Positions 1 through 64,000 of a stretch of DNA of 64,000 bases are shown here, in pieces. The notes beneath the pieces were generated by a model. That model saw only the letters and a program-made list of their open reading frames with translations. It did no database searches and was not told the origin of the DNA. The translations under genes and the position numbers were made by a program. How positions within the stretch are numbered: the first letter of the stretch is position 1; every line of letters begins with the position of its first letter. Source of the DNA: a phage; the sequence record NC_101835.1; one strand, written 5' to 3'.

Positions 1-710
1 CAGGATTGTTGTCCATTAACAGTGGCTCTTGGTATAGTAACTGCATTGGCATTTGCAGAGGAACTTTTTGCATCGTTGCATTCAAGATTTCCTTGGATAG
101 CCAGTCTTGCACGGTTGGCAGTTATAGCATTGAGCTTCATAGCCGAAAACACAGGCTGCCCACCAGAAGGCTGAAATCTCCAACGGAACCCGTCTATTTG
201 GTGGGAAGGATCATCAAGATCTGTGCCGTCAGCACCACCGATGTTGTCCATAATCCAGAAATCCATCATCGTCTTGTCTGAGGTTATGGTGGTATATATT
301 GCCGCATTGTCTGTCGACGCAGATGCAAACTCGATTCTTTGAAGGCCTAAAGTTTGAGTCTGAGTCATTATGTCTCCAGACTTGTCAACATACAGATCGT
401 CCATTTCTTCAGGCGAGTATACGTTGAGAACTTGACGTGCAGCAGCTTTGTCTGGAACGTCTGCTAGATTATTAGTGACCCTTAAGAATCTATTATCCCA
501 TCCTGGGACAACATCTTCTGTTAGATGCTTTAACCACGCAGAAAGCATGTGAAGTTCAAAGTTAACAACTTCACATGCCACTCTTTGTGTCATATCCCAA
601 CCTTTCAATCTCTCTTCTTTTTTTGGTTGAGACTTATTCAACTCTCCCGTATTTTCAAGCACAACATCCTGATTGGCCCAAATATCAAGAGGGATAACTG
701 GTTTAGTCAT
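1..710 (-). CDS. tail fiber protein, second paralog (5' part only; gene runs off the window start)
   Basis: ATG at 708-710 (minus) preceded by CAGGAGAA; my translation MTKPVIPLDIWANQDVVLEN... stays open to position 1 and shares PxxPLxIWA, GWD, FRWRFQP and LNAITANRA motifs with the fiber at 1725-2765. Absent from ORF track because no stop lies in the window. Confidence 0.55.
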   Translation of the reverse strand, partial: MTKPVIPLDIWANQDVVLENTGELNKSQPKKEERLKGWDMTQRVACEVVNFELHMLSAWLKHLTEDVVPGWDNRFLRVTNNLADVPDKAAARQVLNVYSPEEMDDLYVDKSGDIMTQTQTLGLQRIEFASASTDNAAIYTTITSDKTMMDFWIMDNIGGADGTDLDDPSHQIDGFRWRFQPSGGQPVFSAMKLNAITANRARLAIQGNLECNDAKSSSANANAVTIPRATVNGQQS

Positions 711-799
711 CGCGTTCTCCTGAGAAAATTCCTTAGGACTATTTTAACACTTTAGAGAACAAAATGCAAGAACGGAGTCCTTTCCGTTCTGACCTTTGT

Positions 800-1114
800 T
801 TACCTTTTACTATGCTCTACGAGCATGTGCAAAATCTTTTGTACATCAGCTCGGATACCGGAGACATCTGTCCTGACATCCTGCTTAAGGTCGTTAATAT
901 CGGCCTCTAGCTTGCTTAACCGGGTCTCGATAACGGAATCAAGTTTATCTTTTGTAACCATACTGTTTTTCACTAAGATGAGGTCTTTCTCCAGTTCATC
1001 CAACCTCTTGGAAATGCCTTTCCATTTGGTGTGCCACTGGTTGAAAGCCCATACACAGATCGGGACAACGGTACCCATGCAGATACCGTACAATGCCGCC
1101 AAATCCAACTCCAC
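800..1114 (-). CDS. hypothetical membrane protein with coiled-coil region
   Basis: 104 aa; GTG start with GAGGAGG RBS; N-terminal hydrophobic segment GICMGTVVPICVWAF followed by heptad-like LDELEKDL... region. Function unknown (holin not excluded). Confidence 0.4.
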   Translation of the reverse strand: MELDLAALYGICMGTVVPICVWAFNQWHTKWKGISKRLDELEKDLILVKNSMVTKDKLDSVIETRLSKLEADINDLKQDVRTDVSGIRADVQKILHMLVEHSKR

Positions 1115-1125
1115 AACACCTCCTC

Positions 1126-1710
1126 TTAGAGGGTAGGTCGCTCCGGGAAGAAAATGTCAGGGGCTTTAGATGTATCTATTTCAAGAAGTTTTACCCTGTA
1201 CATTTTCAAATCTCTGATGTTACGTTTCTGGTCATCAGTAAGATCATATTCAAGGTCAATCATGTCTTGATAGGCACCAATTCTAGCAGTAGCCCAAGCA
1301 AGTTCTGTCTCTATGACACCCTCTGCCTGTTGAACAAAGAATTCATTATCTGTGACAAATTCATCACCAACTAAACGCAAAGCGTCGTGGTGAAGCATAA
1401 TGTTTTCTGGTACCTCTTCTTTTTTGGCGATAACCACACGAAGACCTGGAGCAGGCCATAAGGCATCAGGTTCTTCTGTAGATGTCTTAAGAATTCCCTT
1501 CTCGTCAACAAGTAGGAAGATACAACCCGGATTTTCTTGTCGTAATGTTCGTGACTGCACATACCAATCGCCATCATCATTACGTAAAAAATACCCAGTG
1601 TATGCGGTGTAATCCTCAACCTCTTGAGGGGTCAGCTCCTTGGTTTCCTTGTTGGAGTGGTATTCGCCAGATCCCGGTTGGTAAAGTTTAAACTCTTGAA
1701 GTATTTTCAT
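1126..1710 (-). CDS. tail fiber assembly protein (Tfa-like chaperone)
   Basis: 194 aa; C-terminal KMYRVKLLEIDTSKAPDIFFPERP matches the Tfa signature (lambda Tfa [21 protein letters not shown], from memory); directly downstream of a fiber gene; GGAGG RBS. Confidence 0.7.
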   Translation of the reverse strand: MKILQEFKLYQPGSGEYHSNKETKELTPQEVEDYTAYTGYFLRNDDGDWYVQSRTLRQENPGCIFLLVDEKGILKTSTEEPDALWPAPGLRVVIAKKEEVPENIMLHHDALRLVGDEFVTDNEFFVQQAEGVIETELAWATARIGAYQDMIDLEYDLTDDQKRNIRDLKMYRVKLLEIDTSKAPDIFFPERPTL

Positions 1711-1724
1711 GCTAGTCCTCCGAT

Positions 1725-2765
1725 CTATGCATAATTAACAGTGATCCATTGACCGTTTACAAGTTTTTGTAAAGGTCCTGCCCAGTAGGTTGAACCACGC
1801 ATCTCTTTTTTGTCACCGAAATGCCAGCCTGTGACAACGTAGCCGTTGCGAATTGGAGATTCGGAAACGCCGTCAACAAGTCTTGCACCGATTCTGATGT
1901 CTTGCACACCTGTCTGCGGGATAGTGATTGTTACATCACCGTTACCGTTAGCCGTCACTCCATTCACAGAGCGCACCACATTTCTGTTACCGACAACACA
2001 GTGCTGACTTCTTACAACCATACTGTCACAACTTGCACCACCATTAACATATACTGACCCAGCCGTCAACTGACTAGCCACATTACAGTTGGTGAATGTT
2101 GCTGTATTGCTGATAGTAAGGTTATTGCACCTCATGTTATCGACAACTTCAACATTGCCTACCACTTTCAACAGCGCACGATTAGCCGTGATCGCGTTAA
2201 GGTACATCAAAGTGAACTCTGGATTAATATCCGGCTGAGTTGGCTGGAATCTCCAACGAAACGCATCTACCGTAGATGTACCACCATCATCAAACGACCC
2301 AGCATTATCACTTAACCCAAAGTCGAGAGTTGTCTTATCCGGGCCAATAGTTGTCTCTATCCAAGCCTTATCTGTCTCGGCAGCTTTAAAGTTGATACGT
2401 TGCAAACCCAATGGGCCTGTCATTGTATCACCTGTAACTTTTACATACCTGGCGTCTGCCTCTTCCTTAGTAATAATCCCAAGGTTTCTACGGGCAACAG
2501 GAATGTTCAAAAGATCACTCAAGTTATTATCACGTACCAGATAACGGCCTTCTTGAGCGGGGATCTGCTCGTCAGCAATGTATTTTGCCCAAGTTCCGAG
2601 CATATTGAAAATATAGTTAAGTTCTTCACATGAGGGCTTTTGACCAAGATCCCAACCTTTTCTCCACAAATCATCAATCGGGCGTAGCCTGTTCTGTCTG
2701 TGGGTGTTAGGCAGAACCTGATCCTCCTCTGCCCAAATCTCTAATGGAAAACTAGGTTTTGACAT
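1725..2765 (-). CDS. distal tail fiber protein
   Basis: 346 aa; followed by the Tfa gene; N-terminal domain shared with the partial paralog at 1-710; C-terminal half divergent (receptor-binding-like); AGGAG RBS. Confidence 0.6.
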   Translation of the reverse strand: MSKPSFPLEIWAEEDQVLPNTHRQNRLRPIDDLWRKGWDLGQKPSCEELNYIFNMLGTWAKYIADEQIPAQEGRYLVRDNNLSDLLNIPVARRNLGIITKEEADARYVKVTGDTMTGPLGLQRINFKAAETDKAWIETTIGPDKTTLDFGLSDNAGSFDDGGTSTVDAFRWRFQPTQPDINPEFTLMYLNAITANRALLKVVGNVEVVDNMRCNNLTISNTATFTNCNVASQLTAGSVYVNGGASCDSMVVRSQHCVVGNRNVVRSVNGVTANGNGDVTITIPQTGVQDIRIGARLVDGVSESPIRNGYVVTGWHFGDKKEMRGSTYWAGPLQKLVNGQWITVNYA

Positions 2766-2777
2766 TTTATCTCCTGA

Positions 2778-4850
2778 TTATGAGAAGTCTGGAGGGACAA
2801 CATCTTCTACATACCCTTTCAGAGCAACCTGCCCCATATGAAGCACGGTAGAATCTCTGGCTGTAACAGTGATGCTGTCAGACATTACTTGCGGGTATGC
2901 CCACACATACTGTTTTACCTCGGGGTATCTATACTCTATGGTTGCCATGTTTCCGCAGATACATCTCCATAAAAATTCTTGGTAATTCCTGGTTGGGTCG
3001 TAGCCATATACCGGAGCAAGCTCTTTACTAGGAACGAACCCTGCAAGGTATTGTATTTCAGACGGTTGCCAACCTAACTTAACGATAGGTATGTTTACAG
3101 ACTCTTTTGCCTTTTCAATACCTCCCTGCATCACCCAATCGTAGCACTCGGTGCAGAAGAAATCAAGAGCACCTGCTTCCTTTTTATATTGGTCAGCAAG
3201 GTTCAGCTTTTGCGTAAGCTCGGTTTCCATGATGGTTGGGAAAAACAGCAAAGCTGTCATCTGAGCTGATGCAGCGTGTGCCTTTATTGCCTTTGAAATA
3301 GCCGCAATACGAGCGCCAAGCTTACCACGACAAAATGCTACATACTTGTCGTAAACACCGCCAGTTTTAGGATCGTCAATAGTCCCAATATCTAATGCAT
3401 ACTCACCTGTCTCATCATAAAACGCCTGCTTTGTAGGGTAATCATAAATACAAGGTCTACGAGTATCGGTATTGTACCACCACCACGGTTCACCAACCTG
3501 CATAATCACTGGCAGGTTGTTTCTCATAGCGGCTGATGCAAAATTCTTAAATACTGCAGTAAGGAAATTCATACCCTCTTCAATGGTTGGAGACAGGAGG
3601 TAGCTACAAGGTGTATACCCTGTTTTAGCGTAGTTATCGTTCCAGTCTCTTTGGGTCCATTCCAACGGGCAGGCATCGCTGAAAAGCTCAAAACTTACAG
3701 ATTGCATAACGTCGAAGTTATGTCGTTTGGCATTGTACATAAAATCATCATGCCATTTATAAGCTGCAGCGTTTAGCGCCCCTGTTCTGTTTATAGACCA
3801 TTGGGTTCCTGACCATGTGTAGTCATAATAATGACTCATACCAACATAGTGGTTTATGGTTCCGGTATAGCCCAGACGCTTGATATTGTTCAACACCCTT
3901 AAAGGAGATACGTTCCACATATCGTCATATGCGGTGCAGATCCCGACGTCGTGCTCTTTAACCTGAATATTGTTAAGTTCCATCATTTTCCAGCCCGTGT
4001 CTGGCTGAAGCAGATCTAGGCGCAACTCACACTCTACATTTTCCGTTCTCGGGTCTGTGCTATTACTTACCCAGTCTTTAGGCATAAGCGGTATTAAAAT
4101 CCTTCTCACCTGCCGAGGATCAACACCCATCATGTTGTTGTTCTGATCCATCCCGACGCAGTCCTCGAAATCAATATGAATCTCTGCAACATTCTTATCC
4201 TCTGAGATGCTGACAGCATATTGAGCTAAAGGAACATAGATGATTGTGCCATCAACAAGGTCTACAGTCATAATCATCTTTTCAGGAGTGGAGAAGTTGC
4301 TGGCATTGGTTATTGACATTCTGAACCAAAGCTTGGTGTTTCTCATCTCATAGTGATCATCAAACCCAATACCGAAATGGTCATACTTGTCAACTGTTTC
4401 CCAAATGCACCCAGCCATACCTCCATATGTTCTTGACACTAAACGGTTAATACAACAGTTGTCATCTGCAACAATACAGGTACTTTCAGTCTGCTGAGTG
4501 GTTGTAACCCAATATCTTGGGTGAAACATTCTCTCCTCAACAGTATCCCAGGATATCCTGTCAAGATTCTCATCTGAAACTATTGTACATTTCGCCCTTT
4601 GTGTCCCAATCATCACCCCTTGAGATTTTGATGAAAACTCCATAAAGAAGCTTCTTGGTAACCTGTTGGGTAATTTGTCAACAATTTCCACGGGGATCTC
4701 AATACTGGTTGCCCCAATTGGGATAGTTACATCGCCCTCAACATGATTATAATCCCTACCAGGAACGGCAGTATCCTGAACTGTTCGGTAGTGAAACTGT
4801 GCAGCCATTGTAGAGTAATCACGGTAAGGTTTAAAAACAGCTGTTGCCAT
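2778..4850 (-). CDS. tail-associated structural protein, function unknown
   Basis: 690 aa ORF in baseplate/fiber block; start overlaps upstream stop (TAATG); AGGAGG RBS. Confidence 0.35.
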   Translation of the reverse strand: MATAVFKPYRDYSTMAAQFHYRTVQDTAVPGRDYNHVEGDVTIPIGATSIEIPVEIVDKLPNRLPRSFFMEFSSKSQGVMIGTQRAKCTIVSDENLDRISWDTVEERMFHPRYWVTTTQQTESTCIVADDNCCINRLVSRTYGGMAGCIWETVDKYDHFGIGFDDHYEMRNTKLWFRMSITNASNFSTPEKMIMTVDLVDGTIIYVPLAQYAVSISEDKNVAEIHIDFEDCVGMDQNNNMMGVDPRQVRRILIPLMPKDWVSNSTDPRTENVECELRLDLLQPDTGWKMMELNNIQVKEHDVGICTAYDDMWNVSPLRVLNNIKRLGYTGTINHYVGMSHYYDYTWSGTQWSINRTGALNAAAYKWHDDFMYNAKRHNFDVMQSVSFELFSDACPLEWTQRDWNDNYAKTGYTPCSYLLSPTIEEGMNFLTAVFKNFASAAMRNNLPVIMQVGEPWWWYNTDTRRPCIYDYPTKQAFYDETGEYALDIGTIDDPKTGGVYDKYVAFCRGKLGARIAAISKAIKAHAASAQMTALLFFPTIMETELTQKLNLADQYKKEAGALDFFCTECYDWVMQGGIEKAKESVNIPIVKLGWQPSEIQYLAGFVPSKELAPVYGYDPTRNYQEFLWRCICGNMATIEYRYPEVKQYVWAYPQVMSDSITVTARDSTVLHMGQVALKGYVEDVVPPDFS

Positions 4851-5536
4851 TAACCCTCCTGTCTAGTTGCGTTTACTGTAATACTTTCACAATAAATGGT
4901 TGTGGTGTCCCAATCAGGTCTTACGTCAGGAACATATAGCAAAGTAGCCAGCCCACCAACTCCGAATTGGTTTTCTTCCCACACTGATCCGAAGCCAAGA
5001 GCTGTAGAGTCCCCTTCAAAACCAAAAGCTTGCCCTTGCGATTCTGTAAGACGCAAATGACAAGGTAATGGTAGCATATCTAAGATCTGATCGATAGACT
5101 GCAATATGTCAAAGCAAGTTTTTCTAATATTTATGTCAAACCTGAAGTTGTCTCCTTTCCACGTATCGAAATTGTCTCTTCCGAACAATTGTCGCAAGGT
5201 GGAGATGACATCTTCGCGAGTCCCGCCCCTTGATGCTGCGGCCTGCTGAATAATTAGTGTGGCACGAAAATCAGCATCTGAAAGTCCATTCCTAAGAATA
5301 CCAAGTTGATTACCAACTTCGTCAAGGTATCTTCCGCTGGCATTGTTAAGCAATCTTCCTTCAGCCAAACCTACCAGCATCTTATCAACATCCTCCAACC
5401 TTTTAAGGTACACGGTTAAGAATGTGACTAAATTAACCTTCTCAGCCAGAAAATCTCCAGGCAGGTAGTCAAGACCTCCCTGAACAAAATCTGGCAGAGT
5501 GTGGATGTGGTTAACATCCGACTTAATCTCTGCCAT
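4850..5536 (-). CDS. putative baseplate wedge protein
   Basis: 228 aa, immediately downstream of the baseplate J-like gene; assignment by position only. Confidence 0.3.
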   Translation of the reverse strand: MAEIKSDVNHIHTLPDFVQGGLDYLPGDFLAEKVNLVTFLTVYLKRLEDVDKMLVGLAEGRLLNNASGRYLDEVGNQLGILRNGLSDADFRATLIIQQAAASRGGTREDVISTLRQLFGRDNFDTWKGDNFRFDINIRKTCFDILQSIDQILDMLPLPCHLRLTESQGQAFGFEGDSTALGFGSVWEENQFGVGGLATLLYVPDVRPDWDTTTIYCESITVNATRQEG

Positions 5537-5547
5537 ATCTCGCCGCC

Positions 5548-7038
5548 TTAAATAGTTTGTTGGAAAGTTATATTACTTTCGTCGAGGTCAAACACCTCGG
5601 TCATGTTCGCAACAATATCGTTTGTAGTGTAAGCTTCATCAGAAGCCCCTACTGGTTTAACTTGAATTACCAGTCTATTAAATCTTCCTATTGACACAGC
5701 AGCAGATGCAGCACCTACCAATTGGATATTGTACAACGTATCTGCAACATCCAGTCCGTTAACAACCTGTAAAAGAGCCTCTACAATGGCATCTTTTTCG
5801 GTTGTGGAAAGCGCAGCACCGGAGTAGGTAATTCTCACATCTAGGCGGTAGGTATTCGCCTTGGAGTAATAAATTCTTTCAGTTTGACCGTCAGATGTAG
5901 TGACATCGTAGAAAATATTACCATAAGTCCTGTTCGTACAGGCTATAGTTTGGTAAAGTGCTTGGCAAATGTCCTCCGTTGCACCACCAAACACAACCAC
6001 TTGGAACTTGTAAGGAGGTATACCTTTAGCATCAGTTTTATCAGTGTTGTTGGAGAACACTCTCACTTTCTCAACACCTTTCACCTCGCTTACAGCGCTA
6101 AGGATTGCAGGACGGGTAGCCTTCGATGTTAACTGTTTTGTGCTGGAAGCTCTTAAGCGATACTCGGAATCTTTCTCAACATCCCTGCCCTCGTTGAATC
6201 TTTCTCGGTTGGTAAGCTTGATAAATCCGCTGGGAGTAGGTGACATTGTTGTCACGGTCTCTGCCTCTCTTGACAGCTCACCAGCCTCGTTAGCTATAAC
6301 ATCTAGGGTGATAGTTCTTTCCCCTACAATCGGGGATACTCTGAAATCTACCCTACTATTAAGTCCAACTTGATCAAGATTCGAATTGTACCCTATCCAC
6401 AACGTTCCTGTCAACATATCGATCTGAATCAAATCGTCGTTCAACAGGGTTGTATTATCGACAATGAACTGCTTAATCTCTCCGTAAAAGCTTGGCAGAT
6501 CAGAAGAGTCCAGAGACTTATCTGTTAAAACCAGACTTTTTGTTTTGATACTTCCATCTGTCTGGTTGGTGATTTGAAAGTTGTATTTACCAATCCTTAG
6601 GTCTGGAGCATTTATTCTGTGGGCAATAAGATTCCCTGCCACCTGCACATCATTGCTAAGAACAAAGTTGCCACTATCCAGCGTATAAGTTTTGGAATCA
6701 TAAATCATATTGTACGGCACAGTTGTGTTGATTGTCAACTGGCAGGTACCTGATGATTTAGAACGGCCTCTTCGGTAAATACCCTGTCTTCCAAGAAGCT
6801 CATCTAGGTAAATACCTTCTGCCCCATACAGCGTCTGTGATGCGTATACAGATGCTGCCATAAGAATAAGTTGATACTCTCGCTCGTTGAAGATAGTGGT
6901 CAGCTTATCTGCAACGGAGTTACTCTGTACGTTGAAGTTTTCGCCAAAAGCACGGATCAGGCTTTGCTTAGTTTCAACGATTAGGTCATTTAGGGTTGGT
7001 ATAACGAAACCAGCCTCTGTCAATCCATACTTAGCCAC
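5548..7038 (-). CDS. baseplate J-like protein
   Basis: 496 aa; N-terminus GLTEAGFVIPTLNDLIVETKQSLIRAFGE resembles baseplate J/gp6-like wedge proteins; GTG start with GGAGGAG RBS. Confidence 0.45.
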   Translation of the reverse strand: MAKYGLTEAGFVIPTLNDLIVETKQSLIRAFGENFNVQSNSVADKLTTIFNEREYQLILMAASVYASQTLYGAEGIYLDELLGRQGIYRRGRSKSSGTCQLTINTTVPYNMIYDSKTYTLDSGNFVLSNDVQVAGNLIAHRINAPDLRIGKYNFQITNQTDGSIKTKSLVLTDKSLDSSDLPSFYGEIKQFIVDNTTLLNDDLIQIDMLTGTLWIGYNSNLDQVGLNSRVDFRVSPIVGERTITLDVIANEAGELSREAETVTTMSPTPSGFIKLTNRERFNEGRDVEKDSEYRLRASSTKQLTSKATRPAILSAVSEVKGVEKVRVFSNNTDKTDAKGIPPYKFQVVVFGGATEDICQALYQTIACTNRTYGNIFYDVTTSDGQTERIYYSKANTYRLDVRITYSGAALSTTEKDAIVEALLQVVNGLDVADTLYNIQLVGAASAAVSIGRFNRLVIQVKPVGASDEAYTTNDIVANMTEVFDLDESNITFQQTI

Positions 7039-7108
7039 GTCACTCCTCCGGTATGAAAATCTCTACAAGGTATTTTACCAAATTTTGTAACAATAGTCAA
7101 TCTGAGCA

Positions 7109-7134
7109 TAAAAATAAACCCCGCCGAAGCGGGG
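7109..7134 (-). terminator. rho-independent terminator
   Basis: Hairpin CCCCGC-CGAA-GCGGGG followed on the minus strand by TTTATTTTT, just downstream of the 1279-aa fiber gene. Confidence 0.55.
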
Positions 7135-7143
7135 CTTTAAAGG

Positions 7144-10100
7144 TTAGTCGTGAGACTCGTTCCAAGGTCCTTGGAAGCTTGAGTTAGAACGGCTTACCAC
7201 AACAGTAGGACAGGATATTGCGACCCCTGTTACAGAAGACGTTGACCATGGTGTGTAGATTTCAACAACAATATCTATGGTTTGTTCACCAAGACCTGTT
7301 ATCCCTACCGCACACATGCCGTTGTTGTCGTTTCCGTACTTCTTACCTGCAAGGATTTGATGTCCGGCTATCCAAACGTTGAGCTGGGAGCTGGCAAGAG
7401 TACCATTCAGTTTAAAGAAGAATGTTACGTTCTTACCCTGACCTGAAACGTTATCTACGTATCTCCACCTCCAACGGCAAACCCTTTGCTGGGAGTTATA
7501 TACTGGAGCACAATCCCCGTAAGTCCTGTGTGCAACAATTGCACCTTCGAACTGGTTAGCGCGGATAACAGAAGCTTCTACACGACCACGGAAGGTACCT
7601 CCGGTTGCATCTATGGTGCCTCTAAAGCTGCCATTATTGGCATAAACATCTCCACGGAAGGTACCACTAGTGGCGTTAACTGCCCCTGTGAAGTTACCAG
7701 AACTGGCGTTGATGTTGCCTTTCACCCACACATCCATAAATTGGGCGTGCCCGTTCTTATTAATATACCAACCGTATTTATGGTACCCGTTGCCATCGTA
7801 GTTGTTTGACGAAATTTCTTGTGCGATCTTGGCAGAGGAGATCGTGCCATTCTCTATAAAAGCGTCTTTCAAGAACGCTTGGTTGTTCTTGATTGCGAAA
7901 GCAAGGGTTGCTGTTCCATTTCCTGGGTTGTATACCGCAAAATTGTTTGCACTAACCATGAAGTAGGATTGAACTTGGCCCCCAGACCCTTCCATCCCCA
8001 GCTGGATACCTGCAACATATTTATTCCCTGCGGAGTCTACCTGTATTTTTGTGCCCCATTGAGCATTTACTTTACCCTCTAAGTCGGTTACAGCCTTAGA
8101 TGTTGTAGCTACTGCAGCCCTGATCTCAGACACATCCCCAACATCATCAATGATCTCCTGCTTAGCAACAGCAAGTTCTTGACGAATAGCTGACGCTGTG
8201 CCGTTGATAAGGTCCACAGTGGCTTTATTGGTATCGGAAATTGTAGCATCCAGCGCTGTTTTTGTGGAGGTCAGTTTTCCATCCAAAGCATCAATCGCTT
8301 GCTTGTTGGTAGAAATCTCCCCACGTGCAGAAGTTATCTGCTCTGACAGTGCAGATGTTTTCTGATTCAACAAGTCAGTGGTGGCCTTGTTGGTATTGGC
8401 AATCAAGGTGTTGAGGTCAGTTTTTGCGGTAGTTATCTTGCCGTCAAGGGCGGTATAGTTTTTAGATACCGTCGCGTTTGTCTGACTAATCTTTTGATCC
8501 AGAGTTTCAGATGTCCTGTTCAAAAGATCCACAGTGGCCTGGTTAGTGCTCAAGATGCTTGCGTCAAGTTCTGTTCTCTGAGTATTGATCTTACCATCCA
8601 GAGTTTTATCTCCGGCTAAATACCCGCTCTCAACTCCCTCTATCTGCTCTACCAGCTCACCTTTGGCGGCAACCAATTTCTCATCTAAAGCCTCTGTCTT
8701 TTTGTTCAGAAGATCAGTAGTTGCTTTATTGGTTGTCTCAATCAGGGATGCCAATCTTCCACTTTCAGTGTTCAGATCGTTGGTGAACTTGTTCTGTGCA
8801 GCAACAAGTTTCCTATCCAGCGCTGTGATATTGCCATTGACATCCTCAAACTTCTGAGTTGTCTCTGTAACTACCGCACCTATTCTGTCTCCAAGTTGCT
8901 GGAATGCCTCATCTACCCTACCATCCATGTACCTGTTAAGTTCTGTGACACGATTTTCAACCTCTTCAATAGAGGAATCCAAAGTGCTCATCAACTCTTT
9001 ATAAGTTTCTGTCTTTTTGAATTCAGCATCTATCTGAGGCATCAAATCCTCAATAGAGGTGTAGCAGCGTGCAGCGCATTCTACAAACTGAGAACTACCA
9101 AAAGCGTTTGTGGTTCGAATATACCAATAATAAACCTTATCGTTCTGCAGACCTTCAGATGTCCAAGTTGAACCAACACCCATACGGGTGGCGTTTGAAG
9201 TAACTGTTGCATCACTGGTGTCGGGCAACCTTGTCATACCGGATGTCCAAAAGTCATACTGGGTGCTAACACTTGCTAAATCCCTACTATGCGGAATCAA
9301 GGTGATAGCAAAGTATCCTTGCTTAACCTCTACAGAAACCGGAGCTTCAGGTGCCTGAATGTTAAACTCACAATACGCTTCTGGAGATACACCACCTTTA
9401 TAAGATGTTGCAACAACAGTGGCTGTGTAGGAACCTTTAGTCAGACCTTCAACACGGACAAACTGCTCAACTGTCTGTGCTGTCCAAACAATCTCTCCGT
9501 TCTTTCTTACCTGCACAATATTTTGAGCGTAAGTCCCAACGTTGTCCCAGGCCAAAACACCGTGAGTTACTTCCCCAGCTTGGAGAACTGAGTATCTGAA
9601 GTTTTGCGGCTGAGCTACACCGGACGGGGATATCGGAATATCTACATCGCCGGAATCCGGAAGTTGCCCTGTGGCATCATTCCACTCTTTAGCATCTTGA
9701 CGAAGTTTTACCTTGACACCGCCCTTTTTGGTGAACTCCCATTCAAGAACCCTCATTTCTTGGCCCACTATACCAATACTTGGGAGGTCCATTGTAACAT
9801 AACGGCCAGGCTTAAATTTAAAACCTCGCATATTGCAGGTGACTTCAATAATCCTGCCAGCTCTAGCACGTCTTAAGAAGATTGCAGAAACACGCTGAGC
9901 TTGATAAGGGCTGGTAACAAAGCGATAGTCTATATCGATTATCTTTCTTTCTCCATCCTTCTCTATCCACTCTGGGACAAACACTGATGGAAAATCTGTT
10001 TCAGAATACCCTTTGGTCGGGCTAGTGAATCTGCCAGTTATTGTGTTGGATCTTTTGTCAAATGAGGCTTCCGGATAGATCTTAACCTCACCACAGACAC

Positions 10101-10983
10101 AGTCCTCACTAAGTGTCATTGTTGCTGGGCCATAGTATGCACCAACCAGCAAACCATACTTACCAGCAACATAACTAAGATCTGCACCGCAAGCTTTCAG
10201 CATTTCTGCCATAATACTTGCTGGGGCCTCATCCATGTCAAACTCACCGTTAATGGTGTAACGGCGCTCACTGGTTCCGTCTGCGTTTTTTACCGCCTCG
10301 TCGCATATGTTGGCAGCCTCCTTGAAGGACTCCCAGTTGATGGTTTCGTCAGGACATTTAAGGTACGTTCTTAAATAGTCTAGGATCACCAAGGCAGCGT
10401 TATTGGTGTACACCTCTTTACTGATACGAGGATCATAGCATTTTTTACCAATCTTGACGAGTGTAACGTTTGGCAACCCAAAAGGAAACTTGTTAGGGTC
10501 AAACCTGAAGCTGGCACGTAGCCAACTGATCCCTCTACCTATCATGTCAGGTGACCATGATGGGCAGTGTGTACCCATGAAAGGATCAGATGTTTTTCTG
10601 TCGTTATGTAGCTCCCACGATACCAGATCTCCATACGAGGAAATAGGATTACCGTCGATAAGTATATCTTCTATACCTTCCAGAGGGTGATTGGCAAGAA
10701 CAATAGCACAATGGAGGGTTCTGTCGCTATCCTGCTCCAAAAACGCAAGCAATCCAGATGTGCGTGTCTTTCCATACACTACAGAGCAAGGTGCAGCAGA
10801 AGATCTGAGAAGCTTTTGTCTATCTTGCTGACTTCTGTAAGATTTGTTGCCCTCAAAAATCTTATCCAAAGTTCTGGTGGTCACAGTGTTCAGGCTGTCA
10901 GCCAGAGCTGCCTTGGATGCGTTCCAGTCATAACTTGAAGATCTTGCAGAAGCAACGATGTTATCAATCATTGCAATTGGCAT
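7144..10983 (-). CDS. large tail fiber / host-specificity-like protein with coiled-coil repeats
   Basis: 1279 aa; central region of repeated TNKATTDLLNKKTEALDEKL-like segments; Gly-rich C-terminal region; ATG with GGAGG RBS, TAATG overlap with upstream gene. Confidence 0.5.
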   Translation of the reverse strand: MPIAMIDNIVASARSSSYDWNASKAALADSLNTVTTRTLDKIFEGNKSYRSQQDRQKLLRSSAAPCSVVYGKTRTSGLLAFLEQDSDRTLHCAIVLANHPLEGIEDILIDGNPISSYGDLVSWELHNDRKTSDPFMGTHCPSWSPDMIGRGISWLRASFRFDPNKFPFGLPNVTLVKIGKKCYDPRISKEVYTNNAALVILDYLRTYLKCPDETINWESFKEAANICDEAVKNADGTSERRYTINGEFDMDEAPASIMAEMLKACGADLSYVAGKYGLLVGAYYGPATMTLSEDCVCGEVKIYPEASFDKRSNTITGRFTSPTKGYSETDFPSVFVPEWIEKDGERKIIDIDYRFVTSPYQAQRVSAIFLRRARAGRIIEVTCNMRGFKFKPGRYVTMDLPSIGIVGQEMRVLEWEFTKKGGVKVKLRQDAKEWNDATGQLPDSGDVDIPISPSGVAQPQNFRYSVLQAGEVTHGVLAWDNVGTYAQNIVQVRKNGEIVWTAQTVEQFVRVEGLTKGSYTATVVATSYKGGVSPEAYCEFNIQAPEAPVSVEVKQGYFAITLIPHSRDLASVSTQYDFWTSGMTRLPDTSDATVTSNATRMGVGSTWTSEGLQNDKVYYWYIRTTNAFGSSQFVECAARCYTSIEDLMPQIDAEFKKTETYKELMSTLDSSIEEVENRVTELNRYMDGRVDEAFQQLGDRIGAVVTETTQKFEDVNGNITALDRKLVAAQNKFTNDLNTESGRLASLIETTNKATTDLLNKKTEALDEKLVAAKGELVEQIEGVESGYLAGDKTLDGKINTQRTELDASILSTNQATVDLLNRTSETLDQKISQTNATVSKNYTALDGKITTAKTDLNTLIANTNKATTDLLNQKTSALSEQITSARGEISTNKQAIDALDGKLTSTKTALDATISDTNKATVDLINGTASAIRQELAVAKQEIIDDVGDVSEIRAAVATTSKAVTDLEGKVNAQWGTKIQVDSAGNKYVAGIQLGMEGSGGQVQSYFMVSANNFAVYNPGNGTATLAFAIKNNQAFLKDAFIENGTISSAKIAQEISSNNYDGNGYHKYGWYINKNGHAQFMDVWVKGNINASSGNFTGAVNATSGTFRGDVYANNGSFRGTIDATGGTFRGRVEASVIRANQFEGAIVAHRTYGDCAPVYNSQQRVCRWRWRYVDNVSGQGKNVTFFFKLNGTLASSQLNVWIAGHQILAGKKYGNDNNGMCAVGITGLGEQTIDIVVEIYTPWSTSSVTGVAISCPTVVVSRSNSSFQGPWNESHD

Positions 10984-11408
10984 TAATACCTCCAGACATC
11001 AACAACGATAGAATCTTTCATGTCGAACATAAAGACCCCTTTATCACCTTTCGCCCAAATCTGGTTGTTCCAGAACACACCAGCGGTGAGCCCGTTCAGA
11101 CCTTCGAAAATAACAATATCGCCACGCTGAACCTGTTTAGGAGTATCCAGTCGAGTCATAAAGAGATCAAAAATAGTAGGCAGGTGTGTAGTTTTGAAAC
11201 GAAGCATGCACCATCTTTTGCTTTCCAACTCTGTTTTATACGTTCCTTCGAAGTTGGAAAGAAAATCTGTTCCGTATTGGGCATCAACACACTTAGCCGC
11301 AAAGGTGCAACAATCGTGGAATCCCCATTCAAAAGGTATGGTGGCCTCTTCGTCAAACACTTTCCACAATCTTTCTTGCCAATCCACTAAACGAGGGTGT
11401 GTGCTCAT
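10983..11408 (-). CDS. hypothetical tail protein
   Basis: Track ORF trimmed to internal ATG (MSTHPRLVDW...) with GGGAGG RBS; contains EWGFHDCC Cys/His motif of unknown function. Confidence 0.35.
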   Translation of the reverse strand: MSTHPRLVDWQERLWKVFDEEATIPFEWGFHDCCTFAAKCVDAQYGTDFLSNFEGTYKTELESKRWCMLRFKTTHLPTIFDLFMTRLDTPKQVQRGDIVIFEGLNGLTAGVFWNNQIWAKGDKGVFMFDMKDSIVVDVWRY

Positions 11409-11959
11409 TAAACCTCCCAAATGATCGGGCGGCTCGCCACCTGATCCACATATTTAAAAAATCTGTCATTATCGTTTCTTGAGCTGTGGCTTTCCTCCGT
11501 GTACCGATAAGGAAAACCTCTTAACCAACTGTTGAAGATGGAAGAGATGGATATTGACAAAGCACTATTCTCACCTGTCTGAATAGCCATATCTGTTATA
11601 AGGCCGTCAAACAAGCCATTAGTTGTGACAGGTAGACCATTCTCCATAGCGGTAATGTACAACGTGGCACGACAACCAGAATACTCCGTCTTCAGCAGAT
11701 CACCCACATACTTAGGATCAAACCCGTTCAATGTTGCTACCACAGATCCGAAGTTGGTGGCATCTTTCTCAGACACAGCAGTTAATGTTGCTGATCCCCC
11801 TATCCCTATAAAATGTTGCCCCTCAATTACTACAACACCAGTGCCTGAGCACACCCTGACAGTTCCTGTCGGTAGCTCCAGCTTTGCAGCAATTAAGATC
11901 TCAACACCATCAAGCTCCAGCTTTTCAAGAAATAAATTATCTAATGGCGCTCTGATCAT
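11408..11959 (-). CDS. hypothetical tail protein
   Basis: Track ORF trimmed to ATG (MIRAPLDNLF...) with GAGGA RBS; TAATG coupling to downstream gene. Confidence 0.35.
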   Translation of the reverse strand: MIRAPLDNLFLEKLELDGVEILIAAKLELPTGTVRVCSGTGVVVIEGQHFIGIGGSATLTAVSEKDATNFGSVVATLNGFDPKYVGDLLKTEYSGCRATLYITAMENGLPVTTNGLFDGLITDMAIQTGENSALSISISSIFNSWLRGFPYRYTEESHSSRNDNDRFFKYVDQVASRPIIWEV

Positions 11960-11960
11960 C

Positions 11961-12551
11961 TTAGAAATCCTCAAAGAAGTTGATAACTATATTATCACCT
12001 TTTTGCATAGCATCGACTTTTTGCTTAATTTTATAAATATCTCTGATATGAAACCTACCCTTCGGGGATTGAGTTATTATCTTCATAGTGTCCCCTGCGG
12101 CAATAGGTTTTCTAAGTCTTGGAGATATGCTTATAACAGCAGACCCAACACCATCGCTACGCACTGGAGCTGTTACCACTTTCAATTCATCATTGACAGA
12201 TATTTTATCCCCAGCTCTGGCTATGTCTCTGTTTGGCTCCCACCCAACCGTCTTCAAAAAATCGTCGTTACCAGTAGGCCCAAGGGCGATTGGCTCATTA
12301 GCTGTAACTGAGTGACCGTAAGTTTTAATAAGAAAGATGTTTCCATCTTTATACACCTGATCAACAAAGCTCTTAAGCTCTAGCAACTGTGACTCGCTGA
12401 TATTGGAAACCGTCAAAGTGCCTTTCCAGTTAGGTGTGGCATAGGTCACTTTTTGCGTTTTACCTGTAAACGGACTTTTAAACGTAACAATATCTGCCAG
12501 CAGCTCCAATCTAATATCTGGAAGGTATCTAGGCCTTTCCCATAAAAACAT
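11961..12551 (-). CDS. hypothetical tail protein
   Basis: 196 aa; ATG with GGAGG RBS; within tail fiber block. Confidence 0.35.
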   Translation of the reverse strand: MFLWERPRYLPDIRLELLADIVTFKSPFTGKTQKVTYATPNWKGTLTVSNISESQLLELKSFVDQVYKDGNIFLIKTYGHSVTANEPIALGPTGNDDFLKTVGWEPNRDIARAGDKISVNDELKVVTAPVRSDGVGSAVISISPRLRKPIAAGDTMKIITQSPKGRFHIRDIYKIKQKVDAMQKGDNIVINFFEDF

Positions 12552-12614
12552 TGTGCCTCCAGGTTAAACAATCATGATAGTTATTTTACCAGATTTTGAG
12601 TTAATACGCAATAC

Positions 12615-12643
12615 AAACAAAAAGCCCCCGCCGAAGCGAGGGC
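12615..12643 (-). terminator. rho-independent terminator
   Basis: GC hairpin GCCCTCG-CTTCGG-CGGGGGC followed on the minus strand by TTTTTG, downstream of the 1268-aa gene. Confidence 0.5.
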
Positions 12644-12650
12644 AAAACAG

Positions 12651-15600
12651 TTACTTCAGTTTCTCTTGCAACCCAGTAACAACCTCTGTCAATTTTTTAA
12701 CCTGCTCCTCAAGGGCGGTTATTTTATCGTCCTGTTCTCTGCAAACCTGGACAAGCAAGCCTGTTACGGCTGCGTAATCCACGCTGTAGAATCTTTCCTC
12801 TGTTATCAAAGGAGTTCCATCTTGATTAGGGTTTGGGATTTCCTTTCTTTGCACGAAAGAGCTAACTGCTTCCGGCAGTGCTTCAAGCACTTCTTGTGCT
12901 ATAACACCTGCATAAGGCATACCGTTCTCTTTAAGAGTGTAAGTATAACCCTTCATCTTCCGGATAGCTTCTAACGCATCAGGAATAACAGATATGTTGT
13001 CTTTCAGGTCTCTGTCAGAACTCTGATTGACAGATGTGCAATTCACAGCACCGTTTACAGAAAGATATCTTGATTTATCCGGCAAGGTACCGCAATGCCA
13101 TACCCAATTTGCTTGAGACTCGTCACGAACCTTAAACTCTAACACGTTTGGGCGATCCCCTGCGCTGCCGTTGCCCCAATAATGGAGTACAGCATCATCC
13201 TTAGGTAAGTTATCGGCGTTGGAGGAAAGACCATTAGCACCGACATGAATTTCCAGCTGAGTGCTGTTTTCGCCGAAAGTGTAATTAGGTCTTAACTGAA
13301 TGCCCTTACCAGCATCGTGTCTCCATTCTTCCCAAGTAAAGACATCGCCAACGTAGTTACCAGCACGAGTATATCTGTCGCCAAAATAGGTGATGTATTC
13401 CTGCACACAACCTTGCGGTCTGTTAGCTGTGTTTTTGTAAACAAGCAGTGTACCAGCGTACGGAGCAGGGTAGTGGCGATCTATTACAAGTGCGTCAGCG
13501 TTTGAACCCTGGTGATAGAAACCTTCACGGCTACCATCGTAGTCATTAAGGTCTTCTGTCCCCAGACCTTGACCACGGTGCTGAATAACTTTGTTCCACG
13601 CCCTGTGGTTTCCCTGCTCTATGGAACGAGTGTACAACTGGTCTAAACGACCTGCCATCTGGAAAGCGTAGTTTCCAGAAAATGCCACAGACAGTCCGCC
13701 AACAACCATTGAACCTTCAGGTCCGTTGACGTTGCCAGCCAGTATTTTGGATGGGTTGTTAGGCCCAAACTGGTTGTTCCAGTCTGCACCCGTATGACAT
13801 ACAAAACCACCTGGTGCCGAGAAAGTACCATCTTTGTTGAAATTGTAGAATCTGTGAGCAGAACCTACAACATCACGAACAATAACTTGACCAGCCTCTG
13901 GAGTAGATCTGAACTCTGCCTGACCTTTGAGACCAGCACCATTACCGCATTTAGAGGTAAACGTACCGTTAGTAAGATCCTCTGTCCCATCTGATGCACA
14001 CTGGAATCCTGCATTAGAGAATAACGCCTTTCTAGGACTGCCGTAACACAAATAGTCAAGACCGTCTGCCCATAGCTCGACTTTTGGCATATTCATTTTG
14101 CTCATCACAGCATAGCGTTCAGCAGTGCCTATATAGTGCCACTGTGTGCCGCCGCCAGTGTAGAACCCTGAAGTACCTTTGAAGTCAACAATAGGTCTGG
14201 TATTGGTGTTGTTATCTCCTAGAATAGCAAGATTCAAATCTGCTGACTGAAGAGGTGCAACGAACTTAACCCCATCCTGATTGTCTGTTACAGAGCCAAC
14301 CTGGTAATCTTGCTCTCTGGTAAACACTTCGATAACATTTCTACTTGCGTATATGCTGACAGGGAAAGCACGAGCCTCTACATAGAAAGCAACATACTCT
14401 TGTTTACCCCTTGTTGGAGCAACCATCCCAAGAAGTGCTTTTTCATTCTGGTAGAAATTTACTACCCCGTAGAAAGAGTCTCCTCTGTCTGTCCAACCAC
14501 CAGTCCTATAGTGACACTGTAAGGTAGCACAGTTCATAGGGTCATTTCCAGATGACGATCTGGTAACTATGGTAATATCAGTACCAGTTGCTGGAGCATA
14601 GTACGGATCTGTTCTAACGATGATCGGGTAGTATTTCCCATCTTCCATCCCTGCGGTTCTTGGCAGTGTTAAGAAGTCTTTCACACCTGCTGCTATAGGA
14701 ACTTTGAACAGATTCTGAGCATCTGCTAAAGTTGTAGCCCCAGTACCACCTGCGGCTTGAGGTAAAGGTTCCCACTTGGCCTTCCGGTTGTTATAAACAC
14801 CCCATTCCAGAGTGCCGTTACCGGATTCGTCCATCCCACCATCCCAGACAACCATCTTGGCGGCTTTCTTGGACCCCCAGAAGCCTCTTTCTGCCCCTGA
14901 ACTACGGATCCATTCTCCAAGTCCCCAGTTTGTCAGCTGACCAGTAAGATCCCCAACCTGCATATATTTAGGACAGTCTAATACGCCGTCTTCGCGGAAA
15001 CCTAAATATCTGTGAGTTTCAGATCCTTTTGCACCTTTGTGCAGGTGGATTGTCAACCAAGCCTTATTGTCGTTTCTTACCTCAGAATAGATCCTATACC
15101 CATGCTCAAGGACACCGTCAGCGCTGTATTTGTCCCCGTTAACAATACCCGAGGCTGACTTAACATCAGCAGAACTTTGAGACAGGTAAATGTGCCCGAA
15201 GGTAGGGGTATTTCTAGGACCAAGACCGATGTGCGCTCTAAAGGTATCATCGTTACGAGGTCTGACCATCGGCTGCCATGCAGTCCACTGGTTTGTGTTG
15301 GCCTGATAGGTTCTCAAATACCAAACATCTACGTTAGAGAATGGGTAGTATTCCTGACGACAACCTGTACCGCCGTTAGCATTGTTCTGCCAAACAATCA
15401 AGTGACCAGCACCAGAACCTGCAGGGTAACCATTTTCCTCAGTTGCATAAGCAGTCATCGGCTGGTAGTATACACCATCCTGATTACCAGTCAAGTTATT
15501 GATATTGAAATTTGGCTCAAGGGCTGCACGTTGCTTATAGAAAGCCCCGATATTGATACGGACTCCAGCGGCATCTCTGGCCCCTGTACCTCCTTGCTCT

Positions 15601-16457
15601 ATAGCAAGAGGTTGCCACGAGGCTGTTTGTTGGTTCCACATACCCCAACGGCCTGTTGCATCAAGCTGCAAGTACCCTGCCGTGTTTAAATCATCTCCAG
15701 CACGGATAACTGTTCTTGTTGGGTTGTTTGCCTCCAGGCGTTTAAATTCATCACGAAGTGCTATTCTTTTTGTTGTTGCTACACCGTTAGCTACTGCGAT
15801 GGTATACATGGCTCCGGATGTAGCGCCACGGAAAATACCATCAATAGTTGTAGTATCACGACGAGATACCACACCGTTCAGAAATTTTTCACCAGCTGCT
15901 ACAGAAGGGTAGTTAGTGGTTCTTCCCTCTTCAATAACTGCAGGACCCACAAAGTTATCAAGGTGAATAACATCACCTACAGTGTGCACCGTACCAAAAT
16001 CTACACGCTGTGCAAGTGCTTTAGCATCGTTAGCTGTCTGAACAGTAACATCCATTACATCCTGGACAGACTGCCCTTCGGCTGTCATGATCATAGATGC
16101 GCCAATGGTAGATTCCAGCTCCTCCCTTAGGGACGGGTCAGTATATACCATCCATGCAGCGTCAGTAATCCCACCATCGGAGTACGGTGAAGATAGTGCA
16201 GGAACAGTGTGTGGAAATTCGCCTTTCCAACGCAGGTAGAGGTCTTCCTCTTCGAAGTAGGCAAAATCCATTGGGCCGTTTAACTTACCACCTTCCTTAA
16301 AGGAGATTACATGAGAAACAGTCCCATCCACATGGACAACATCGCCAATTTTTACACGACGGGTCAGGTCTGGTTGTTGAACAACCAGGTAATCATCCTC
16401 TGTCACTGCGGTAGTGGCAGGAAGAGATTCAATTCTGACAACTTTAATATCAGCCAT
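12651..16457 (-). CDS. tail fiber/tailspike with C-terminal intramolecular chaperone (peptidase S74-like) domain
   Basis: 1268 aa; C-terminus SDRDLKDNISVIPDALEAIRKMKGYTYTLKENGMPYAGVIAQEVLEALPEAV matches the self-cleaving chaperone domain of endosialidase/L-shaped fibers; N-terminal about 80 aa shared with 19092-19760. Confidence 0.65.
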   Translation of the reverse strand: MADIKVVRIESLPATTAVTEDDYLVVQQPDLTRRVKIGDVVHVDGTVSHVISFKEGGKLNGPMDFAYFEEEDLYLRWKGEFPHTVPALSSPYSDGGITDAAWMVYTDPSLREELESTIGASMIMTAEGQSVQDVMDVTVQTANDAKALAQRVDFGTVHTVGDVIHLDNFVGPAVIEEGRTTNYPSVAAGEKFLNGVVSRRDTTTIDGIFRGATSGAMYTIAVANGVATTKRIALRDEFKRLEANNPTRTVIRAGDDLNTAGYLQLDATGRWGMWNQQTASWQPLAIEQGGTGARDAAGVRINIGAFYKQRAALEPNFNINNLTGNQDGVYYQPMTAYATEENGYPAGSGAGHLIVWQNNANGGTGCRQEYYPFSNVDVWYLRTYQANTNQWTAWQPMVRPRNDDTFRAHIGLGPRNTPTFGHIYLSQSSADVKSASGIVNGDKYSADGVLEHGYRIYSEVRNDNKAWLTIHLHKGAKGSETHRYLGFREDGVLDCPKYMQVGDLTGQLTNWGLGEWIRSSGAERGFWGSKKAAKMVVWDGGMDESGNGTLEWGVYNNRKAKWEPLPQAAGGTGATTLADAQNLFKVPIAAGVKDFLTLPRTAGMEDGKYYPIIVRTDPYYAPATGTDITIVTRSSSGNDPMNCATLQCHYRTGGWTDRGDSFYGVVNFYQNEKALLGMVAPTRGKQEYVAFYVEARAFPVSIYASRNVIEVFTREQDYQVGSVTDNQDGVKFVAPLQSADLNLAILGDNNTNTRPIVDFKGTSGFYTGGGTQWHYIGTAERYAVMSKMNMPKVELWADGLDYLCYGSPRKALFSNAGFQCASDGTEDLTNGTFTSKCGNGAGLKGQAEFRSTPEAGQVIVRDVVGSAHRFYNFNKDGTFSAPGGFVCHTGADWNNQFGPNNPSKILAGNVNGPEGSMVVGGLSVAFSGNYAFQMAGRLDQLYTRSIEQGNHRAWNKVIQHRGQGLGTEDLNDYDGSREGFYHQGSNADALVIDRHYPAPYAGTLLVYKNTANRPQGCVQEYITYFGDRYTRAGNYVGDVFTWEEWRHDAGKGIQLRPNYTFGENSTQLEIHVGANGLSSNADNLPKDDAVLHYWGNGSAGDRPNVLEFKVRDESQANWVWHCGTLPDKSRYLSVNGAVNCTSVNQSSDRDLKDNISVIPDALEAIRKMKGYTYTLKENGMPYAGVIAQEVLEALPEAVSSFVQRKEIPNPNQDGTPLITEERFYSVDYAAVTGLLVQVCREQDDKITALEEQVKKLTEVVTGLQEKLK

Positions 16458-16492
16458 TCTTTCTCCTGAAAGGGGGCAAACAGCCCCCTATG

Positions 16493-19090
16493 TTAAAGGT
16501 ACAATCCACGGTATTGAGCATAAAGGCCCAGACCGCGAAGGATTTCGCCAGAGTGATAGCCCACCGGATCAGAAACTGCCCAGCAGCCGTTTAAAACATT
16601 ATCCCCATTGATGAAGTGGTGCTTTTGCAGTAGCTTCACGCAGGCTTCTACAACAATATCTATTTGAGGTATTGTCTCTGAATACCCGCACAGACCTAGC
16701 CAGCAGCAACCTGCAAGCCATTCACCTACCACCCACATCCTGTCTCCTCTGTCCTGATAAGAATATCCCCCAGAGGTGTTAAAGTCTGTAGGTAGATTTC
16801 CTGAATGAGATGACTGGAATCTGTTGAGGAACCATGCCCATTTCTGGCAGAACAGGAATAGTCTTTCATCAACAGGTTCTTTATGTTTCTTGAGCTCATA
16901 TATTGTGCGGCACGCAGCAACAAAAGATCTTGACTGGAGCTTAGAGTTATCTACCATCTCCCACCAACCAGTCAGCCCTTCATTACCTCTTTGCCATACA
17001 TAACGTGAGGCAACTGGACCCTCTGTCTTAAATGTATTATTATACCAGACTTGGGCGTCATACAGAAAGCCTATTGTATTTGACAATCTATGGCGATCTA
17101 TGTTTTCTGCACCCATGCAGTAGACTGCTGGGTATTGCATGCCGGGGTAGGGCCAATTTGGCCTTTCCTCTAAGAGATAGTTTTCCTTATCTATCACCTT
17201 TCCGGCAGGGAACACACCTGGTGTGTGCCTGTATGCACCTTGCTTGTAGTTTCTGACATAGCAATCGCCAACCTTAGCGGTTGATTCTGTCTTGCTTGCC
17301 ATCCACACGCTAAACCAGATTAGATAAGCATCCCTATCTGCAATATAGAATTGCGGCAGCGTGTTGACGCAATACAGATCAAACAAGCCATTACCTATCT
17401 GCCTGTCGCTTAGGCTGAAATCTACAGAGGTGAGCCCCTTAGGATTAGCAAAGAAAGGTTTAATCTCTTCTTCGGTGTGATGAGGTTGTGTCGGATCTAG
17501 TTTGAAATCTCCTAGAGTAAGAGTTTCTGTTATCCATTGTCCATTAGTGGCATATAGATCAGCATACCATAACCACCTGTCTTTGTCAAGAAATTTGACC
17601 CTTACCATCTCATCATCTGATCGATAAGTTACTGAGTTTAAAGAAATCTCTCTTCCAAAATTGAAAGTTACTTTGCCTCTTGCTATATTACAACGGGTGA
17701 AGTTGTCAGAGTGGTTGTAAATGTCAGTATCGTACTGCATACTAACACTGGCACCACCGCTCACGGCAATGTTTTCCTCTTTAGGTAAGAGGTACGGATT
17801 ACCGTCTTTACCAACTACCTCTACGAAATCAGTAACCTTGGCAACTATTTCTGTTACCTCTGCCCCTCCAAAAGGAACCCCTATCCTGTACTGTTTTTTG
17901 TTATTGTTGCCATCATTAAGGATGAAATGTGGCTGGAACAGAACCCCTTCTCCTCCGAAATTCATAACAATTTCAGCATCTCTGCCTATTTTGTATGTAG
18001 TCCCTTTTTGAATTATTTCGCAAGGCTGGCGTGCGTTCATTCTAAAATTGATATACCCGTCACTGTCCCTGCTCATGACAGGAACTGTTCCTGCAACAAG
18101 GCAAGTACCATCTGTAAACGGTGCCTTAATCAACGTGGTCTTCCTAAACAGTTTGTCGTAGGCGTTTATATCACTGAAATTAAGCAATTTGTTGTAAGAC
18201 TGTTCAAACGCGGTGTAATACTTTTCCTCACCTGTCAAGGTGTAGAGTTGATAACAAGCGTCACACCACATTTCTTCCCCGTCCAACTCTGGGGCCTGAT
18301 TATCTGCAACCACGTTTATAGGATTTACAATTACAGGGGATCCTGCAGGTATCACCGATCCGCCCTGCTCTTGAGGTAATCTTACACAATAGGTCACCTT
18401 GTGGCTGCCTGTAACACCCTTATCTTGTAATTGGATTGTGCCGAACTCTACAGACGTATGACCACTGTCGGCTATGCTACCGTTAGCCCAATAGCGGTTA
18501 CCATCCCATGCTATGTACCACTCAACCCACCAACTTAATCCGGATGTTGTCCAATCTGGGTTAGCATCTGTGCCACCGTAAACATCAGAGTCTACAGTGT
18601 TTCTTCCTAACACACCGTTATACGCTTGGAATGCCTTGTCAAGGTATTCCCCCCATGTCGGAGATCCAGCTGGGATTTTTCCTCTACCGTTGGTAAAAGA
18701 CACCACCACATCTTTAAACCCACCATGTGATGGAACCCCATCTGTGGATAGAGGGTAGTGGGACAATCTTTGCATTTTACTTTCTACTGCATATGCACCC
18801 AGAAGATGGCTATTGTAAGCTTCCCAAGCATCTTTTGCCCTATCCAGATAGAAATCGCTTTTCGATGCCCTGTATGCTTCAATGTATCCCAGAATCAACA
18901 CAGCTTGGGACTCATGCATTGCCCAATCATTATTTATCTTATTACCTGCCCACCCTGCAGCTATAAGACCATCAGGGTTTACTAGCTTATTTTGTGTAGA
19001 GGTGTTGGTAATACCTGTGTTGTTATCGAGGCACTTCCTGTGCCCCTCAATCATCTGAAATACGTTATCAATGTTATGTTGAATACGCAT
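16493..19090 (-). CDS. tailspike-like protein, possible enzymatic receptor-binding protein
   Basis: 865 aa; lacks the shared N-terminal anchor; starts 2 nt after the stop of the 222-aa anchor-containing ORF; enzymatic role not established. Confidence 0.4.
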   Translation of the reverse strand: MRIQHNIDNVFQMIEGHRKCLDNNTGITNTSTQNKLVNPDGLIAAGWAGNKINNDWAMHESQAVLILGYIEAYRASKSDFYLDRAKDAWEAYNSHLLGAYAVESKMQRLSHYPLSTDGVPSHGGFKDVVVSFTNGRGKIPAGSPTWGEYLDKAFQAYNGVLGRNTVDSDVYGGTDANPDWTTSGLSWWVEWYIAWDGNRYWANGSIADSGHTSVEFGTIQLQDKGVTGSHKVTYCVRLPQEQGGSVIPAGSPVIVNPINVVADNQAPELDGEEMWCDACYQLYTLTGEEKYYTAFEQSYNKLLNFSDINAYDKLFRKTTLIKAPFTDGTCLVAGTVPVMSRDSDGYINFRMNARQPCEIIQKGTTYKIGRDAEIVMNFGGEGVLFQPHFILNDGNNNKKQYRIGVPFGGAEVTEIVAKVTDFVEVVGKDGNPYLLPKEENIAVSGGASVSMQYDTDIYNHSDNFTRCNIARGKVTFNFGREISLNSVTYRSDDEMVRVKFLDKDRWLWYADLYATNGQWITETLTLGDFKLDPTQPHHTEEEIKPFFANPKGLTSVDFSLSDRQIGNGLFDLYCVNTLPQFYIADRDAYLIWFSVWMASKTESTAKVGDCYVRNYKQGAYRHTPGVFPAGKVIDKENYLLEERPNWPYPGMQYPAVYCMGAENIDRHRLSNTIGFLYDAQVWYNNTFKTEGPVASRYVWQRGNEGLTGWWEMVDNSKLQSRSFVAACRTIYELKKHKEPVDERLFLFCQKWAWFLNRFQSSHSGNLPTDFNTSGGYSYQDRGDRMWVVGEWLAGCCWLGLCGYSETIPQIDIVVEACVKLLQKHHFINGDNVLNGCWAVSDPVGYHSGEILRGLGLYAQYRGLYL

Positions 19091-19091
19091 C

Positions 19092-19760
19092 TTAGATAGC
19101 TCCTGCGATAATCAGTGCCCCGTACCAAGTTAACCCGTTGTCGTAGGTTTCCAACTTGAAAATATCTGTTGCACCAGCTGTAAATGTTAGGATAGGATCT
19201 CTTCCGTAGGACCATTTAACATTACCAGGCCAATAGACTTTGTTGCCGCCAGAGGTCTGAGTAATGCATACGGTTATAGTTCTCGCCACCCCTTCAAGAC
19301 CTTCTGTTTGATTTTCAAAAGAGATTGTGGTATTTGAAGTTAGTCGAACCTTAAAGGTATCCGCAACTTCAAGATCCATATCAAGCTGACCACCGATAGA
19401 TCCGTAATCAACTATTCTGCCAGAAGAAGTTGCAGCAAGCTCACCAAAAACAGACCAGGCATTTGCAGACACGCCCCCAGCACCCTCTACGGTGGAGTCT
19501 GGGAGGATTATTTTAGGATAATCCCCGTTCCACGTGTAGTAGCGCTTAGTCTCTGGGTCATAAGCAAAGTCCTTCTTGCTCTTAAGATAACCACCCTCTG
19601 TGAAATAGACTATCTTAGTAATACTAAGATCGTTGACAACATCGTCAATCTTAGCCTTTCTTGTCCCATCAGTCTGGTTGACAACCAAGAAGTCATCACT
19701 CAGGACTGTTTCTGCATCTTCAAGATCTGGAATTGGTATTGTAGGATAAGCTACAGCCAT
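19092..19760 (-). CDS. tail fiber/spike adaptor with conserved N-terminal anchor domain
   Basis: 222 aa; N-terminus (DDFLVVNQTDGTRKAKIDDVV...FTEGGYL...FAY) parallels N-terminus of 12651-16457 (DDYLVVQQPDLTRRVKIGDVV...FKEGGKL...FAY); AAGGAG RBS. Confidence 0.45.
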   Translation of the reverse strand: MAVAYPTIPIPDLEDAETVLSDDFLVVNQTDGTRKAKIDDVVNDLSITKIVYFTEGGYLKSKKDFAYDPETKRYYTWNGDYPKIILPDSTVEGAGGVSANAWSVFGELAATSSGRIVDYGSIGGQLDMDLEVADTFKVRLTSNTTISFENQTEGLEGVARTITVCITQTSGGNKVYWPGNVKWSYGRDPILTFTAGATDIFKLETYDNGLTWYGALIIAGAI

Positions 19761-19769
19761 GATTTCTCC

Positions 19770-20486
19770 TTAGTTAACATCAATAGCACGACCAGACTGG
19801 TTGGCAATAGCCTCATCATTGGAGGTAGCAATAACACCAGAGTATTCGCGCTCATCTGGAGCAAGCGTCCAGGTATTGCGGTTAATGGTTTGTTCTGCCT
19901 CAGTCATCAGCAGATCTTTATCCTGAGTCAACAGAGAGCCTACAGGGATCGGGTTTTCCATCTCAGGGCCAGCATACTGGTTCCACCATGTAGCATCTCC
20001 TGTTCTAGGCAATCTGAAGTTGATCAGATAGTACAGTTTATTAGCCCACTTAATCCAACCCTCATCATCACAGAGAGAGGTTGTCCCAGAATCAGGCTGT
20101 GGGTAGGTGAACTGATCAAGACCTACGAAAGCCAGCCTTACAATCTCGTTCTCTTTGGTAACAACCTCAAAGAACGCTTGGTATGTTCTCGATCTTCGAT
20201 CCATGGTAGACTGGAAGTTTATGATGTTTAGCACATCCGGCTCTTGTCTTGCCACTTCCATGATCTTGTTATCAAGAACAGTCTTCATGACCTTCTTACT
20301 GAGAAAGTCCATATAAGGGAAGCCAAACAACTCGTCAAAGTACCAGCTCCCCTTCCACGTATTAAACCTCATCCACAAGCGCTGGCGCAGACTTACCTGG
20401 TTTGAATCTATCAACTCAAGACCTTTGTCTATCGCCAAATCGCCTGTCTGTGGGTCCATCAATATATCACTATAAAGCGTAGCCAT
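19770..20486 (-). CDS. hypothetical baseplate-region protein
   Basis: 238 aa ORF with GAGGG RBS; no recognisable motif. Confidence 0.35.
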   Translation of the reverse strand: MATLYSDILMDPQTGDLAIDKGLELIDSNQVSLRQRLWMRFNTWKGSWYFDELFGFPYMDFLSKKVMKTVLDNKIMEVARQEPDVLNIINFQSTMDRRSRTYQAFFEVVTKENEIVRLAFVGLDQFTYPQPDSGTTSLCDDEGWIKWANKLYYLINFRLPRTGDATWWNQYAGPEMENPIPVGSLLTQDKDLLMTEAEQTINRNTWTLAPDEREYSGVIATSNDEAIANQSGRAIDVN

Positions 20487-20498
20487 GAAAGCCCTCTA

Positions 20499-21176
20499 TT
20501 AGTGCGGTCCACTTGTCTCGCCATCAGGGCAAGAGTGGGTATGACCTTTATATTCTGCATAGAATGAATCCAAATCCACGCCAGCAGCAGTTATAATTCT
20601 ACCAGATGGGTCTATTGTAGCACCATTCATTCTGATATTCCCATCCACAGCAGCTCGCAAATTGGCAGCCCCGTTAGTGAAAGAAAACTCCCCGCTGCTG
20701 TCGCACCGTAATGTCCCACCAGGTGTTTGAAGCTCAAAATCGCCAGAAGGTGTCAGTTTAAAATAAACCCTATCATTCCATAACTCTACGTTATCAGGAT
20801 CGATCTGTAAGGCGTTTGAGTCTGAATGAACAGAGGTGATTGCCCACCCTGGAAACAGGCCGTGAGTTTGCTGATCGTCGTTATTGTTTTCATTTCTCTC
20901 TGAAAACTGCAATCCTACAACATCTCCAGCCTTAATAGGGAGTGTTAACCTTGCCTTTCCGCTGTTTGCAGACATCACCTGAATTGGAACGTCATAGATA
21001 AGAGGGTATCTCTCCACATCTCCGTCATCAAACGTAGTTTCAGCTATTGGCTGCACGGCTGCAGAAGGTATACTGTAGTCTACACTGACAACTCTGGCCC
21101 TGATACTGGTGTGGTAGTCCCTCATTATTTTTTCTATAAAAGATCTTACAGCAGCATCTTTCCTATTTATTGCCAT
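20499..21176 (-). CDS. baseplate central spike protein (gpV/gp5-like)
   Basis: 225 aa; C-terminal HTHSCPDGETSGPH resembles the HxH metal-binding apex of contractile-tail spike proteins; GAGGAGG RBS. Confidence 0.5.
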   Translation of the reverse strand: MAINRKDAAVRSFIEKIMRDYHTSIRARVVSVDYSIPSAAVQPIAETTFDDGDVERYPLIYDVPIQVMSANSGKARLTLPIKAGDVVGLQFSERNENNNDDQQTHGLFPGWAITSVHSDSNALQIDPDNVELWNDRVYFKLTPSGDFELQTPGGTLRCDSSGEFSFTNGAANLRAAVDGNIRMNGATIDPSGRIITAAGVDLDSFYAEYKGHTHSCPDGETSGPH

Positions 21177-22180
21177 TATACCTCCTCAGTTTTGTCAACA
21201 ACTCCACCCACTGTTTCCCCAAGGCCAAGCTCTGTAGTGTAATCACCACCTTCTATGGTGCCCTTATGATGCACCGTGATCACCTTATAGAAGCCTGTAT
21301 ATTGCTTGCTTTTAAGATAAATAGTGGACTCTGGGAGGATAGCTCCGTTAAGGCATGTGGTTACAGTAAGGCCAACATCCTCTCTCGGGTTTTTCTTTTT
21401 CTTTTTAGATGTCGAACCACCTTTGGCAGCAGCTTTAGCTTTTCGTTTTTTAGCAGGTTCTGGGTTTTTAGGGGTAGGAGATCCGTGCATCCCAGACTCT
21501 GCACTTATTTCAAACACAGAGTCTTTGAACCTTTTTCCAACCTTGGTCCAATACAAAGCCCCATCCTGAACGCTAAATGTTGAGTTGGTCAGCCTTGCAA
21601 ACCTGCGGAGGTTCTCTGCAGTGTTTCCAGAGAAAGCCATAGAGTATTGCAAAGTCTGGTTTCCAAAACCAACAACCCTACCTTTTGGCAAGTTCATATC
21701 CTTCAGTAGGTCATTAAGCACAGAGTTCAGAGGTGTACCTTTCTGATAAGATCTTGTGCTTTGGCACTTAATGATGTTCTCAGTGCCATCCCCAAAGATG
21801 AACTTAGTTTTTCTGGTCGGACCTTCCCACCTGTCTTCAACAAACTCCACAGTTCCGGAGAATATCAACTGGTTCTCATTATCATAGCCAGCTTCAAACA
21901 TAACTGCAAGGGCATCAGCCTGATGCATATCCAGATAGTTAACTGTATCGTCAGACAGGTTGTAAACTGTCACATAACCTTTGTTTGGCTCTTTGGTATT
22001 GTCCTTTTGTATGTCAAACTCTATATTGGCAGCACCAGTGTCTGAGCTAACTTCATAAACTCCGGAATCACTCTCCCCTTTCTTTTCAACAGATTTTGGG
22101 ATATTGGTTTTTGATTTACCGCCATGTTCTACAGGACGACCAAACAATAATCGCCATGTTCTACGTCTGTACTCTGCCAT
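21176..22180 (-). CDS. hypothetical baseplate/tail protein
   Basis: 334 aa; Lys-rich low-complexity segment (KKRKAKAAAKGGSTSKKKKKN); TAATG coupling. Confidence 0.35.
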   Translation of the reverse strand: MAEYRRRTWRLLFGRPVEHGGKSKTNIPKSVEKKGESDSGVYEVSSDTGAANIEFDIQKDNTKEPNKGYVTVYNLSDDTVNYLDMHQADALAVMFEAGYDNENQLIFSGTVEFVEDRWEGPTRKTKFIFGDGTENIIKCQSTRSYQKGTPLNSVLNDLLKDMNLPKGRVVGFGNQTLQYSMAFSGNTAENLRRFARLTNSTFSVQDGALYWTKVGKRFKDSVFEISAESGMHGSPTPKNPEPAKKRKAKAAAKGGSTSKKKKKNPREDVGLTVTTCLNGAILPESTIYLKSKQYTGFYKVITVHHKGTIEGGDYTTELGLGETVGGVVDKTEEV

Positions 22181-22560
22181 TATTCTAACCCTTGCTGTTC
22201 CTTGTAAAGATCAACCGGGGTGCCGTATACAAGTTGTAGCTCAGATCTCGCCCCAAGGTTATATCTTCCAACCCTGCCCCAATATTGATCGTCTTTAAAC
22301 GACAGCGCCATCAATCTACCTTTCGGTAAATCGTCTCTGTAATGCAGTCCGTCTAAAATATCTTGACAAGCTGTTACTTTTCTGGTTACTAAAGGGCTGT
22401 CACCTACCGGACCAAGAGATAACCACCAGGACTCATCCCTCTCATTCCATTGCATACGCATTTCATACGTCTCATTGTCTAAAACAACACGCATGGTTTG
22501 ATCAGGAAAGCCGTCAATGTCCCACACAAAGGTGATTATGCACCAATCTTTAAGTTCCAT
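22180..22560 (-). CDS. hypothetical baseplate/tail protein
   Basis: 126 aa; AAGGGGAG RBS; position after tape measure. Confidence 0.35.
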   Translation of the reverse strand: MELKDWCIITFVWDIDGFPDQTMRVVLDNETYEMRMQWNERDESWWLSLGPVGDSPLVTRKVTACQDILDGLHYRDDLPKGRLMALSFKDDQYWGRVGRYNLGARSELQLVYGTPVDLYKEQQGLE

Positions 22561-22572
22561 TACACGCTCCCC

Positions 22573-23457
22573 TTATTTTCCGTTAACTTTGTTGTAGTTT
22601 CCCTGCTCAGATGGGACTATGGTAGAAGGTCTTCCATATTCCTGATAATACCAATCCGCAGCAGATTGAGTAACACCGTTTTCATCCGTCCACATCATAG
22701 ATTTGTAGGGCTGCCACTCTTCTGCGGCATTTGTGGATGCAGTGTCTGCAAATGCCCCTGTGTCCCTCTTGTTACCTACGTTACTGCCATTCTTACAGTC
22801 GTTGACAGCACCTTTTTGCTGGGTCTTGCCTACTTTCTTAGGGTTGCTGTATACAGTTGCATTAACAACCTTGTTCAAGTAGAATGTGCGGAACTCTGTA
22901 AGTTCTACATCAAACACCATCGCAGCACCTTCACCAACAGACTTGTTGGCAGAAAGGCTGGTTATAATGTAGTTCTCAAGGAGTCTCTCCTCGGTAACCA
23001 AAGAAACCAACTGGCGCTTATTAATGATCTCAGTCAAAGCCTCCAGTGCAGCGCCTGGTCGCATAGACGCTGCAGGGTTTTTAGAGTCAGTATTCCTGTC
23101 AATGTAGTTTTGCTCATAGATTATATGTGGTGATGTATTTACCCTACCAGTAAAAGAAAATACACCATCTTTAATTACAGCGTGGTCTGACAGGGTAGAT
23201 TTATCTTCCACCGCAAACCCAGTCTTATCAACAGAATGTTTGAAAGAGTAATTCTCAACCTGATCGAAGATGATGGCAAGATCGTTAGTAAAGTTTTTAC
23301 CCTTCATCTCCGTATTGCGACCACCATAGTTAAGACCGCTGACAAACATAGTGTACTTTACATCGCTTTCAGTTTGCTGTTCTGCCTTTTCAGCCTTTGG
23401 AGATTTAACCTCTTGAGGCTTGTACAGGTCTTTTTCATCAACTATATTGCTTGGCAT
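22573..23457 (-). CDS. hypothetical tail protein
   Basis: Track ORF trimmed to internal ATG (MPSNIVDEKD...) that has a GGAGAGG RBS; first ATG has none. Confidence 0.35.
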   Translation of the reverse strand: MPSNIVDEKDLYKPQEVKSPKAEKAEQQTESDVKYTMFVSGLNYGGRNTEMKGKNFTNDLAIIFDQVENYSFKHSVDKTGFAVEDKSTLSDHAVIKDGVFSFTGRVNTSPHIIYEQNYIDRNTDSKNPAASMRPGAALEALTEIINKRQLVSLVTEERLLENYIITSLSANKSVGEGAAMVFDVELTEFRTFYLNKVVNATVYSNPKKVGKTQQKGAVNDCKNGSNVGNKRDTGAFADTASTNAAEEWQPYKSMMWTDENGVTQSAADWYYQEYGRPSTIVPSEQGNYNKVNGK

Positions 23458-23520
23458 AACCTCTCCAGGACACTCCGATACCATCTAGATATTGTATCAT
23501 AAAATAGCCGTTTTTACAAC

Positions 23521-23548
23521 ACCGATAAAATAAAGGGGGCCGGAGCCC
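23521..23548 (-). terminator. rho-independent terminator
   Basis: GGGGGCTCCGGCCCCC hairpin followed on the minus strand by TTTATTTTAT, immediately after the tape measure stop. Confidence 0.55.
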
Positions 23549-23561
23549 CCTGCACAGTTTA

Positions 23562-25898
23562 TTACCAAAGGTCGGTAGACATGAAGTTGATATCTTTATT
23601 GTTCTCCCACTCAAGTTTTGCATCAAATATTTTGTTAAACTCACCCTCATCTATTGAAATCGTGATTTTCCCATCACTGATCTCTAAAGGTAGCATTTCC
23701 ATAGTTCTTAATTGAGAAGCAAAACCAGGGCCACCTGGCAACGGAAGAGTCCCGCCCGGTAAGGTGTCCAAAGGATTAACAAATCCGTTACCTCCCGATA
23801 TGATATCTTTGCGAATCATATCGCTGATAGTATCCAGCTGCTGATTTCTTTCACTTAGTGGGTTGTAACGGTCATTAAATAATTCCCCGGCGCTTAGTAT
23901 TGTACCGATAATACCTAGCTTACCGAGCAGACCAACTTTGCCACCAGGTGTCTTGAGGCCACCTCCCCCTTTTCCTGCCGGAGCGCCACCACCAGATCCT
24001 TCTGTAGTAGCGGCACCTGCTACTCCAGCTGCACCCCTTAGAGAGCTAAGGAATTTAAAGGTTTTTACAAGCATAGATGCCATGACAAAACCTTTTGTTA
24101 GGGCGTTGACGACTAGCATGATGGCAGCAGCAAACCCTGCCCATTTAGCATAGCTAAAGGTGTCATGAAGCTCTTCAGAATATTCCTTCGTCTTAGCTGT
24201 TATGAACCCCCATTTAATCCCCCATTCAAGGAAAAACATGCGGATCTTGACTATAGTGTTGTTCAGTTCACCAACTACCCAGTTAAGGCCTCTCACAAAC
24301 CCGCTAACAAAATCACCAGAGGCATCCCACACAAATTGCAGAGTCTCACCAGTGCGGATTAGTGTATAATAGAACTCTGTTAGTTCGTCAGACCAACGGG
24401 TGAACAGTTTCTGACGAGTCAGTTCGATGAAGGTTTTCAGTCTGTTTTCTGCCAGCACGTTAGACTTCTGCATTCTTTCATAACCAGCTGCAGATGCCTC
24501 GTTCATGTACTTAGCCACATACTTCATGATCTTGGCTGTTTTAACCTCACCTTTCTTCATCATGTCCATGAACTGATCCATGGAGAGTTCAGAAAGACCA
24601 AAAGCCTCTTTGGTGGCCTTGATAAAAGGTTCGTATGCACCAGGCAATGCTTCAGCAAGTTGTTGCTTCAGTTCTTCGGACATTACTTGCCCTTTACCAA
24701 GCATTTGCTGGATTGCCATAATACCGCGCTGGTATTTTACCTCATCGGCACCATAAGCAGCAGCATACTGGGAGTATGCAGAAAACAGCTCATGCACTTC
24801 CTGATTTGTCATCTGGTTTTTGGCGTTTACCGACATCTGGGCGTAACCTTGAAGACCAGATTTGAGATCAAAACCAAGACGCATAGCCTCTTGCTGGACA
24901 AACGCAACCTCACTGTTGGCTTTGTTTGGATCTCCAGTAACAGCAGTAAGAGCAGCACTTGCCCCCTCCATCATGTGACCGGATCTGTTAACCGCAGCAA
25001 ATCCAGAAAAAGCTGTATACGCAGCTGTTGCATTAATAACAGATCTACGTAAGTCTCTCATGGCATCGCCTAGTGTAAGCGTTTGGCTGGTTGCGCTTTT
25101 AAACCCAGACTGCAGCGCTGACAGGTGGGCGTTAAAGGTTGACTTCTTCATCTCCCCGCGAGCAAACCTGGACTCTAACTCTGAGTATCCTGGCAAGCTT
25201 CCACGGAATCCGGCCCCATACTTGGCAGAAAGTCTTATCGCGGAGTTGTAAAGGTGGGTTCTCCTTGCCTCACGATCCGACATAAGTCTATTATCCATAC
25301 CAGCTTTACTGTCTCTTCTTAGCTGTCTATGATAACGATTCATAGCAGCTGTCTGAGCTTTCACAAGGTTAGGGTCGGAAGCCACACCACCCATGTTAGG
25401 GTTACCGGGGATATATTTGAAAGATTTGGCATTAGCCAAAACTCTTGCCTTAGGTGCCTTATAACCACCGTAAGACACTGGTGCAGATTTGGCAGCCTTT
25501 TTGGCCTCTTTGGCTTGCTGCTGGTAGAACTTACGCATCCTAGCCATTTCTGGATTTTTAGCGGTAAGATTACCTACAGCTTGTTTACGTCTCGCATTCT
25601 CCCTACGTTCTATTGCAGCCCTTACTGCAGCCTCTTTCTTGGCCTGTGCTACGCTCTCTCTGTGCAGTTTAGCATTTGCCTGAGATTGCTGTCTGGCAAC
25701 CCTCTGCATTGTCTGCTGGGTTTTAACAGCTACCGCCTGCCATCTACTCATGGGGTTGGCTGAGTTAAAATCCTCACCCAGTTTCCTGAACTCCCTCCCA
25801 ATACTGCGAATTTTCTCTACAGCTTTTTTGTAGGAGGAGTTCTCTATCTCAAAGCCAATCTTGTTGACTGTTGTGGCAACTATTTTGTTTGTAGCCAT
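23562..25898 (-). CDS. tail tape measure protein
   Basis: 778 aa; long helical Ala/Gln/Lys-rich N-terminal half, Gly-rich C-terminal segment; lies directly after the chaperone pair and tube/sheath genes. Confidence 0.7.
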   Translation of the reverse strand: MATNKIVATTVNKIGFEIENSSYKKAVEKIRSIGREFRKLGEDFNSANPMSRWQAVAVKTQQTMQRVARQQSQANAKLHRESVAQAKKEAAVRAAIERRENARRKQAVGNLTAKNPEMARMRKFYQQQAKEAKKAAKSAPVSYGGYKAPKARVLANAKSFKYIPGNPNMGGVASDPNLVKAQTAAMNRYHRQLRRDSKAGMDNRLMSDREARRTHLYNSAIRLSAKYGAGFRGSLPGYSELESRFARGEMKKSTFNAHLSALQSGFKSATSQTLTLGDAMRDLRRSVINATAAYTAFSGFAAVNRSGHMMEGASAALTAVTGDPNKANSEVAFVQQEAMRLGFDLKSGLQGYAQMSVNAKNQMTNQEVHELFSAYSQYAAAYGADEVKYQRGIMAIQQMLGKGQVMSEELKQQLAEALPGAYEPFIKATKEAFGLSELSMDQFMDMMKKGEVKTAKIMKYVAKYMNEASAAGYERMQKSNVLAENRLKTFIELTRQKLFTRWSDELTEFYYTLIRTGETLQFVWDASGDFVSGFVRGLNWVVGELNNTIVKIRMFFLEWGIKWGFITAKTKEYSEELHDTFSYAKWAGFAAAIMLVVNALTKGFVMASMLVKTFKFLSSLRGAAGVAGAATTEGSGGGAPAGKGGGGLKTPGGKVGLLGKLGIIGTILSAGELFNDRYNPLSERNQQLDTISDMIRKDIISGGNGFVNPLDTLPGGTLPLPGGPGFASQLRTMEMLPLEISDGKITISIDEGEFNKIFDAKLEWENNKDINFMSTDLW

Positions 25899-25952
25899 GG
25901 TTTCCTCATAATAAAAAGGGCCAGATCCCAGAAAAGGAATCCGGCCCTTAGA

Positions 25953-26201
25953 TTATCCTCTCCTGCGCTTAGCTTTCGCAGCAGCTGCGGCAGCCTTCTG
26001 CTCCCGCTCCATTTCCCTGTTTTGGACGGTATCTAGGAATTCTTCGATATCAAGATACTCACAGAGCTTCAGGAAATACGCCATATCTGCAAGATTTAGC
26101 GATTCAAAATTTTCCCCTTTGAAATTCTTGAGCACCCTGCACCAAAGAAAGTCGAACCAGTTGAGTGAACTGTTCTTGGCTGCCCACTCACTGGCCCTCA
26201 C
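25953..26201 (-). CDS. tail assembly chaperone, downstream (T-like) segment, probably expressed as a -1 frameshift fusion
   Basis: 82 aa ORF with GTG start; its frame is open upstream through the end of 26213-26686 back to the slippery site. Confidence 0.55.
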   Translation of the reverse strand: MRASEWAAKNSSLNWFDFLWCRVLKNFKGENFESLNLADMAYFLKLCEYLDIEEFLDTVQNREMEREQKAAAAAAKAKRRRG

Positions 26202-26212
26202 AACAACCTTGC

Positions 26213-26686
26213 TTATTCCTGCTCTTCCGGAGTCTGATCCAGGTTGTTCACCTGCTGAATCATACCCATCTGCTGCAACATCTCCAGAAGGCTTCCTAAA
26301 CCGTCTTGTGTGAAAAAACAGCCGTAGTTAACCTCCAGAACCTTACCTGCCAGCTTAATCATCTCCAGCAGATGTCCTGCAAACACAACATCTGGGTTAA
26401 GCCTATCCACACCATCTACGGTAATATCTTCGAACAAAATTTTAAATAACTCTTCAATAGAGTTATCATCAAGTTCTTGGAACAGGTAAGCCAGAGCAGT
26501 AGGAAGGACCTCTGCCATGTTCTGGCCGCCTGAGATAATAGATCCACCGATAGCACCTAGCGGGACAGCCACAATCTTACCGATTTTAGGCATGTTTTTC
26601 ATTGCTTTCATCGGTCCCCAGTGGGTGATCACAAAGTTGTGCCCTGCTAAATCAATCTCTGTTGTAGGTCTAAAGTTTATAGCCAT
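26213..26686 (-). CDS. tail assembly chaperone (G-like)
   Basis: 157 aa between tail tube and tape measure genes; contains slippery heptamer near its 3' end. Confidence 0.6.
   Translation of the reverse strand: MAINFRPTTEIDLAGHNFVITHWGPMKAMKNMPKIGKIVAVPLGAIGGSIISGGQNMAEVLPTALAYLFQELDDNSIEELFKILFEDITVDGVDRLNPDVVFAGHLLEMIKLAGKVLEVNYGCFFTQDGLGSLLEMLQQMGMIQQVNNLDQTPEEQE
26312..26318 (-). other. candidate -1 programmed ribosomal frameshift site T_TTT_TTC
   Basis: Zero-frame reads GGC TGT TTT TTC ACA (GCFFT); -1 frame continues HTRRFRKPSGDVAADGYDSAGEQPGSDSGRAGISKVVVRASEW... with no stop into ORF 25953-26201. Confidence 0.55.
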
Positions 26687-26800
26687 TTTATAGCATCCTT
26701 ATTAGTCATGTTGTGCACCATATTTGTGTATTTTACCATGATTATGGTGCATTGTCAATTTAACCTTTCAAGCAATTCAAGAACGTGTGTCAAAACCATA

Positions 26801-26830
26801 AAAGCAAAAAGCCCCACCCGAAGGTGAGGC
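26801..26830 (-). terminator. rho-independent terminator
   Basis: AGCCTCACC-TTCG-GGTGGGGCT hairpin followed on the minus strand by TTTTTGC, downstream of the tail tube gene. Confidence 0.55.
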
Positions 26831-26848
26831 TTATGCTAAAGTGTGCCC

Positions 26849-27322
26849 TTAGATAATACCTGCAAGACCTGCGAGGCCAGTAAGAGCACCAGTGATGTTA
26901 TCACGGTTGAGCCATGCATCCAGAATACCGATATCCCAGTCCAGTTGACCTACTTCGGTTCCGTAAGTCAGGTCAGGCTGTTTCTGGATCCAACCGATTG
27001 TGGAAATACCAGGGCCCTGGCTACCTTCCAGCAGAACCGGGAAGAATACCAGGCCAGTAATCGATGCCTGTTTCTGCCAGTCAGAAAGGTAAGCGTTCCA
27101 TACAGAAGTGTTCTGCAAAGATACAGTCATAACACCAGATTGGTTACGAGACAGGGCCGCAGACATTTCGCCATCCACACCAACGTGAGGGTAGATGTTA
27201 TCTTCATTTCTTGAAACAACGATCTTGGTGTCAGCAGCGAAGCCAGTGACACGCTGCTGCATCAGGTACAGTTTGACCTTTTTAGGGTCATAAGCATAAG
27301 GAGTTAAAATTTGAGTTTCCAT
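26849..27322 (-). CDS. tail tube protein (contractile-tail type)
   Basis: 157 aa; GQLDWD segment resembles the T4 gp19-family tube motif (LQLDWD, from memory); follows the sheath gene; AAGGAAG RBS. Confidence 0.55.
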   Translation of the reverse strand: METQILTPYAYDPKKVKLYLMQQRVTGFAADTKIVVSRNEDNIYPHVGVDGEMSAALSRNQSGVMTVSLQNTSVWNAYLSDWQKQASITGLVFFPVLLEGSQGPGISTIGWIQKQPDLTYGTEVGQLDWDIGILDAWLNRDNITGALTGLAGLAGII

Positions 27323-27332
27323 CTAGTCTTCC

Positions 27333-28709
27333 TTATTCAGTCATTGCAACAGCATTGGTGGATTTAGAACCAACTTTGTCCAGAAGGACGTTGATCCGGA
27401 TACGAACGAAGTGCAGGGCGTTGTTATACACCAGTTCTACTTTCACACCTTCCAGAACACGAGCAGCCAACTGATTGGTTGGGATCTCTGCACGTTTAGG
27501 AACTGTGATGATCGGGTCGTAGAACACATTGTTGTCTTCGTCAAAACCTGTCAGGATCGCGCCATTCTTAATGCCAGTATTGATCGGGTTGTTCATCAGA
27601 ACAGACTTGATAACCGGAAGATCATCATCAGACATCTTCATGCTTAAACCCATATTGGAGCGACGATGCATGTACCCAAACATGGACTCTTCAGATCTGA
27701 ACTTGATCCAGTGTGCAAAACGAATAGCGTCTGCATACTGACCTGAAGCGCACTTGCCTTCCCAGAAAGCACCAACACCGTTAATCATTCTGTAGAAGTT
27801 AACGTGGTTTTCCCAAATCGCCATACGCTGAGTTAAAGTCAGAGATGGTGCAATCACACCCGGCATCTGTTTTAAGTGCAAGCTGTCACCGTAAGACGGA
27901 TCGTTGGATGCCATAGCACCTATGATACCACCCTCCGGGAAGTCCTTATCTGCACGAGGATCGTACATGCCGACACTGTCATATTGTGCAGCTTTCAGTT
28001 TGGTGGCGATGTTATTATCTTTACCAGTCACATCTTCTGCAGTAGAGTAGACATGAAGCTTGTAGTTAGCCTGAGCCCACTTAGCACATGCTTCAATGTC
28101 GGTGTGGTCTTCATGGCACAGGAAGTACCAATTGTCACGCTCAGCATTGATCTTATCAACTACTGTAGAAGGTTTTTCAGCATTGGCGATATTTTTGATT
28201 GTATAGTTACCAGTATGGTAACCAACAGTACAGTCACCAGTGATGGTGAGAACACCTTCAGAAGCCTCTACAGTGATATCGTTCAAGCTATCATCTGCTT
28301 CAATTTTAGTCTTCATTGACTCTGCAATCTGAGTTGCACCTGTTCCACCAGAGATAGGCACTATCAGAGAAGTATTGTAGCTACCTTTTGCAATAGTCAT
28401 TACGACATCGGTATCAGCTGCGGCAGCAATACCTTTAAAATCTACAGTTGTCTTTTCTTTGGCCTGTCTGCCGATCATAACGTATTGTGGAGGGAATACA
28501 CCACCAAAAGCTTTTGCTGCAAACTCATACGCTGCAGAGCCTTGTGCGAAACCATCTTCCACCATCTGATCCAGCTCTGCATATACGCGAGCTCGCTCAG
28601 TGAAGTTGTTGTGGATAGCGATGAACAGGGGAGTTTCGAAACCTACAGTGTCAATAGGCTGGGTTCCGAGGTTAACTGTAACATCTACCACTTTATCTAA
28701 ATATGGCAT
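27333..28709 (-). CDS. tail sheath protein
   Basis: 458 aa; size and position (before tube, chaperones, tape measure) typical of sheath; AAGAGGAAA RBS. A large siphovirus major tail protein is not excluded. Confidence 0.5.
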   Translation of the reverse strand: MPYLDKVVDVTVNLGTQPIDTVGFETPLFIAIHNNFTERARVYAELDQMVEDGFAQGSAAYEFAAKAFGGVFPPQYVMIGRQAKEKTTVDFKGIAAAADTDVVMTIAKGSYNTSLIVPISGGTGATQIAESMKTKIEADDSLNDITVEASEGVLTITGDCTVGYHTGNYTIKNIANAEKPSTVVDKINAERDNWYFLCHEDHTDIEACAKWAQANYKLHVYSTAEDVTGKDNNIATKLKAAQYDSVGMYDPRADKDFPEGGIIGAMASNDPSYGDSLHLKQMPGVIAPSLTLTQRMAIWENHVNFYRMINGVGAFWEGKCASGQYADAIRFAHWIKFRSEESMFGYMHRRSNMGLSMKMSDDDLPVIKSVLMNNPINTGIKNGAILTGFDEDNNVFYDPIITVPKRAEIPTNQLAARVLEGVKVELVYNNALHFVRIRINVLLDKVGSKSTNAVAMTE

Positions 28710-28781
28710 TTGTTTCCTCTTAATATCTGTGCACGGATATCAAACACGCAGTGTAATCATTACACTACACAATTATAACGA

Positions 28782-29333
28782 TTACTGACCACTGTCTGTA
28801 ACCGCTTTACCAGAATTGGGTGAAGGGAAGTGTGTGGTTATTTCAGCCTTAATTCCCTGAAGATCCTCAAAAGCCCCAATGTCTGTTTCAACAAACCTTA
28901 CGTTAAATGTCAGCATCACAGTGGCTCTATTTTCATACGTCTGCTTATTCAACGGCACTCTTTGAGGTGAGATTGTTGAATTGTTAGAGTAGGCAAAGCA
29001 CGATCCCAGAGGGAAATACTTGTCATAAAACATTGGAAGGTTTATTGCTTGCAATACTCTGCTAAGTGCAGCATATGCCCTGCCACGATAAGCTGTTAAC
29101 AGATAAGTAACAGTGTAACTGTGGGTGACGTAAGCATTACCCTCCGCATCTTGAAACTCATTATCTTCCCAAGTGGTGGGATTGATCGCCAAGGTTTGTA
29201 AAAGTACAAACTCACCTTCCGGCTTCGGTATGGTAGAGCTTTCTGCCAGAACTACAGTTCTTCCTGTGGCAACCTTGACGAGCTTAGCAATGGTTGTTTC
29301 AAGATCAGAAAAAACTTTTTCGAAAGCTTCCAT
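28782..29333 (-). CDS. hypothetical head-tail joining/tail completion protein
   Basis: 183 aa ORF between capsid and sheath genes. Confidence 0.3.
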   Translation of the reverse strand: MEAFEKVFSDLETTIAKLVKVATGRTVVLAESSTIPKPEGEFVLLQTLAINPTTWEDNEFQDAEGNAYVTHSYTVTYLLTAYRGRAYAALSRVLQAINLPMFYDKYFPLGSCFAYSNNSTISPQRVPLNKQTYENRATVMLTFNVRFVETDIGAFEDLQGIKAEITTHFPSPNSGKAVTDSGQ

Positions 29334-29758
29334 CAGTTTTCTCCTTCAGGCTCTTCTACCACAAAAAATCTATATCTCCCACCACCAGAGGTAACATATG
29401 CATCGCATTTTAAAACAGTAAACCATTTCAAGTCACCACGGATGTCAGGAAGTTGAATTTGATCAGCCATTGCATATGTTCCTTCATCCGGACTATACAA
29501 CTTGGTTGAGGAGTAGACTGTAAAAGCCTCGTACTGTCTGTCACCTTCAGGGTTTATTTGAGATGAGTAATCTTTAGCCGCCCTTCCTGTCAACGGCTGC
29601 ACAACACACTCTAAGACATCAAACTCTTCATACTCAAGTTCTAACCCCTCGTTGGCAAAAGGGCCACCAACTGTTTTGTTATACACTCTGTGGCGACCTT
29701 TGAATGTTTTACGAGGTATTAGTCTGTTCTTTCCTATCAGCTTATAACCTGCTGCCAC
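29333..29758 (-). CDS. hypothetical head-tail joining protein
   Basis: 141 aa ORF; overlapping start/stop coupling with neighbours. Confidence 0.3.
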   Translation of the reverse strand: MAAGYKLIGKNRLIPRKTFKGRHRVYNKTVGGPFANEGLELEYEEFDVLECVVQPLTGRAAKDYSSQINPEGDRQYEAFTVYSSTKLYSPDEGTYAMADQIQLPDIRGDLKWFTVLKCDAYVTSGGGRYRFFVVEEPEGEN

Positions 29759-29773
29759 TCAACCCCCTTATTT

Positions 29774-30244
29774 TTACTGTCCGATCTTAAAGGTTGCAGA
29801 TTCAAGCAGCACATCGTAATGCCGCATAGCCTCGTTGAAGCCTTTCTCTTGTGCCCACTGCTCGCTAACAGTAGGATTACTAAACTGCCCAGCCTCAATA
29901 ACAAACTGGATAGCTTTGGCCCCTGTGTCCCCCATCTGCTTAAGAATAGCCTCTGCACTTGACCCTCTAGCCATAGCTCTCAACAATTTTTCTGTCAAGG
30001 TCTGTAGTTGAGTACTGTGAAATGCAAAGGCTGTCTCCATGAAATTGCGAACAGGCAGCCCGTTCCAACCGAAGTTGTGAATGGCTGCCAATGTTGCCAT
30101 ATTTAAGCCTGACGGGTGAGGTTCGTCATAAAAGCCGTAGGTTATTGTTTTACTTTCAAGTCTCACAAGTTCTTTGTAGAAGCGATCTAAACGCTTTAGG
30201 TTGAACTTTGTTTGACATTTAACCTTTAGCATTATATCCCTCAC
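29774..30244 (-). CDS. hypothetical head-tail joining protein
   Basis: 156 aa ORF in connector region. Confidence 0.3.
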   Translation of the reverse strand: MRDIMLKVKCQTKFNLKRLDRFYKELVRLESKTITYGFYDEPHPSGLNMATLAAIHNFGWNGLPVRNFMETAFAFHSTQLQTLTEKLLRAMARGSSAEAILKQMGDTGAKAIQFVIEAGQFSNPTVSEQWAQEKGFNEAMRHYDVLLESATFKIGQ

Positions 30245-30285
30245 TAATGTATTTTACCATAAAGATACATCAAAAGCAACAATTT

Positions 30286-30963
30286 TTAAAAACTGCGTTT
30301 GCGTCTTGGGTGGCGAGGAGGTTGGTTATTTAGACCACTGATAGGTGTAATACCCTGGACATCGAACGGCCCGTTGCTGTTTTCATTAAATTTAACCCGA
30401 ATTCCTTCATCTACACGAACACCACCAATGATAATCATTCTGCTGTAAGCATCTAGCTCAGAATCTACATAGTCTGGGTGTGCCAGCAGCCAATCAAGGA
30501 AATCTTTCCATTGAGCGTAGGAAGATCCACCACGAATCTCTATGGTCTCATCACCTATTTTTTCCAGACGGGAAGTTATACTTGCATTACCGCTGGACAC
30601 TTCCTGCATCATTAGCCACCGCACAAGTTGCACAAGCACATTGTACTTGAGCAGAGGTAGCTTATCAGGATCTGCCGGATAATTTAGTTTCAACTTCTCC
30701 ATGTCAAGGAATGTTTTAATTACCTCATCAGGGAGAGTTTCCTCATCAACATTGCCGAGCAACAACCTCATAATATTGATAAGAGGTTGGTCTGGATCAG
30801 GTTCCGGAAGTACAGGATCTTCTTTTGGTGGTTCTTCTGGGGTATCGACTACACCATCATGGTTAGGCGGGGACGGGATAATCTCTTCATCTTCATACCA
30901 TGCCATTTGAAAATACCTCGTAAAAATAAAGCCCCATTCCTGATTTGGAAGGGGCCTTAACAA
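30286..30963 (-). CDS. hypothetical structural protein
   Basis: 225 aa ORF; acidic. Confidence 0.3.
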   Translation of the reverse strand: MLRPLPNQEWGFIFTRYFQMAWYEDEEIIPSPPNHDGVVDTPEEPPKEDPVLPEPDPDQPLINIMRLLLGNVDEETLPDEVIKTFLDMEKLKLNYPADPDKLPLLKYNVLVQLVRWLMMQEVSSGNASITSRLEKIGDETIEIRGGSSYAQWKDFLDWLLAHPDYVDSELDAYSRMIIIGGVRVDEGIRVKFNENSNGPFDVQGITPISGLNNQPPRHPRRKRSF

Positions 30964-30965
30964 AA

Positions 30966-31811
30966 TTATGCCAGTGCAGCCTCAAAATCTTTCATCATAT
31001 TTTGGAAAGTTTTTGCCTTACTTAAGGTAACACCGTGCTCTTTGGCGAAGGTTTGGAGTGCATCTTTTGAACCACTTTTGTCATCTTCGTTGTTAAGAGC
31101 TGCGGCCTGCTGCAGTATGGCATCAATATCACTGCGAGAAGATCTTGATTCTTGTGCCTGTTCAGGATCCTGCTCAGTGCCTCCCGGTGCAGCCGGATCT
31201 GGGGATTCTTCACCGTCACCACCAGGTTCAGTAGGACCTACAGGCGGCTCCGGTTCTGGTTCAGGCGGTGGAGCTATCGTAGAAACCAGTCCAAGATTTA
31301 CAACCTGAGAACGTTTCTTAGGCCACTCAATGGTGAAAGTTTGGGTATCTTCTTCATAAACAATGTTGCATTGCTCATCGTTTATGGTCACTTTTTTAGG
31401 CATCCCTACAGGGTCCCATAGATGGCCCTCTGCCACGGAAACTTGGAAAGCCGCATCTACCTCTTTAAACACTGACGGGGTGAGTGTGATATTGACATCA
31501 CCGCTTTGCAGTGTTAAAGTGCTTTCATCAAGGTTCTCTGTGAAGAACAGAAGAATAACACCCATACGGATAGTTGAAATACCAGTATCAATTGGCAGGC
31601 CTGTATGTTTTGCAATCTTCTCGAAGAAGTCTACAATCGTTCTACATGGATAGTGAACACTGCCGATAACGAATTCTGTTGGTGGCAGCAGGGCTGATAA
31701 ACCAACATTGATTTCTGGATTATATTGTGCTAAAAATTGATAAAAACTTAACTGATTGTTGAAAACTCTTAATAGAGGATCATACTCAACTGGGTAGACG
31801 GTTCGCTTCAC
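30966..31811 (-). CDS. hypothetical structural protein with Pro/Glu-rich linker
   Basis: 281 aa; PPPEPEPEPPVGPTEPGGDGEESPDPAAPGG linker; directly downstream of capsid gene. Confidence 0.3.
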   Translation of the reverse strand: MKRTVYPVEYDPLLRVFNNQLSFYQFLAQYNPEINVGLSALLPPTEFVIGSVHYPCRTIVDFFEKIAKHTGLPIDTGISTIRMGVILLFFTENLDESTLTLQSGDVNITLTPSVFKEVDAAFQVSVAEGHLWDPVGMPKKVTINDEQCNIVYEEDTQTFTIEWPKKRSQVVNLGLVSTIAPPPEPEPEPPVGPTEPGGDGEESPDPAAPGGTEQDPEQAQESRSSRSDIDAILQQAAALNNEDDKSGSKDALQTFAKEHGVTLSKAKTFQNMMKDFEAALA

Positions 31812-31833
31812 GGGACACTCCTGTTAAACCCTA

Positions 31834-31868
31834 ATAAATAAAAAGGGGAGGGGGAGAACCCCCTCCCC
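31834..31868 (-). terminator. rho-independent terminator
   Basis: GGGGAGGGGG-TTCT-CCCCCTCCCC hairpin followed on the minus strand by TTTTTATTTAT, directly after the major capsid gene. Confidence 0.6.
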
Positions 31869-31892
31869 ATATGGGATGAATCACCGTAGTGA

Positions 31893-32906
31893 TTATTCAC
31901 TTTTCAGAGTTGCTTTAACAACCAGCTCTGGACGGGTGTTAACTGCCAGCATAGAGGTTTCAGATTCGATTTTCTGTTCTCTCAGGTAGGCAGAGTGTTT
32001 ATACCACATATACAGTTCTTGTGCTGGGGTATTTGCATCTTCCACAGTGTCAGCTGGAGCAAAGTGCAGCTGGAACATCTGATCGATACCCATAGGCATC
32101 AGGCGAGCCTCACCGTCCGGAATGTTACCAGAGATGTCTTCGATGAAGGTCATGCCTTTGTGTTCGAACACACGGTAAATGCTCTGTTCGCCACCTGCAC
32201 CCAGACGACGACGCAGCGGTTCCTGAGAAGAGCTGTAGTAGGTGTAAGCCAGCTCTACCAGCGGATGATGAACCAGTGCAGAGAAGAATTTCGGAGAGCA
32301 CAGCGCGATAATGTTGTAAGCACCAGCGTTGTCGCCAGCCTGCAGAGCAATGTGCAGACGTGCATCTTCGATTACTTCCATCGGGTCCTGTGCTGCATTT
32401 TTAGGATCGATTTCGATAGATTTCTGGGAAACGCCCCACAGTTTGTAATAGTCATACTGACAGGTTGCATCACCAGGTGCATAGGATTTACCCAGAACTG
32501 CAGCAAAAAGAGCTTTTTCACGTAGGGTTTCGTGGCTCAGACGAATACGACGAACTACACGAGTAACCACGTCTTGCACAGTTTTCGGTGCATCCGGAGT
32601 GAAGTAGCGACGGAAGTTCTGAACGTCCGCAGCAGTGATTCCCTTATCCAGCGGGAAGAACGGGATGTTCAGGTTTTTGATCTGTGCACGTTCGCTATCA
32701 ACGTAGTTACGTTCACCACCACGACGACGAGCGGCGATATCACCAACCACTTCATCAACACGTTCGATCTGTGCGATTGTTGAGGTGCCAAGATGGGTTT
32801 CAAACAGATCCATACCAGTGATCAGGCGATATTGGCGCGGAACCAGTTCAAGAGTAGCACCTAAATCAACAATACCAAAATCATCTTTACGCATTATTTT
32901 CTCCAA
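31893..32906 (-). CDS. major capsid protein (lambda gpE-like fold suspected)
   Basis: 337 aa; placed after decoration and scaffold genes and followed by a strong terminator; EHKGMTFIED resembles a lambda E segment (from memory); TTG start per track, internal ATG 4 codons in. Confidence 0.6.
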   Translation of the reverse strand: MEKIMRKDDFGIVDLGATLELVPRQYRLITGMDLFETHLGTSTIAQIERVDEVVGDIAARRRGGERNYVDSERAQIKNLNIPFFPLDKGITAADVQNFRRYFTPDAPKTVQDVVTRVVRRIRLSHETLREKALFAAVLGKSYAPGDATCQYDYYKLWGVSQKSIEIDPKNAAQDPMEVIEDARLHIALQAGDNAGAYNIIALCSPKFFSALVHHPLVELAYTYYSSSQEPLRRRLGAGGEQSIYRVFEHKGMTFIEDISGNIPDGEARLMPMGIDQMFQLHFAPADTVEDANTPAQELYMWYKHSAYLREQKIESETSMLAVNTRPELVVKATLKSE

Positions 32907-32941
32907 ATAACTTTAAAATTTTGTTTCCCAAAGATCTAGGA

Positions 32942-33316
32942 TTATTCCTGAACTTTGTTGCCTTTGGCTTCGAGAGCTTCCAGAACTGCAGCAGGTGCAG
33001 CCGTGCCGCCAGCCACTTTAAGATGTTTTTTAGCGAAGGTAACGCCACGAACAGCAACAACCAGTTTATACTTCTCGCCAACTTTCAGAGGCTCTGCCAG
33101 ATTAACTTTACCAGAATCGTCAGGCAGAAGAGCGCGGTCAACCAGTACACCAAAGGTATCTGAGCCATCTTGATTAGCCAGAGTGCCAGTTTTGGTAACT
33201 ACTGCGCCAGCAACGTGATCAGCAGTAATGGTAATTTCAATCTCTTTAAAGTTGAAACCTGCATCGCTTGCATCTACTTTGCCGAGCACGATATCAGAAT
33301 ATTGAGTGGTGATCAT
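32942..33316 (-). CDS. head decoration protein (gpD-like)
   Basis: 124 aa Gly/Val/Ala-rich small protein immediately upstream of capsid gene; GGGGAA RBS. Confidence 0.45.
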   Translation of the reverse strand: MITTQYSDIVLGKVDASDAGFNFKEIEITITADHVAGAVVTKTGTLANQDGSDTFGVLVDRALLPDDSGKVNLAEPLKVGEKYKLVVAVRGVTFAKKHLKVAGGTAAPAAVLEALEAKGNKVQE

Positions 33317-33337
33317 TATTTTCCCCTATTACGCAAA

Positions 33338-34318
33338 TTATTTATTAGATTCTTTACGTGCACGAGCCAGAGCTTTAGCGACGTTTTCAGCAATAATATC
33401 TTCAGCAGATTTAGCAATGTCATCTACTACGACATCACCATCTTTGCCTTGCTCGGTAGTTGCGAACTCATCTTTAGCTTTTTCAACTTCAGCTTCCAGT
33501 TCAGCAATACGAGCTTGGGCTTTTTCCAGCAATGCAACAACAGAAGCATTAGCTTTGTCCAGCATGAATTCGACCAGAGTTGTGTGATCTTCTTCAGTAG
33601 CGAAGCTTAACGCTTGAGCTTTTTCCAGCATTTTAGCTTTTTCAACTTCTACCTGAGCCTTGATGATTTCTTCAGCTTTTTCATTGGTAGCCTTCAGTTC
33701 TTCGAACTGTTTCAGCAGGTCCAGGTACTCTTGAGACTTGGTTACGTCTTCCACCGGATTCTCCTCGGTATTTGCGGATTTATCAACATTGTCCACAGCA
33801 TCAGTAACAACCTCTTCTGTGGTTTCCTGTGCCGCTTTAATAAGTTTCCCTTCTTCATCGAAGAGATCAGCGGTCATCTGCTCAAAAACTTGTTGGGTTT
33901 TTAACAGGGTGTATTGGTCAACAATACTTAAATCTTTACCTTCTTTAGCAGCTTTGTGAATGGTTACGTTGTCACAACGTTCTTCTAACCACTGCACACA
34001 AGCCTCTGCATCAGCCTGCGCCCACTCCCAATCTGGGTGTTCTTTTGCCCAAGCTTCTTCTTCAATCTCGAACCCGAGCAGGTGAGCCAGTGCCTTAGCA
34101 TCGTCATACCACATATCGAAGAAACGACGAAGGTATTCTTCAAAGCTAAGTTCAACAGTAACTTGGCGAAGAGCCTTAACAATATCCTCTGTCAACTGCT
34201 CAGGCTGAAGATCGCTCTTCATTAAAAGAGATACAGGTCGATTGTTAGCGCCATAGCCTTGCGCCTTATGGCACAGGGCAATCCCTTTCTCTTTAATAGT
34301 GATTGTTTTTTCAGACAT
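33338..34318 (-). CDS. scaffolding protein
   Basis: 326 aa; strongly acidic, long predicted helical/coiled-coil stretches (EELKATNEKAEEIIKAQVEVEKAKMLEKAQ); between portal and capsid. Confidence 0.55.
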   Translation of the reverse strand: MSEKTITIKEKGIALCHKAQGYGANNRPVSLLMKSDLQPEQLTEDIVKALRQVTVELSFEEYLRRFFDMWYDDAKALAHLLGFEIEEEAWAKEHPDWEWAQADAEACVQWLEERCDNVTIHKAAKEGKDLSIVDQYTLLKTQQVFEQMTADLFDEEGKLIKAAQETTEEVVTDAVDNVDKSANTEENPVEDVTKSQEYLDLLKQFEELKATNEKAEEIIKAQVEVEKAKMLEKAQALSFATEEDHTTLVEFMLDKANASVVALLEKAQARIAELEAEVEKAKDEFATTEQGKDGDVVVDDIAKSAEDIIAENVAKALARARKESNK

Positions 34319-34749
34319 TACTCATTGCCCTCTTCTACAACACTGATCCCGAAGTTTACGTTGGTGATCTCTCCAGTTTCTTCATCAACATTACCAGTTG
34401 CCTGAATGCTTAGGCCACCAACAATGCCAGCCTTCTTAGCTTCCCATAACTCAGGATTATTGTATTTAACTTTAGCAACCCAAGAGCCAGCCTTGATGAC
34501 CTGCTCAGTGCCAATTACTACAACATCAAACTCTTCTTGAATCCACGTCTTTTCAATAGTGAAAGCATCTGTAGAGGTCAAGTGAAAAAGGTTTTCAGAA
34601 ACTAGGCCTGCGGCGTATGCTGCGTCCCAGTTATCTTTAGCCTTTTTGATGGTGTCTTTACTCATCCACTCACCGTGACCATCTTTAGTGTCAGGTTCGT
34701 AGATGATTTCGTAGGAAATCATTTCTTCCTGTGGCATCTTATTCCCCAT
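34318..34749 (-). CDS. head morphogenesis protein (possible prohead protease)
   Basis: Track ORF 34318-34893 overlaps the portal 3' end; trimmed to ATG at 34749 (34737 is an alternative); no catalytic motif confirmed. Confidence 0.3.
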   Translation of the reverse strand: MGNKMPQEEMISYEIIYEPDTKDGHGEWMSKDTIKKAKDNWDAAYAAGLVSENLFHLTSTDAFTIEKTWIQEEFDVVVIGTEQVIKAGSWVAKVKYNNPELWEAKKAGIVGGLSIQATGNVDEETGEITNVNFGISVVEEGNE

Positions 34750-34804
34750 GTGGATTATTTTATCACGCCAAAGGAGGTTTTGCAACCCCCTGTGTTGATA
34801 ATTT

Positions 34805-36361
34805 TTAATTTTCCATGTTGGATATGGAATTATCTCTGGTTGATGACATCTTAGAAGTGCCGTTGCCAGTGGATCCTGCAGCCATTCCATCACCAGCCCT
34901 ACTAATGTCCTGGCCCAAGAGCTTCATCAGCTCTTCCTGATCCATGTCCTCGTCAAATCTTTCATCAAACCCGCCTACTTCAAGAATCTTATTAATTACC
35001 GCAGGAGTTTTTGGCAAGTAACCTACAGCACCGATCCTCTGGACAAACTTGGAGAAGCTCTCCATATCTACTTCTTCAATCAGACCAGGTTTCAGTTTAG
35101 GCATATCATCATCTTCAAGGATGATACCATTCAATGCCAGAAGCTGTGGAATAAGATCTTTATTGAAGGCCTCAGTGATAATATCTATATCACGCTGAAC
35201 AAAATGACCATGGATAGACTGTTTTGACTCAGACAGAGAGAAGGATCCAACGTTATCGTTACCGAGGTTAATAAAGCCAGCACCGAAACGGTCAAGAATC
35301 GCCTTCTTACGGGCATCAATCAAATCTTTAGTGGAATACTGCTTACCCATACCGTCAACCCCCTTCAGGGTCATGGAGTAAAGCTCTTTACCAGACTTAT
35401 CTCTATCAGACGGAAGTATAAAGAAACTTTGCTCACCACTATGGGCGTTTGCTGCGTCAAGCATAAGGTCTGCAACCATCCTCCCTTCCATTGAATTCGG
35501 GTCAATGCTGGCCTTGTTCAAAATATTGGAAGGAATTTTCAGCTCAAGCACACCACCAAGGTCTTTGGAACAGCCAACAACCTCAAGGTTTTCAATCAGA
35601 ACTTTCTCACGGAAAGATCTGTAGCAACCTATCATCGGTGACACACCTGCGGGGTTAGATTCTGTTCCTGACAGGGTCATGAGCATAAGCTTTTTAGCAG
35701 GGATGAAAATTTCAGGCTCATTAAAGCCTTTTGAAGGCATTGCAGCAAGAGGTCCAGCCCAGCGTGCATTCTGAGTGTTTAGAAATGCATTAGGTGATTG
35801 ATAAATACCTGTCAGTGTTCTGCTATTCTTATCAAAAACAAACGGCTCTGATCTGGACAGGCTGGCCTGAGGTCGGAATGCAATTTTATCGATAAGAAGC
35901 ATCCCGGCATATTTACCTTCTTTCTCTCTGCGGTATACTTTCTCAAACAGTGAAAAACCATACTCGTTAAAGGTAGCTGCGCTTCTTGCAATATCTCGAA
36001 GAGTTTGTTGGTTTGCCAAATTACGCAAAGAATACTCTATAAGCTCGGCAGCTTTCTTAGAGTCTTCACTTTTAACATTATAAAGGATCTTAAAATCATT
36101 GAATGCTTTCGTGATGAAAACATATTTTGTATCTAAGGCAGTAGCAACTGTGGAATCACATTTCATAGTCTCCACTGTAGCAATCAGCTGAGGCCAACGC
36201 AATTCCTCAACCATCATAGATTGCGATTCTGCCATAATTTGGGAAAGTGCGCCAGAACCGATCTCACTCATACGAACATTATGAGTTGGTGCGCCTGCGT
36301 TCCCAGATTTATTCACAGTTTTGGCTGTGGCGTTGTGTTTCCTGCGGTTCTTTTTGGACAC
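34805..36361 (-). CDS. portal protein
   Basis: 518 aa; located immediately after terminase large subunit; size and acidic C-terminus typical; GTG start with GAGGGG RBS. Confidence 0.7.
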   Translation of the reverse strand: MSKKNRRKHNATAKTVNKSGNAGAPTHNVRMSEIGSGALSQIMAESQSMMVEELRWPQLIATVETMKCDSTVATALDTKYVFITKAFNDFKILYNVKSEDSKKAAELIEYSLRNLANQQTLRDIARSAATFNEYGFSLFEKVYRREKEGKYAGMLLIDKIAFRPQASLSRSEPFVFDKNSRTLTGIYQSPNAFLNTQNARWAGPLAAMPSKGFNEPEIFIPAKKLMLMTLSGTESNPAGVSPMIGCYRSFREKVLIENLEVVGCSKDLGGVLELKIPSNILNKASIDPNSMEGRMVADLMLDAANAHSGEQSFFILPSDRDKSGKELYSMTLKGVDGMGKQYSTKDLIDARKKAILDRFGAGFINLGNDNVGSFSLSESKQSIHGHFVQRDIDIITEAFNKDLIPQLLALNGIILEDDDMPKLKPGLIEEVDMESFSKFVQRIGAVGYLPKTPAVINKILEVGGFDERFDEDMDQEELMKLLGQDISRAGDGMAAGSTGNGTSKMSSTRDNSISNMEN

Positions 36362-36463
36362 AAGCTTTACCCCTCAAAACAGTATAACAAAATAGCCCTC
36401 GTGTTAGAGGGCTAGTATCTCCGATTACTCTATTCTACCACATCTAATTAAGATTGGCAACAC

Positions 36464-37585
36464 TTAGATAAAACGCTTGAGCATAGAAGGTGATGAGATT
36501 GATGGAATCACACAAGGAAGTGCTACCTCCTCTTTCTCCAGGAAATTAATCGCAGAAGCTACACAGTCAGCCCAGTCGTCTTTTCTGTTAAATGTTGATC
36601 TTTCCCCGTTGAATTTTTCAAGTTCGGTCAGAAATGCTTCCAGAGTATCAGGATGGAAACTGGATTTTACAATCCTTACCATTCCTTGTTGGGCAAGATT
36701 GGCAAAAGGTGAGAACCTTGTCAGTTTAGACTTGTTGGAAGGCATTGGGTCTTCTTCAACCCTAAACCCTTCGGCAAGCAAGGATCTGGAGGAGGTTAAG
36801 AACTCACTCTTACCTGCCTGACCGGGGTCCACAGAGAATACGATTATACAATCATCACCATCAAACTGCGCCTGTTTCCTGATGATCACATCTCGTTCAC
36901 CAGCCTTTTTACAGAACTTACCTTCCAGACCTGTGGAATACCTCCCGTTATCCACGTTCTCAGGACAATAATCACCGGACAGGTAATAAAAACCGTCGCT
37001 ATCTTTACTTACCTTAATACTGGCAGTAAAGTCAGGAAATTTATTACCGGAAGTTCTCTCGGTTCCTGCCTTATCCCATGCCCTGCAAGATACTGACCCA
37101 AGAGGTACTCTATCGGCATCACGAAGGAAAGATCTTTGAAAATAGTTTGCACCCTCAGGCTTTGCAAACCAGTTACCATGGAGAAGCTGAGCTTTTTCCA
37201 GCTCTGGTAGACCTTCGAGGAAAGCAAGGTATTCTGGGTTGTCTCTCAAACAGACAGGATTATCGAATATTGTTGCGCCTATGAACGAGAATGACAACGG
37301 TCTTGGCTTGATCTCTACGCCAAGTCCGTTAACCGTGGTGTATTTCTCTATCAACTCTTCTTTAGAGTCTCCCCAGATAAATTCACCGTCGCGTCGGATA
37401 AAATATCTTTTCTTACCGCATTTCTCCGGATCTGGATACCCTTCATCGTCCAACCACCATCTAACCAGTTTGGCAAGCATGTGTTCTGAATCGGGGTTAC
37501 AGCTGATAACCATTCTTGATGGATACTTTGACTGAGATCGCAGACGAGACATCAGATAGTCTATCTGCTCCCATTCGAATTGTGT
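36464..37585 (-). CDS. terminase large subunit, exon 2 (motif III and nuclease domain)
   Basis: Frame is open 33 nt upstream of the track ATG back to a TAA; contains RMVISCNPD (ATPase coupling motif) about 26 aa after the Walker B of exon 1 when joined; C-terminal Asp-rich nuclease-like region. Confidence 0.65.
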   Translation of the reverse strand, partial: TQFEWEQIDYLMSRLRSQSKYPSRMVISCNPDSEHMLAKLVRWWLDDEGYPDPEKCGKKRYFIRRDGEFIWGDSKEELIEKYTTVNGLGVEIKPRPLSFSFIGATIFDNPVCLRDNPEYLAFLEGLPELEKAQLLHGNWFAKPEGANYFQRSFLRDADRVPLGSVSCRAWDKAGTERTSGNKFPDFTASIKVSKDSDGFYYLSGDYCPENVDNGRYSTGLEGKFCKKAGERDVIIRKQAQFDGDDCIIVFSVDPGQAGKSEFLTSSRSLLAEGFRVEEDPMPSNKSKLTRFSPFANLAQQGMVRIVKSSFHPDTLEAFLTELEKFNGERSTFNRKDDWADCVASAINFLEKEEVALPCVIPSISSPSMLKRFI

Positions 37586-38468
37586 CGTTTATGTTCGGGC
37601 AAGGTCGCTAGTCTTGCCCCGCCATTTTCAGGCAGCTGCATGTCTCCATGCAGACCAGACTATATCTTATGAATGTGTAAATACTCTGCCGCTCTAAGAA
37701 TAGTTTCCTCATCCTCTTGGAAGAAACCTAAAGCTCTGTTGCATTTATCACAAAGCAACCCTCTTACAGCACCAGTTTTATGGTCATGATCAACACAAAA
37801 GAAATCTCTATACCCTTGCGTCCTATACTCATCAAGGGATATTCTACAAATGGCACACTTATGATCTTGATCTGAGAGTAGACGATAGTATTCATCTTTT
37901 GTTATGTGAAATTTCTTCTCAATCTGATAAAACTTTTCACACATCTTACACCTGTTCGTAACCAGATATACTTTACCATAGTCACGTTTTGTGTAAAAAC
38001 TATCAGCGAGCATACTTTCATGACAAGATTTGCATTCAAAAAGTTCACCTTTCTTCAGCAAGTCTTGAATAAACAATGCTGCGTCATCTCTCTTAACCAT
38101 ATTTTTGTTTTTACGAGATCCACCCTTCCTGTAGTACATATAGCATTCCTTGCATGTACCTGAGTATCCATCCTTGCTCTTAGATGATAAAAAGAAATCA
38201 TCAATAGGTAGAACTCTTTGGCAATCCATACATTTTTTAGTATTACACATTCACCCTCCCGTTTCGAATCGCTTGATTCTACGTCTTTCGACTAGTCGTT
38301 GAACGTTCATCCTCTCGGATGCTTCGCTGCGGATTATCTAAATTAACACACTGTTACCATACCTTCGATCTCTCTTCGAAGCCTCTGTCATGTTACCATG
38401 GCAGGTTGGTGGTGTCAATAATAAAGATTTCCCCGCAATTAGGGAGGTTTTACGAGAGCTACAAATTA
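37586..38468 (-). mobile_element. group I intron interrupting the terminase large subunit gene
   Basis: Minus strand carries all four core elements in canonical order: P AATTGCGGGGAAA (38428-38440), Q AATCCGCAGC (38326-38335), R GTTCAACGACTAG (38290-38306), S AAGATATAGTCTGG (37655-37668), then a P9-like hairpin GGGCAAG..CTTGCCC. Exon 1 ends in U, intron ends in G. Exact splice sites inferred. Confidence 0.75.
37660..38250 (-). CDS. intron-encoded homing endonuclease (endonuclease VII / His-Cys type)
   Basis: 196 aa in the P8 position between R and S; C-terminal DHDHKTGAVRGLLCDKCNRALG matches the T4 endo VII signature; several CxxC pairs; GGGAGGG RBS; stop codon lies inside the S element. Confidence 0.7.
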   Translation of the reverse strand: MCNTKKCMDCQRVLPIDDFFLSSKSKDGYSGTCKECYMYYRKGGSRKNKNMVKRDDAALFIQDLLKKGELFECKSCHESMLADSFYTKRDYGKVYLVTNRCKMCEKFYQIEKKFHITKDEYYRLLSDQDHKCAICRISLDEYRTQGYRDFFCVDHDHKTGAVRGLLCDKCNRALGFFQEDEETILRAAEYLHIHKI

Positions 38469-38894
38469 ACCCTCATCGAAGCAAACCATGGTGTACTCAA
38501 GCCCCTGATGGTTAAGCTTATCTTGTACATACTCCATATGGCAGTATTTTACAACAGCTCCCTTTTTGCTTCTATCCCACTTGCCAGTGTTCGGATCAAA
38601 CCGTGGAAAAATGAACTTATGATCCTTCTCTCTGAACTTTGGCTTAATGTTTTCAGGCAGATCACTATAAATAGCTACTGCTTTAGGCCATAGTCCACCC
38701 TCACCTTCCAACTGTGGGGTTGTTCTTCGGAACATAACCACAGAGCTGTGGGGGTCATCAATAATTTTAAGTGGCATCAACTGCAAGAGGAACGACTTGC
38801 CAGACCCTGCGGCACCGCCGATTACCAAAATATCTGCATCGTTTTCGAGGATCATCTTCTGCTTTTCAGAGCACGGTCCGTAAATCTTAGACAT
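38469..38894 (-). CDS. terminase large subunit, exon 1 (ATPase Walker A/B)
   Basis: Walker A GGAAGSGKS and Walker B MVCFDEG; frame is closed by a TAA immediately after the Walker B, which is where the intron begins. Confidence 0.7.
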
Positions 38895-39181
38895 TAACCT
38901 CTCTCCTTTGGAAAAAGTGTTCTAATATAGTCTTGCAAAATGATCAATTTAGCTCTATCATTGCTACAAGACAGATTATTATCCCTCATAATGCCAGAAT
39001 TTACTGCATCTGGCGCACCTTTCTTCAAAGGCATAGCTTTAGCAGGTGGTTTCATGGCACCTTCTGGGGGTTTAACAATCAACCTTCCTACATCTGGAGG
39101 GTCAATCTTGTATTCTTTCTCAACACTGGTTGCACACCCACATAATAACAAGCACACAATAAACAGTGTAGCAACTCTCAT
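38894..39181 (-). CDS. o-spanin (outer-membrane lipoprotein, Rz1-like)
   Basis: 95 aa; signal peptide with LLLCGC lipobox-like motif, Pro-rich mature part, C-terminal Cys; 4-nt overlap with the preceding gene. Confidence 0.55.
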   Translation of the reverse strand: MRVATLFIVCLLLCGCATSVEKEYKIDPPDVGRLIVKPPEGAMKPPAKAMPLKKGAPDAVNSGIMRDNNLSCSNDRAKLIILQDYIRTLFPKERG

Positions 39182-39576
39182 CGACCCTCCTGATTGATAC
39201 TCTCATTATAAATATCTATAAGCTGATCAGGGAGTGTTGACTTCTTACCCTCAGGGGATTGGAGGTAAATAATCTGCTTTTCTTTACCTGCCTTCTCAGC
39301 CATATTTAATTTATCCTGTAGGTCAGAAAGTGATTTTTCAAGGTTTTTAACCTCCTCTGCGTGGCCCATTTTAACTTTGTCGGCCTGCTTTTGTTGCTGA
39401 TCAAGGATCCGTTCCCACTTCAACTCTGTTGCTAACACACCTTCTTGGTAGGCTTCATTAAGCTTAGAGTTAAACCAATACACGGCCCCAAGATAAGCTG
39501 TACCTATCGCAGCTGCAAAAAATAAACCTTTTATGATCCCTTTATACCTACTCAGCCATGTTAAAACTGAAATCAT
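39178..39576 (-). CDS. i-spanin (inner-membrane, Rz-like)
   Basis: 132 aa; N-terminal TM helix GIIKGLFFAAAIGTAYLGAVYWF then coiled-coil periplasmic domain; overlaps the o-spanin start. Confidence 0.55.
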   Translation of the reverse strand: MISVLTWLSRYKGIIKGLFFAAAIGTAYLGAVYWFNSKLNEAYQEGVLATELKWERILDQQQKQADKVKMGHAEEVKNLEKSLSDLQDKLNMAEKAGKEKQIIYLQSPEGKKSTLPDQLIDIYNESINQEGR

Positions 39577-39595
39577 TTTAAGGCTCCAGAAACGA

Positions 39596-39632
39596 AAAAA
39601 CCCCGCAGCTATACAGCTAACGGGGCGGGTTA
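39596..39632 (-). terminator. rho-independent terminator
   Basis: CCCCG..CGGGG stem with inner hairpin followed on the minus strand by TTTTTT. Confidence 0.45.
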
Positions 39633-39681
39633 AAATTGAGTAACCTAAATAGATCGAAACTAACTAAAAGGAGACTAATAC

Positions 39682-47187: not shown

Positions 47188-47901
47188 ATGCTAAATACTA
47201 AACTGATCGACAACCTGGAAAAACTGTCTCAGCCTGAAAACTACCTTTGGTCTGCCAACTGGGTGGAAAACTGGAACCGTGTGGCAGCTAAAGTGAAAAA
47301 ATCATACACACCATTCGAATTACAGCTTAGCTTCATTGAGGAAGAGTTCAATGAGGTTTTGGAAGAGCTGGAGAAAGGTGATGGTGGAGATCACCTGCTA
47401 AAAGAGGCCTGCGATCTTCACGTTGTCACAAGTTATGCAGCTTATCTCGTTAATGACAATCACGAAAAGTGGTCAAACCTGTTTGATAATCCACGAGGTC
47501 TTAAGTTCAAGATCGGTGAGTTCTATGATACACTGATCGCTGCGAAAAACACATCCAAGCAAAGAGCGTCAGCTTACCGCTTAGCGGAGTTGTCAACAGC
47601 TTTGCTGTTCCAGCTTCGCGGCGATGTGTGCGGGATGATGCGTAAGGTTCTCAAATCTAATGACAGCAAGTTTGCACGGGTAAACCATCTACGGTATTCA
47701 CACGGTGCCAGTGCAGATATGCCTGCTGAACAACTCATAGAGTTGGAGATTAAAGATCTTGAGCGACGCTTTGATGGTCGCTACGAAGGTTTTGTTGCTA
47801 AGGAAGAGTTCTACAACGGTAATAAAGTTATCATATTCCTTGACAGTAAAGGTAAGATCATGAAGCCTTCGAGCTTCAAGGATGTAACAGAGTATATTTG
47901 A
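47188..47901 (+). CDS. hypothetical protein, weak MazG-like nucleotide pyrophosphohydrolase resemblance
   Basis: 237 aa; SFIEEEFNEVLEELEKGDGGDHLLKEACDLHVV resembles EExxE/ExxD helices of all-alpha NTP pyrophosphatases; weak. Confidence 0.3.
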   Translation: MLNTKLIDNLEKLSQPENYLWSANWVENWNRVAAKVKKSYTPFELQLSFIEEEFNEVLEELEKGDGGDHLLKEACDLHVVTSYAAYLVNDNHEKWSNLFDNPRGLKFKIGEFYDTLIAAKNTSKQRASAYRLAELSTALLFQLRGDVCGMMRKVLKSNDSKFARVNHLRYSHGASADMPAEQLIELEIKDLERRFDGRYEGFVAKEEFYNGNKVIIFLDSKGKIMKPSSFKDVTEYI

Positions 47902-47907
47902 CAACAT

Positions 47908-47934
47908 AGCCGGGTAATCCCGGCTTTACTTATT
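47908..47934 (+). terminator. rho-independent terminator
   Basis: AGCCGGG-TAAT-CCCGGCT hairpin followed by TTTACTTATT, immediately after the stop at 47901. Confidence 0.55.
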
Positions 47935-47963
47935 ATGGAAAGTATGCAGCGAGGTAGTTAGTT

Positions 47964-48272
47964 ATGTACAAGCATTCCAGAAATCTTGAAAAAGATGCTG
48001 TGTTTGGCGACCAGATGAAGGAGCTGATCAAACTTATAGGTAGAATGGAAGATAAGTTTGACACTAAAATCTACATCGATAGCAAGATCTTCAACCACAA
48101 AATATGGACAAATGTGTGTGTTGGGCTACATGGTGATAAAGATATTGTAAATTTGGTTGTAATAAAGTTCATAGTGTGGCAGAATAAGACTATACGTTAT
48201 TCCGATCCACACTTACTTGTTTATCCTATAAAAGACCTACTACAGAAGGAGGACTGCAATGCCGTTATTTAA
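47964..48272 (+). CDS. hypothetical protein
   Basis: 102 aa; ATG with GAGGTAG RBS. Confidence 0.35.
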   Translation: MYKHSRNLEKDAVFGDQMKELIKLIGRMEDKFDTKIYIDSKIFNHKIWTNVCVGLHGDKDIVNLVVIKFIVWQNKTIRYSDPHLLVYPIKDLLQKEDCNAVI

Positions 48273-48528
48273 TCTTGCTAAACCTGTAGAAGCCCACCAG
48301 TTTGACGGAAGCTCTTCATCAGTATCTGATCTGCAACGGTGGATTGATACAGGTGTGTTTACATCGTCACCTGTTCGGACCAGAGATCTTCGTCGCATGT
48401 GTGAGCTTGTCGAGCCTTTTGGTAACCTTGTCCTGTACCAGGGAGATTGGCTAGTTGACTTTATGGGAGACTGGTTGGTAATGAGTAAAGAAGAGATGTT
48501 TAAAATTTTTAAGGAAGAGGCCGAGTAA
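48259..48528 (+). CDS. hypothetical protein
   Basis: 89 aa; ATG with AGGAGG RBS. Confidence 0.35.
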   Translation: MPLFNLAKPVEAHQFDGSSSSVSDLQRWIDTGVFTSSPVRTRDLRRMCELVEPFGNLVLYQGDWLVDFMGDWLVMSKEEMFKIFKEEAE

Positions 48529-49811
48529 TGCATCAAATCAAAACAACACTGTACGCACTGAACAAAGATGGCAGCTACCAACAGTGGAAAGTATTCACTG
48601 ATGGCGAAAAGGTTATCGTAGAGTTTGGCAAGCTTGACGGTAAATTGCAGTACAAAGAGACGGTATGCACACCTAAGAACGTAGGTCGTGCCAATGAGAC
48701 TACAGCTGAGCAACAGGCCGAGCTTGAGGCTATTAGCAAGTGGGAAAAACAAGTCCGTCTGGGGTATGTTGAAAACATGGAAGATTGCGAGCAGGGTGTT
48801 GATCTTTTACCCATGCTGGTGCATGACTACCTGAAGCGTGGCAAGGCACTTAAACTACCTTGCTGGATCTTGCGTAAGTTAGATGGCCTTCGTCTGCTTG
48901 TTGTTTTCCAAAATGGTGAGCCTAAATTTATTTCCCGTGGTAATAAGTCCTACCCTATTCAAGGAAAGCTTTTAGAGCAACTTCGTTCTTTCCATTCTAC
49001 CACTGGGATTAAACAACTTGATGGGGAACTATACATTCATGGTCTTCCTTTGCAGAAAATAGTGTCTCTTGCTAAACGGTGGCGCACACAGGAAGAGATT
49101 CAGGCCGAGATCGATAAAGACTATGAGGCAGATAAAAAACGCCGTCATGCAGCAATTAAGGCAGGCTTATCAACATACAAAAACTTCAACAAGGTAGATA
49201 TTCCTGTCGATGTTGAGCCTGTTCGTGATGATTTGCGTTACGGTGGGTACTGTAGCTACGATCTGGAGTATCACATTTTTGATATTCCTAGCGACAAGGT
49301 GTGGTGGGATCCAGAAACAGAGTCTGGACGCTGCAAGGATCTTATGGATGCAGAGGATACCGTTACCACTCTGATGCTTGACCATATCAAGGTTGTTGAC
49401 GCAGAGCTTGCGTACACAGTTGATCATTGCGAAGAATCTGTTGGTATATTCATGTCCGAAGGATATGAAGGTACTATCATGCGTAATTTCTGCGGTAAAT
49501 ACGAGTACGGTCAGCGAACATCTGAAGCATTGAAATGGAAAAAGTTCAACGACGCAGAGGTGAAAGTTATTGACGTTGAGAAAGATAAGAATGATGAAGG
49601 TGTTCTTATCTGTGTTGACAAGGAAGGTGTTATTGTTAAAATGAAGATGAAAGGCACGCACGAGGAGCGTAGCTATGACAGGATGCAGGAAATGATCGGC
49701 AAGTTTGTCACCTTCAAATATCAATCAAGGACAGAAGACAACAACTACCAATTCCCTGTCGGTATCTGCGTCCGAAATGTTGACCCAGACACTTGGGAGG
49801 TTCTGGAATGA
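48528..49811 (+). CDS. ATP-dependent DNA ligase
   Basis: 427 aa; adenylation motif I ILRKLDGLR (KxDG), downstream OB-fold-like region; TAATG coupling. Confidence 0.7.
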   Translation: MHQIKTTLYALNKDGSYQQWKVFTDGEKVIVEFGKLDGKLQYKETVCTPKNVGRANETTAEQQAELEAISKWEKQVRLGYVENMEDCEQGVDLLPMLVHDYLKRGKALKLPCWILRKLDGLRLLVVFQNGEPKFISRGNKSYPIQGKLLEQLRSFHSTTGIKQLDGELYIHGLPLQKIVSLAKRWRTQEEIQAEIDKDYEADKKRRHAAIKAGLSTYKNFNKVDIPVDVEPVRDDLRYGGYCSYDLEYHIFDIPSDKVWWDPETESGRCKDLMDAEDTVTTLMLDHIKVVDAELAYTVDHCEESVGIFMSEGYEGTIMRNFCGKYEYGQRTSEALKWKKFNDAEVKVIDVEKDKNDEGVLICVDKEGVIVKMKMKGTHEERSYDRMQEMIGKFVTFKYQSRTEDNNYQFPVGICVRNVDPDTWEVLE

Positions 49812-49935
49812 TGTAGGAAGGTTTAGTAGGTAACGGTAGCCAATCGAATGATGGTTTTTCAATTGGCACCTACATAACCACACTGTGTAGTGTTGTTGAT
49901 CTGGTTAGTTATGAGTAAACTGGAGAGTATGAAAA

Positions 49936-50406
49936 ATGAAACTTGATAAAAATGTTCAACGAAAAGCTTTCTTGGATATGATCGCATATTCAGAAGGCAC
50001 AGATAATGGTAGACAACCCACCAAGGATCGGGGCTATGATGTCATAGTTGGTGGCAAGCTGTTTAGCGATTACAGCAAGCATCCAGGTGTGTACGTTAAG
50101 CTAAATGCTAAACTTACCTCCTCCGCTGCTGGGCGTTACCAGGTTTTGGAGAAGTTTGCTAAACACTACATGGAACAGTTAGGATTGCCAGATTTTGGCC
50201 CTGCCAGTCAGGACAAGATTGCGTTGCAACTGATCCGTGAGTGCAAGGCTCTCGCCGACATTGACGAAGGGCGTATCCACGAGGCTATCCATAAATGCCG
50301 TTCCCGCTGGGCTTCGTTACCTGGTGCTGGATATGGTCAGCATGAACAGAAGATTGAGAAGTTGATCGAGGTGTTTAAAAAGGCAGGCGGTGTTGTCCTT
50401 GATTGA
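49936..50406 (+). CDS. endolysin, lambda R-like lytic transglycosylase
   Basis: 156 aa; QRKAFLDMIAYSEGTDNGRQ...GYDVIVGG...AGRYQ...WASLPGAGYGQHE collinear with lambda R across the protein, including the catalytic SEGTD glutamate. Confidence 0.85.
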   Translation: MKLDKNVQRKAFLDMIAYSEGTDNGRQPTKDRGYDVIVGGKLFSDYSKHPGVYVKLNAKLTSSAAGRYQVLEKFAKHYMEQLGLPDFGPASQDKIALQLIRECKALADIDEGRIHEAIHKCRSRWASLPGAGYGQHEQKIEKLIEVFKKAGGVVLD

Positions 50407-50469
50407 TCATTGACATAACCACACGGACGTGGTATTGTTGCCTCATAAAATGTTTAGGAGGGTTTAACC

Positions 50470-50676
50470 ATGAAAGATTTTCTGTTAGCAATTTTGTTCA
50501 TGGCAGCATGTCTGGCCTGTGGTGTCGTGTTTGCAGGTGAAACAGCGTATCTTGTCGATGTATATCGGGACAATGGTAAACGTATTTGCCTTTATGAGAC
50601 AAGCCAAGGTGAGCTCTACGAGCTTGTGAAACAAGGCGAGGCTGGATCTTGTCCTCGCACCCATTTCTTTGAATGA
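50470..50676 (+). CDS. small secreted/membrane protein
   Basis: 68 aa; N-terminal hydrophobic signal-like segment LLAILFMAACLACGVVFAG; follows the endolysin; good RBS. Confidence 0.35.
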   Translation: MKDFLLAILFMAACLACGVVFAGETAYLVDVYRDNGKRICLYETSQGELYELVKQGEAGSCPRTHFFE

Positions 50677-50685
50677 GGAGAATAC

Positions 50686-51150
50686 GTGGAAGACGGACGT
50701 TTAATGAAGTCTGAACGCAGGCTTATTGTGCAACTGATCCCAGAAACAGCTTGGTATAATAACCTCCGAAACGCTGTGAAGAAGAGTGAGTGGGATAAGA
50801 TCCGTAAGAAGTGCTACAGAGAAGCCAACTACACTTGTGAGGTGTGCGGAGGTAAAGGCAGCAAACATCCAGTGGAGTGTCATGAACTTTACACTTTCGA
50901 AGAGGGAGTGATCCGGCTTGTCGGACTGATAGCGTTGTGCCCAGATTGTCACACATCTGTGCATCCTGGGTTAGCAAATATCCGTGGAAAGTATGCTCAG
51001 GCAGTTAATCAGTTGGCTAAGGTGAATAAGATCACCAAGGGTATGGCAGAGGCCTATTACCGAGACTGCTTTGCAGAGTGGCGTGAGCTTAGTAAAGTTC
51101 CAGAATGGAAGACTGACTTTTCGTGGATAGAGGGTTACCTTGATGGCTAA
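50686..51150 (+). CDS. zinc-finger protein with HNH-like nuclease motif
   Basis: 154 aa; CEVCG...HPVECHE...LCPDCHTSVH pattern; GTG start with GAGGAG RBS; catalytic-site spelling atypical (H-E instead of H-H). Confidence 0.4.
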   Translation: MEDGRLMKSERRLIVQLIPETAWYNNLRNAVKKSEWDKIRKKCYREANYTCEVCGGKGSKHPVECHELYTFEEGVIRLVGLIALCPDCHTSVHPGLANIRGKYAQAVNQLAKVNKITKGMAEAYYRDCFAEWRELSKVPEWKTDFSWIEGYLDG

Positions 51151-51433
51151 GAAACCTGCAAAAGAGAAATTTGATAAGACAGCTTTTGTATTCGATACAC
51201 CTCTGGACGATATCATCAGAGGTATGCAAGCCTTGTATCGGAAGTCTGAATCTGAGCAGTTGTCGGAATCAGAGCTTTACTGGTTGGGTTGGTGGGAGCT
51301 TAATCTACCTAAAGCTGAAAGCTCTGATCTAAAAACCGTTAAAACGTGTGCCCAAGAAAATGCTGCACTTGGAATTTACCACAAAAGAAAAAGATCAACA
51401 AAAAGCTCTCCAAGAAAGACTAAAAAGTCTTGA
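51143..51433 (+). CDS. hypothetical protein
   Basis: Track ORF trimmed to ATG (MAKKPAKEK...); basic C-terminus. Confidence 0.35.
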   Translation: MAKKPAKEKFDKTAFVFDTPLDDIIRGMQALYRKSESEQLSESELYWLGWWELNLPKAESSDLKTVKTCAQENAALGIYHKRKRSTKSSPRKTKKS

Positions 51434-51459
51434 CAAATGAGTCTCTGATCTGATATTAT
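51430..51459 (+). promoter_or_regulatory. sigma70-like promoter with extended -10
   Basis: TTGACA - 18 nt - TGaTATTAT, about 35 nt upstream of ATG 51493. Confidence 0.5.
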
Positions 51460-51492
51460 CAGTTAACTATTTATTAACTAGGAGAACTAGGT

Positions 51493-51801
51493 ATGCTTAA
51501 AATTTTTATTGTTGAAGATAAAGATATCGTCCAGTTGTATGCACATGAGAATCACAAAGGTATGATTCTGAAGAAGGCAAGCAACCTTCATGAAAACACA
51601 ATTCAACCTGGCGATGTAATTAAGATCTGTGGCTATCTGATACCAGACTCCTTGATGAAAATAACCCACCACTGGGGGTCTAATCCGTTCCTTTTTGAAA
51701 AGTATTGGGATGTTGAGTCACTTATTGCAGAAAGTGATGATGCATTTCATTACAGCATCCAACCATCTTGCAGAGTAACTAACAGGAGGGGCTTTGAGTA
51801 G
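51493..51801 (+). CDS. hypothetical protein
   Basis: 102 aa; AGGAGAA RBS; first gene after the promoter. Confidence 0.4.
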   Translation: MLKIFIVEDKDIVQLYAHENHKGMILKKASNLHENTIQPGDVIKICGYLIPDSLMKITHHWGSNPFLFEKYWDVESLIAESDDAFHYSIQPSCRVTNRRGFE

Positions 51802-52933
51802 AGAATATCCACTTATTGAATCTGTAGATTGTCTTGCTGATCTTCTCGAACCTGACGCTATAGTTTATTATGACTTCGACCAGGTTGCATATCAAGCTGC
51901 GGCAAGTTGTGAAAAAAGGACAATTGAGGTAACACACAAAGCCTCCGGACGCAAGAAGATGTTTAAAACACGAACAGAGTTCTGGGGGCGGCAGAAGAAC
52001 ACCGTTGGTGGTTGGTTAAAAGCTGAGAATACCAACCGTGAAGCCGCATGTAAAAAGGCTGGAAAGGAGTTTATTCCGTGGACACGCGAAGATTTCGATG
52101 TCTTGGATATCCAAACCCCTGATCCTGTAGAGAACTGCTTACACACAATTAAGTGTAAAGCTAATGCAGTTCTTAACTATCTAGGTATTCCGGAAGAGCG
52201 ATGTGTCGGGGTGTTGGGAGGCACAGGTAACTTCAGACTAGATCTTCCAATGCCGGAAAGATACAAAGCCAACCGTAACAATACTCTTCGACCACTGCTG
52301 CTTGGAGATGCAAGACAGTATCTACAAAAGCAGTATAATGCTCAAGTGATCAACGGTATCGAGGCTGACGACTGGTTAGCTATCCAGCAATTTGAAGGTT
52401 GGAACCACTACCAAAAAACAGGTAAGTTCAACAAGTTTATTATCTCTATTGATAAGGACCAAAGAACACTACCGGGGCTTGTGTTCGATCCCATGCGAAA
52501 CGATAAGGGAGATTTTGTAAGGGAAACCCCTATGCTGATCGATAACGGTATGGGGAACATCTTCATGAAGCCTAATGGAGAGGTTGGTGGTTACGGAATG
52601 CTGTTCTTCGGATACCAAATGCTGTGTGGTGACTCTGCTGACAATATCAAGCCGTATCAAGGACTTATCGGTAAGGGTAAGTTCGGGGATGCCTCAGCAT
52701 TCTACCTACTGTCTCAGTGCAGCACTCCAAAGGAGATGTGGGTGGCTATTATTGATCAGTACAAGAAGTGGTTCCCGAAAGGTGTTGTTAAGTATACTGA
52801 CTTCAATGGTGTTGATCGTAGAATTTCCGTAGGTCAATGGATGAGTATAATTTTTGACTGTTTGTATATGAAGCGAACATTCAATGATCAAACAAAACTT
52901 GTTAACGTTCTTAGAAATGTTGGAGCAATTTGA
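51794..52933 (+). CDS. 5'-3' exonuclease (T7 gp6-like, FEN/PIN fold)
   Basis: 379 aa; ERYKANRNN, GIEADDWLA, ISIDKDQRTLPG and LCGDSADNIKPYQGLIG parallel T7 gp6 (YKANR, EGDDVMG, ISCDKDFKTIP, IKGDITDGYSGIAG; from memory). TTG start per track. Confidence 0.7.
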   Translation: MSREYPLIESVDCLADLLEPDAIVYYDFDQVAYQAAASCEKRTIEVTHKASGRKKMFKTRTEFWGRQKNTVGGWLKAENTNREAACKKAGKEFIPWTREDFDVLDIQTPDPVENCLHTIKCKANAVLNYLGIPEERCVGVLGGTGNFRLDLPMPERYKANRNNTLRPLLLGDARQYLQKQYNAQVINGIEADDWLAIQQFEGWNHYQKTGKFNKFIISIDKDQRTLPGLVFDPMRNDKGDFVRETPMLIDNGMGNIFMKPNGEVGGYGMLFFGYQMLCGDSADNIKPYQGLIGKGKFGDASAFYLLSQCSTPKEMWVAIIDQYKKWFPKGVVKYTDFNGVDRRISVGQWMSIIFDCLYMKRTFNDQTKLVNVLRNVGAI

Positions 52934-53265
52934 TGACTAAAAATTCTGTAGATAATGCAATTATGGAAGCTGTTTTTGAGGATGATCATACAACAGGGAC
53001 CATTAAAACAAAAAATACATTTATTGTTGCCACAGGTATGTGGCGGTTGTACGAAGATGACACCATTTCATACATCCTGTACACGGATGATTACGCAGAT
53101 GACCGTGTATGGTCTGCTGTTTTAAAAGAGGATTGTGAGCTGATTGAGGGCGAGCGGTTATGCATGTTCACCAGTGTGGAAACAGATGTTAAGCTTTGCT
53201 CTCTCGTCCTGTTCAAAGATAAGGCTTATGCTCCTGATGAAGGAGAGGAGGATGAGGAAGCATGA
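52933..53265 (+). CDS. hypothetical acidic protein
   Basis: Track ORF trimmed to ATG overlapping the exonuclease stop (TGATG). Confidence 0.35.
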   Translation: MTKNSVDNAIMEAVFEDDHTTGTIKTKNTFIVATGMWRLYEDDTISYILYTDDYADDRVWSAVLKEDCELIEGERLCMFTSVETDVKLCSLVLFKDKAYAPDEGEEDEEA

Positions 53266-53891
53266 GAGAGCGTCTATTATCCATAGACCAGTCGTTGACA
53301 CACACAGCTTGCGTTGTATGGGACGATGGAAAGCCTGTTCACAAGGTTGTGTTACGAACTCAAAGCTCATCTGCAAAAGAGAAGAAACCAGGGACGGTTT
53401 CTTTTGCAACAGCTGCTGAGCGTATTGACTGGATCTGCAAACAGGTCAGATATTATATCCACACGCACCACGTTGACACCGTGGTTATGGAAGGGCTTTC
53501 CTTTGGATCACGCGGGGATGCCACACGTGAACTGGCTGGGTTGTTTTACGGTCTCGAAGTTATGCTTTGGGATGCTTTAGCTGATTGTGAAAATGACGGC
53601 CTGTTTAAGGTTCACACAGTGACACCAACAACTGCCAAAAAGTTTGCTCGTAGTCATCTTCCTGAGGAACTTGCTTTTGAGGAGAAGAAAAAGCTTGACA
53701 AAAGGACAGGTAAAGAGCATACTGTGAAGAAACCTGTTACGATGGATAAAAAGTTGATGGTTAAGGCCTGCGAAGTATCTGAACCTGGGTTCCTAGATGG
53801 GATCAATTTGGTACAAGGTAAGGCCGATCTTGCAGATGCTTATTGGATAGGCAGGGCGCATCTGGAGGGATTATCGCAAAGCGTAAAATAA
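53262..53891 (+). CDS. RuvC-like Holliday junction resolvase
   Basis: 209 aa; N-terminal LSIDQSLTHTACVVW (RuvC-like catalytic Asp), VMEG, and C-terminal DLADAYWIGRAHL resembling the RuvC D-A-x-D-A motif. Confidence 0.5.
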   Translation: MRERLLSIDQSLTHTACVVWDDGKPVHKVVLRTQSSSAKEKKPGTVSFATAAERIDWICKQVRYYIHTHHVDTVVMEGLSFGSRGDATRELAGLFYGLEVMLWDALADCENDGLFKVHTVTPTTAKKFARSHLPEELAFEEKKKLDKRTGKEHTVKKPVTMDKKLMVKACEVSEPGFLDGINLVQGKADLADAYWIGRAHLEGLSQSVK

Positions 53892-54448
53892 GAAAGAAAG
53901 CTGTCAAAGCTCCCGTTCATAACGGGTGGTTAAAAGATTCTAAGGACATAGCCAACTTTCGAAAAGAATTGTCAGAGGAGCAGGATGGTCTTGATCCAAT
54001 CTTGTGCGAGCCACTTCGTAAGCCTTGTTTAGATCATGATCATCTGACTGGTCGTTGCAGGGGTGTTTTGTCTCAATGCACTAATACCTTTGAGGGGTAT
54101 GTGCTTAAATACTGGATGAAATACTGTAACGAGTATACAGATTGCAGTTTATCAGAGGCGTTGCGCCGGATGGCTGACTATTTGGAGAAAGACTACAGCG
54201 ACTTCCCGCTCCACAAAAACTACAGAGATGATATGACAAAGTTCTTGAGGAGATGCTCTAAAGCTACGATCATTGCACGAGCAGAATCAGATCTCAATCT
54301 TGTCATTAATCCGGAGTGCACCAAGCATGAGGCTATTGAGTTCTACATGCAGGAGTTTATAAAGAAAACTGAGGAGAGAGATTTCTATGGGGATGAAAAA
54401 GGTATTCAATCCTTGCGACTCAGTCCTGATCAGGATGAAATACCGTAA
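53843..54448 (+). CDS. endonuclease VII-like protein (His-Cys box)
   Basis: 201 aa; CEPLRKPCLDHDHLTGRCRGVLSQCTN matches the T4 endo VII N-terminal signature; TTG start per track, overlaps upstream gene by 49 nt. Confidence 0.55.
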   Translation: MDRQGASGGIIAKRKIRKKAVKAPVHNGWLKDSKDIANFRKELSEEQDGLDPILCEPLRKPCLDHDHLTGRCRGVLSQCTNTFEGYVLKYWMKYCNEYTDCSLSEALRRMADYLEKDYSDFPLHKNYRDDMTKFLRRCSKATIIARAESDLNLVINPECTKHEAIEFYMQEFIKKTEERDFYGDEKGIQSLRLSPDQDEIP

Positions 54449-54608
54449 CTGGAAAGGTGTTGTTGCAGATCGCTGCGTTACTGAGCCTAATTTATGGTTT
54501 GGCTCTACAGAGTATCATAAAGAAGAGCAGTGGTTGATGCGTGCCTTCGATGTAGACAAGGGCGAATATCGTGACTTCGCTTTAAAAGACATTCTTCAGT
54601 TTTACTAA
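54387..54608 (+). CDS. hypothetical protein
   Basis: 73 aa; ATG with GAGGAGAGAG RBS; overlaps the preceding gene in another frame. Confidence 0.25.
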   Translation: MGMKKVFNPCDSVLIRMKYRNWKGVVADRCVTEPNLWFGSTEYHKEEQWLMRAFDVDKGEYRDFALKDILQFY

Positions 54609-54620
54609 GGAATCTTAACG

Positions 54621-55604
54621 ATGATGACAAAGTTAACTCTTGAGCAAATTTTAACACTAAAGCAACAGGGATACACTAATAGACAAATTGCTCGTGAATT
54701 TTTAGGCCGTGAGTCACGTGAGAGCTGGATCCGACTACAGCTTAAACGTGCACAAGAGAATATGTCAGAGATTGTAGGAGAAGCAACGGAGCGCTTCCTT
54801 GAAGAGCACAAAGGCGCTAAAGTTTGGGTGTATGATACAGAGACATCCCCAACAAACGGCTGGTTCTTTGGGCACTATAAGACCAACATTCAAACCTGTG
54901 GTATTGAAGTTATGCCTTATATGCTAACTTTCGCAGGTAAGTGGTTAGACAGCCCTAGTGTGGTTGACTGCGCTCTTCCCGATTACAAAATGTGGGATGA
55001 GGATATTCACAATGATCTCGAATTGATTCAGGATTTGTGGTATTATCTGGATAAATGCGATGTCGCAGTAGTCCACAATTCAGGTTTTGACTGCGGGTGG
55101 GCCAACCAACGATTTGCATTTCACGGGTTGCCTCCAACAAGCCCCTACAAAGAGGTTGACACCCTTAAAATGATCAAGAAGGCATTCCGTTTGAATGCAA
55201 ACACTTTGGAGTATGCATGCAAATACTTCCAACTGGCCAGACAGAAACTGATTGATCACACATTTGAAATGTGGATCAAGTGTGTCCATGGCGATCTTGA
55301 GGCATTTAAACAGATGCGGGAGTATAATGTTGGTGATATCCTGTCTCTGGAAGGACTGTATTTGCTGGCTCGCCCGTTTGCTAAGCAGCACCCAAACATG
55401 TCATTGTACTACCAGGACGAGGAGCCAAAGGTTCGTTGCCCACGCTGTGGTGGAGAACACCTTCACGAGGAAGAAGCTTTGGCATATACTCAGCTGAGTG
55501 CATTTAAAACATACCGCTGCGAAGGTTGTGGATCTGTTGTTCGTGACCGTAACAACATCCGTACCAGAGAAGAAATGAAAAACACCCTGATTCAGATAAT
55601 CTAA
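54621..55604 (+). CDS. DEDD-family 3'-5' exonuclease with C-terminal zinc ribbon
   Basis: 327 aa; Exo I VWVYDTETS, Exo II VVHNSGFDCGW, Exo III EYNVGDI; C-terminal CPRCG...CEGCG; N-terminal TNRQIAREF helix-turn-helix-like segment. Confidence 0.65.
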   Translation: MMTKLTLEQILTLKQQGYTNRQIAREFLGRESRESWIRLQLKRAQENMSEIVGEATERFLEEHKGAKVWVYDTETSPTNGWFFGHYKTNIQTCGIEVMPYMLTFAGKWLDSPSVVDCALPDYKMWDEDIHNDLELIQDLWYYLDKCDVAVVHNSGFDCGWANQRFAFHGLPPTSPYKEVDTLKMIKKAFRLNANTLEYACKYFQLARQKLIDHTFEMWIKCVHGDLEAFKQMREYNVGDILSLEGLYLLARPFAKQHPNMSLYYQDEEPKVRCPRCGGEHLHEEEALAYTQLSAFKTYRCEGCGSVVRDRNNIRTREEMKNTLIQII

Positions 55605-55611
55605 CAATTAT

Positions 55612-55640
55612 AGGGAGGCTTGCGCCTCCCTTTTCCTTTT
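55612..55640 (+). terminator. rho-independent terminator
   Basis: GGGAGGC-TTGC-GCCTCCC followed by TTTTCCTTTT, directly after the stop at 55604. Confidence 0.5.
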
Positions 55641-55649
55641 GGAGGCACT

Positions 55650-56468
55650 TTGAGCAAGAAAGAGTCCAACGACAAATATTACACAAACCCTGAGTATGCA
55701 GAATATCTTGTTGGTAAAGTAAAAGATAAGTATGGGAATTGTGCATACGTTGAGCCTTCTGCTGGAAGGGGTTCTTTTTCAAAACTATTTTCAGAGATAC
55801 TGTCGTACGATTTAGTACCAGATCCTGAATTTGAAGGACCAACACCGTGCATTCAGGCAAACTTCTTGGAGGTTCATCCCAAGGCAGATGTCTTCATAGG
55901 TAACCCACCATTTGGCAAGAATTCATCTTTAGCTTGCAAATTCTTCAACCATTGTGCATCATTGCTAGAGCTTGGAGGGGCTATAGCCTTCATCTTGCCA
56001 CGGACATTTGAAAAAATATTTTTTGCAAACAAACTGGACATGTCGATGCACCTTGTCTACAGCGAAAGGTGCCCTAAGAATTCGTTTTTACTTAATGGCA
56101 AACCTTATGACGTGCCATGTGTTTTCCAAATTTGGGAGAAAAAGGAGTGCAATAGGGATCCTGTAGAGATTGGGGAGAATAGGTTATTTTCTTTTAGCAC
56201 TCCAGATGACTACGACTTCTGTGTAAGACGTGTTGGGTATAATGCTGGAAAAGTATTGGGGGAGGATGACCCAAAATCTGAAGAATCAACATATTTCATA
56301 AAATCTTTAGTTGACGGTGTTGACAGAGTGTTTGCTGAATGCTATTCTTCCTTTCAAGAAGAAGCAGGTAAGACTGCCGGAATGAAGAGTATAGGTAAGA
56401 AAGAACTACAATACATTTTGGAGACTAGGTATGATCAAAAGCATAGACTTGACCAAAGAACTTACTGA
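55650..56468 (+). CDS. N6-adenine DNA methyltransferase (orphan)
   Basis: SAM motif I VEPSAGRGSF followed by catalytic motif IV NPPF; probable TTG start at 55650 with GGAGG RBS (track ORF begins upstream inside the terminator). Confidence 0.6.
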   Translation: MSKKESNDKYYTNPEYAEYLVGKVKDKYGNCAYVEPSAGRGSFSKLFSEILSYDLVPDPEFEGPTPCIQANFLEVHPKADVFIGNPPFGKNSSLACKFFNHCASLLELGGAIAFILPRTFEKIFFANKLDMSMHLVYSERCPKNSFLLNGKPYDVPCVFQIWEKKECNRDPVEIGENRLFSFSTPDDYDFCVRRVGYNAGKVLGEDDPKSEESTYFIKSLVDGVDRVFAECYSSFQEEAGKTAGMKSIGKKELQYILETRYDQKHRLDQRTY

Positions 56469-56889
56469 TGCAAAAGCTTTTGGTGAGACAGCGGTACAAA
56501 GGGGGCAGGCGATGGGACTGGCACTACCTTTCGTCTTAAAAGAGCACTTTACAGATTTTCAACTTATCAAGGGCGATAAGGGAATGCTTATCCTGGAGCA
56601 TAAGTTGAGTAAGAAACGCTACAAAGTTGTTTTTAATTCTAAAGCTCCAACAAAACTTGGATTCAGAACTTACAATCTCAACCCATCCTATACTAAGGGT
56701 GTTGGAAGGGTAGAACAACAGCATTTCAGTGCTAGAGCTTCTTTAGCCCCTTTGATGCTAAATTTCTCAGGGGTGGCTTTAGGATACCTTGACAAGAAAA
56801 GAGTTCTTCATGTCCGTTTCACAGACTTTGTAACGCTTTTAGCTAACAACGAAGTTGATGAAAAGGGACGTGTAAAAACAAACTTCTAA
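56431..56889 (+). CDS. hypothetical protein
   Basis: 152 aa; ATG with GGAGAC RBS, overlaps the methyltransferase 3' end. Confidence 0.35.
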   Translation: MIKSIDLTKELTDAKAFGETAVQRGQAMGLALPFVLKEHFTDFQLIKGDKGMLILEHKLSKKRYKVVFNSKAPTKLGFRTYNLNPSYTKGVGRVEQQHFSARASLAPLMLNFSGVALGYLDKKRVLHVRFTDFVTLLANNEVDEKGRVKTNF

Positions 56890-56916
56890 TAACGCATAGT
56901 ATGATTGGAGACCGCA

Positions 56917-57108
56917 ATGACACTAAAGTTAACAATTCCAGACAGCTTTTCAGAAAACTTTATCCCAGAAATGATGGGTAAGATGCGATCATTGCTTGAT
57001 CAGATTGAGGAAGCTGTTTGGGAAGACGATGCTGTAGTGGCTAACGAGCTGGTAGATAAGTGTAAAAGTATTATTGATGCAGTTGAAGAATACCACGGAG
57101 GTTTTTGA
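56917..57108 (+). CDS. hypothetical small acidic protein
   Basis: Track ORF trimmed to ATG (MTLKLTIPDS...) with GGAG RBS. Confidence 0.3.
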   Translation: MTLKLTIPDSFSENFIPEMMGKMRSLLDQIEEAVWEDDAVVANELVDKCKSIIDAVEEYHGGF

Positions 57109-57722
57109 TGGATATTATTGTTCTTAACGCCCCACCCAGCAGTGGTAAGGATCACATTGCAGATCTCTTGTTGGAAGCTATTCCTAACTCACACCACCGT
57201 GAGGTTAAGGAGATGCTCTTCAGTGTGGCAATTAAGGGAGCTGGCGTAACTCCTCAACTCTGGAATGCACTTTATGACCGCCACTACAAAGAAGAGCCTT
57301 GCCCTTTCTTAATGATAGACGGCAAGCATGTTTCTCCGCGAGAATGGATGATCCATTGTAGTGAAAATCTGATTAAACCTATCTTTGGTGAAGATGCTTT
57401 CGGTAAAGCCGCAGTCGCATCTTTGAAGAAAGATTTCCCTAAAGGTAAAGGGGTTGTTGTTTACTCCGATGGTGGATTCAAAGAGGAGCTGGCATGCCTT
57501 AGCGAGTACGCGTACAGCACAGGTGGAGATCTGTTGTTGTTCCGTATTCACCGTGTCGGATATGACTGGGGAAATGATTCCAGAACCTATCTAAGTCTGG
57601 AAAAGAACGGAATAAAAGGAATTGAGTTCGATGTTGTAAACCCTGAAGGTGCACCTTGGGAATGTGCATCGGAGATTGTGTGCAAGTATATTGATGCTAA
57701 AGAGGCCCAAGAAGAATGTTAA
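57108..57722 (+). CDS. putative deoxynucleoside monophosphate kinase
   Basis: Track ORF trimmed to ATG (MDIIVLNAPPSSGKD...); P-loop NAPPSSGKD resembles the phage dNMP kinase signature; neighbours are nucleotide-metabolism genes. Confidence 0.45.
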   Translation: MDIIVLNAPPSSGKDHIADLLLEAIPNSHHREVKEMLFSVAIKGAGVTPQLWNALYDRHYKEEPCPFLMIDGKHVSPREWMIHCSENLIKPIFGEDAFGKAAVASLKKDFPKGKGVVVYSDGGFKEELACLSEYAYSTGGDLLLFRIHRVGYDWGNDSRTYLSLEKNGIKGIEFDVVNPEGAPWECASEIVCKYIDAKEAQEEC

Positions 57723-58309
57723 TCGGTATTGATGTAGATTTGACACTGGTAGATTCAGGAACAGCATGGTGGGAGTGGTTGGAGCGTTTATATGGTCCAG
57801 CCAGTAAGACAGTCGCTAAACCTTCTAATGGGCTGATGTATTACGATCTGTCAAAGTATTGGCCTGATCGCCCCAAAGAAAACATCATAGGACCTTTTGA
57901 TTTCTGGAGTGACCCGTTCCTCTACGACTTTCTTAAGCCCGAAGAGGGGGCTATTGAGGTTATGAAAGATTTGGTGGCTCGTGGTCACAAGCTTGCATTT
58001 ATCTCGGTATGCAAGAAAGGTCACCTTGCATCTAAATCAAGGTTCTTAAAGCGTTGGACCAGTGATTTTATGGATCTGGACGATCACACCCAGGGTCACG
58101 GCTTCTACGCCACACATTTCAAAGGAAATGTGGCTGTAGATGTTATAATTGACGACAGGCATGAATACCTGAACCAATTCGCTTCACGACCTGAAGTTAT
58201 TAAAATCCTAAAAGATACGCCTTATGAGCAATTCGAGGAGTTAAAGGTCAGTGTTGACTATACCGCTAACAGCTGGTATAAAATAGGAAAGTTTTTAGAA
58301 GGTATTTGA
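57716..58309 (+). CDS. HAD-superfamily phosphatase, candidate 5'-(deoxy)nucleotidase
   Basis: 197 aa; N-terminal motif I GIDVDLTLVDS (DxDxT) and C-terminal DVIIDDR. Confidence 0.55.
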   Translation: MLIGIDVDLTLVDSGTAWWEWLERLYGPASKTVAKPSNGLMYYDLSKYWPDRPKENIIGPFDFWSDPFLYDFLKPEEGAIEVMKDLVARGHKLAFISVCKKGHLASKSRFLKRWTSDFMDLDDHTQGHGFYATHFKGNVAVDVIIDDRHEYLNQFASRPEVIKILKDTPYEQFEELKVSVDYTANSWYKIGKFLEGI

Positions 58310-58310
58310 A

Positions 58311-58511
58311 ATGGGCAGATGTTCTAAAGGTGGCGATCCTGTAGTCAGATACGGTGACTGGCTAGAGGTGTATGATCTGGGAGGTAAGCTGGTGTATGCC
58401 TCCAGGATCACCCAAGACATGTGCTCCGATATGTTCAACAGATACCTTGCATTTAAGGCCAACATAAACCCAGACGAAATTTCCAAAATTAAAACAAGGA
58501 GAGCTAAATAA
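58311..58511 (+). CDS. hypothetical protein
   Basis: 66 aa ORF coupled to thyX. Confidence 0.3.
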   Translation: MGRCSKGGDPVVRYGDWLEVYDLGGKLVYASRITQDMCSDMFNRYLAFKANINPDEISKIKTRRAK

Positions 58512-59494
58512 TGCTAAAACTGTGCACTGCAAAGATCATTGCTGACAGCATTTCCGAGAAAGGTAAGCGCATCACAACTTTTGAGCTAGAGTATCCTCGA
58601 ATTATTCACTCAGAGCTTATGACGCATCGAGTATTCAGCCGAAACGCCATGTCTTCCCGTGCAGTTCCTGTCGGCAAGATGCTGCAACAGATTGTGGAGA
58701 ATCCGGCAATGCCAGTTCGCTTCGGTGCAAATAAGCGAGGGATGGAAGATGGTGGGGAACACGATCAAAAGATCCGTGTAGAGTACACTGACATGGAGTT
58801 AACTCCTGAAGAATTTTGGAAAGAAGCTGCAAAAAACGCCGCTTGGCATGCAGAGAAGTTCGCCCTTGCTGGTTACCATAAGCAAGTATGTAACCGCTTA
58901 GTGGAGCCTTTTCAACGCATGAAAACAGTTGTAACAAGCACCGAGTGGAATAATTTTTTCCACCTCCGTTGCTGGCACGATGCGGATCCTACGATTCAGA
59001 TGTTGGCTAATTGTATGTGGGAGGCTCTTGGGAATAGCACTCCTGAAATCCTTAAACCGGGTCAATGGCACACCCCATATGTAGAGCACGTTTATTTGGA
59101 CGGAGAGTTTAACTACGCTGTGCGTGACACAGAAGGAAAGCTCTGCATTCTCGATACTAAAGAAGCTCTGTCTATCAGTGCTAGTTGCTGTGCACAAGTA
59201 TCTTATCGAAATATTGACAGCACGTTTGAAAAGGCAGACAGTGTGGCTAAAAAATTGATTGGTGGGGATCGTATTCATGCAAGCCCTTACGAGCACCAGG
59301 CAACACCTATGGATCACGATAACGCAATGGAACGTTTAAACTACTACCTGTCTTCATGTGAAATCACACAAGACATCAGTACTTGGCAGGAAGGTGTAAC
59401 CCATCAAGACCGTGATGGTAAATTCTGGTCTGCCAACTTTTGTGGGTGGGTTCAGCACAGACAACTGCTTAATAACCACTTCGTGAAAGGTTAA
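58511..59494 (+). CDS. thyX: flavin-dependent thymidylate synthase ThyX
   Basis: 327 aa; ThyX signature HSELMTHRVFSRNAMSSRAVP (RHR...S motif); AAGGAGAG RBS. Confidence 0.8.
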   Translation: MLKLCTAKIIADSISEKGKRITTFELEYPRIIHSELMTHRVFSRNAMSSRAVPVGKMLQQIVENPAMPVRFGANKRGMEDGGEHDQKIRVEYTDMELTPEEFWKEAAKNAAWHAEKFALAGYHKQVCNRLVEPFQRMKTVVTSTEWNNFFHLRCWHDADPTIQMLANCMWEALGNSTPEILKPGQWHTPYVEHVYLDGEFNYAVRDTEGKLCILDTKEALSISASCCAQVSYRNIDSTFEKADSVAKKLIGGDRIHASPYEHQATPMDHDNAMERLNYYLSSCEITQDISTWQEGVTHQDRDGKFWSANFCGWVQHRQLLNNHFVKG

Positions 59495-59523
59495 TCCTAT
59501 CACAGCGATAGGTAACTTTTGTG

Positions 59524-59552
59524 TTGACTAATAGTATCAGATAATCTATAAT
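59524..59552 (+). promoter_or_regulatory. near-consensus sigma70 promoter
   Basis: TTGACT - 17 nt - TATAAT; the track ATG at 59554 sits 1 nt after the -10 and cannot be the real start. Confidence 0.55.
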
Positions 59553-59592
59553 AATGGCTCACTTTGTTAGTGAGCCAGAAATGGAGACAGAT

Positions 59593-60054
59593 ATGAGTAA
59601 TGTTATGATTCCTAAAAAGACATTTATTTCAGTTACTTTGGATTTCCTATCTACCGTTCCCGGGTTTAACGTTCGCACACGAAACGGTCTCCGAGCTGCA
59701 CTCTTTGCCGTAGGGTTTGATTTAAAAAGTATTGATGTTCTTCGTGGAAAAAACGTTCGATGCAAAAATAAGCCAACACATTATCGAAAGGCAGATGTAT
59801 TTGCTGGTGTCATGCGTGCAGACTTTAGATACCCGCAAATGTATAACGGTGTAGATATTTTAGATGTGGATAAAGCACCTGGTGAGGCAATGCTTGTTCA
59901 AGATCTCCCGTATGATATCCCAGTAGAGGATCGTGTTAATGTAAGAAAGTATACAAAACAATCTGAAAAGGCTGAAGATATTCATATTGTTGATGAACCT
60001 TTCAATTTTGAAGATCTGCATCGCCTGGAAAAATTATTCGGTATTGAAAGCTAA
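59593..60054 (+). CDS. hypothetical protein with helix-hairpin-helix-like segment
   Basis: Track ORF 59554-60054 trimmed to ATG at 59593 (GGAGA RBS; 59581 alternative); VPGFNVRTRNGLRAA resembles HhH DNA-binding motifs. Confidence 0.35.
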   Translation: MSNVMIPKKTFISVTLDFLSTVPGFNVRTRNGLRAALFAVGFDLKSIDVLRGKNVRCKNKPTHYRKADVFAGVMRADFRYPQMYNGVDILDVDKAPGEAMLVQDLPYDIPVEDRVNVRKYTKQSEKAEDIHIVDEPFNFEDLHRLEKLFGIES

Positions 60055-60064
60055 GGTGGTGAAG

Positions 60065-60295
60065 ATGAGCCATAACTCCAAGTGGAAGGATCTTGGTTTT
60101 GCAAGTCGGGCAGAATATGTTGGTTGGCTTTGGTTCAACGGCCTGACAAACGATATTAAAATGTATGATGATGTTTATTATGACGAGTATACAGGTAAAA
60201 TTATAAATATCTCTGTAGAAGAGGATACCTTTATCCAGCAAGATACTGATACCTGCCTTGATAAATACGTTAATGAAGTGGAGGAAGCAAATTGA
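60065..60295 (+). CDS. hypothetical protein
   Basis: Track ORF trimmed to ATG (MSHNSKWKDLGF...) with AAGGTGG RBS; overlaps nrdA start. Confidence 0.3.
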   Translation: MSHNSKWKDLGFASRAEYVGWLWFNGLTNDIKMYDDVYYDEYTGKIINISVEEDTFIQQDTDTCLDKYVNEVEEAN

Positions 60296-62607
60296 TCACC
60301 AAGGTAATTAAAAGCAACGGATGTGAAGCGGCATTCGACCCAGAACGTTTAAATAAGGCAGCTATTTTCGGTGACGACGGTAACGGAAATTGGTCACATA
60401 TTGCACTGGATGCATACAAACGACTGTATGATGGATGTACGACCAAAGAAGTTAACCAAGCTATCATAGACTCCTGTGTTAGCCGTAAAGACGAAGCACA
60501 TTCCCGTATGGCTGGTCGTGTTCTTATTGGTCAGATTTATAAAGAGGCTTTTGGAGGGTTTACAAAGATCCCTTCCTTACCATCATTTTACAACGACATG
60601 GTTGAGAAAGGGTATTGGGAGGATATGGGTTATAGCTTTACCGAGTTAAACACTTTAGGCACTGTTATTGATCACAGTAAAGATCTCGGTTATGGCTATG
60701 CAGTCCTTAAACAGTTTCGCGACAAATACGGGATCAAGGATACTCTTAAAGACACCCTGTTTGAATCTCCCCAGATGATGTTTATGGGGATAGCAATGGC
60801 TGTCATGAAGAATATGCCGAAAGAACGTCGTATCAACGATGTTGTAAAATTATACACTTATCTGTCCGACTTAAAGATCAATGCCCCGACACCGTACTTA
60901 AACGGGCTGCGCACAGGTAAGACAGGGTATGCATCTTGTTGTGTAATAAAAGCTGACGATACAGCAAAATCTATTGGTGTGGCACGTGAAGTTGCGTACA
61001 CAATGACGGTTAACCAGGCAGGTATCGGCTACTATTTATCCTCAAGATCTGCAGGCGATGGTGTTCGTGGTAACACTATTAAACATATGGGTAAGATTCC
61101 ATATTATCGAGGTATTGATGCTGGGGTTAAGGAGAACAGACAACAATCACGTGGCGGTTCTGCAACAGTATCATTCCTTGCACTGGATCCGCAGATTGAT
61201 GAGCTAATCCGTTTGAGAAACCCTATGACTGTTGCTTCAAAAAGAATCAACACCATGGACTACTCTATAGGTATTAATAGGTCGTTTATCAACCGTGTGG
61301 CTAAGAATTTAGATTGGATGCTTGTTTCTTATAAGCACGCGCCTCAACTGCATGAAGGTATCTTCACCATGTCTATGGAGGAGTTTGATGCAGAGGTTGA
61401 TCGTATCGCTAAAGATGACAGTATTCCTAAAACATGGATCCGAGCTAGAGATCTTGCTGTTGAACTGCTCACGCAGCGTATTGAGGTTGGAAGGCTGTTT
61501 GTATACTGGACAGACGAGATGAATAGACATACACCTTTTAAAGATGTGATCTATTCAAGTAACCTGTGTGCAGAAATAGCCCTCCCGACAAAAGGCTATT
61601 CAGATATGCGTAATATCTTCAAGCACGATGTTGATGATGGCGAAGTTGCATTGTGCTTCCTGTCATCACTTGTAGCTGGAAGGGTTACCCCAGAGGAGTA
61701 TGAGGATGTTGCATACTACACGGTGCTTATGATTGACAATGTTATGGAAATCATGACATATCCGTATGAAAATATGGAGAGTACTGTTAAAAAACGCAGA
61801 TCCATCGGGGTTGGCCTTACCAATGTTGCACATTTTATTGCCAGCCACAAGGTTACTTACGGATCTCCTGAAAGTAAACAGCTTGTTCACGATCTTGCAG
61901 AACTTCACAGCTACAGCTTGCATAAGGCAAGTTTACGGTTGGCAAAAGAGCGTGGTGTCTGCGAGTGGATGCATAAAACAAAATATCCAGAAGGTTGGTT
62001 ACCAATCGACACCTATAACAAAGAGGTCGATAGCGTGGTGAAAGATCCTTCTCTTAAACAGGATTGGGAAGGGTTACGTAAAGAAATCGTTGAAAATGGT
62101 GGGCTACGTAATAGCGTTCTTGAAGCATATATGCCTAATGAAAGCTCTTCGCTGGCAACAAACACCACTAACGGGGTTTATCCTGTCCGTGAGCACATTA
62201 TCTTTAAAAAGTCGCCACAAGGGCAGGTGCTGTTTATCGTTCCTGACTATGATGAGTTGAAAGAGTACTACACTTCGGCTTGGGACGTTGATACTAACGA
62301 CATGATCGATATGTATGCTGTGATTCAAAAATTCACAGGTCAGGCAATCAGCGCGGATTTGTACATAGACTACACCAAGTTGAAAGATGGTAAAATTTCA
62401 ATGAAGGAGCAGCTAGGGTACCTTATCCGTGCCACTAAATTCGGAATGAAGACATGGTATTATTTAAACTCTAGGGTTGGTGCTGGTGACTCCTTGGCAG
62501 AGGAACTTCATGCCAAGAAACAGGCTGAAGATGAAACCAGAAAGAACTATCCTTTGACTGCAGATAGTTCAGTTGAAGATCAGTATTGCGAAAGTTGTGC
62601 ACTATAA
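60292..62607 (+). CDS. nrdA: ribonucleoside-diphosphate reductase alpha subunit (class Ia)
   Basis: 771 aa; N-terminal ATP-cone-like VIKSNGCEAAFDPERLNKA, active-site region SSNLCAEIALPT, C-terminal Cys pair; TTG start with GAGGAAG RBS; followed by nrdB. Confidence 0.85.
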   Translation: MITKVIKSNGCEAAFDPERLNKAAIFGDDGNGNWSHIALDAYKRLYDGCTTKEVNQAIIDSCVSRKDEAHSRMAGRVLIGQIYKEAFGGFTKIPSLPSFYNDMVEKGYWEDMGYSFTELNTLGTVIDHSKDLGYGYAVLKQFRDKYGIKDTLKDTLFESPQMMFMGIAMAVMKNMPKERRINDVVKLYTYLSDLKINAPTPYLNGLRTGKTGYASCCVIKADDTAKSIGVAREVAYTMTVNQAGIGYYLSSRSAGDGVRGNTIKHMGKIPYYRGIDAGVKENRQQSRGGSATVSFLALDPQIDELIRLRNPMTVASKRINTMDYSIGINRSFINRVAKNLDWMLVSYKHAPQLHEGIFTMSMEEFDAEVDRIAKDDSIPKTWIRARDLAVELLTQRIEVGRLFVYWTDEMNRHTPFKDVIYSSNLCAEIALPTKGYSDMRNIFKHDVDDGEVALCFLSSLVAGRVTPEEYEDVAYYTVLMIDNVMEIMTYPYENMESTVKKRRSIGVGLTNVAHFIASHKVTYGSPESKQLVHDLAELHSYSLHKASLRLAKERGVCEWMHKTKYPEGWLPIDTYNKEVDSVVKDPSLKQDWEGLRKEIVENGGLRNSVLEAYMPNESSSLATNTTNGVYPVREHIIFKKSPQGQVLFIVPDYDELKEYYTSAWDVDTNDMIDMYAVIQKFTGQAISADLYIDYTKLKDGKISMKEQLGYLIRATKFGMKTWYYLNSRVGAGDSLAEELHAKKQAEDETRKNYPLTADSSVEDQYCESCAL

Positions 62608-62614
62608 TTTTAAA

Positions 62615-62635
62615 GGGGCTTCGGCCCCATTTTAG
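62615..62635 (+). terminator. rho-independent terminator or attenuator
   Basis: GGGGC-TTCG-GCCCC hairpin followed by ATTTTAG between nrdA and nrdB. Confidence 0.4.
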
Positions 62636-62646
62636 AGGTTAGAATA

Positions 62647-63735
62647 ATGGCTGTATTTAATGCTGAGAACACCGCTCATAAAACTGGTGACTATCCGCTG
62701 TTTCTAGGACAGCAAATGGGTATGTACGACTCTATCAACAAAAAATATCCACAACTGTTTGAACTATACAAAAAACAAAAAGAACAAGACTGGGCAGAGG
62801 ATGAAGTGGATTTGTCGCAATCTATTTCAGATTTTGTAACATGCTCAAAGTCAACTTATGACGTGATGGTGCAGACCTTGATGTGGCAATGGGAGGCTGA
62901 TAGCGTTGCGGCAAGATCTATCATTTGTCTGTTTTCACCATTTATCACCAATAGTGAGCTTTTCACTCTATTGATGAAACAGTCAGAGATTGAAGTTCTT
63001 CACGCACTAACTTACTCAGAGATTGTTAGACAATGCCTCCCCAATGCCCGTGAGATTATAGAAGAGATTCAGGAAAACCAAAACGTTCTGAGCAGATCCG
63101 GCGTTATTGTCAAATACATGCAAGAGCTTGAGGTTATTGGTGCAAAATACCGACTGGATCCTTCTAGTGTTGAAGAAGATGTTGTGCGGAAATGCATTCT
63201 TAGAGCGCTTTTTGCACTTTTAGCTCTGGAAAGTATTGAGTTTATTGCAAGTTTTGCATGCACTTTCGCAGTAGCTGAACAGGGTATTTTTGTTCAGGTG
63301 GCGCAGCTTGTTCAAAAAATCATGCTTGACGAAATGCTACATTCGAAAGGTGATTTTGCCATCATTGATATCCTGCTTAATGATCCGGCATGGGAGAAAA
63401 GCTTCCTTGAGATAAAAGGGGAGTTAAAAGAGATTCTTGATGAAGTACGAACCAAAGAGTACGGTTGGAGTGACTATATTTTCAGCGAAGGAAGAGCGAT
63501 TATAGGTCTTAACTCACCGTTGCTTAAAGAATGGGTTGACTATAACTGCTCACCGATTTATGATTACTACGGCATCGACAAAGACTTTGTGCCGCCAACA
63601 AAGGACCCTCTACCGTTTATGCAGGTGTGGATGAAACCTTCATTGCAACAGACGGCGAACCAAGAAATGTCGAACACTGACTACCGCGTCAACACAACTG
63701 TTAACGACGCTGAAGAAGAAATTTGGGAGTTTTAA
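62647..63735 (+). CDS. nrdB: ribonucleoside-diphosphate reductase beta subunit (class Ia)
   Basis: 362 aa; PLFLGQQMGMYDSINKKYPQLFELYKKQ..WAEDEVDLSQ and ESIEFIASFACTFAVAEQG parallel E. coli NrdB (from memory); iron-ligand E/H helices present. Confidence 0.8.
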   Translation: MAVFNAENTAHKTGDYPLFLGQQMGMYDSINKKYPQLFELYKKQKEQDWAEDEVDLSQSISDFVTCSKSTYDVMVQTLMWQWEADSVAARSIICLFSPFITNSELFTLLMKQSEIEVLHALTYSEIVRQCLPNAREIIEEIQENQNVLSRSGVIVKYMQELEVIGAKYRLDPSSVEEDVVRKCILRALFALLALESIEFIASFACTFAVAEQGIFVQVAQLVQKIMLDEMLHSKGDFAIIDILLNDPAWEKSFLEIKGELKEILDEVRTKEYGWSDYIFSEGRAIIGLNSPLLKEWVDYNCSPIYDYYGIDKDFVPPTKDPLPFMQVWMKPSLQQTANQEMSNTDYRVNTTVNDAEEEIWEF

Positions 63736-63738
63736 TAC

Positions 63739-64000
63739 ATGAGCTGTGAAAAATCTTTTTTCTTTATTATTTACGGTAAAGATAACTGCCCACATTGTGT
63801 AAGAGCAAAAGAATTTGCAGTCAGTAAGGGTCTGCCTTTTGTATATAAGACACTTGGCGAGGGTTACACAAAAGAAGAGCTTATTGAGAAGTGCAGTCCA
63901 ATCGTACCCAGAACGTTGCCGCAGATCTTCTTAGAAAGTAATCTTGAAAGTGTCCATATAGGCGGTGCCGACGATTTCATCTCTTTTGTTAAGAATGGTT
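63739..64000 (+). CDS. glutaredoxin-like protein (3' end beyond window)
   Basis: ATG at 63739; MSCEKSFFFIIYGKDNCPHCVRAKEFA... with CPHC redox motif; open to window end, so absent from ORF track. Confidence 0.55.
   Translation, partial: MSCEKSFFFIIYGKDNCPHCVRAKEFAVSKGLPFVYKTLGEGYTKEELIEKCSPIVPRTLPQIFLESNLESVHIGGADDFISFVKNG

Follow-up and report, generated by a model that had tools for sequence, protein, structure and literature searches.

The large terminase subunit gene (TerL) of the phage genome examined here is very probably split by an 883-nt group I intron that carries a gene for an endonuclease VII (Endo VII)-type homing endonuclease. Four independent lines of evidence support the group I intron: an Rfam model, intron-less alleles in related phages, compensatory base changes and Pfam matches of the exons. 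All positions refer to the window, that is, the whole 64,000-nucleotide stretch of DNA that was analysed. The source phage is a Vequintavirus (rV5-like coliphage), and the feature is already known: it has been published for rV5, whose genome paper contains a section entitled 'Introns in terminase' (Kropinski et al., 2013; PMC3606486), and it is entered in GenBank as a joined CDS (NC_011041, MZ501060).

Organization of the interrupted terminase gene

Exon 1 (38469..38894, minus strand; 142 codons) was delimited by the list of open reading frames (ORFs), Pfam and the intron-less alleles, which continue at its end. It contains both the Walker A (GAAGSGKS) and the Walker B (MVCFDE) motifs and has the 3' end ...GAG GGU. 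As the original prediction had described, the corresponding ORF (38466..38894, minus strand) reads ...MVCFDEG and then ends at a TAA stop codon (38468-38466), and motif III and the nuclease part lie in a separate downstream ORF, called at 36464..37552 (minus strand), whose reading frame is open back to 37585. Exon 2 (36464..37585, minus strand; 373 codons and the stop codon) begins with ACA CAA UUC, codes for the remaining ATPase domain and an RNaseH-like nuclease domain, and is supported by Pfam and by its collinearity with uninterrupted TerL genes. Taken separately, the two halves matched Pfam Terminase_6N at profile positions 2-104 (exon 1, 25.6 bits) and 111-211 (exon 2, 31.7 bits), whereas the joined exons gave a single match over positions 2-211 (72.2 bits) as well as a Terminase_6C match (27 bits). 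The architecture of a T4-type large terminase, with Terminase_6N, Terminase_6C and a continuous ATPase domain, is present only after exon joining. Directly past the TerL stop codon, a pattern scan identified a hairpin resembling a terminator, with a T run behind it (36393..36414, minus strand); terminators are annotated at the equivalent place behind TerL in rV5, HdK5 and Murica.

The position of the intron (37586..38468, minus strand) was defined by comparison with four intron-less relatives: Alma, WM, MaxTheCat and Murica. Against Alma and WM the gap is exactly 883 nt (38468..37586), and in MaxTheCat and Murica TerL is annotated as a single uninterrupted CDS of 1,548 nt, which equals the 426 and 1,122 nt of the two exons in the window. 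The alignment of the joined exons to intact terminases, proposed as a check on the original prediction, also supported it: the spliced product of 515 aa differs by three residues from the uninterrupted TerL of intron-less relatives, and uninterrupted TerL genes of 35-69% identity align with it in one piece over the junction. The insertion site is right behind codon 142, between D-E-G and T-Q-F, and the exon junction in the spliced product is predicted to join GATGAGGGT to ACACAATTC. Taken alone, the alignment with intron-less alleles also permits a 1-nt shift (GG/...C/GACA) that gives an identical protein. In group I introns, a U precedes the 5' splice site and the last intron base is G. The originally predicted junction, with exon 1 ending in GAG GGU and exon 2 starting with ACA CAA UUC, equals the 883-nt gap and agrees with these rules, and was therefore chosen over the shifted one; the terminal intron base, which adjoins exon 2, is G37586.

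All intron-less alleles examined carry synonymous differences from the intron-bearing exons, namely C at -1, G at +3 and usually G at +6, and the intron-less junction reads ...GATGAGGGC ACGCAGTTC..., against GGT ACA in the joined exons of the window. Apart from these three junction changes, no co-conversion tract was discernible in the exons between the window and other alleles, since the exon differences were too few and too evenly spread. Alma was left out of this exon comparison, which is distorted beyond a 1-nt deletion in its record.

Structure of the intron RNA

The Rfam search suggested along with the original prediction returned a match to the group I intron model RF00028 on the minus strand (37636-38478; 50.3 bits, E 8e-10 in the whole 64-kb window), only 0.3 bits above the gathering score of 50. 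This marginal score is due to the ORF inserted in P8: a natural ORF-less allele of the same intron scored 84 bits (E 1.4e-20). The intron belongs to the group I family, with a catalytic core of P3-P9 and the P, Q, R and S elements above the Rfam threshold. These four elements had been recognized in the original prediction, and Rfam aligned them to consensus P4, P4', P7/P3' and P7', respectively; the P9-like hairpin reported with them was aligned to the last helix of RF00028.

The P1 guide pairing, which had been missed before, could now be identified. P1 (38454..38474, minus strand) is the first helix of the Rfam alignment, was read from the sequence and is invariant in nine natural variants. 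In this helix of 8 bp with an AUUUG loop, exon GAGGGU (38474-38469) and intron UA pair with UAGCUCUC (38461-38454), the core pairing being GAGGGU with GCUCUC. U38469 lies opposite G38459 in the wobble pair expected at a group I 5' splice site, and the boundary given by the intron-less alleles agrees with this site within 1 nt. The intron begins with UAA, an in-frame stop to exon 1. No P2 helix was found, the spacer between P1 and P3 being only GUAAAA and P2 being deleted in the Rfam alignment.

The remaining elements, all on the minus strand, follow in order. The P element AAUUGCGGGGAAA (38428..38440), the 5' strand of P4, aligned to the Rfam consensus AAUUGCGGgAAA, and the Q element AAUCCGCAGC (38326..38335), its 3' strand, was likewise placed by Rfam. 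Between them, a constrained fold gave P5 with a long P5a/P5b/P5c extension that includes GUAA-capped hairpins (38336..38427). The R element GUUCAACGACUAG (38292..38304, aligned to GUUCAaAGACUA) holds the P7 5' strand GACUA (38297-38293), and the S element AAGAUAUAGUCUGG (37655..37668, aligned to AAGAUAUAGUC) holds the P7 3' strand UAGUC (37662-37658); the two strands can pair in all nine variants, with G38297-C37658 as the candidate guanosine-binding pair of a P3/P7 pseudoknot, and never vary. The 3' strand of P3, GGGAGG (38255..38260), was assigned by Rfam and has its partner CCUCCC at 38447-38442. At the 3' end, P9 (37653-37636, GAGA loop), P9.1 (37635-37619) and P9.2 (37618-37598) together occupy 37598..37653, based on the terminal Rfam hairpin and the pair count.

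Between P7 and P3' lie two further hairpins (38266..38292), P7.1 (GUC-GAAA-GAC, 38292-38283) and P7.2 (GAAUC-AAGC-GAUUC, 38279-38266), in a region where the Rfam model is 29 nt shorter; both helices are paired in all nine variants without any change. Two such extra hairpins between P7 and P3' are characteristic of subgroup IA2 in the classification of Michel and Westhof (1990), and their presence makes the intron IA2-like.

The complete structure of 94 pairs was 100% paired in the nine natural variants, compared with 33-41% for slid-partner controls, a difference that is inflated because the fold was built on one member of the alignment. Six pairs were changed on both sides and none was broken; three compensatory pairs lie in the P5 region and occur in HMD-6, naswa and rV5. 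As P1, P3, P4, P6, P7 and P9 show no change in any of the variants available, covariation backs only P5a, P5b and P8; for the core, the evidence is the Rfam model. P10 is weak (3 bp, exon ACA with intron UGU at 38463-38461, one unpaired base from P1) and was excluded from the counted structure, since P10 and P1 compete for the same column.

The intron-encoded endonuclease

The intron contains a 196-aa ORF in the P8 loop (37660..38250, minus strand). The ORF starts within the 5' strand of P8 and ends with a TAG stop codon (37662-37660) in the 3' strand of P7, which bears out the earlier claim that the stop is embedded in the S element. At E <= 0.01, Pfam gave a single match, PF02945 Endonuclease_7 (E 2e-21); the ORF also matched PHROG 'endonuclease VII' families (E down to 3e-33) and, among PDB sequences, Hpy99I and T4 endonuclease VII. 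The catalytic and zinc-binding motif, defined as CX2-4C...DHDH...R...CX2C-N (PMC6083498), is complete: C132xxC135, D154-H155-D156-H157, R163 and C167xxC170-N171. Two further CxxC...CxxC pairs are present in the N-terminal half. Judged by its sequence, this protein is an Endonuclease VII/DHHRN-type homing endonuclease. Both its length and its Endo VII type had been correctly predicted. The additional label of His-Cys box (I-PpoI-type) enzyme found no such match and was rejected, only the Endonuclease_7 family being recovered; His-Cys box and Endo VII-motif enzymes are separate families (PMC6083498). The Endo VII-motif homologue of this protein in JES2013 has been assigned to an 'endonuclease clade' and called intron-encoded (Fang et al., 2018; PMC6083498).

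The sole Shine-Dalgarno-like sequence before the endonuclease start codon is GGGAGG, the 3' strand of P3. An internal promoter for the endonuclease was also considered and rejected: there is one sigma-70-like site at 38418-38390, and the count for the region (11 versus 7.2 +/- 2.4) was not above chance.

Distribution among relatives and alternative explanations

Examination of the same site in 111 related phage records revealed the intron with the ORF in 29, the intron without the ORF in 23 and no intron in 59. Among records listed by name, the ORF-bearing intron is 97.4-99.9% identical, which suggests recent spread or constraint; the DrSchubert intron, for example, shares 881 of 883 bases with that of the window. 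The 29 records with the ORF all come from sequenced phage isolates, and thus the interrupted gene must yield a working terminase. The window genome itself is identical to no record in the collection (best match 98.3% over 24 kb).

This presence/absence polymorphism is indirect evidence of mobility. The intron could be real and its endonuclease no longer an active homing enzyme, either decaying or serving another role such as RNA folding, so that the polymorphism reflects past mobility. The clean absence of the ORF from the 23 records is what would be expected late in a homing cycle, and the differences at -1, +3 and usually +6 mean that intron-less alleles may no longer be cleavable. However, the ORF in the window is not truncated, it preserves every catalytic and zinc-binding residue established in T4 endonuclease VII and F-CphI, and the high identity of the ORF-bearing introns also argues against decay. 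We therefore regard loss of homing activity as rather improbable.

It is very unlikely that TerL is truly split and unspliced, with an endonuclease gene inserted and the two halves translated separately and then reassembled. There is a precedent in Aeromonas phage Aeh1, where NrdA is split by mobE and the halves reassemble (as described in PMC7344957), and one intron-like insertion was reported as non-splicing in the CB7 paper (PMC7344957). A stop codon does end exon 1, an ATG at 37552 is in frame with exon 2, and the gene appears as two separate 'terminase large subunit' CDSs in several GenBank records. On the other hand, a complete group I ribozyme surrounds the ORF and is retained in ORF-less alleles, for which a free-standing insertion offers no explanation. 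Furthermore, no ribosome-binding sequence is suitably spaced ahead of the ATG at 37552, a start there would lose 11 conserved codons (TQFEWEQIDYL) present in intron-less alleles, and the break lies midway in a single ATPase domain model. The persistence of the ribozyme without the ORF, together with an exon 2 that has no usable start, led us to reject an unspliced split gene.

Least probable of all is that the intron is a splicing-dead relic and TerL a pseudogene in the window genome, as might be suggested by the low RF00028 score and by a private change, C38401, that makes a C-A mismatch in P5b (U-A in other variants). Against this reading, TerL has an essential function and a second terminase gene was not seen. 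The ribozyme core has the same sequence as in laboratory-propagated phages such as DrSchubert, the score is fully accounted for by the ORF insertion, and the mismatch lies in a peripheral hairpin.

Proposed splicing and mobility

With a spliced group I intron as the preferred reading, the whole TerL gene would be transcribed as a single pre-mRNA, and ribosomes on exon 1 would halt at the UAA at the very start of the intron. The intron is expected to fold into P1 and P3-P9.2, including P7.1 and P7.2 and without P2, and to remove itself by two guanosine-dependent transesterifications, the first predicted cut being behind U38469 (paired with G38459) and the second behind the terminal G37586. The joined exons would then form the mRNA for the 515-aa TerL, and we infer with good reason that DNA packaging depends on self-splicing. 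During mixed infection, the endonuclease is predicted to cleave terminase alleles that lack the intron, close to the site of insertion, and repair of the cut allele would copy the intron in (homing). Ribozyme folding and endonuclease translation should be mutually exclusive, because the ribosome-binding site is the P3 3' strand and the start codon lies in P8. Splicing, the activity and target of the endonuclease, and this interplay between folding and translation are thus predicted properties, and a literature search found no splicing or cleavage experiment for Vequintavirus or for the intron of the window.

An intron endonuclease of phage PhiPA3 has been reported as a weapon against a competing phage (PMC11620839). 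The enzyme described here might likewise act against co-infecting intron-less Vequintaviruses by cutting their essential terminase gene, and so be more than a selfish passenger, a speculative reading that we consider possible but unlikely. If it were true, the synonymous changes at -1, +3 and usually +6 in intron-less alleles would be cleavage-site resistance mutations; and if the P3 3' strand serves as the ribosome-binding site, each transcript would commit to either endonuclease translation or terminase splicing.

Comparison with known systems

Two 'terminase' ORFs and an intervening 'recombination endonuclease VII' in these genomes should be read as one gene and a mobile intron, and exact coordinates are useful for curation because many Vequintavirus records annotate the pieces as separate proteins. 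The terminase intron adds no new principle. It does offer a clean natural set of three allelic states (intron with endonuclease gene, intron alone, no intron), with a second, related intron nearby in some relatives, and it does so in a late gene that is essential to phages under consideration for biocontrol.

The gene, insertion site and ribozyme are shared with rV5 and other Vequintavirus. The arrangement of the window, endonuclease included, recurs unchanged in DrSchubert, nomo, JES2013 and others at 98-99.9% identity, and the intron core has 306 of 319 bases in common with the naswa type. In rV5, the intron at the same site is present but lacks the ORF, and a second intron, absent from the window, lies 317 nt further along the coding sequence and encodes an HNH endonuclease.

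Among better-known introns, T4 td and other IA2 phage introns resemble the window intron in the core and the element order. They likewise have P7.1 and P7.2 separating P7 from P3', open with a stop codon that is in frame with the upstream exon, and loop an endonuclease ORF out of a peripheral helix; the part from S to P9.2 is ~82% identical to the 3' part of td (blastn, td of T4-like phages). In contrast with td, the host gene is terminase rather than thymidylate synthase, P2 is absent, and the ORF lies in P8 and encodes an Endo VII-type enzyme, whereas the td ORF lies in P6a and encodes the GIY-YIG enzyme I-TevI.

The C-terminal Endo VII motif (CxxC, DHDH, R, CxxC-N) is common to the window enzyme and the F-CphI/DHHRN family. 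F-CphI is a free-standing cyanophage enzyme encoded beside an intron and its activity has been demonstrated, whereas the window enzyme is encoded within its intron, is known by sequence, and carries a further two zinc-ribbon-like modules (CxxC...CxxC) in the N-terminal half. Finally, TerL is also interrupted by an endonuclease-encoding group I intron in Lactobacillus phage LL-H and in Pectobacterium phage CB7, the likeness being in the gene and the kind of intron. In CB7, a member of the same subfamily, Vequintavirinae, whose terminase intron encodes an HNH rather than an Endo VII-type endonuclease, splicing has been proven by RT-PCR (PMC7344957).

Interruption of the terminase gene by a group I intron

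The window is derived from an rV5-like coliphage (Vequintavirus). Its closest genome over 24 kb was phage Gotham (98.3%), and no identical record was found in the phage collection. On the minus strand, an ORF of 142 residues (38894-38466) carried Walker A (GAAGSGKS) and Walker B (MVCFDE) of the terminase large subunit (TerL) and was ended by a TAA stop immediately 3' of ...DEG, and a second ORF (37552-36464), whose frame stayed open back to 37585, encoded the remainder of the ATPase domain together with the nuclease domain. Searched separately, the two pieces covered positions 2-104 and 111-211 of the 215-position Pfam model Terminase_6N (25.6 and 31.7 bits, respectively). Joining of the exons turned these half-matches into a single match (2-211, 72.2 bits), as would be expected if a group I intron splits the gene, which had been the original prediction.

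The predicted splice junction agreed with alleles lacking the intron (intron-less alleles). Phages Alma and WM, which have no intron here, aligned to the window with one gap of exactly 883 nt (38468..37586). MaxTheCat and Murica have an annotated uninterrupted TerL CDS of 1,548 nt, exactly the sum of 426 and 1,122 nt, and their product was collinear with the translation of the joined exons, differing in 3 of 515 residues. Remoter uninterrupted terminases (69% down to 35% identity) also gave an unbroken alignment through residue 142/143. Moving the boundary by one base (…GG / …C / GACA…) is equally compatible with the alignment alone and leaves the protein unchanged; the predicted junction was chosen by the group I end rules, being the only position with U as the last exon base and G as the last intron base.

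The sequence between the two ORFs is a group I intron. In a search of the whole 64-kb window against Rfam, the group I family RF00028 (gathering score 50) matched the minus strand at 37636-38478 (50.3 bits, E 8e-10) and was the only non-tRNA family at threshold. The four strings originally read as P, Q, R and S fell on consensus P (AAUUGCGGgAAA), Q (AAuCCGCAGC), R (GUUCAaAGACUA) and S (AAGAUAUAGUC) in the RF00028 alignment, and the P9-like hairpin (CUGCAUG-GAGA-CAUGCAG) on P9. The marginal score was due solely to the ∼590-nt ORF looped out of P8: the 319-nt ORF-less intron of phage naswa, identical to the window intron at 306 of 319 bases, scored 84 bits (E 1.4e-20).

Secondary structure of the intron

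The P1 guide pairing, which the first reading could not see, was identified here: GAGGGU at the exon end (38474-38469), continued by two intron bases, is complementary to UAGCUCUC (38461-38454), and U38469 stands opposite G38459, the defining wobble pair of the 5' splice site. P2 was absent. P3 was formed by CCUCCC (38447-38442) and GGGAGG (38260-38255), and P4-P6 agreed with the consensus, P5 having a long extension. Between P7 and the 3' strand of P3 were two small hairpins (GUC-GAAA-GAC and GAAUC-AAGC-GAUUC), which we take to be the P7.1 and P7.2 hairpins that subgroup IA2 should have. After S came P9, P9.1 and P9.2, and the intron terminated in ...AUAAACG.

The model of 94 pairs, including the P3/P7 pseudoknot, was placed on nine aligned natural variants, three of which carry the ORF and were stripped of its interior. 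Standard pairs were found in 846 of 846 cells (94 pairs in nine variants), compared with 33-41% when partners were slid by 1-3 columns, a comparison that favours the structure since it was derived from one of the aligned sequences. Six pairs were changed on both sides and none was broken: two in P5a, both in HMD-6 (U-A to C-G and A-U to G-C), one in P5b (C-G to U-A in naswa and rV5, U-G in HMD-6) and three in P8. The core helices were invariant in this closely related set, and thus the covariation bears on peripheral helices only. P8 was informative in that its stem sequences differed between ORF-bearing and ORF-less forms with pairing still in register. One base, C38401 (minus strand), was private to the window (T in all eight other variants) and turns a P5b U-A pair into a C-A mismatch, which is probably harmless at this peripheral position.

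The intron-encoded endonuclease

The 196-aa ORF within the intron (38250 to 37660, minus strand) matched Pfam Endonuclease_7 (E 2e-21), PHROG 'endonuclease VII' families and two PDB entries, Hpy99I (a ββα-Me restriction enzyme, E 1e-5) and T4 endonuclease VII (E 6e-4). It contained the complete motif of the F-CphI 'DHHRN' family (C132xxC135, D154-H-D-H157, R163, C167xxC170-N171), and two further CxxC pairs were present in its N-terminal half. On the basis of these matches and the motif, the label 'endonuclease VII-type' held, and the accompanying one, 'His-Cys box', was rejected.

The start codon lay in the 5' strand of P8, and the TAG stop fell within the 3' strand of P7. Upstream of the start, GGGAGG was the only sequence resembling a ribosome-binding site, and it doubles as the 3' strand of P3; thus, ribozyme folding and endonuclease translation would be mutually exclusive. 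A sigma-70-like promoter match (TTGACA, 17 nt, TG-n-TAACAT; 10/12) was also present within the P5 extension (38390-38418, minus strand), ∼140 nt 5' of the start codon; matches of this kind were no more numerous in the region than expected by chance.

Distribution of the intron and junction alleles

A 401-nt probe, made up of the intron in its ORF-less form and the exon sequence flanking it, had matches in 111 records: 29 had the intron with the ORF, 23 (including rV5 itself) had the intron without it, and 59 matched the exon flanks only and therefore have no intron at this site. About 18 MG0656xx records named 'Campylobacter phage' showed 98% identity to this region of an E. coli Vequintavirus; the one opened was marked UNVERIFIED and classified as Vequintavirus, and the host labels of these records look doubtful.

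The junction read GGC/ACG in all four intron-less alleles read and GGT/ACA in the window and 8 of 8 intron-bearing relatives. Relative to MaxTheCat and Murica, exon positions -1, +3 and +6 (A to G), which are 38469, 37583 and 37580 of the window (minus strand), were the sole differences within ±60 nt of the junction, all of them synonymous; +6 was G in three of the four intron-less alleles. Without T at -1, the U-G pair could not form. Judging from sequence, the differences at +3 and +6 could be co-conversion marks of homing or could reflect endonuclease resistance of intron-less alleles.

A second, related group I intron was observed in TerL of some relatives (rV5, HdK5 and WM), 317 nt further along the coding sequence (records L003:2232-3210, L005:1334-1558 and L006, the last being rV5). 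It is inserted within an Ile codon (AU/A), and its P9 hairpin is almost the same as the one in the first intron. In HdK5 it contains an ORF and is 979 nt long, and in WM it is ORF-less and about 268 nt long (RF00028, 92.7 bits); the rV5 copy codes for an HNH endonuclease. The corresponding site in the window, between 37269 and 37268 (minus strand), was empty.

Genomic neighbourhood

Related phages have homologs of the two ORFs immediately 5' of TerL (38894-39576, minus strand), annotated there as i-spanin and o-spanin. The o-spanin ORF terminates in overlap with the start codon of TerL (38894), and the lysis genes thus directly adjoin the packaging gene. Six clustered tRNA genes (Met, Thr, Ser, Tyr, Arg) occupied 40432-41156 (minus strand). 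The cluster included a 99-nt ARAGORN call, 'tRNA-???', with a four-base anticodon (atcc) at 40589-40687 (minus strand), to which the Rfam tRNA model gave only 35.5 bits.

Relation to known introns

The feature is already known in Vequintavirus. The rV5 genome paper, in a section entitled 'Introns in terminase', described TerL in three segments, one with a homing endonuclease, and credited D. Shub with help in placing the intron (PMC3606486); a three-piece join is annotated in RefSeq NC_011041. In BASEL phage DrSchubert (99.1% identity over the region), TerL is annotated as two joined pieces that enclose a 'putative homing endonuclease', and comparative genomics was used to set intron boundaries in that collection (PMC8594841). 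The Endo VII-motif protein of JES2013, which is 98.2% identical in the region, was listed as intron-encoded in the F-CphI paper (PMC6083498). We found no splicing experiment for Vequintavirus in the literature; splicing of the terminase intron of CB7, from the same subfamily, was shown by RT-PCR and sequencing (PMC7344957). The present analysis contributes exact coordinates, the pairing in P1, a secondary structure with support from covariation, a count of the three-state polymorphism and the synonymous differences specific to the junction.

Thus, the original observation is confirmed and its interpretation supported, barring the His-Cys box label, and packaging would depend on TerL splicing. 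Over its last ∼80 nt, the window intron showed ∼82% identity with the td intron of T4 at its 3' end. As a whole, the feature is a mobile group I intron of the textbook kind.

Follow-up and report, generated by a model that had tools for sequence, protein, structure and literature searches.

A conserved nuclease block in an rV5-like phage and the probable near-cognate start of its Endo VII-like gene

Introduction

What are the recombination nucleases that lie packed together at positions 53262-55604 of sequence record NC_101835.1, where does translation of their Endo VII-like member begin, and does the proofreading-type exonuclease beside them belong to a polymerase encoded elsewhere? The stretch of DNA analysed here, 64,000 nucleotides in length and referred to as the window, is DNA of a Vequintavirus, an rV5-like myovirus of E. 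coli. Bases 53262-55604 are found with 100% identity in phage I29, and more than 100 GenBank records are over 94% identical and carry the same annotated genes. The nuclease block is already annotated and ordinary for rV5-like phages, the sole new point being the reading of one start codon.

Organization of the nuclease block

The open reading frames claimed by the initial annotation were found where it had placed them, at 53262-53891 (209 aa), 53843-54448 (201 aa from TTG), 54387-54608 (73 aa from ATG) and 54621-55604 (327 aa). All four are real conserved genes, chance ORFs being excluded. Together with their surroundings, and with a further Endo VII-type ORF of the window, the features are the following:

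51430..51459, plus strand: sigma-70-like promoter, a consensus match only (TTGACA, 18 nt, TATTAT, extended -10 TG)
51794..52933, plus strand: FEN/5'-3' exonuclease-like gene, 379 aa (phrog_107 'exonuclease', E = 2.6e-71)
52933..53265, plus strand: small conserved ORF, function unassigned, annotated in relatives (phrog_7583, E = 4.8e-57)
53262..53891, plus strand: RuvC-family Holliday junction resolvase-like gene, 209 aa (phrog_159 'RuvC-like', E = 6.7e-39)
53864..53875, plus strand: GGAGG(G) Shine-Dalgarno (53864-53869), ATT spacer and proposed ATC start (53873-53875), inside the 3' end of the RuvC-like gene
53873..54448, plus strand: Endo VII-family (beta-beta-alpha-Me/HNH-type) nuclease gene, 191 aa from ATC (PF02945); usual annotation 53843-54448, 201 aa from TTG
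54387..54608, plus strand: 73-aa conserved gene with ATG start and GAGGAG Shine-Dalgarno at 54371-54376 (phrog_3715, E = 2.6e-26)
54621..55604, plus strand: predicted stand-alone DEDDy 3'-5' exonuclease, 327 aa (phrog_403, E = 1.1e-109)
55612..55640, plus strand: intrinsic terminator, a consensus match (8-bp stem with 6 G-C pairs, 4-nt loop, T-tract)
37660-38250, minus strand: second Endo VII-type ORF, between terminase pieces

The promoter-like site, with 11 of 12 consensus matches the best of the scanned region, is likely the start of a transcription unit, and the terminator lies directly 3' of the exonuclease stop, so that the three nucleases would lie in one apparent transcription unit running from near 51430 to 55612. 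The FEN-like gene, annotated as 5'-exonuclease in phage MaxTheCat, is the fourth nuclease of this unit, just outside the coordinates first considered, and the stop of the small ORF that follows it overlaps the RuvC start (ATGA). The Endo VII-like gene of the block is, as had been proposed, distinct from the 'intron endonuclease', which corresponds to the minus-strand ORF between the terminase pieces (PMC3606486).

The idea that these stacked nucleases are a peculiarity of one genome did not survive comparison. Of the 18 related lineage clusters, 17 have RuvC, Endo VII, small ORF and exonuclease in this order, which holds down to about 40% protein identity, the cassette being conserved across the whole phage subfamily and beyond. 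Such a strict order suggests that the four proteins act together, a joint action on which we know of no earlier study.

RuvC-like, Endo VII-like and 73-aa proteins

The RuvC-like identity is backed by the phrog_159 match, by the structural model and by four conserved acidic residues. The AlphaFold model (pLDDT 92, pTM 0.88) is predicted to carry the RNase H-like RuvC fold: the top 10 Foldseek matches in the PDB are the RuvC proteins of T. thermophilus, D. radiodurans and P. aeruginosa (E = 1e-7 to 7e-5), RuvC of phage bIL67 and of E. coli is matched as well, and the best matches, to bacterial and phage RuvC, reach E = 1e-7 with a target-normalised TM of 0.71-0.76. Residues D9, E77, D189 and D192, invariant or at least 90% conserved among 21 homologues, would represent the catalytic acidic set of the family. 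At the sequence level, a PDB search gave no match and a Pfam search no family at E <= 0.1, so that PF02075 is not matched directly; among precomputed matches, this family appears only in two distant RuvC-like homologues (P0028 and P0030).

The Endo VII-type identity likewise stands. PF02945 is matched above its cut-off (E = 1.5e-7, 31.6 bits against 23.6), by the 191-aa version as well, and the structure of T4 Endo VII (1e7d) is matched with E = 3e-4. Residues D64, H65, D66, H67, N81 and E84 (201-aa numbering), which include the catalytic ones, are invariant in an alignment with T4 and three genera.

The 73-aa ORF that had been seen to overlap the 3' end of the Endo VII-like gene in another frame is real, and so is the overlap, of 62 nt (54387-54448) here and of 8 to 80 nt among relatives. 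This conserved gene has 23 invariant protein columns across 4 genera and an anti-Shine-Dalgarno pairing of -9.2 kcal/mol at its start. Its product is possibly SH3/WYL_2-like, judging from a WYL_2 match below threshold.

The start codon of the Endo VII-like gene

The initial annotation described a 49-nt overlap (53843-53891) between the Endo VII-like ORF and its upstream neighbour. This holds as the geometry of an ORF opened at TTG but not as an overlap of genes, since the comparative evidence favours an ATC 30 nt downstream. Judging from that comparison, translation most likely starts at this near-cognate ATC (53873), the 49-nt overlap is probably an artefact of ORF calling, and the overlap with the RuvC-like gene would be 19 nt. 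Public records place the start at the TTG, at a downstream GTG or, in phage B9-1, at the beginning of a 92-aa fragment, and probably none of these three calls is correct.

Even though TTG 53843 is the sole canonical start upstream of the conserved N-terminal region in the NC_101835.1 genome, is used by most GenBank annotations of rV5-like phages and is kept in the closest relatives, we find it unlikely to be the true start, with a 201-aa protein and a real 49-nt overlap. It has no Shine-Dalgarno: its pairing with the anti-Shine-Dalgarno is +0.3 kcal/mol, against -9.8 kcal/mol for ATC-53873 (top 2% of positions), which leaves it alone without pairing among 17 neighbouring annotated starts, and GGAGGT-like sites precede almost every ORF of rV5 (rV5 paper). 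Moreover, an in-frame TAG follows the TTG three codons later in phage B9-1 and in loci L096 and L009/L090, where the downstream peptide is unchanged, and other genera have no equivalent codon. More generally, the Endo VII frame upstream of the ATC carries stops or is not open in several lineages.

The codon at the aligned ATC position, in contrast, is ATC in 10 of the 18 lineage clusters, ATA in three, GTG in three and ATG in two, with no other codon, and a GGAGG-like motif stands 4-6 nt before the aligned start in all of them. In most lineages, GGAGG encodes the C-terminal 'EG' of RuvC, so part of the conservation of this motif could reflect the RuvC frame. The stretch that is 'intergenic' in the annotation of other genera contains no stop in the Endo VII frame; counted by codon position, its variable sites number 0/2/9 (p = 0.0014, both other frames serving as controls), and eight of its codon columns vary synonymously only, against two that vary non-synonymously. 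Comparison thus reveals a Shine-Dalgarno at functional spacing, equivalence to canonical starts in other lineages, and coding sequence downstream, as would be expected of a near-cognate start.

This coding signature also bears on the possibility that translation begins only further downstream, at a canonical codon (TTG 53969 here, the annotated GTG in Seunavirus and Mydovirus), and yields just a shorter protein, with the basic stretch serving as an untranslated leader. Such a codon is present just before the conserved Trp in many lineages, the downstream GTG is the start in the GenBank records of BIS47 and EspYZU15, and two nested products are reported for T4 gene 49 (Barth et al. 1988). The 'leader' nonetheless shows the substitution pattern of a protein, and the annotated N-terminus of Certrevirus already includes the basic tail. 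TTG 53969, the next canonical codon, has no Shine-Dalgarno pairing (+0.1 kcal/mol), a start there would remove the conserved WLKDSKDIANFRKE segment, and in four clusters, as in B9-1 and L096, no canonical start was found before the Trp. A shorter protein as the only product therefore seems to us quite improbable; given the canonical GTG just before the conserved core in several lineages, nested or alternative Endo VII-like products are possible.

The ATC lies in a frame that is -1 relative to RuvC in every lineage with adjacent genes and open upstream of the RuvC stop, and some lineages have weakly slippery runs (G GGA, A AAA), as would suit a programmed -1 frameshift near the RuvC end that yields a RuvC-Endo VII fusion, with GGAGG as frameshift stimulator instead of ribosome-binding site. 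We hold this to be extremely unlikely: no conserved slippery heptamer (X XXY YYZ) was found, BIS47, L010, L018 and L019 lacking even the weak runs, and folding predicts no stable RNA structure downstream (z = -0.40). In L025, an in-frame TAA stands two codons before the ATC, so that a frameshift would have no room. In Certrevirus, L022 and L027, a canonical GTG or ATG occupies exactly this position, with a different upstream gene or none.

Initiation at AUC and AUA in E. coli reaches about 0.02-3% of that at AUG, with Met inserted, and AUU is the only confirmed natural non-canonical start in this species (bioRxiv 10.1101/063800). That AUC and AUA are very weak starts, and that a canonical in-frame TTG is available in the NC_101835.1 phage, are observations that speak against the ATC reading.

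Returning to initiation at the ATC, most lineages with AUC or AUA have this codon between -2 and +16 nt from the RuvC stop. It appears moderately likely that the Vequintavirinae, like related uncultured lineages, use a conserved AUC/AUA to translate the Endo VII-like gene, through termination-reinitiation coupling to RuvC synthesis.

The stand-alone exonuclease and the polymerase

The third nuclease had been described as a stand-alone DEDD 3'-5' exonuclease with a zinc ribbon and a helix-turn-helix-like N-terminus. Its identity as an exonuclease is borne out by the phrog_403 match, by three conserved Exo motifs and by its presence in 1,527 phage records (tblastn). The motifs comprise Exo I (D72/E74), Exo II (N153/D157) and Exo III (Y235-x3-D239). 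D72, E74, N153 and D157 do not vary, and full-length homologues retain Y235-N-x-x-D239, a pattern that places the protein in the DEDDy subtype of the DEDD superfamily. The zinc ribbon is C-terminal (C273-x2-C276 ... C300-x2-C303) and conserved in homologues. As for the N-terminus, three helices are predicted, but the Pfam matches to a helix-turn-helix are weak (E = 0.03-0.09). The top Foldseek matches are exonuclease domains of DinG, family B polymerases and DnaQ (probability 0.99-1.0, E around 1e-3), obtained with a model whose pLDDT is only 64. DnaQ proper was considered and rejected, with scores far below the cut-offs of NF004316 (27.3 bits against 196) and TIGR01406 (23.5 against 222.7); Pfam RNase_T gave 18.7 against 24.

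No polymerase accompanies this exonuclease in the window, as was first noted: tblastn with the MaxTheCat polymerase gave nothing better than E = 1.3. In MaxTheCat, that polymerase is encoded at 67370-70423, about 50 kb from the exonuclease. It is a T7-like family A enzyme whose N-terminus aligns with the exonuclease domain of T7 gp5 (E = 3e-6), Exo I and Exo II being matched. The scenario in which the exonuclease is the N-terminal part of a polymerase interrupted by a frameshift was looked for and excluded, as its ORF is followed by the terminator and then by a methyltransferase gene, the protein is stand-alone in about 1,500 phage records, and the polymerase has an exonuclease domain of its own. 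A polymerase so equipped and so distant means that the exonuclease is no broken polymerase.

The exonuclease could still act in trans as the proofreading subunit of the replicative polymerase, as implied by the name 'DNA polymerase exonuclease subunit' that PHROG and GenBank give it. DEDDy chemistry is characteristic of exonucleases associated with polymerases, the protein is matched by the exonuclease part of the phrog_17 polymerase profile, and its modelled fold resembles family B polymerase exonuclease domains. We nevertheless find such a role doubtful. The name is an unverified annotation, exonuclease and polymerase share no detectable sequence similarity, and the gene sits among recombination nucleases, far from the polymerase gene. 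The T7-like polymerase keeps Exo I and Exo II in an N-terminal exonuclease domain of its own, which makes the exonuclease an additional enzyme, not a missing proofreader, and the name unfit for the NC_101835.1 phage.

Proposed working and significance

Taken together, we consider it probable that the block is the 3' part of a conserved Vequintavirinae unit that processes replication and recombination intermediates, and that its Endo VII-like gene starts at AUC 53873. The unit would comprise, in order, the FEN-type 5' exonuclease, the small unassigned protein, the RuvC-family protein, the zinc-less Endo VII-family protein, the 73-aa protein and the DEDDy exonuclease, with biochemical roles that we infer from family membership only. 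By analogy with T4 and with recombination-replicating, headful-packaging phages, the RuvC-like and Endo VII-like nucleases may debranch concatemeric DNA, whereas the two exonucleases may trim 5' flaps or primers and 3' ends. Initiation at AUC-53873, four bases after a strong GGAGG, would probably benefit from ribosomes that terminate 16 nt further on, at the RuvC stop, and could keep the expression of a potentially toxic Endo VII-like nuclease deliberately low.

The nuclease block itself is routine and well populated among phages, and changes little. If the start reading is true, a potentially toxic junction nuclease would be made at a very low level tied to the synthesis of RuvC, the Endo VII-like start would be wrong in more than 100 GenBank records, and gene callers limited to ATG, GTG and TTG could be seen to create spurious long overlaps. 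An AUC/AUA start that occurs naturally and is conserved in evolution would also be a rarity for a system infecting E. coli, where AUU (infC, pcnB) is the only such codon established, and would offer a clean natural case in which to test near-cognate initiation and translational coupling in phages of E. coli.

Comparison with known systems

Phages rV5, FV3, I29, MaxTheCat/Bas57 and MiataMamis carry the same ORFs on block DNA that is identical or more than 94% identical, under the names RuvC-like resolvase, EndoVII packaging and recombination endonuclease, and DnaQ-like 3'-5' exonuclease or DNA polymerase exonuclease subunit. There is no difference in sequence from these Vequintavirus records; only the start-codon reading of the Endo VII-like gene differs.

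The RuvC-like protein shares its predicted fold with bacterial RuvC and with RuvC of Lactococcus phage bIL67 (PDB 4ep4, 4ld0, 1hjr and 4ktw; Foldseek E = 1e-7 to 5e-4, target-normalised TM 0.69-0.76), as well as the same four conserved acidic residues in the expected order. It is, however, about 50 residues longer, with insertions at roughly 36-50 and 131-160.

The exonuclease shares the three Exo motifs with the DEDD domains of family A and B polymerases and of DnaQ, and its moderate-confidence model suggests that it may share their RNase H-like exonuclease fold; true DnaQ is nevertheless DEDDh, whereas the phage protein has the Tyr of DEDDy in place of the Exo III His. Members of its phrog_403 family are common in mycobacteriophages and in phages of Pseudomonas, Vibrio (ICP1) and Xanthomonas, and usually carry the C-terminal zinc ribbon.

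The alignment with T4 endonuclease VII (gp49; PF02945; PDB 1e7d/2qnc) spans the catalytic core and the C-terminal helical domain (T4 residues 37-147), and the equivalents of D40, H41, H43, N62 and E65 are invariant in the phage family. None of the four zinc cysteines of T4 (C23, C26, C58 and C61) is conserved in this family. Their positions align to D, L, S and T, no CxxC pair was found in the Endo VII-like protein, and its scattered cysteines show no conservation across lineages; the terminase-intron ORF of the same window has both CxxC pairs. Since this zinc site is structural in T4 Endo VII, junction resolution by the zinc-less protein is not assured. The phage protein also has an added basic N-terminal tail, which includes AVKAPVHNGWLK, and its gene lies directly 3' of a RuvC-family gene, which T4 lacks. 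Translation of T4 gene 49, with its nested products, is said to be complex.

As to the start codon, the closest parallels are E. coli infC and pcnB, in which a near-cognate AUN, an AUU, is combined with a Shine-Dalgarno and with low, potentially regulated expression (bioRxiv 10.1101/063800). The Endo VII-like gene differs in having AUC or AUA instead of AUU, on evidence that is comparative only. Its start site, located inside the upstream gene or where that gene ends, is suggestive of termination-reinitiation coupling and not of autoregulation by IF3.

A conserved cassette of nuclease genes

The nuclease block at 53262-55604 is ordinary and already present in the databases. A megablast search with 51500-57500 as the query matched 120 phage records, nearly all of them Escherichia Vequintavirus (rV5-like) genomes and 119 of them spanning at least 80% of the query, and Escherichia phage I29 (ON286975.1) is 100% identical to the window across 53262-55604. 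Every ORF listed in the initial annotation is also annotated in curated relatives. In MaxTheCat/Bas57 the RuvC-like gene is labelled 'hypothetical protein', the Endo VII-like gene 'packaging and recombination endonuclease (EndoVII)', the 73-aa protein hypothetical, and the exonuclease 'DnaQ-like 3'-5' exonuclease'; the labels in MiataMamis are 'RuvC-like Holliday junction resolvase', 'endonuclease', and 'DNA polymerase exonuclease subunit'. The ORF positions proved exact when re-checked in the window, and profile and motif evidence, joined by fold evidence for the RuvC-like protein, bears out the RuvC-like, Endo VII-type, and DEDD exonuclease assignments. Only one point is new: comparison between lineages argues for a conserved AUC/AUA start in the Endo VII-like gene, a reading that we hold to be reasonably likely. 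The features concerned are:

51430-51459, sigma-70-like promoter (11/12 consensus matches)
53262-53891, RuvC-like gene
53843-54448, Endo VII-like gene from its usually annotated TTG (201 aa), or 53873-54448 from the proposed ATC (191 aa)
54387-54608, 73-aa ORF
54621-55604, DEDDy exonuclease gene (327 aa)
55612-55631, strong intrinsic terminator, after the exonuclease stop

Between promoter and terminator lie an unknown ORF, a FEN-type 5' exonuclease (phrog_107 match, 2.6e-71), a small ORF, and the RuvC-like, Endo VII-like, 73-aa, and DEDDy exonuclease genes. The last bases of the FEN gene overlap candidate starts of the first small ORF (52930-52933), whose stop in turn overlaps the RuvC start (ATGA at 53262-53265), and operon-wide translational coupling fits this layout.

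The initial annotation described these nucleases as stacked. In local profile searches, 17 of the 18 lineage clusters, among them Seunavirus, Mydovirus, Certrevirus, and several uncultured lineages with an Endo VII only ~41% identical, proved to have the genes in the order RuvC, Endo VII, small ORF, exonuclease, so the stacking is, judged by gene order, an old and conserved cassette. In Certrevirus the order is undisturbed by two insertions, which in phage phiTE (L008) are a phrog_12410 gene separating RuvC from Endo VII (1115-1666) and an HNH gene, 'EndZ', that follows the small ORF and precedes the exonuclease (2403-2939). The Certrevirus protein phiTE_168, encoded between RuvC and Endo VII, was considered as a RuvC fragment and rejected, as it is unrelated and corresponds to phrog_12410.

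The RuvC-like and Endo VII-like proteins

The RuvC-like protein matches phrog_159 (E = 6.7e-39). Since it has no Pfam family and no match in a PDB sequence search, its identity was settled through structure prediction and fold search. The best PDB fold matches to its AlphaFold model, built from 21 homologues (pLDDT 92), are the RuvC resolvases of T. thermophilus, D. radiodurans, P. aeruginosa, and E. coli, together with the RuvC of Lactococcus phage 67 (E = 1e-7 to 5e-4 over all of them), and its homologues show little or no variation at D9, E77, D189, and D192. The Endo VII-like protein scores above the gathering score of Pfam PF02945; its alignment with T4 Endo VII spans the catalytic core and the C-terminal domain, with the catalytic DHDH, N, and E invariant.

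A second Endo VII-family ORF of 196 aa, with both CxxC pairs intact, is found at 37660-38250 (- strand). It is flanked by ORFs 36464-37552 and 38466-38894, with parts of the terminase large-subunit gene on either side, which identifies it as an intron-type homing endonuclease, as in rV5. A megablast search with 35500-40500 returned 610 phage records, against ~120 for Vequintavirus; Tequatrovirus, Shigella, and Yersinia phages were among them at 95-99% identity, so T4-like phages share part of this stretch.

The start of the Endo VII-like gene

The 49-nt overlap between the RuvC-like and Endo VII-like genes claimed in the initial annotation exists as ORF geometry (53843-53891), but as a gene arrangement it fails and is probably a gene-calling artefact. 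It presupposes that the gene starts at TTG-53843, which is indeed the only canonical start 5' of the conserved N-terminal region in this genome. However, the anti-Shine-Dalgarno pairing of this TTG is +0.3 kcal/mol, that is, none, and of the 17 neighbouring annotated starts no other lacks pairing altogether; in rV5, a GGAGGT-like site precedes almost every ORF (PMC3606486). Furthermore, codon 4 of the TTG ORF is an in-frame TAG in the Escherichia phage B9-1, in the metagenomic contig L096, and in the loci L009 and L090, all rV5-like, and despite this stop the peptide is unchanged in all of them from residue 11 on. In B9-1 and L096, the next canonical start occurs only at a position that would remove the conserved WLKDSKDIADFRKE segment. 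The Endo VII-like protein annotated in B9-1 (OQ420740.1; 1209-1487 of its locus) is only a 92-aa C-terminal fragment, taken from the first ATG.

What is kept in every lineage is a GGAGG (or GGGGG), a spacer of 4-6 nt, one particular codon, and then a basic tail. When 57 loci were collapsed to 18 clusters, the codon at the aligned start was ATC in 10, ATA in 3, GTG in 3, and ATG in 2, with no other Val, Leu, or Thr codon among the 18 clusters, only start or near-cognate codons. In the GTG and ATG lineages the annotated protein begins exactly at this codon (GGAGGG-TATTA-GTG-GCA in phiTE), and in 4 of the 18 clusters the sequence ahead of the conserved Trp lacks any canonical start. The GGAGG persists while the RuvC stop shifts from -2 to +16 relative to the start codon, and also in two loci (L032 and L033) where the RuvC C-terminus differs and the motif codes for Q-E-A, not L-E-G. 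In the window, the pairing of ATC-53873 (-9.8 kcal/mol) is among the top 2% of positions. Two other near-cognate candidates, ATT-53870 and ATA-53888, were rejected for their weaker pairing (-6.0 and -3.1 kcal/mol, respectively), the former also because the codon preceding the ATC is not conserved between lineages. Scanning viral contigs for exact matches to the junction pattern gave 2 loci only and added little.

In Seunavirus and Mydovirus, the annotated start is a GTG 44 nt 3' of the RuvC stop. The 'intergenic' stretch before it has no stop codon in the Endo VII frame, in which it codes for a related basic peptide, and its variable sites, over seven distinct sequences, are distributed 0/2/9 among codon positions 1/2/3, with 8 synonymous-only against 2 non-synonymous codon columns (binomial p = 0.0014). 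This third-position excess is absent from both control frames. By its substitution pattern, therefore, the stretch is translated.

A -1 frameshift producing a RuvC-Endo VII fusion would be another route into this frame, and an unlikely one: the junction has no conserved slippery site and no predicted downstream RNA structure (z = -0.40), one relative (L025) carries an in-frame TAA two codons 5' of the ATC, and in Certrevirus a canonical start at the same position has the Endo VII-like gene expressed separately. On the simplest reading, translation would begin at AUC-53873 and yield a 191-aa protein, with a 19-nt overlap with RuvC. E. coli initiates at AUC and AUA with Met at ~0.02-3% of the AUG level, the natural non-canonical start confirmed in this species being AUU only, in infC and pcnB (bioRxiv 10.1101/063800). 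Our literature search on AUC starts in phages and on resolvases in Vequintavirus returned nothing directly relevant, and no prior report of a conserved AUC/AUA start.

In the AUC/AUA lineages, the upstream stop mostly lies -2 to +16 nt from the start (+31 in the locus L103), and in canonical-start lineages at -14 or beyond +53. The proximity in the former suggests to us that initiation of the Endo VII-like gene may be coupled to RuvC by termination-reinitiation. Where a gene other than RuvC lies directly upstream, as in Certrevirus, the start is canonical (GTG/ATG).

The 73-aa ORF

The 73-aa ORF is a real gene, given its phrog_3715 match (E = 2.6e-26), the 23 invariant columns of its protein in four genera, and an ATG served by a GAGGAG ribosome-binding site. 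Its overlap with the Endo VII-like gene is genuine, covering 62 nt (54387-54448), and varies in length among relatives: 80 nt in EspYZU15, 32 nt in FV3 and L009 (both with an Endo VII stop ten codons earlier), 20 nt in BIS47, and 8 nt in phiTE. The C-terminal tail of the Endo VII-like protein is not conserved, unlike the sequence of the small protein. The EspYZU15 record (L006) carries no annotation for this conserved ORF, which lies at 3380-3616 between the Endo VII-like and exonuclease genes. In the lineage L010 (Endo VII ~79% identical), the frame holding the small-ORF homologue is open for ~350 codons (3428-4486), suggesting either a fusion or inserted sequence that separates the small gene from the exonuclease gene.

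The exonuclease and the polymerase

The 327-aa exonuclease matches phrog_403 (E = 1e-109) and has the motifs Exo I (D72, E74), Exo II (N153, D157), and a Tyr-type Exo III (Y235-x3-D239), which makes it a DEDDy enzyme and not a true DnaQ. The proposed zinc ribbon is present as a conserved C273-x2-C276 ... C300-x2-C303, whereas the helix-turn-helix suggested for its N-terminus is at most hinted at by Pfam and the structure model. This model, whose pLDDT is moderate (64) as only 9 homologues were retrieved, tentatively matches the fold of the exonuclease domains of DinG and family B polymerases and of a DnaQ domain. The family occurs in 1,527 phage records (tblastn), among them mycobacteriophages and Pseudomonas, Vibrio ICP1, and Xanthomonas phages. 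In the unrelated, 40-kb Pseudomonas putida podophages Kurepalu-1 and Ihaste, a homologue adjoins an annotated endonuclease VII gene, which hints at a functional link between both nucleases beyond rV5-like phages.

A sequence search of the window confirmed that it holds no polymerase. In the collinear MaxTheCat genome (MZ501094.1), a T7-like family A polymerase is encoded at 67370-70423, ~50 kb from the exonuclease gene (119357-120340). A pairwise alignment places its N-terminus on the exonuclease domain of T7 gp5 (E = 3e-6), with D-x-E and HN...YD matched; parts of the gp5 sequence used agree with a separate alignment. The exonuclease and the polymerase match the same part of phrog_17, the sole basis for regarding them as paralogues, and BLASTP detected no similarity between the exonuclease and the polymerase N-terminus. 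As this polymerase has an exonuclease domain of its own, the stand-alone exonuclease is not obviously its missing proofreader. That it could be a frameshifted polymerase fragment is ruled out by the intrinsic terminator and the methyltransferase gene that follow it, and by the 1,527 records of the stand-alone family.

The MaxTheCat polymerase (28371-31424 of locus L004) is annotated in two joined pieces, ORFs of 809 and 118 aa ~270 nt apart, which points to an intron, or some other interruption, towards the 3' end of the gene; polymerase introns are documented in the related phage CB7 (PMC7344957). As for the methyltransferase, two starts come into question at 55620-55652. Its longest ORF begins at TTG 55620, within the terminator hairpin; the GenBank start, TTG 55650, follows a GGAGG (-9.3 kcal/mol) and is the credible one of the two.

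Comparison with known systems

Vequintavirinae genomes are circularly permuted, which implies that concatemers are packaged by the headful (PMC7344957). On the model of T4, DNA would be debranched before or during packaging by the RuvC-like and Endo VII-like nucleases, which would also join recombination-dependent replication, while the FEN-type enzyme would clear primers and 5' flaps and 3' ends would be trimmed by the DEDDy exonuclease. No T4 zinc cysteine is conserved across the Endo VII-like family, which makes this protein a zinc-less variant that differs from T4 Endo VII both in lacking the zinc site and in carrying an extra basic N-terminal tail.

Follow-up and report, generated by a model that had tools for sequence, protein, structure and literature searches.

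The adenine methyltransferase (MTase) locus of this phage is probably best explained as a promoter-less cassette derived from a restriction-modification (R-M) system, made up of a leaky hairpin, a DNA MTase translated from a TTG codon and gp097, a partner protein that most likely no longer works as a conventional nuclease. In the mechanism we propose, the cassette and the three genes that follow it would be transcribed from upstream promoters by read-through of the hairpin, which would act as a leaky intrinsic terminator and a built-in insulator of the cassette. A ribosome terminating at the stop codon of the preceding exonuclease gene would probably suppress the hairpin. The TTG codon behind a strong Shine-Dalgarno (SD) sequence would hold translation of the MTase modest and, together with the hairpin, would keep its level low. 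The MTase (gp096) would methylate adenine at a short site on the phage DNA, while gp097, most likely no conventional nuclease, would probably be a DNA-binding partner kept with it.

The window, that is, the whole 64-kb stretch of DNA analysed (NC_101835.1), comes from an rV5-like Vequintavirus. In a DNA comparison, the 2.6 kb around the MTase gene showed 99.9% identity to Escherichia phage A6-1, and over 100 other rV5-like members of Vequintavirus were 98-99% identical to the same region. The identity was 98.5% for rV5 itself and 99.5% for the BASEL phage MaxTheCat (positions 54600-57200 of the window). All genes and signals described here lie on the + strand, where the gene order is RuvC/RNaseH-like, endonuclease VII, DnaQ-like exonuclease, MTase, two small ORFs, dNMP kinase, HAD phosphatase and ThyX. 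The exonuclease gene occupies 54621-55604 (stop codon TAA, 55602-55604). The MTase gene, which encodes a predicted gamma-class N6-adenine DNA MTase of 272 aa orthologous to rV5 gp096, occupies 55650-56468 (stop codon TGA, 56466-56468). It overlaps by 38 nt the gene for gp097 (56431-56889), a basic protein of 152 aa (pI 10.0 in rV5) with a predicted restriction-endonuclease-like fold. The SD sequence of gp097, GGAG, lies within the MTase coding sequence at 56420-56423, and the Murica record annotates a ribosome-binding site (RBS) at the same place.

Parts of this locus were already public. The MTase coding sequence with its TTG start is annotated in the GenBank records of Murica, rV5 and MaxTheCat, and the Murica record (CPT_Murica92) also annotates a terminator and an RBS for it. 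The rV5 genome paper of 2013 lists the hairpin as terminator t099 (-15.3 kcal/mol, Table S4), predicted with ARNold (PMC3606486). Initiation at TTG downstream of a terminator is nothing unusual, and for this gene it had been publicly annotated before this analysis. Four public annotations call gp097 'hypothetical', as do nearly all of the 185 records of phages with this gene, and none of the public annotations and records examined treats the hairpin, the MTase and gp097 as a single unit. The new elements are the recognition of a cassette of three parts and the apparent descent of gp097 from a restriction enzyme, both of which have computational support. A literature search found no methylome, transcriptome, transcription-end or protein-start data for Vequintavirus or rV5-like phages.

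The extent of the cassette was defined by BLASTN of a 6.5-kb pig-gut phage contig (L097) against the 64-kb window. The results showed one HSP, in which positions 2182-3459 of L097 aligned with 55613-56889 of the window at 78.3% identity, spanning the first G of the hairpin stem to the stop codon of gp097, with unrelated flanks. This single HSP indicates that the hairpin, the U-tract, GGAGG-N4-TTG, the MTase and gp097 move as one unit (55613-56889), and since the homology starts at the hairpin, the hairpin is part of the cassette and not of the exonuclease gene. In L097 and three similar pig-gut phage contigs (L096-L099), the MTase and gp097 share about 80-85% amino-acid identity with those of the window and occupy a different genomic place, where the pair is preceded by about 780 nt with no ORFs, tRNAs or Rfam matches and stands beside a divergent RNA ligase operon. 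In this phage and in two further loci (L091 and L094), the cassette lies among nucleotide-metabolism genes. A search for terminal repeats of the cassette yielded just one inverted match (13/16; 55620-55635 and 56860-56875) among 24 comparable chance pairs. Of the two properties of a Type II R-M system considered, adjacent and co-inherited genes were found in the MTase and gp097, while a recognisable endonuclease with catalytic residues was not found in gp097. The best explanation of these sequence relationships is that the cassette, 1.28 kb in length, is exchangeable and descends from a compact Type II R-M system.

The reading frame of the MTase is limited upstream by an in-frame TAG at 55611-55613, and between this codon and motif I it contains neither ATG nor GTG, leaving TTG 55620 and TTG 55650 as the only candidates. 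This bears out the initial annotation, which had reported that no ATG precedes motif I. TTG 55620 was rejected: it is part of the loop of the hairpin, only 1 nt past an SD-like arm, and a start there would give the protein 10 extra residues that the homologues lack. The remaining TTG (55650-55652) is the sole plausible start and matches the N-termini of homologues; in most of the 120 listed, the N-terminus stands 5-9 residues ahead of D-x-[YF]-Y-T, and many begin with MSKK or MSKx, which supports the start at 55650. The SD sequence GGAGG (55641-55645) stands 4 nt (CACT) before the start and corresponds to the RBS in Murica. Both the sequence and the Murica annotation agree with the earlier description of a TTG 4 nt after a GGAGG that directly follows the T-tract of the terminator. 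We also found GGAGG-N4-TTG in L096-L099, and the Phapecoctavirus orthologue carries AGGAGG-N4-TTG (AGGAGG-ACTA-TTG-AGC-AAG). The TTG is retained in orthologues of about 85% (L096-L099) and about 55% (Phapecoctavirus) identity, and in 10 of 78 IMG/VR loci no start other than TTG is possible. TTG initiates more weakly than ATG, and its conservation in relatives suggests selection for modest translation.

Searches with gp097 against Pfam, NCBIfam, PDB sequences and the PADLOC restriction endonuclease (REase) profiles gave no significant match. The predicted fold of the protein contains the alpha-beta-beta-beta-alpha-beta core of the PD-(D/E)XK superfamily, and its fold matches include the solved nucleases NhoI (155 aa), I-Ssp6803I (148 aa) and PvuII (157 aa), all of about 150 aa. 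An iterated profile search of all ORFs of all fetched loci gave 29 members of the gp097 family, 27 of which adjoin an MTase homologue, upstream, downstream or convergent. In Phapecoctavirus, a homologue with 30% identity lies immediately upstream of the MTase orthologue, and this pair has no hairpin and has its own terminator and promoter. In four further lineages, gp097 homologues abut MTase homologues with overlapping stop and start codons, and in one lineage a gp097-type gene is present without the MTase. A distant branch of the family matched PDLC03550, a PADLOC profile for Type II REases (E 2e-9 to 8e-5), and the branch of gp097 itself had no match to this profile. Alignment of the gp097 branch with the REase branch by hhalign gave a probability of 95.1% (E 3e-8, 111 columns). 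When a profile made from the gp097 branch alone was run against 1.84 billion proteins, it reached relatives with a canonical signature, namely P0177 with WD...VECK (E 3.6e-6) and P0178 and P0182 with D...EVR. The motif P-S-x-x-(K/L)-G-x-G-R is common to both branches. These comparisons indicate that gp097 is a remote and divergent homologue of the small Type II REases that usually flank this MTase family. The description of the MTase as an orphan with no cognate restriction enzyme nearby thus does not hold, since the overlapping gp097 appears to be a divergent homologue of the partner REase family.

We then compared the catalytic positions. D75, (D/E)85-x-K87 and the helix residue E56, which do not vary within the REase branch (L015 numbering), correspond to L53, K65, V67 and P33, both in gp097 and throughout the 26 sequences of its branch, none of which has the canonical D...(D/E)xK at the aligned positions. 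The bridging relatives carry D...EVR (P0178 and P0182) or D...ECK (P0177). Within the gp097 branch, the conserved polar residues are E56, K65, D82, K89 and R93, and D82, nearly invariant in the family, is N in the gp097 of this phage. The dN/dS ratio was 0.05-0.07 for gp097 and 0.04-0.06 for the MTase, with dS saturated, indicating strong purifying selection on the two genes. Read most simply, gp097 would be an REase descendant without conventional catalysis that has retained a function tied to the MTase.

An alternative is that the two genes form an active miniature R-M system, in which gp097 cuts unmethylated DNA through a non-canonical site and gp096 protects the phage DNA. Such cutting could, for example, break down host DNA so that its nucleotides are salvaged, or keep out competing phages. 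The predicted restriction-endonuclease fold, the solved nucleases of similar size among its matches, the tight linkage of gp097 to the MTase and the purifying selection on gp097 are all consistent with such a system, as is the position of the cassette amid nucleotide-metabolism genes here and in L091 and L094. The five conserved polar residues could make a rearranged site, and gp097 could then be an active enzyme whose site has been relocated to them. We nevertheless regard an active system as unlikely, since the REase-invariant residues are replaced in 26 of 26 sequences, the near-invariant D82 is N in this phage, and gp097 has no direct match to an REase profile.

The hairpin (AGGGAGGC-TTGC-GCCTCCCT, 55612-55631) corresponds to rV5 t099 and was identified by folding, by ARNold in rV5 and by the Murica annotation. 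Its stem has 8 bp, including 6 G-C pairs, and is closed by a tetraloop, with a folding energy of -15.7 kcal/mol. On its 3' side, TTTTCCTTTT extends up to 55640, directly before GGAGG, and the U-rich tract TTTCCTTTT at 55632-55640 is interrupted by CC. The G+C-rich stem-loop followed by UUUUCCUUUU has the form of an intrinsic terminator, with the tract broken by CC. The U-tract is kept in rV5, in FV3 (TTTCATTTT) and in L096-L099. The hairpin was the best-ranked terminator-like site within 8 kb and was present in a single copy in the 64-kb window, against 0.03 chance matches expected. Between the window and its pig-gut contig relatives, the stem changes from GGGAGGC/GCCTCCC to GGGAGAT/ATCTCCC, so that 2 of 7 stem pairs carry a compensatory change (G-C to A-U and C-G to U-A). 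Across six sequences in two clades, 95.2% of cells were paired, a level attained by 5 of 500 shuffles; the six sequences effectively represent one or two events, and the support from covariation is modest for this reason. The hairpin is retained, with the two compensatory changes, in relatives whose synonymous sites are saturated, and an A.C mismatch in L096 and L099 leaves a weaker stem, of -5 to -6 kcal/mol. These comparisons indicate that the hairpin is beyond chance. Two other pairings were considered and rejected. Sequestration of the SD sequence by the U-tract (UUUCC:GGAGG) is weak, at about -4 kcal/mol, and is disrupted in FV3, and the hairpin is far more stable than the duplex that its 3' arm (GCCTCC) could form with GGAGGC. 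The leader and the related non-coding region matched no Rfam family and contained no tRNA.

The same element might be read not as a terminator but as the 5'-leader of the MTase mRNA, with a stabilising stem-loop and a U-rich enhancer that offset the weak TTG. Ribosomal protein S1 can allow U-rich leaders to boost initiation. Two features fit a leader: the hairpin moves together with the MTase and not with the upstream gene, and L096-L099 have no co-directional gene in the 780 nt upstream. The sequences upstream of the hairpin are unrelated in the two contexts, and neither contains a convincing promoter within 60 nt, so the hairpin is unlikely to lie at a defined 5' end. Moreover, an 8-bp G+C stem with a tetraloop and a U-tract is the form of an intrinsic terminator, ARNold found the hairpin independently, and the Murica record annotates it as a terminator. 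A leader function in place of termination therefore appears improbable to us.

Because only 18 nt separate the hairpin from the TTG, there is no room for a promoter between them, and any + strand transcript that includes the MTase gene must cross the hairpin. Neither a scan nor inspection by eye revealed a promoter in this interval or overlapping the hairpin. The nearest + strand promoters predicted in the rV5 paper map to the window as P090 (50410), P105 (58254-58281) and P107 (59524). As the next of these is P105, the MTase, gp097, gp098, dNMP kinase and HAD phosphatase genes all lie behind the hairpin. A promoter-like TTGACA-17-TATTCT lies within the MTase coding region, ahead of gp097, at 56320-56348; L097 does not share this site, which is probably due to chance.

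The hairpin stem begins 7-8 nt past the stop codon of the exonuclease gene. In E. coli, the lambda tR2 terminator is almost fully repressed when it lies 8-9 bp from a stop codon, and its efficiency reaches about 0.9 only at more than 30 bp from it (PMC4824070). By analogy, this spacing suggests that read-through is probably the rule and not a regulated exception, and that the hairpin in this phage is probably a weak attenuator as long as the exonuclease gene is being translated. Where the preceding sequence is not translated, as in L097, the hairpin would terminate at its intrinsic strength. The earlier proposal that MTase expression depends on terminator read-through is thus supported in part: no promoter fits in the 18 nt, but the dependence applies to a block of five genes, is not specific to the MTase and is probably not regulated.

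These results bear on a further model, in which a solitary anti-restriction MTase is gated by regulated terminator read-through, so that self-methylation is coupled to upstream transcription. Phage-borne MTases often protect against host restriction. The model would also be consistent with the hairpin-to-start gap, in which no promoter fits, and with the Murica, rV5 and MaxTheCat records, in which no canonical REase domain is annotated nearby. We consider it quite improbable. gp097 appears to be an REase homologue whose linkage to this MTase family recurs in many lineages. The hairpin stands ahead of five genes and not of the MTase alone, and it travels with the cassette to a site that has no upstream co-directional gene. 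The spacing of 7-8 nt between the stop codon and the hairpin would, on the tR2 analogy, predict constitutive suppression by ribosomes. In addition, the Vequintavirinae of the BASEL collection were described as 'exceptionally susceptible' to R-M systems and without effective protection (PMC8594841). The anti-restriction role suggested by the initial annotation runs counter to this sensitivity, which extends to MaxTheCat and makes a broad anti-restriction role of the MTase unlikely, while a narrow specificity is possible.

We also examined the MTase itself. Three motifs were conserved in an alignment of 119 homologues: motif X, DKYYT (residues 8-12, 55671-55685), with D8, Y11 and T12 invariant or nearly so; the SAM-binding motif I, VEPSAGRGSF (55749-55778), with E35, P36, G39, G41 and F43 invariant; and the catalytic motif IV, NPPF (55902-55913), with G84, N85, P86, P87, F88 and G89 invariant. 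D54 and the C-terminal domain are also conserved. The order of motifs X, I and IV, followed by a small C-terminal target-recognition domain, is that of the gamma class. The PADLOC profile MTase_II PDLC03255 matched the protein over its full length (E 1.1e-33). The motif order supports the earlier assignment of an N6-adenine-type MTase from VEPSAGRGSF and NPPF. The Pfam Eco57I profile scored 16 bits against a cut-off of 25.3, N6_Mtase was likewise below threshold, and searches of NCBIfam and PDB sequences gave no significant match. The PHROG family of the protein, 5172, is listed as 'unknown function'. Some relatives have a precomputed match to PF26055 (Mtase_EDM2), which was not reproduced with our local copy of Pfam.

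The predicted fold combines a class I Rossmann domain with a second domain comparable to those of solved DNA adenine MTases, although Foldseek TM-scores below 0.5 indicate that this second domain is just loosely similar to known ones. The catalytic domain is equally close to the RNA m6A enzymes METTL5 and PH1948 and to DNA enzymes. Homologues of the MTase are repeatedly found beside members of PDLC03550 and PDLC03460, two families of small Type II REases, and in one bacterial genome such a pair stands beside Type I M and S genes. A METTL5/COG2263-type MTase acting on m6A in RNA (rRNA or tRNA) is very remote as an identity for gp096 and was rejected. The METTL5/PH1948-type matches reach about 150 residues of the catalytic domain only, whereas the alignments with DNA MTases extend to 228-246 residues and take in the C-terminal domain. 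In addition, a Type II MTase profile matches the full length, and homologues repeatedly lie beside REase families. From these comparisons, we conclude that gp096 is probably a DNA N6-adenine MTase of R-M ancestry and that an RNA-methylase reading is unlikely. This would assign a DNA-MTase role and an R-M ancestry to a large, poorly annotated family of more than 790 clusters, including giant-virus MAGs, for which the copies of Pfam and NCBIfam that we searched gave no score above threshold.

A more specific interpretation, which we offer tentatively and hold to be possible at most, is that gp097 is a domesticated, catalytically dead REase that lytic phages have kept with its cognate MTase, making the cassette a hairpin-insulated device for marking self and non-self DNA. 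If so, gp097 would still read the short site of the MTase, possibly in a methylation-sensitive manner. This might allow it to distinguish the methylated DNA of the phage from unmethylated DNA of the host or a competitor, or else it could target or regulate the MTase. The hairpin insulator would let the promoter-less cassette enter any operon at a safe level of expression. Confirmation that gp097 descends from an REase, has lost the standard catalytic residues and stays tied to the MTase under selection would provide a clear case of an R-M module repurposed inside virulent phages, would define a promoter-less three-part cassette and would explain why the highly restriction-sensitive rV5-like phages carry an MTase.

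Finally, we compared the locus with known systems. The closest are the orthologous loci of rV5 (gp096, ORF 100, and t099) and Murica (CPT_Murica92), which show 98-98.5% DNA identity and have the same TTG and GGAGG; their hairpin is that of the window but for one base at the base of the stem. The closest R-M systems are the PADLOC cassettes of MTase_II PDLC03255/03256 with REase_II PDLC03550 or PDLC03460, in which homologous MTases stand beside REases in three orientations. In contrast to these, gp097 misses the REase profile and has no D...(D/E)xK, and the phage cassette lies in a lytic replication and nucleotide-metabolism region with no promoter of its own. The characterised enzymes M.TaqI, M.BseCI, CamA and the MTase module of MmeI are larger (421-550 aa, against 272 aa here), with 14-20% identity and TM-scores below 0.5. 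METTL5, PH1948 and Ta1320 (COG2263) are single-domain proteins of about 200 aa, whereas gp096 has an extra conserved C-terminal domain of 150 aa and R-M synteny. The lambda tR2 test system (PMC4824070) likewise has a hairpin and U-tract close to a stop codon, and there the terminating ribosome represses termination; the phage hairpin, 7-8 nt from the stop codon, would probably be repressed in the same way, and related contigs carry this hairpin without an upstream ORF. T4 Dam and P1 Dam are also phage adenine MTases without a demonstrably active restriction partner, but gp096 belongs to a different class, the Vequintavirinae have no protection from the BASEL-tested R-M systems, and the putatively REase-derived gp097 has been retained next to the MTase under selection.

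The 64-kb window was compared with a related pig-gut phage contig (L097), and the sole DNA homology between them was the methyltransferase (MTase) cassette, at 55613-56889 in the window and 2182-3459 in L097. The homology starts exactly at the hairpin stem and stops at the stop codon of gp097, the small ORF downstream of the MTase gene. Near both cassette ends lies a 16-nt inverted match (13/16), with one arm in the hairpin 3' arm and U-tract (55620-55635) and the other just 5' of the gp097 stop codon (56860-56875). This pair was one of 24 similar inverted pairs in 1.4 kb, indicating that it is probably a chance match.

Upstream of the cassette, L097 and three other related pig-gut phage contigs (L096-L099) carry a stretch of about 780 nt (about 1437-2180) devoid of ORFs >50 aa, tRNAs and Rfam matches. 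The loci that contain this stretch are 88-93% identical overall. Nothing corresponding to it occurs in the window, and it might have a regulatory role or encode an ncRNA.

Within the leader, at 55632-55645, weak base pairing between UUUCC of the U-tract and the Shine-Dalgarno GGAGG is possible in a read-through transcript and would contribute about -4 kcal/mol; in FV3 this pairing is weakened (UUUCA). A promoter-like site (TTGACA-17-TATTCT, 10/12 match, with an extended -10 TG) was found at 56320-56348, inside the MTase 3' end and upstream of gp097. The site is not preserved at the corresponding position of L097, and its resemblance to a promoter is therefore probably due to chance.

Nearly all of the listed phage records call the gp097 protein (56431-56889) "hypothetical". 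Its predicted fold is that of a PD-(D/E)XK restriction endonuclease, although the canonical catalytic residues are missing; the gene is syntenic with the MTase family and under purifying selection. In one phage lineage (L092/L093, 4001-4432), a gp097-family gene lies between the primase-helicase and DNA polymerase A genes with no adjoining MTase gene, suggesting that the small protein may function independently of the MTase.

About 20 unannotated "Campylobacter phage" records (host C. jejuni; matches H5-H7, H17, H18 and others in the phage collection) showed 98-99% identity to E. coli rV5-like phages over the region around the MTase gene, which suggests that they are mislabelled or contaminant assemblies.

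A second adenine methyltransferase, Mod-like, is encoded elsewhere in the rV5 genome (ORF 235, PF01555; 133637-134962 of the rV5 record), and the phage thus carries two adenine MTases. Despite this, the related Vequintavirinae of the BASEL collection are restriction-sensitive.

In Cronobacter phage GAP32 (L006, 596-1990), an ATG-start MTase homologue is preceded by a DUF262 gene and by unannotated sequence whose translation gives an HNH-like motif (…DHFISLAIGGSNKITNLRPTHERCNKIKG…). Many MTase homologues derive from metagenome bins of giant viruses or from other large contigs of viral origin (L039, L050, L072/L076, L082 and many other GVMAG loci), and at several of these loci the small REase-family gene is convergent to the MTase homologue. 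The same restriction-modification type therefore seems to be in circulation among both phages and giant viruses.
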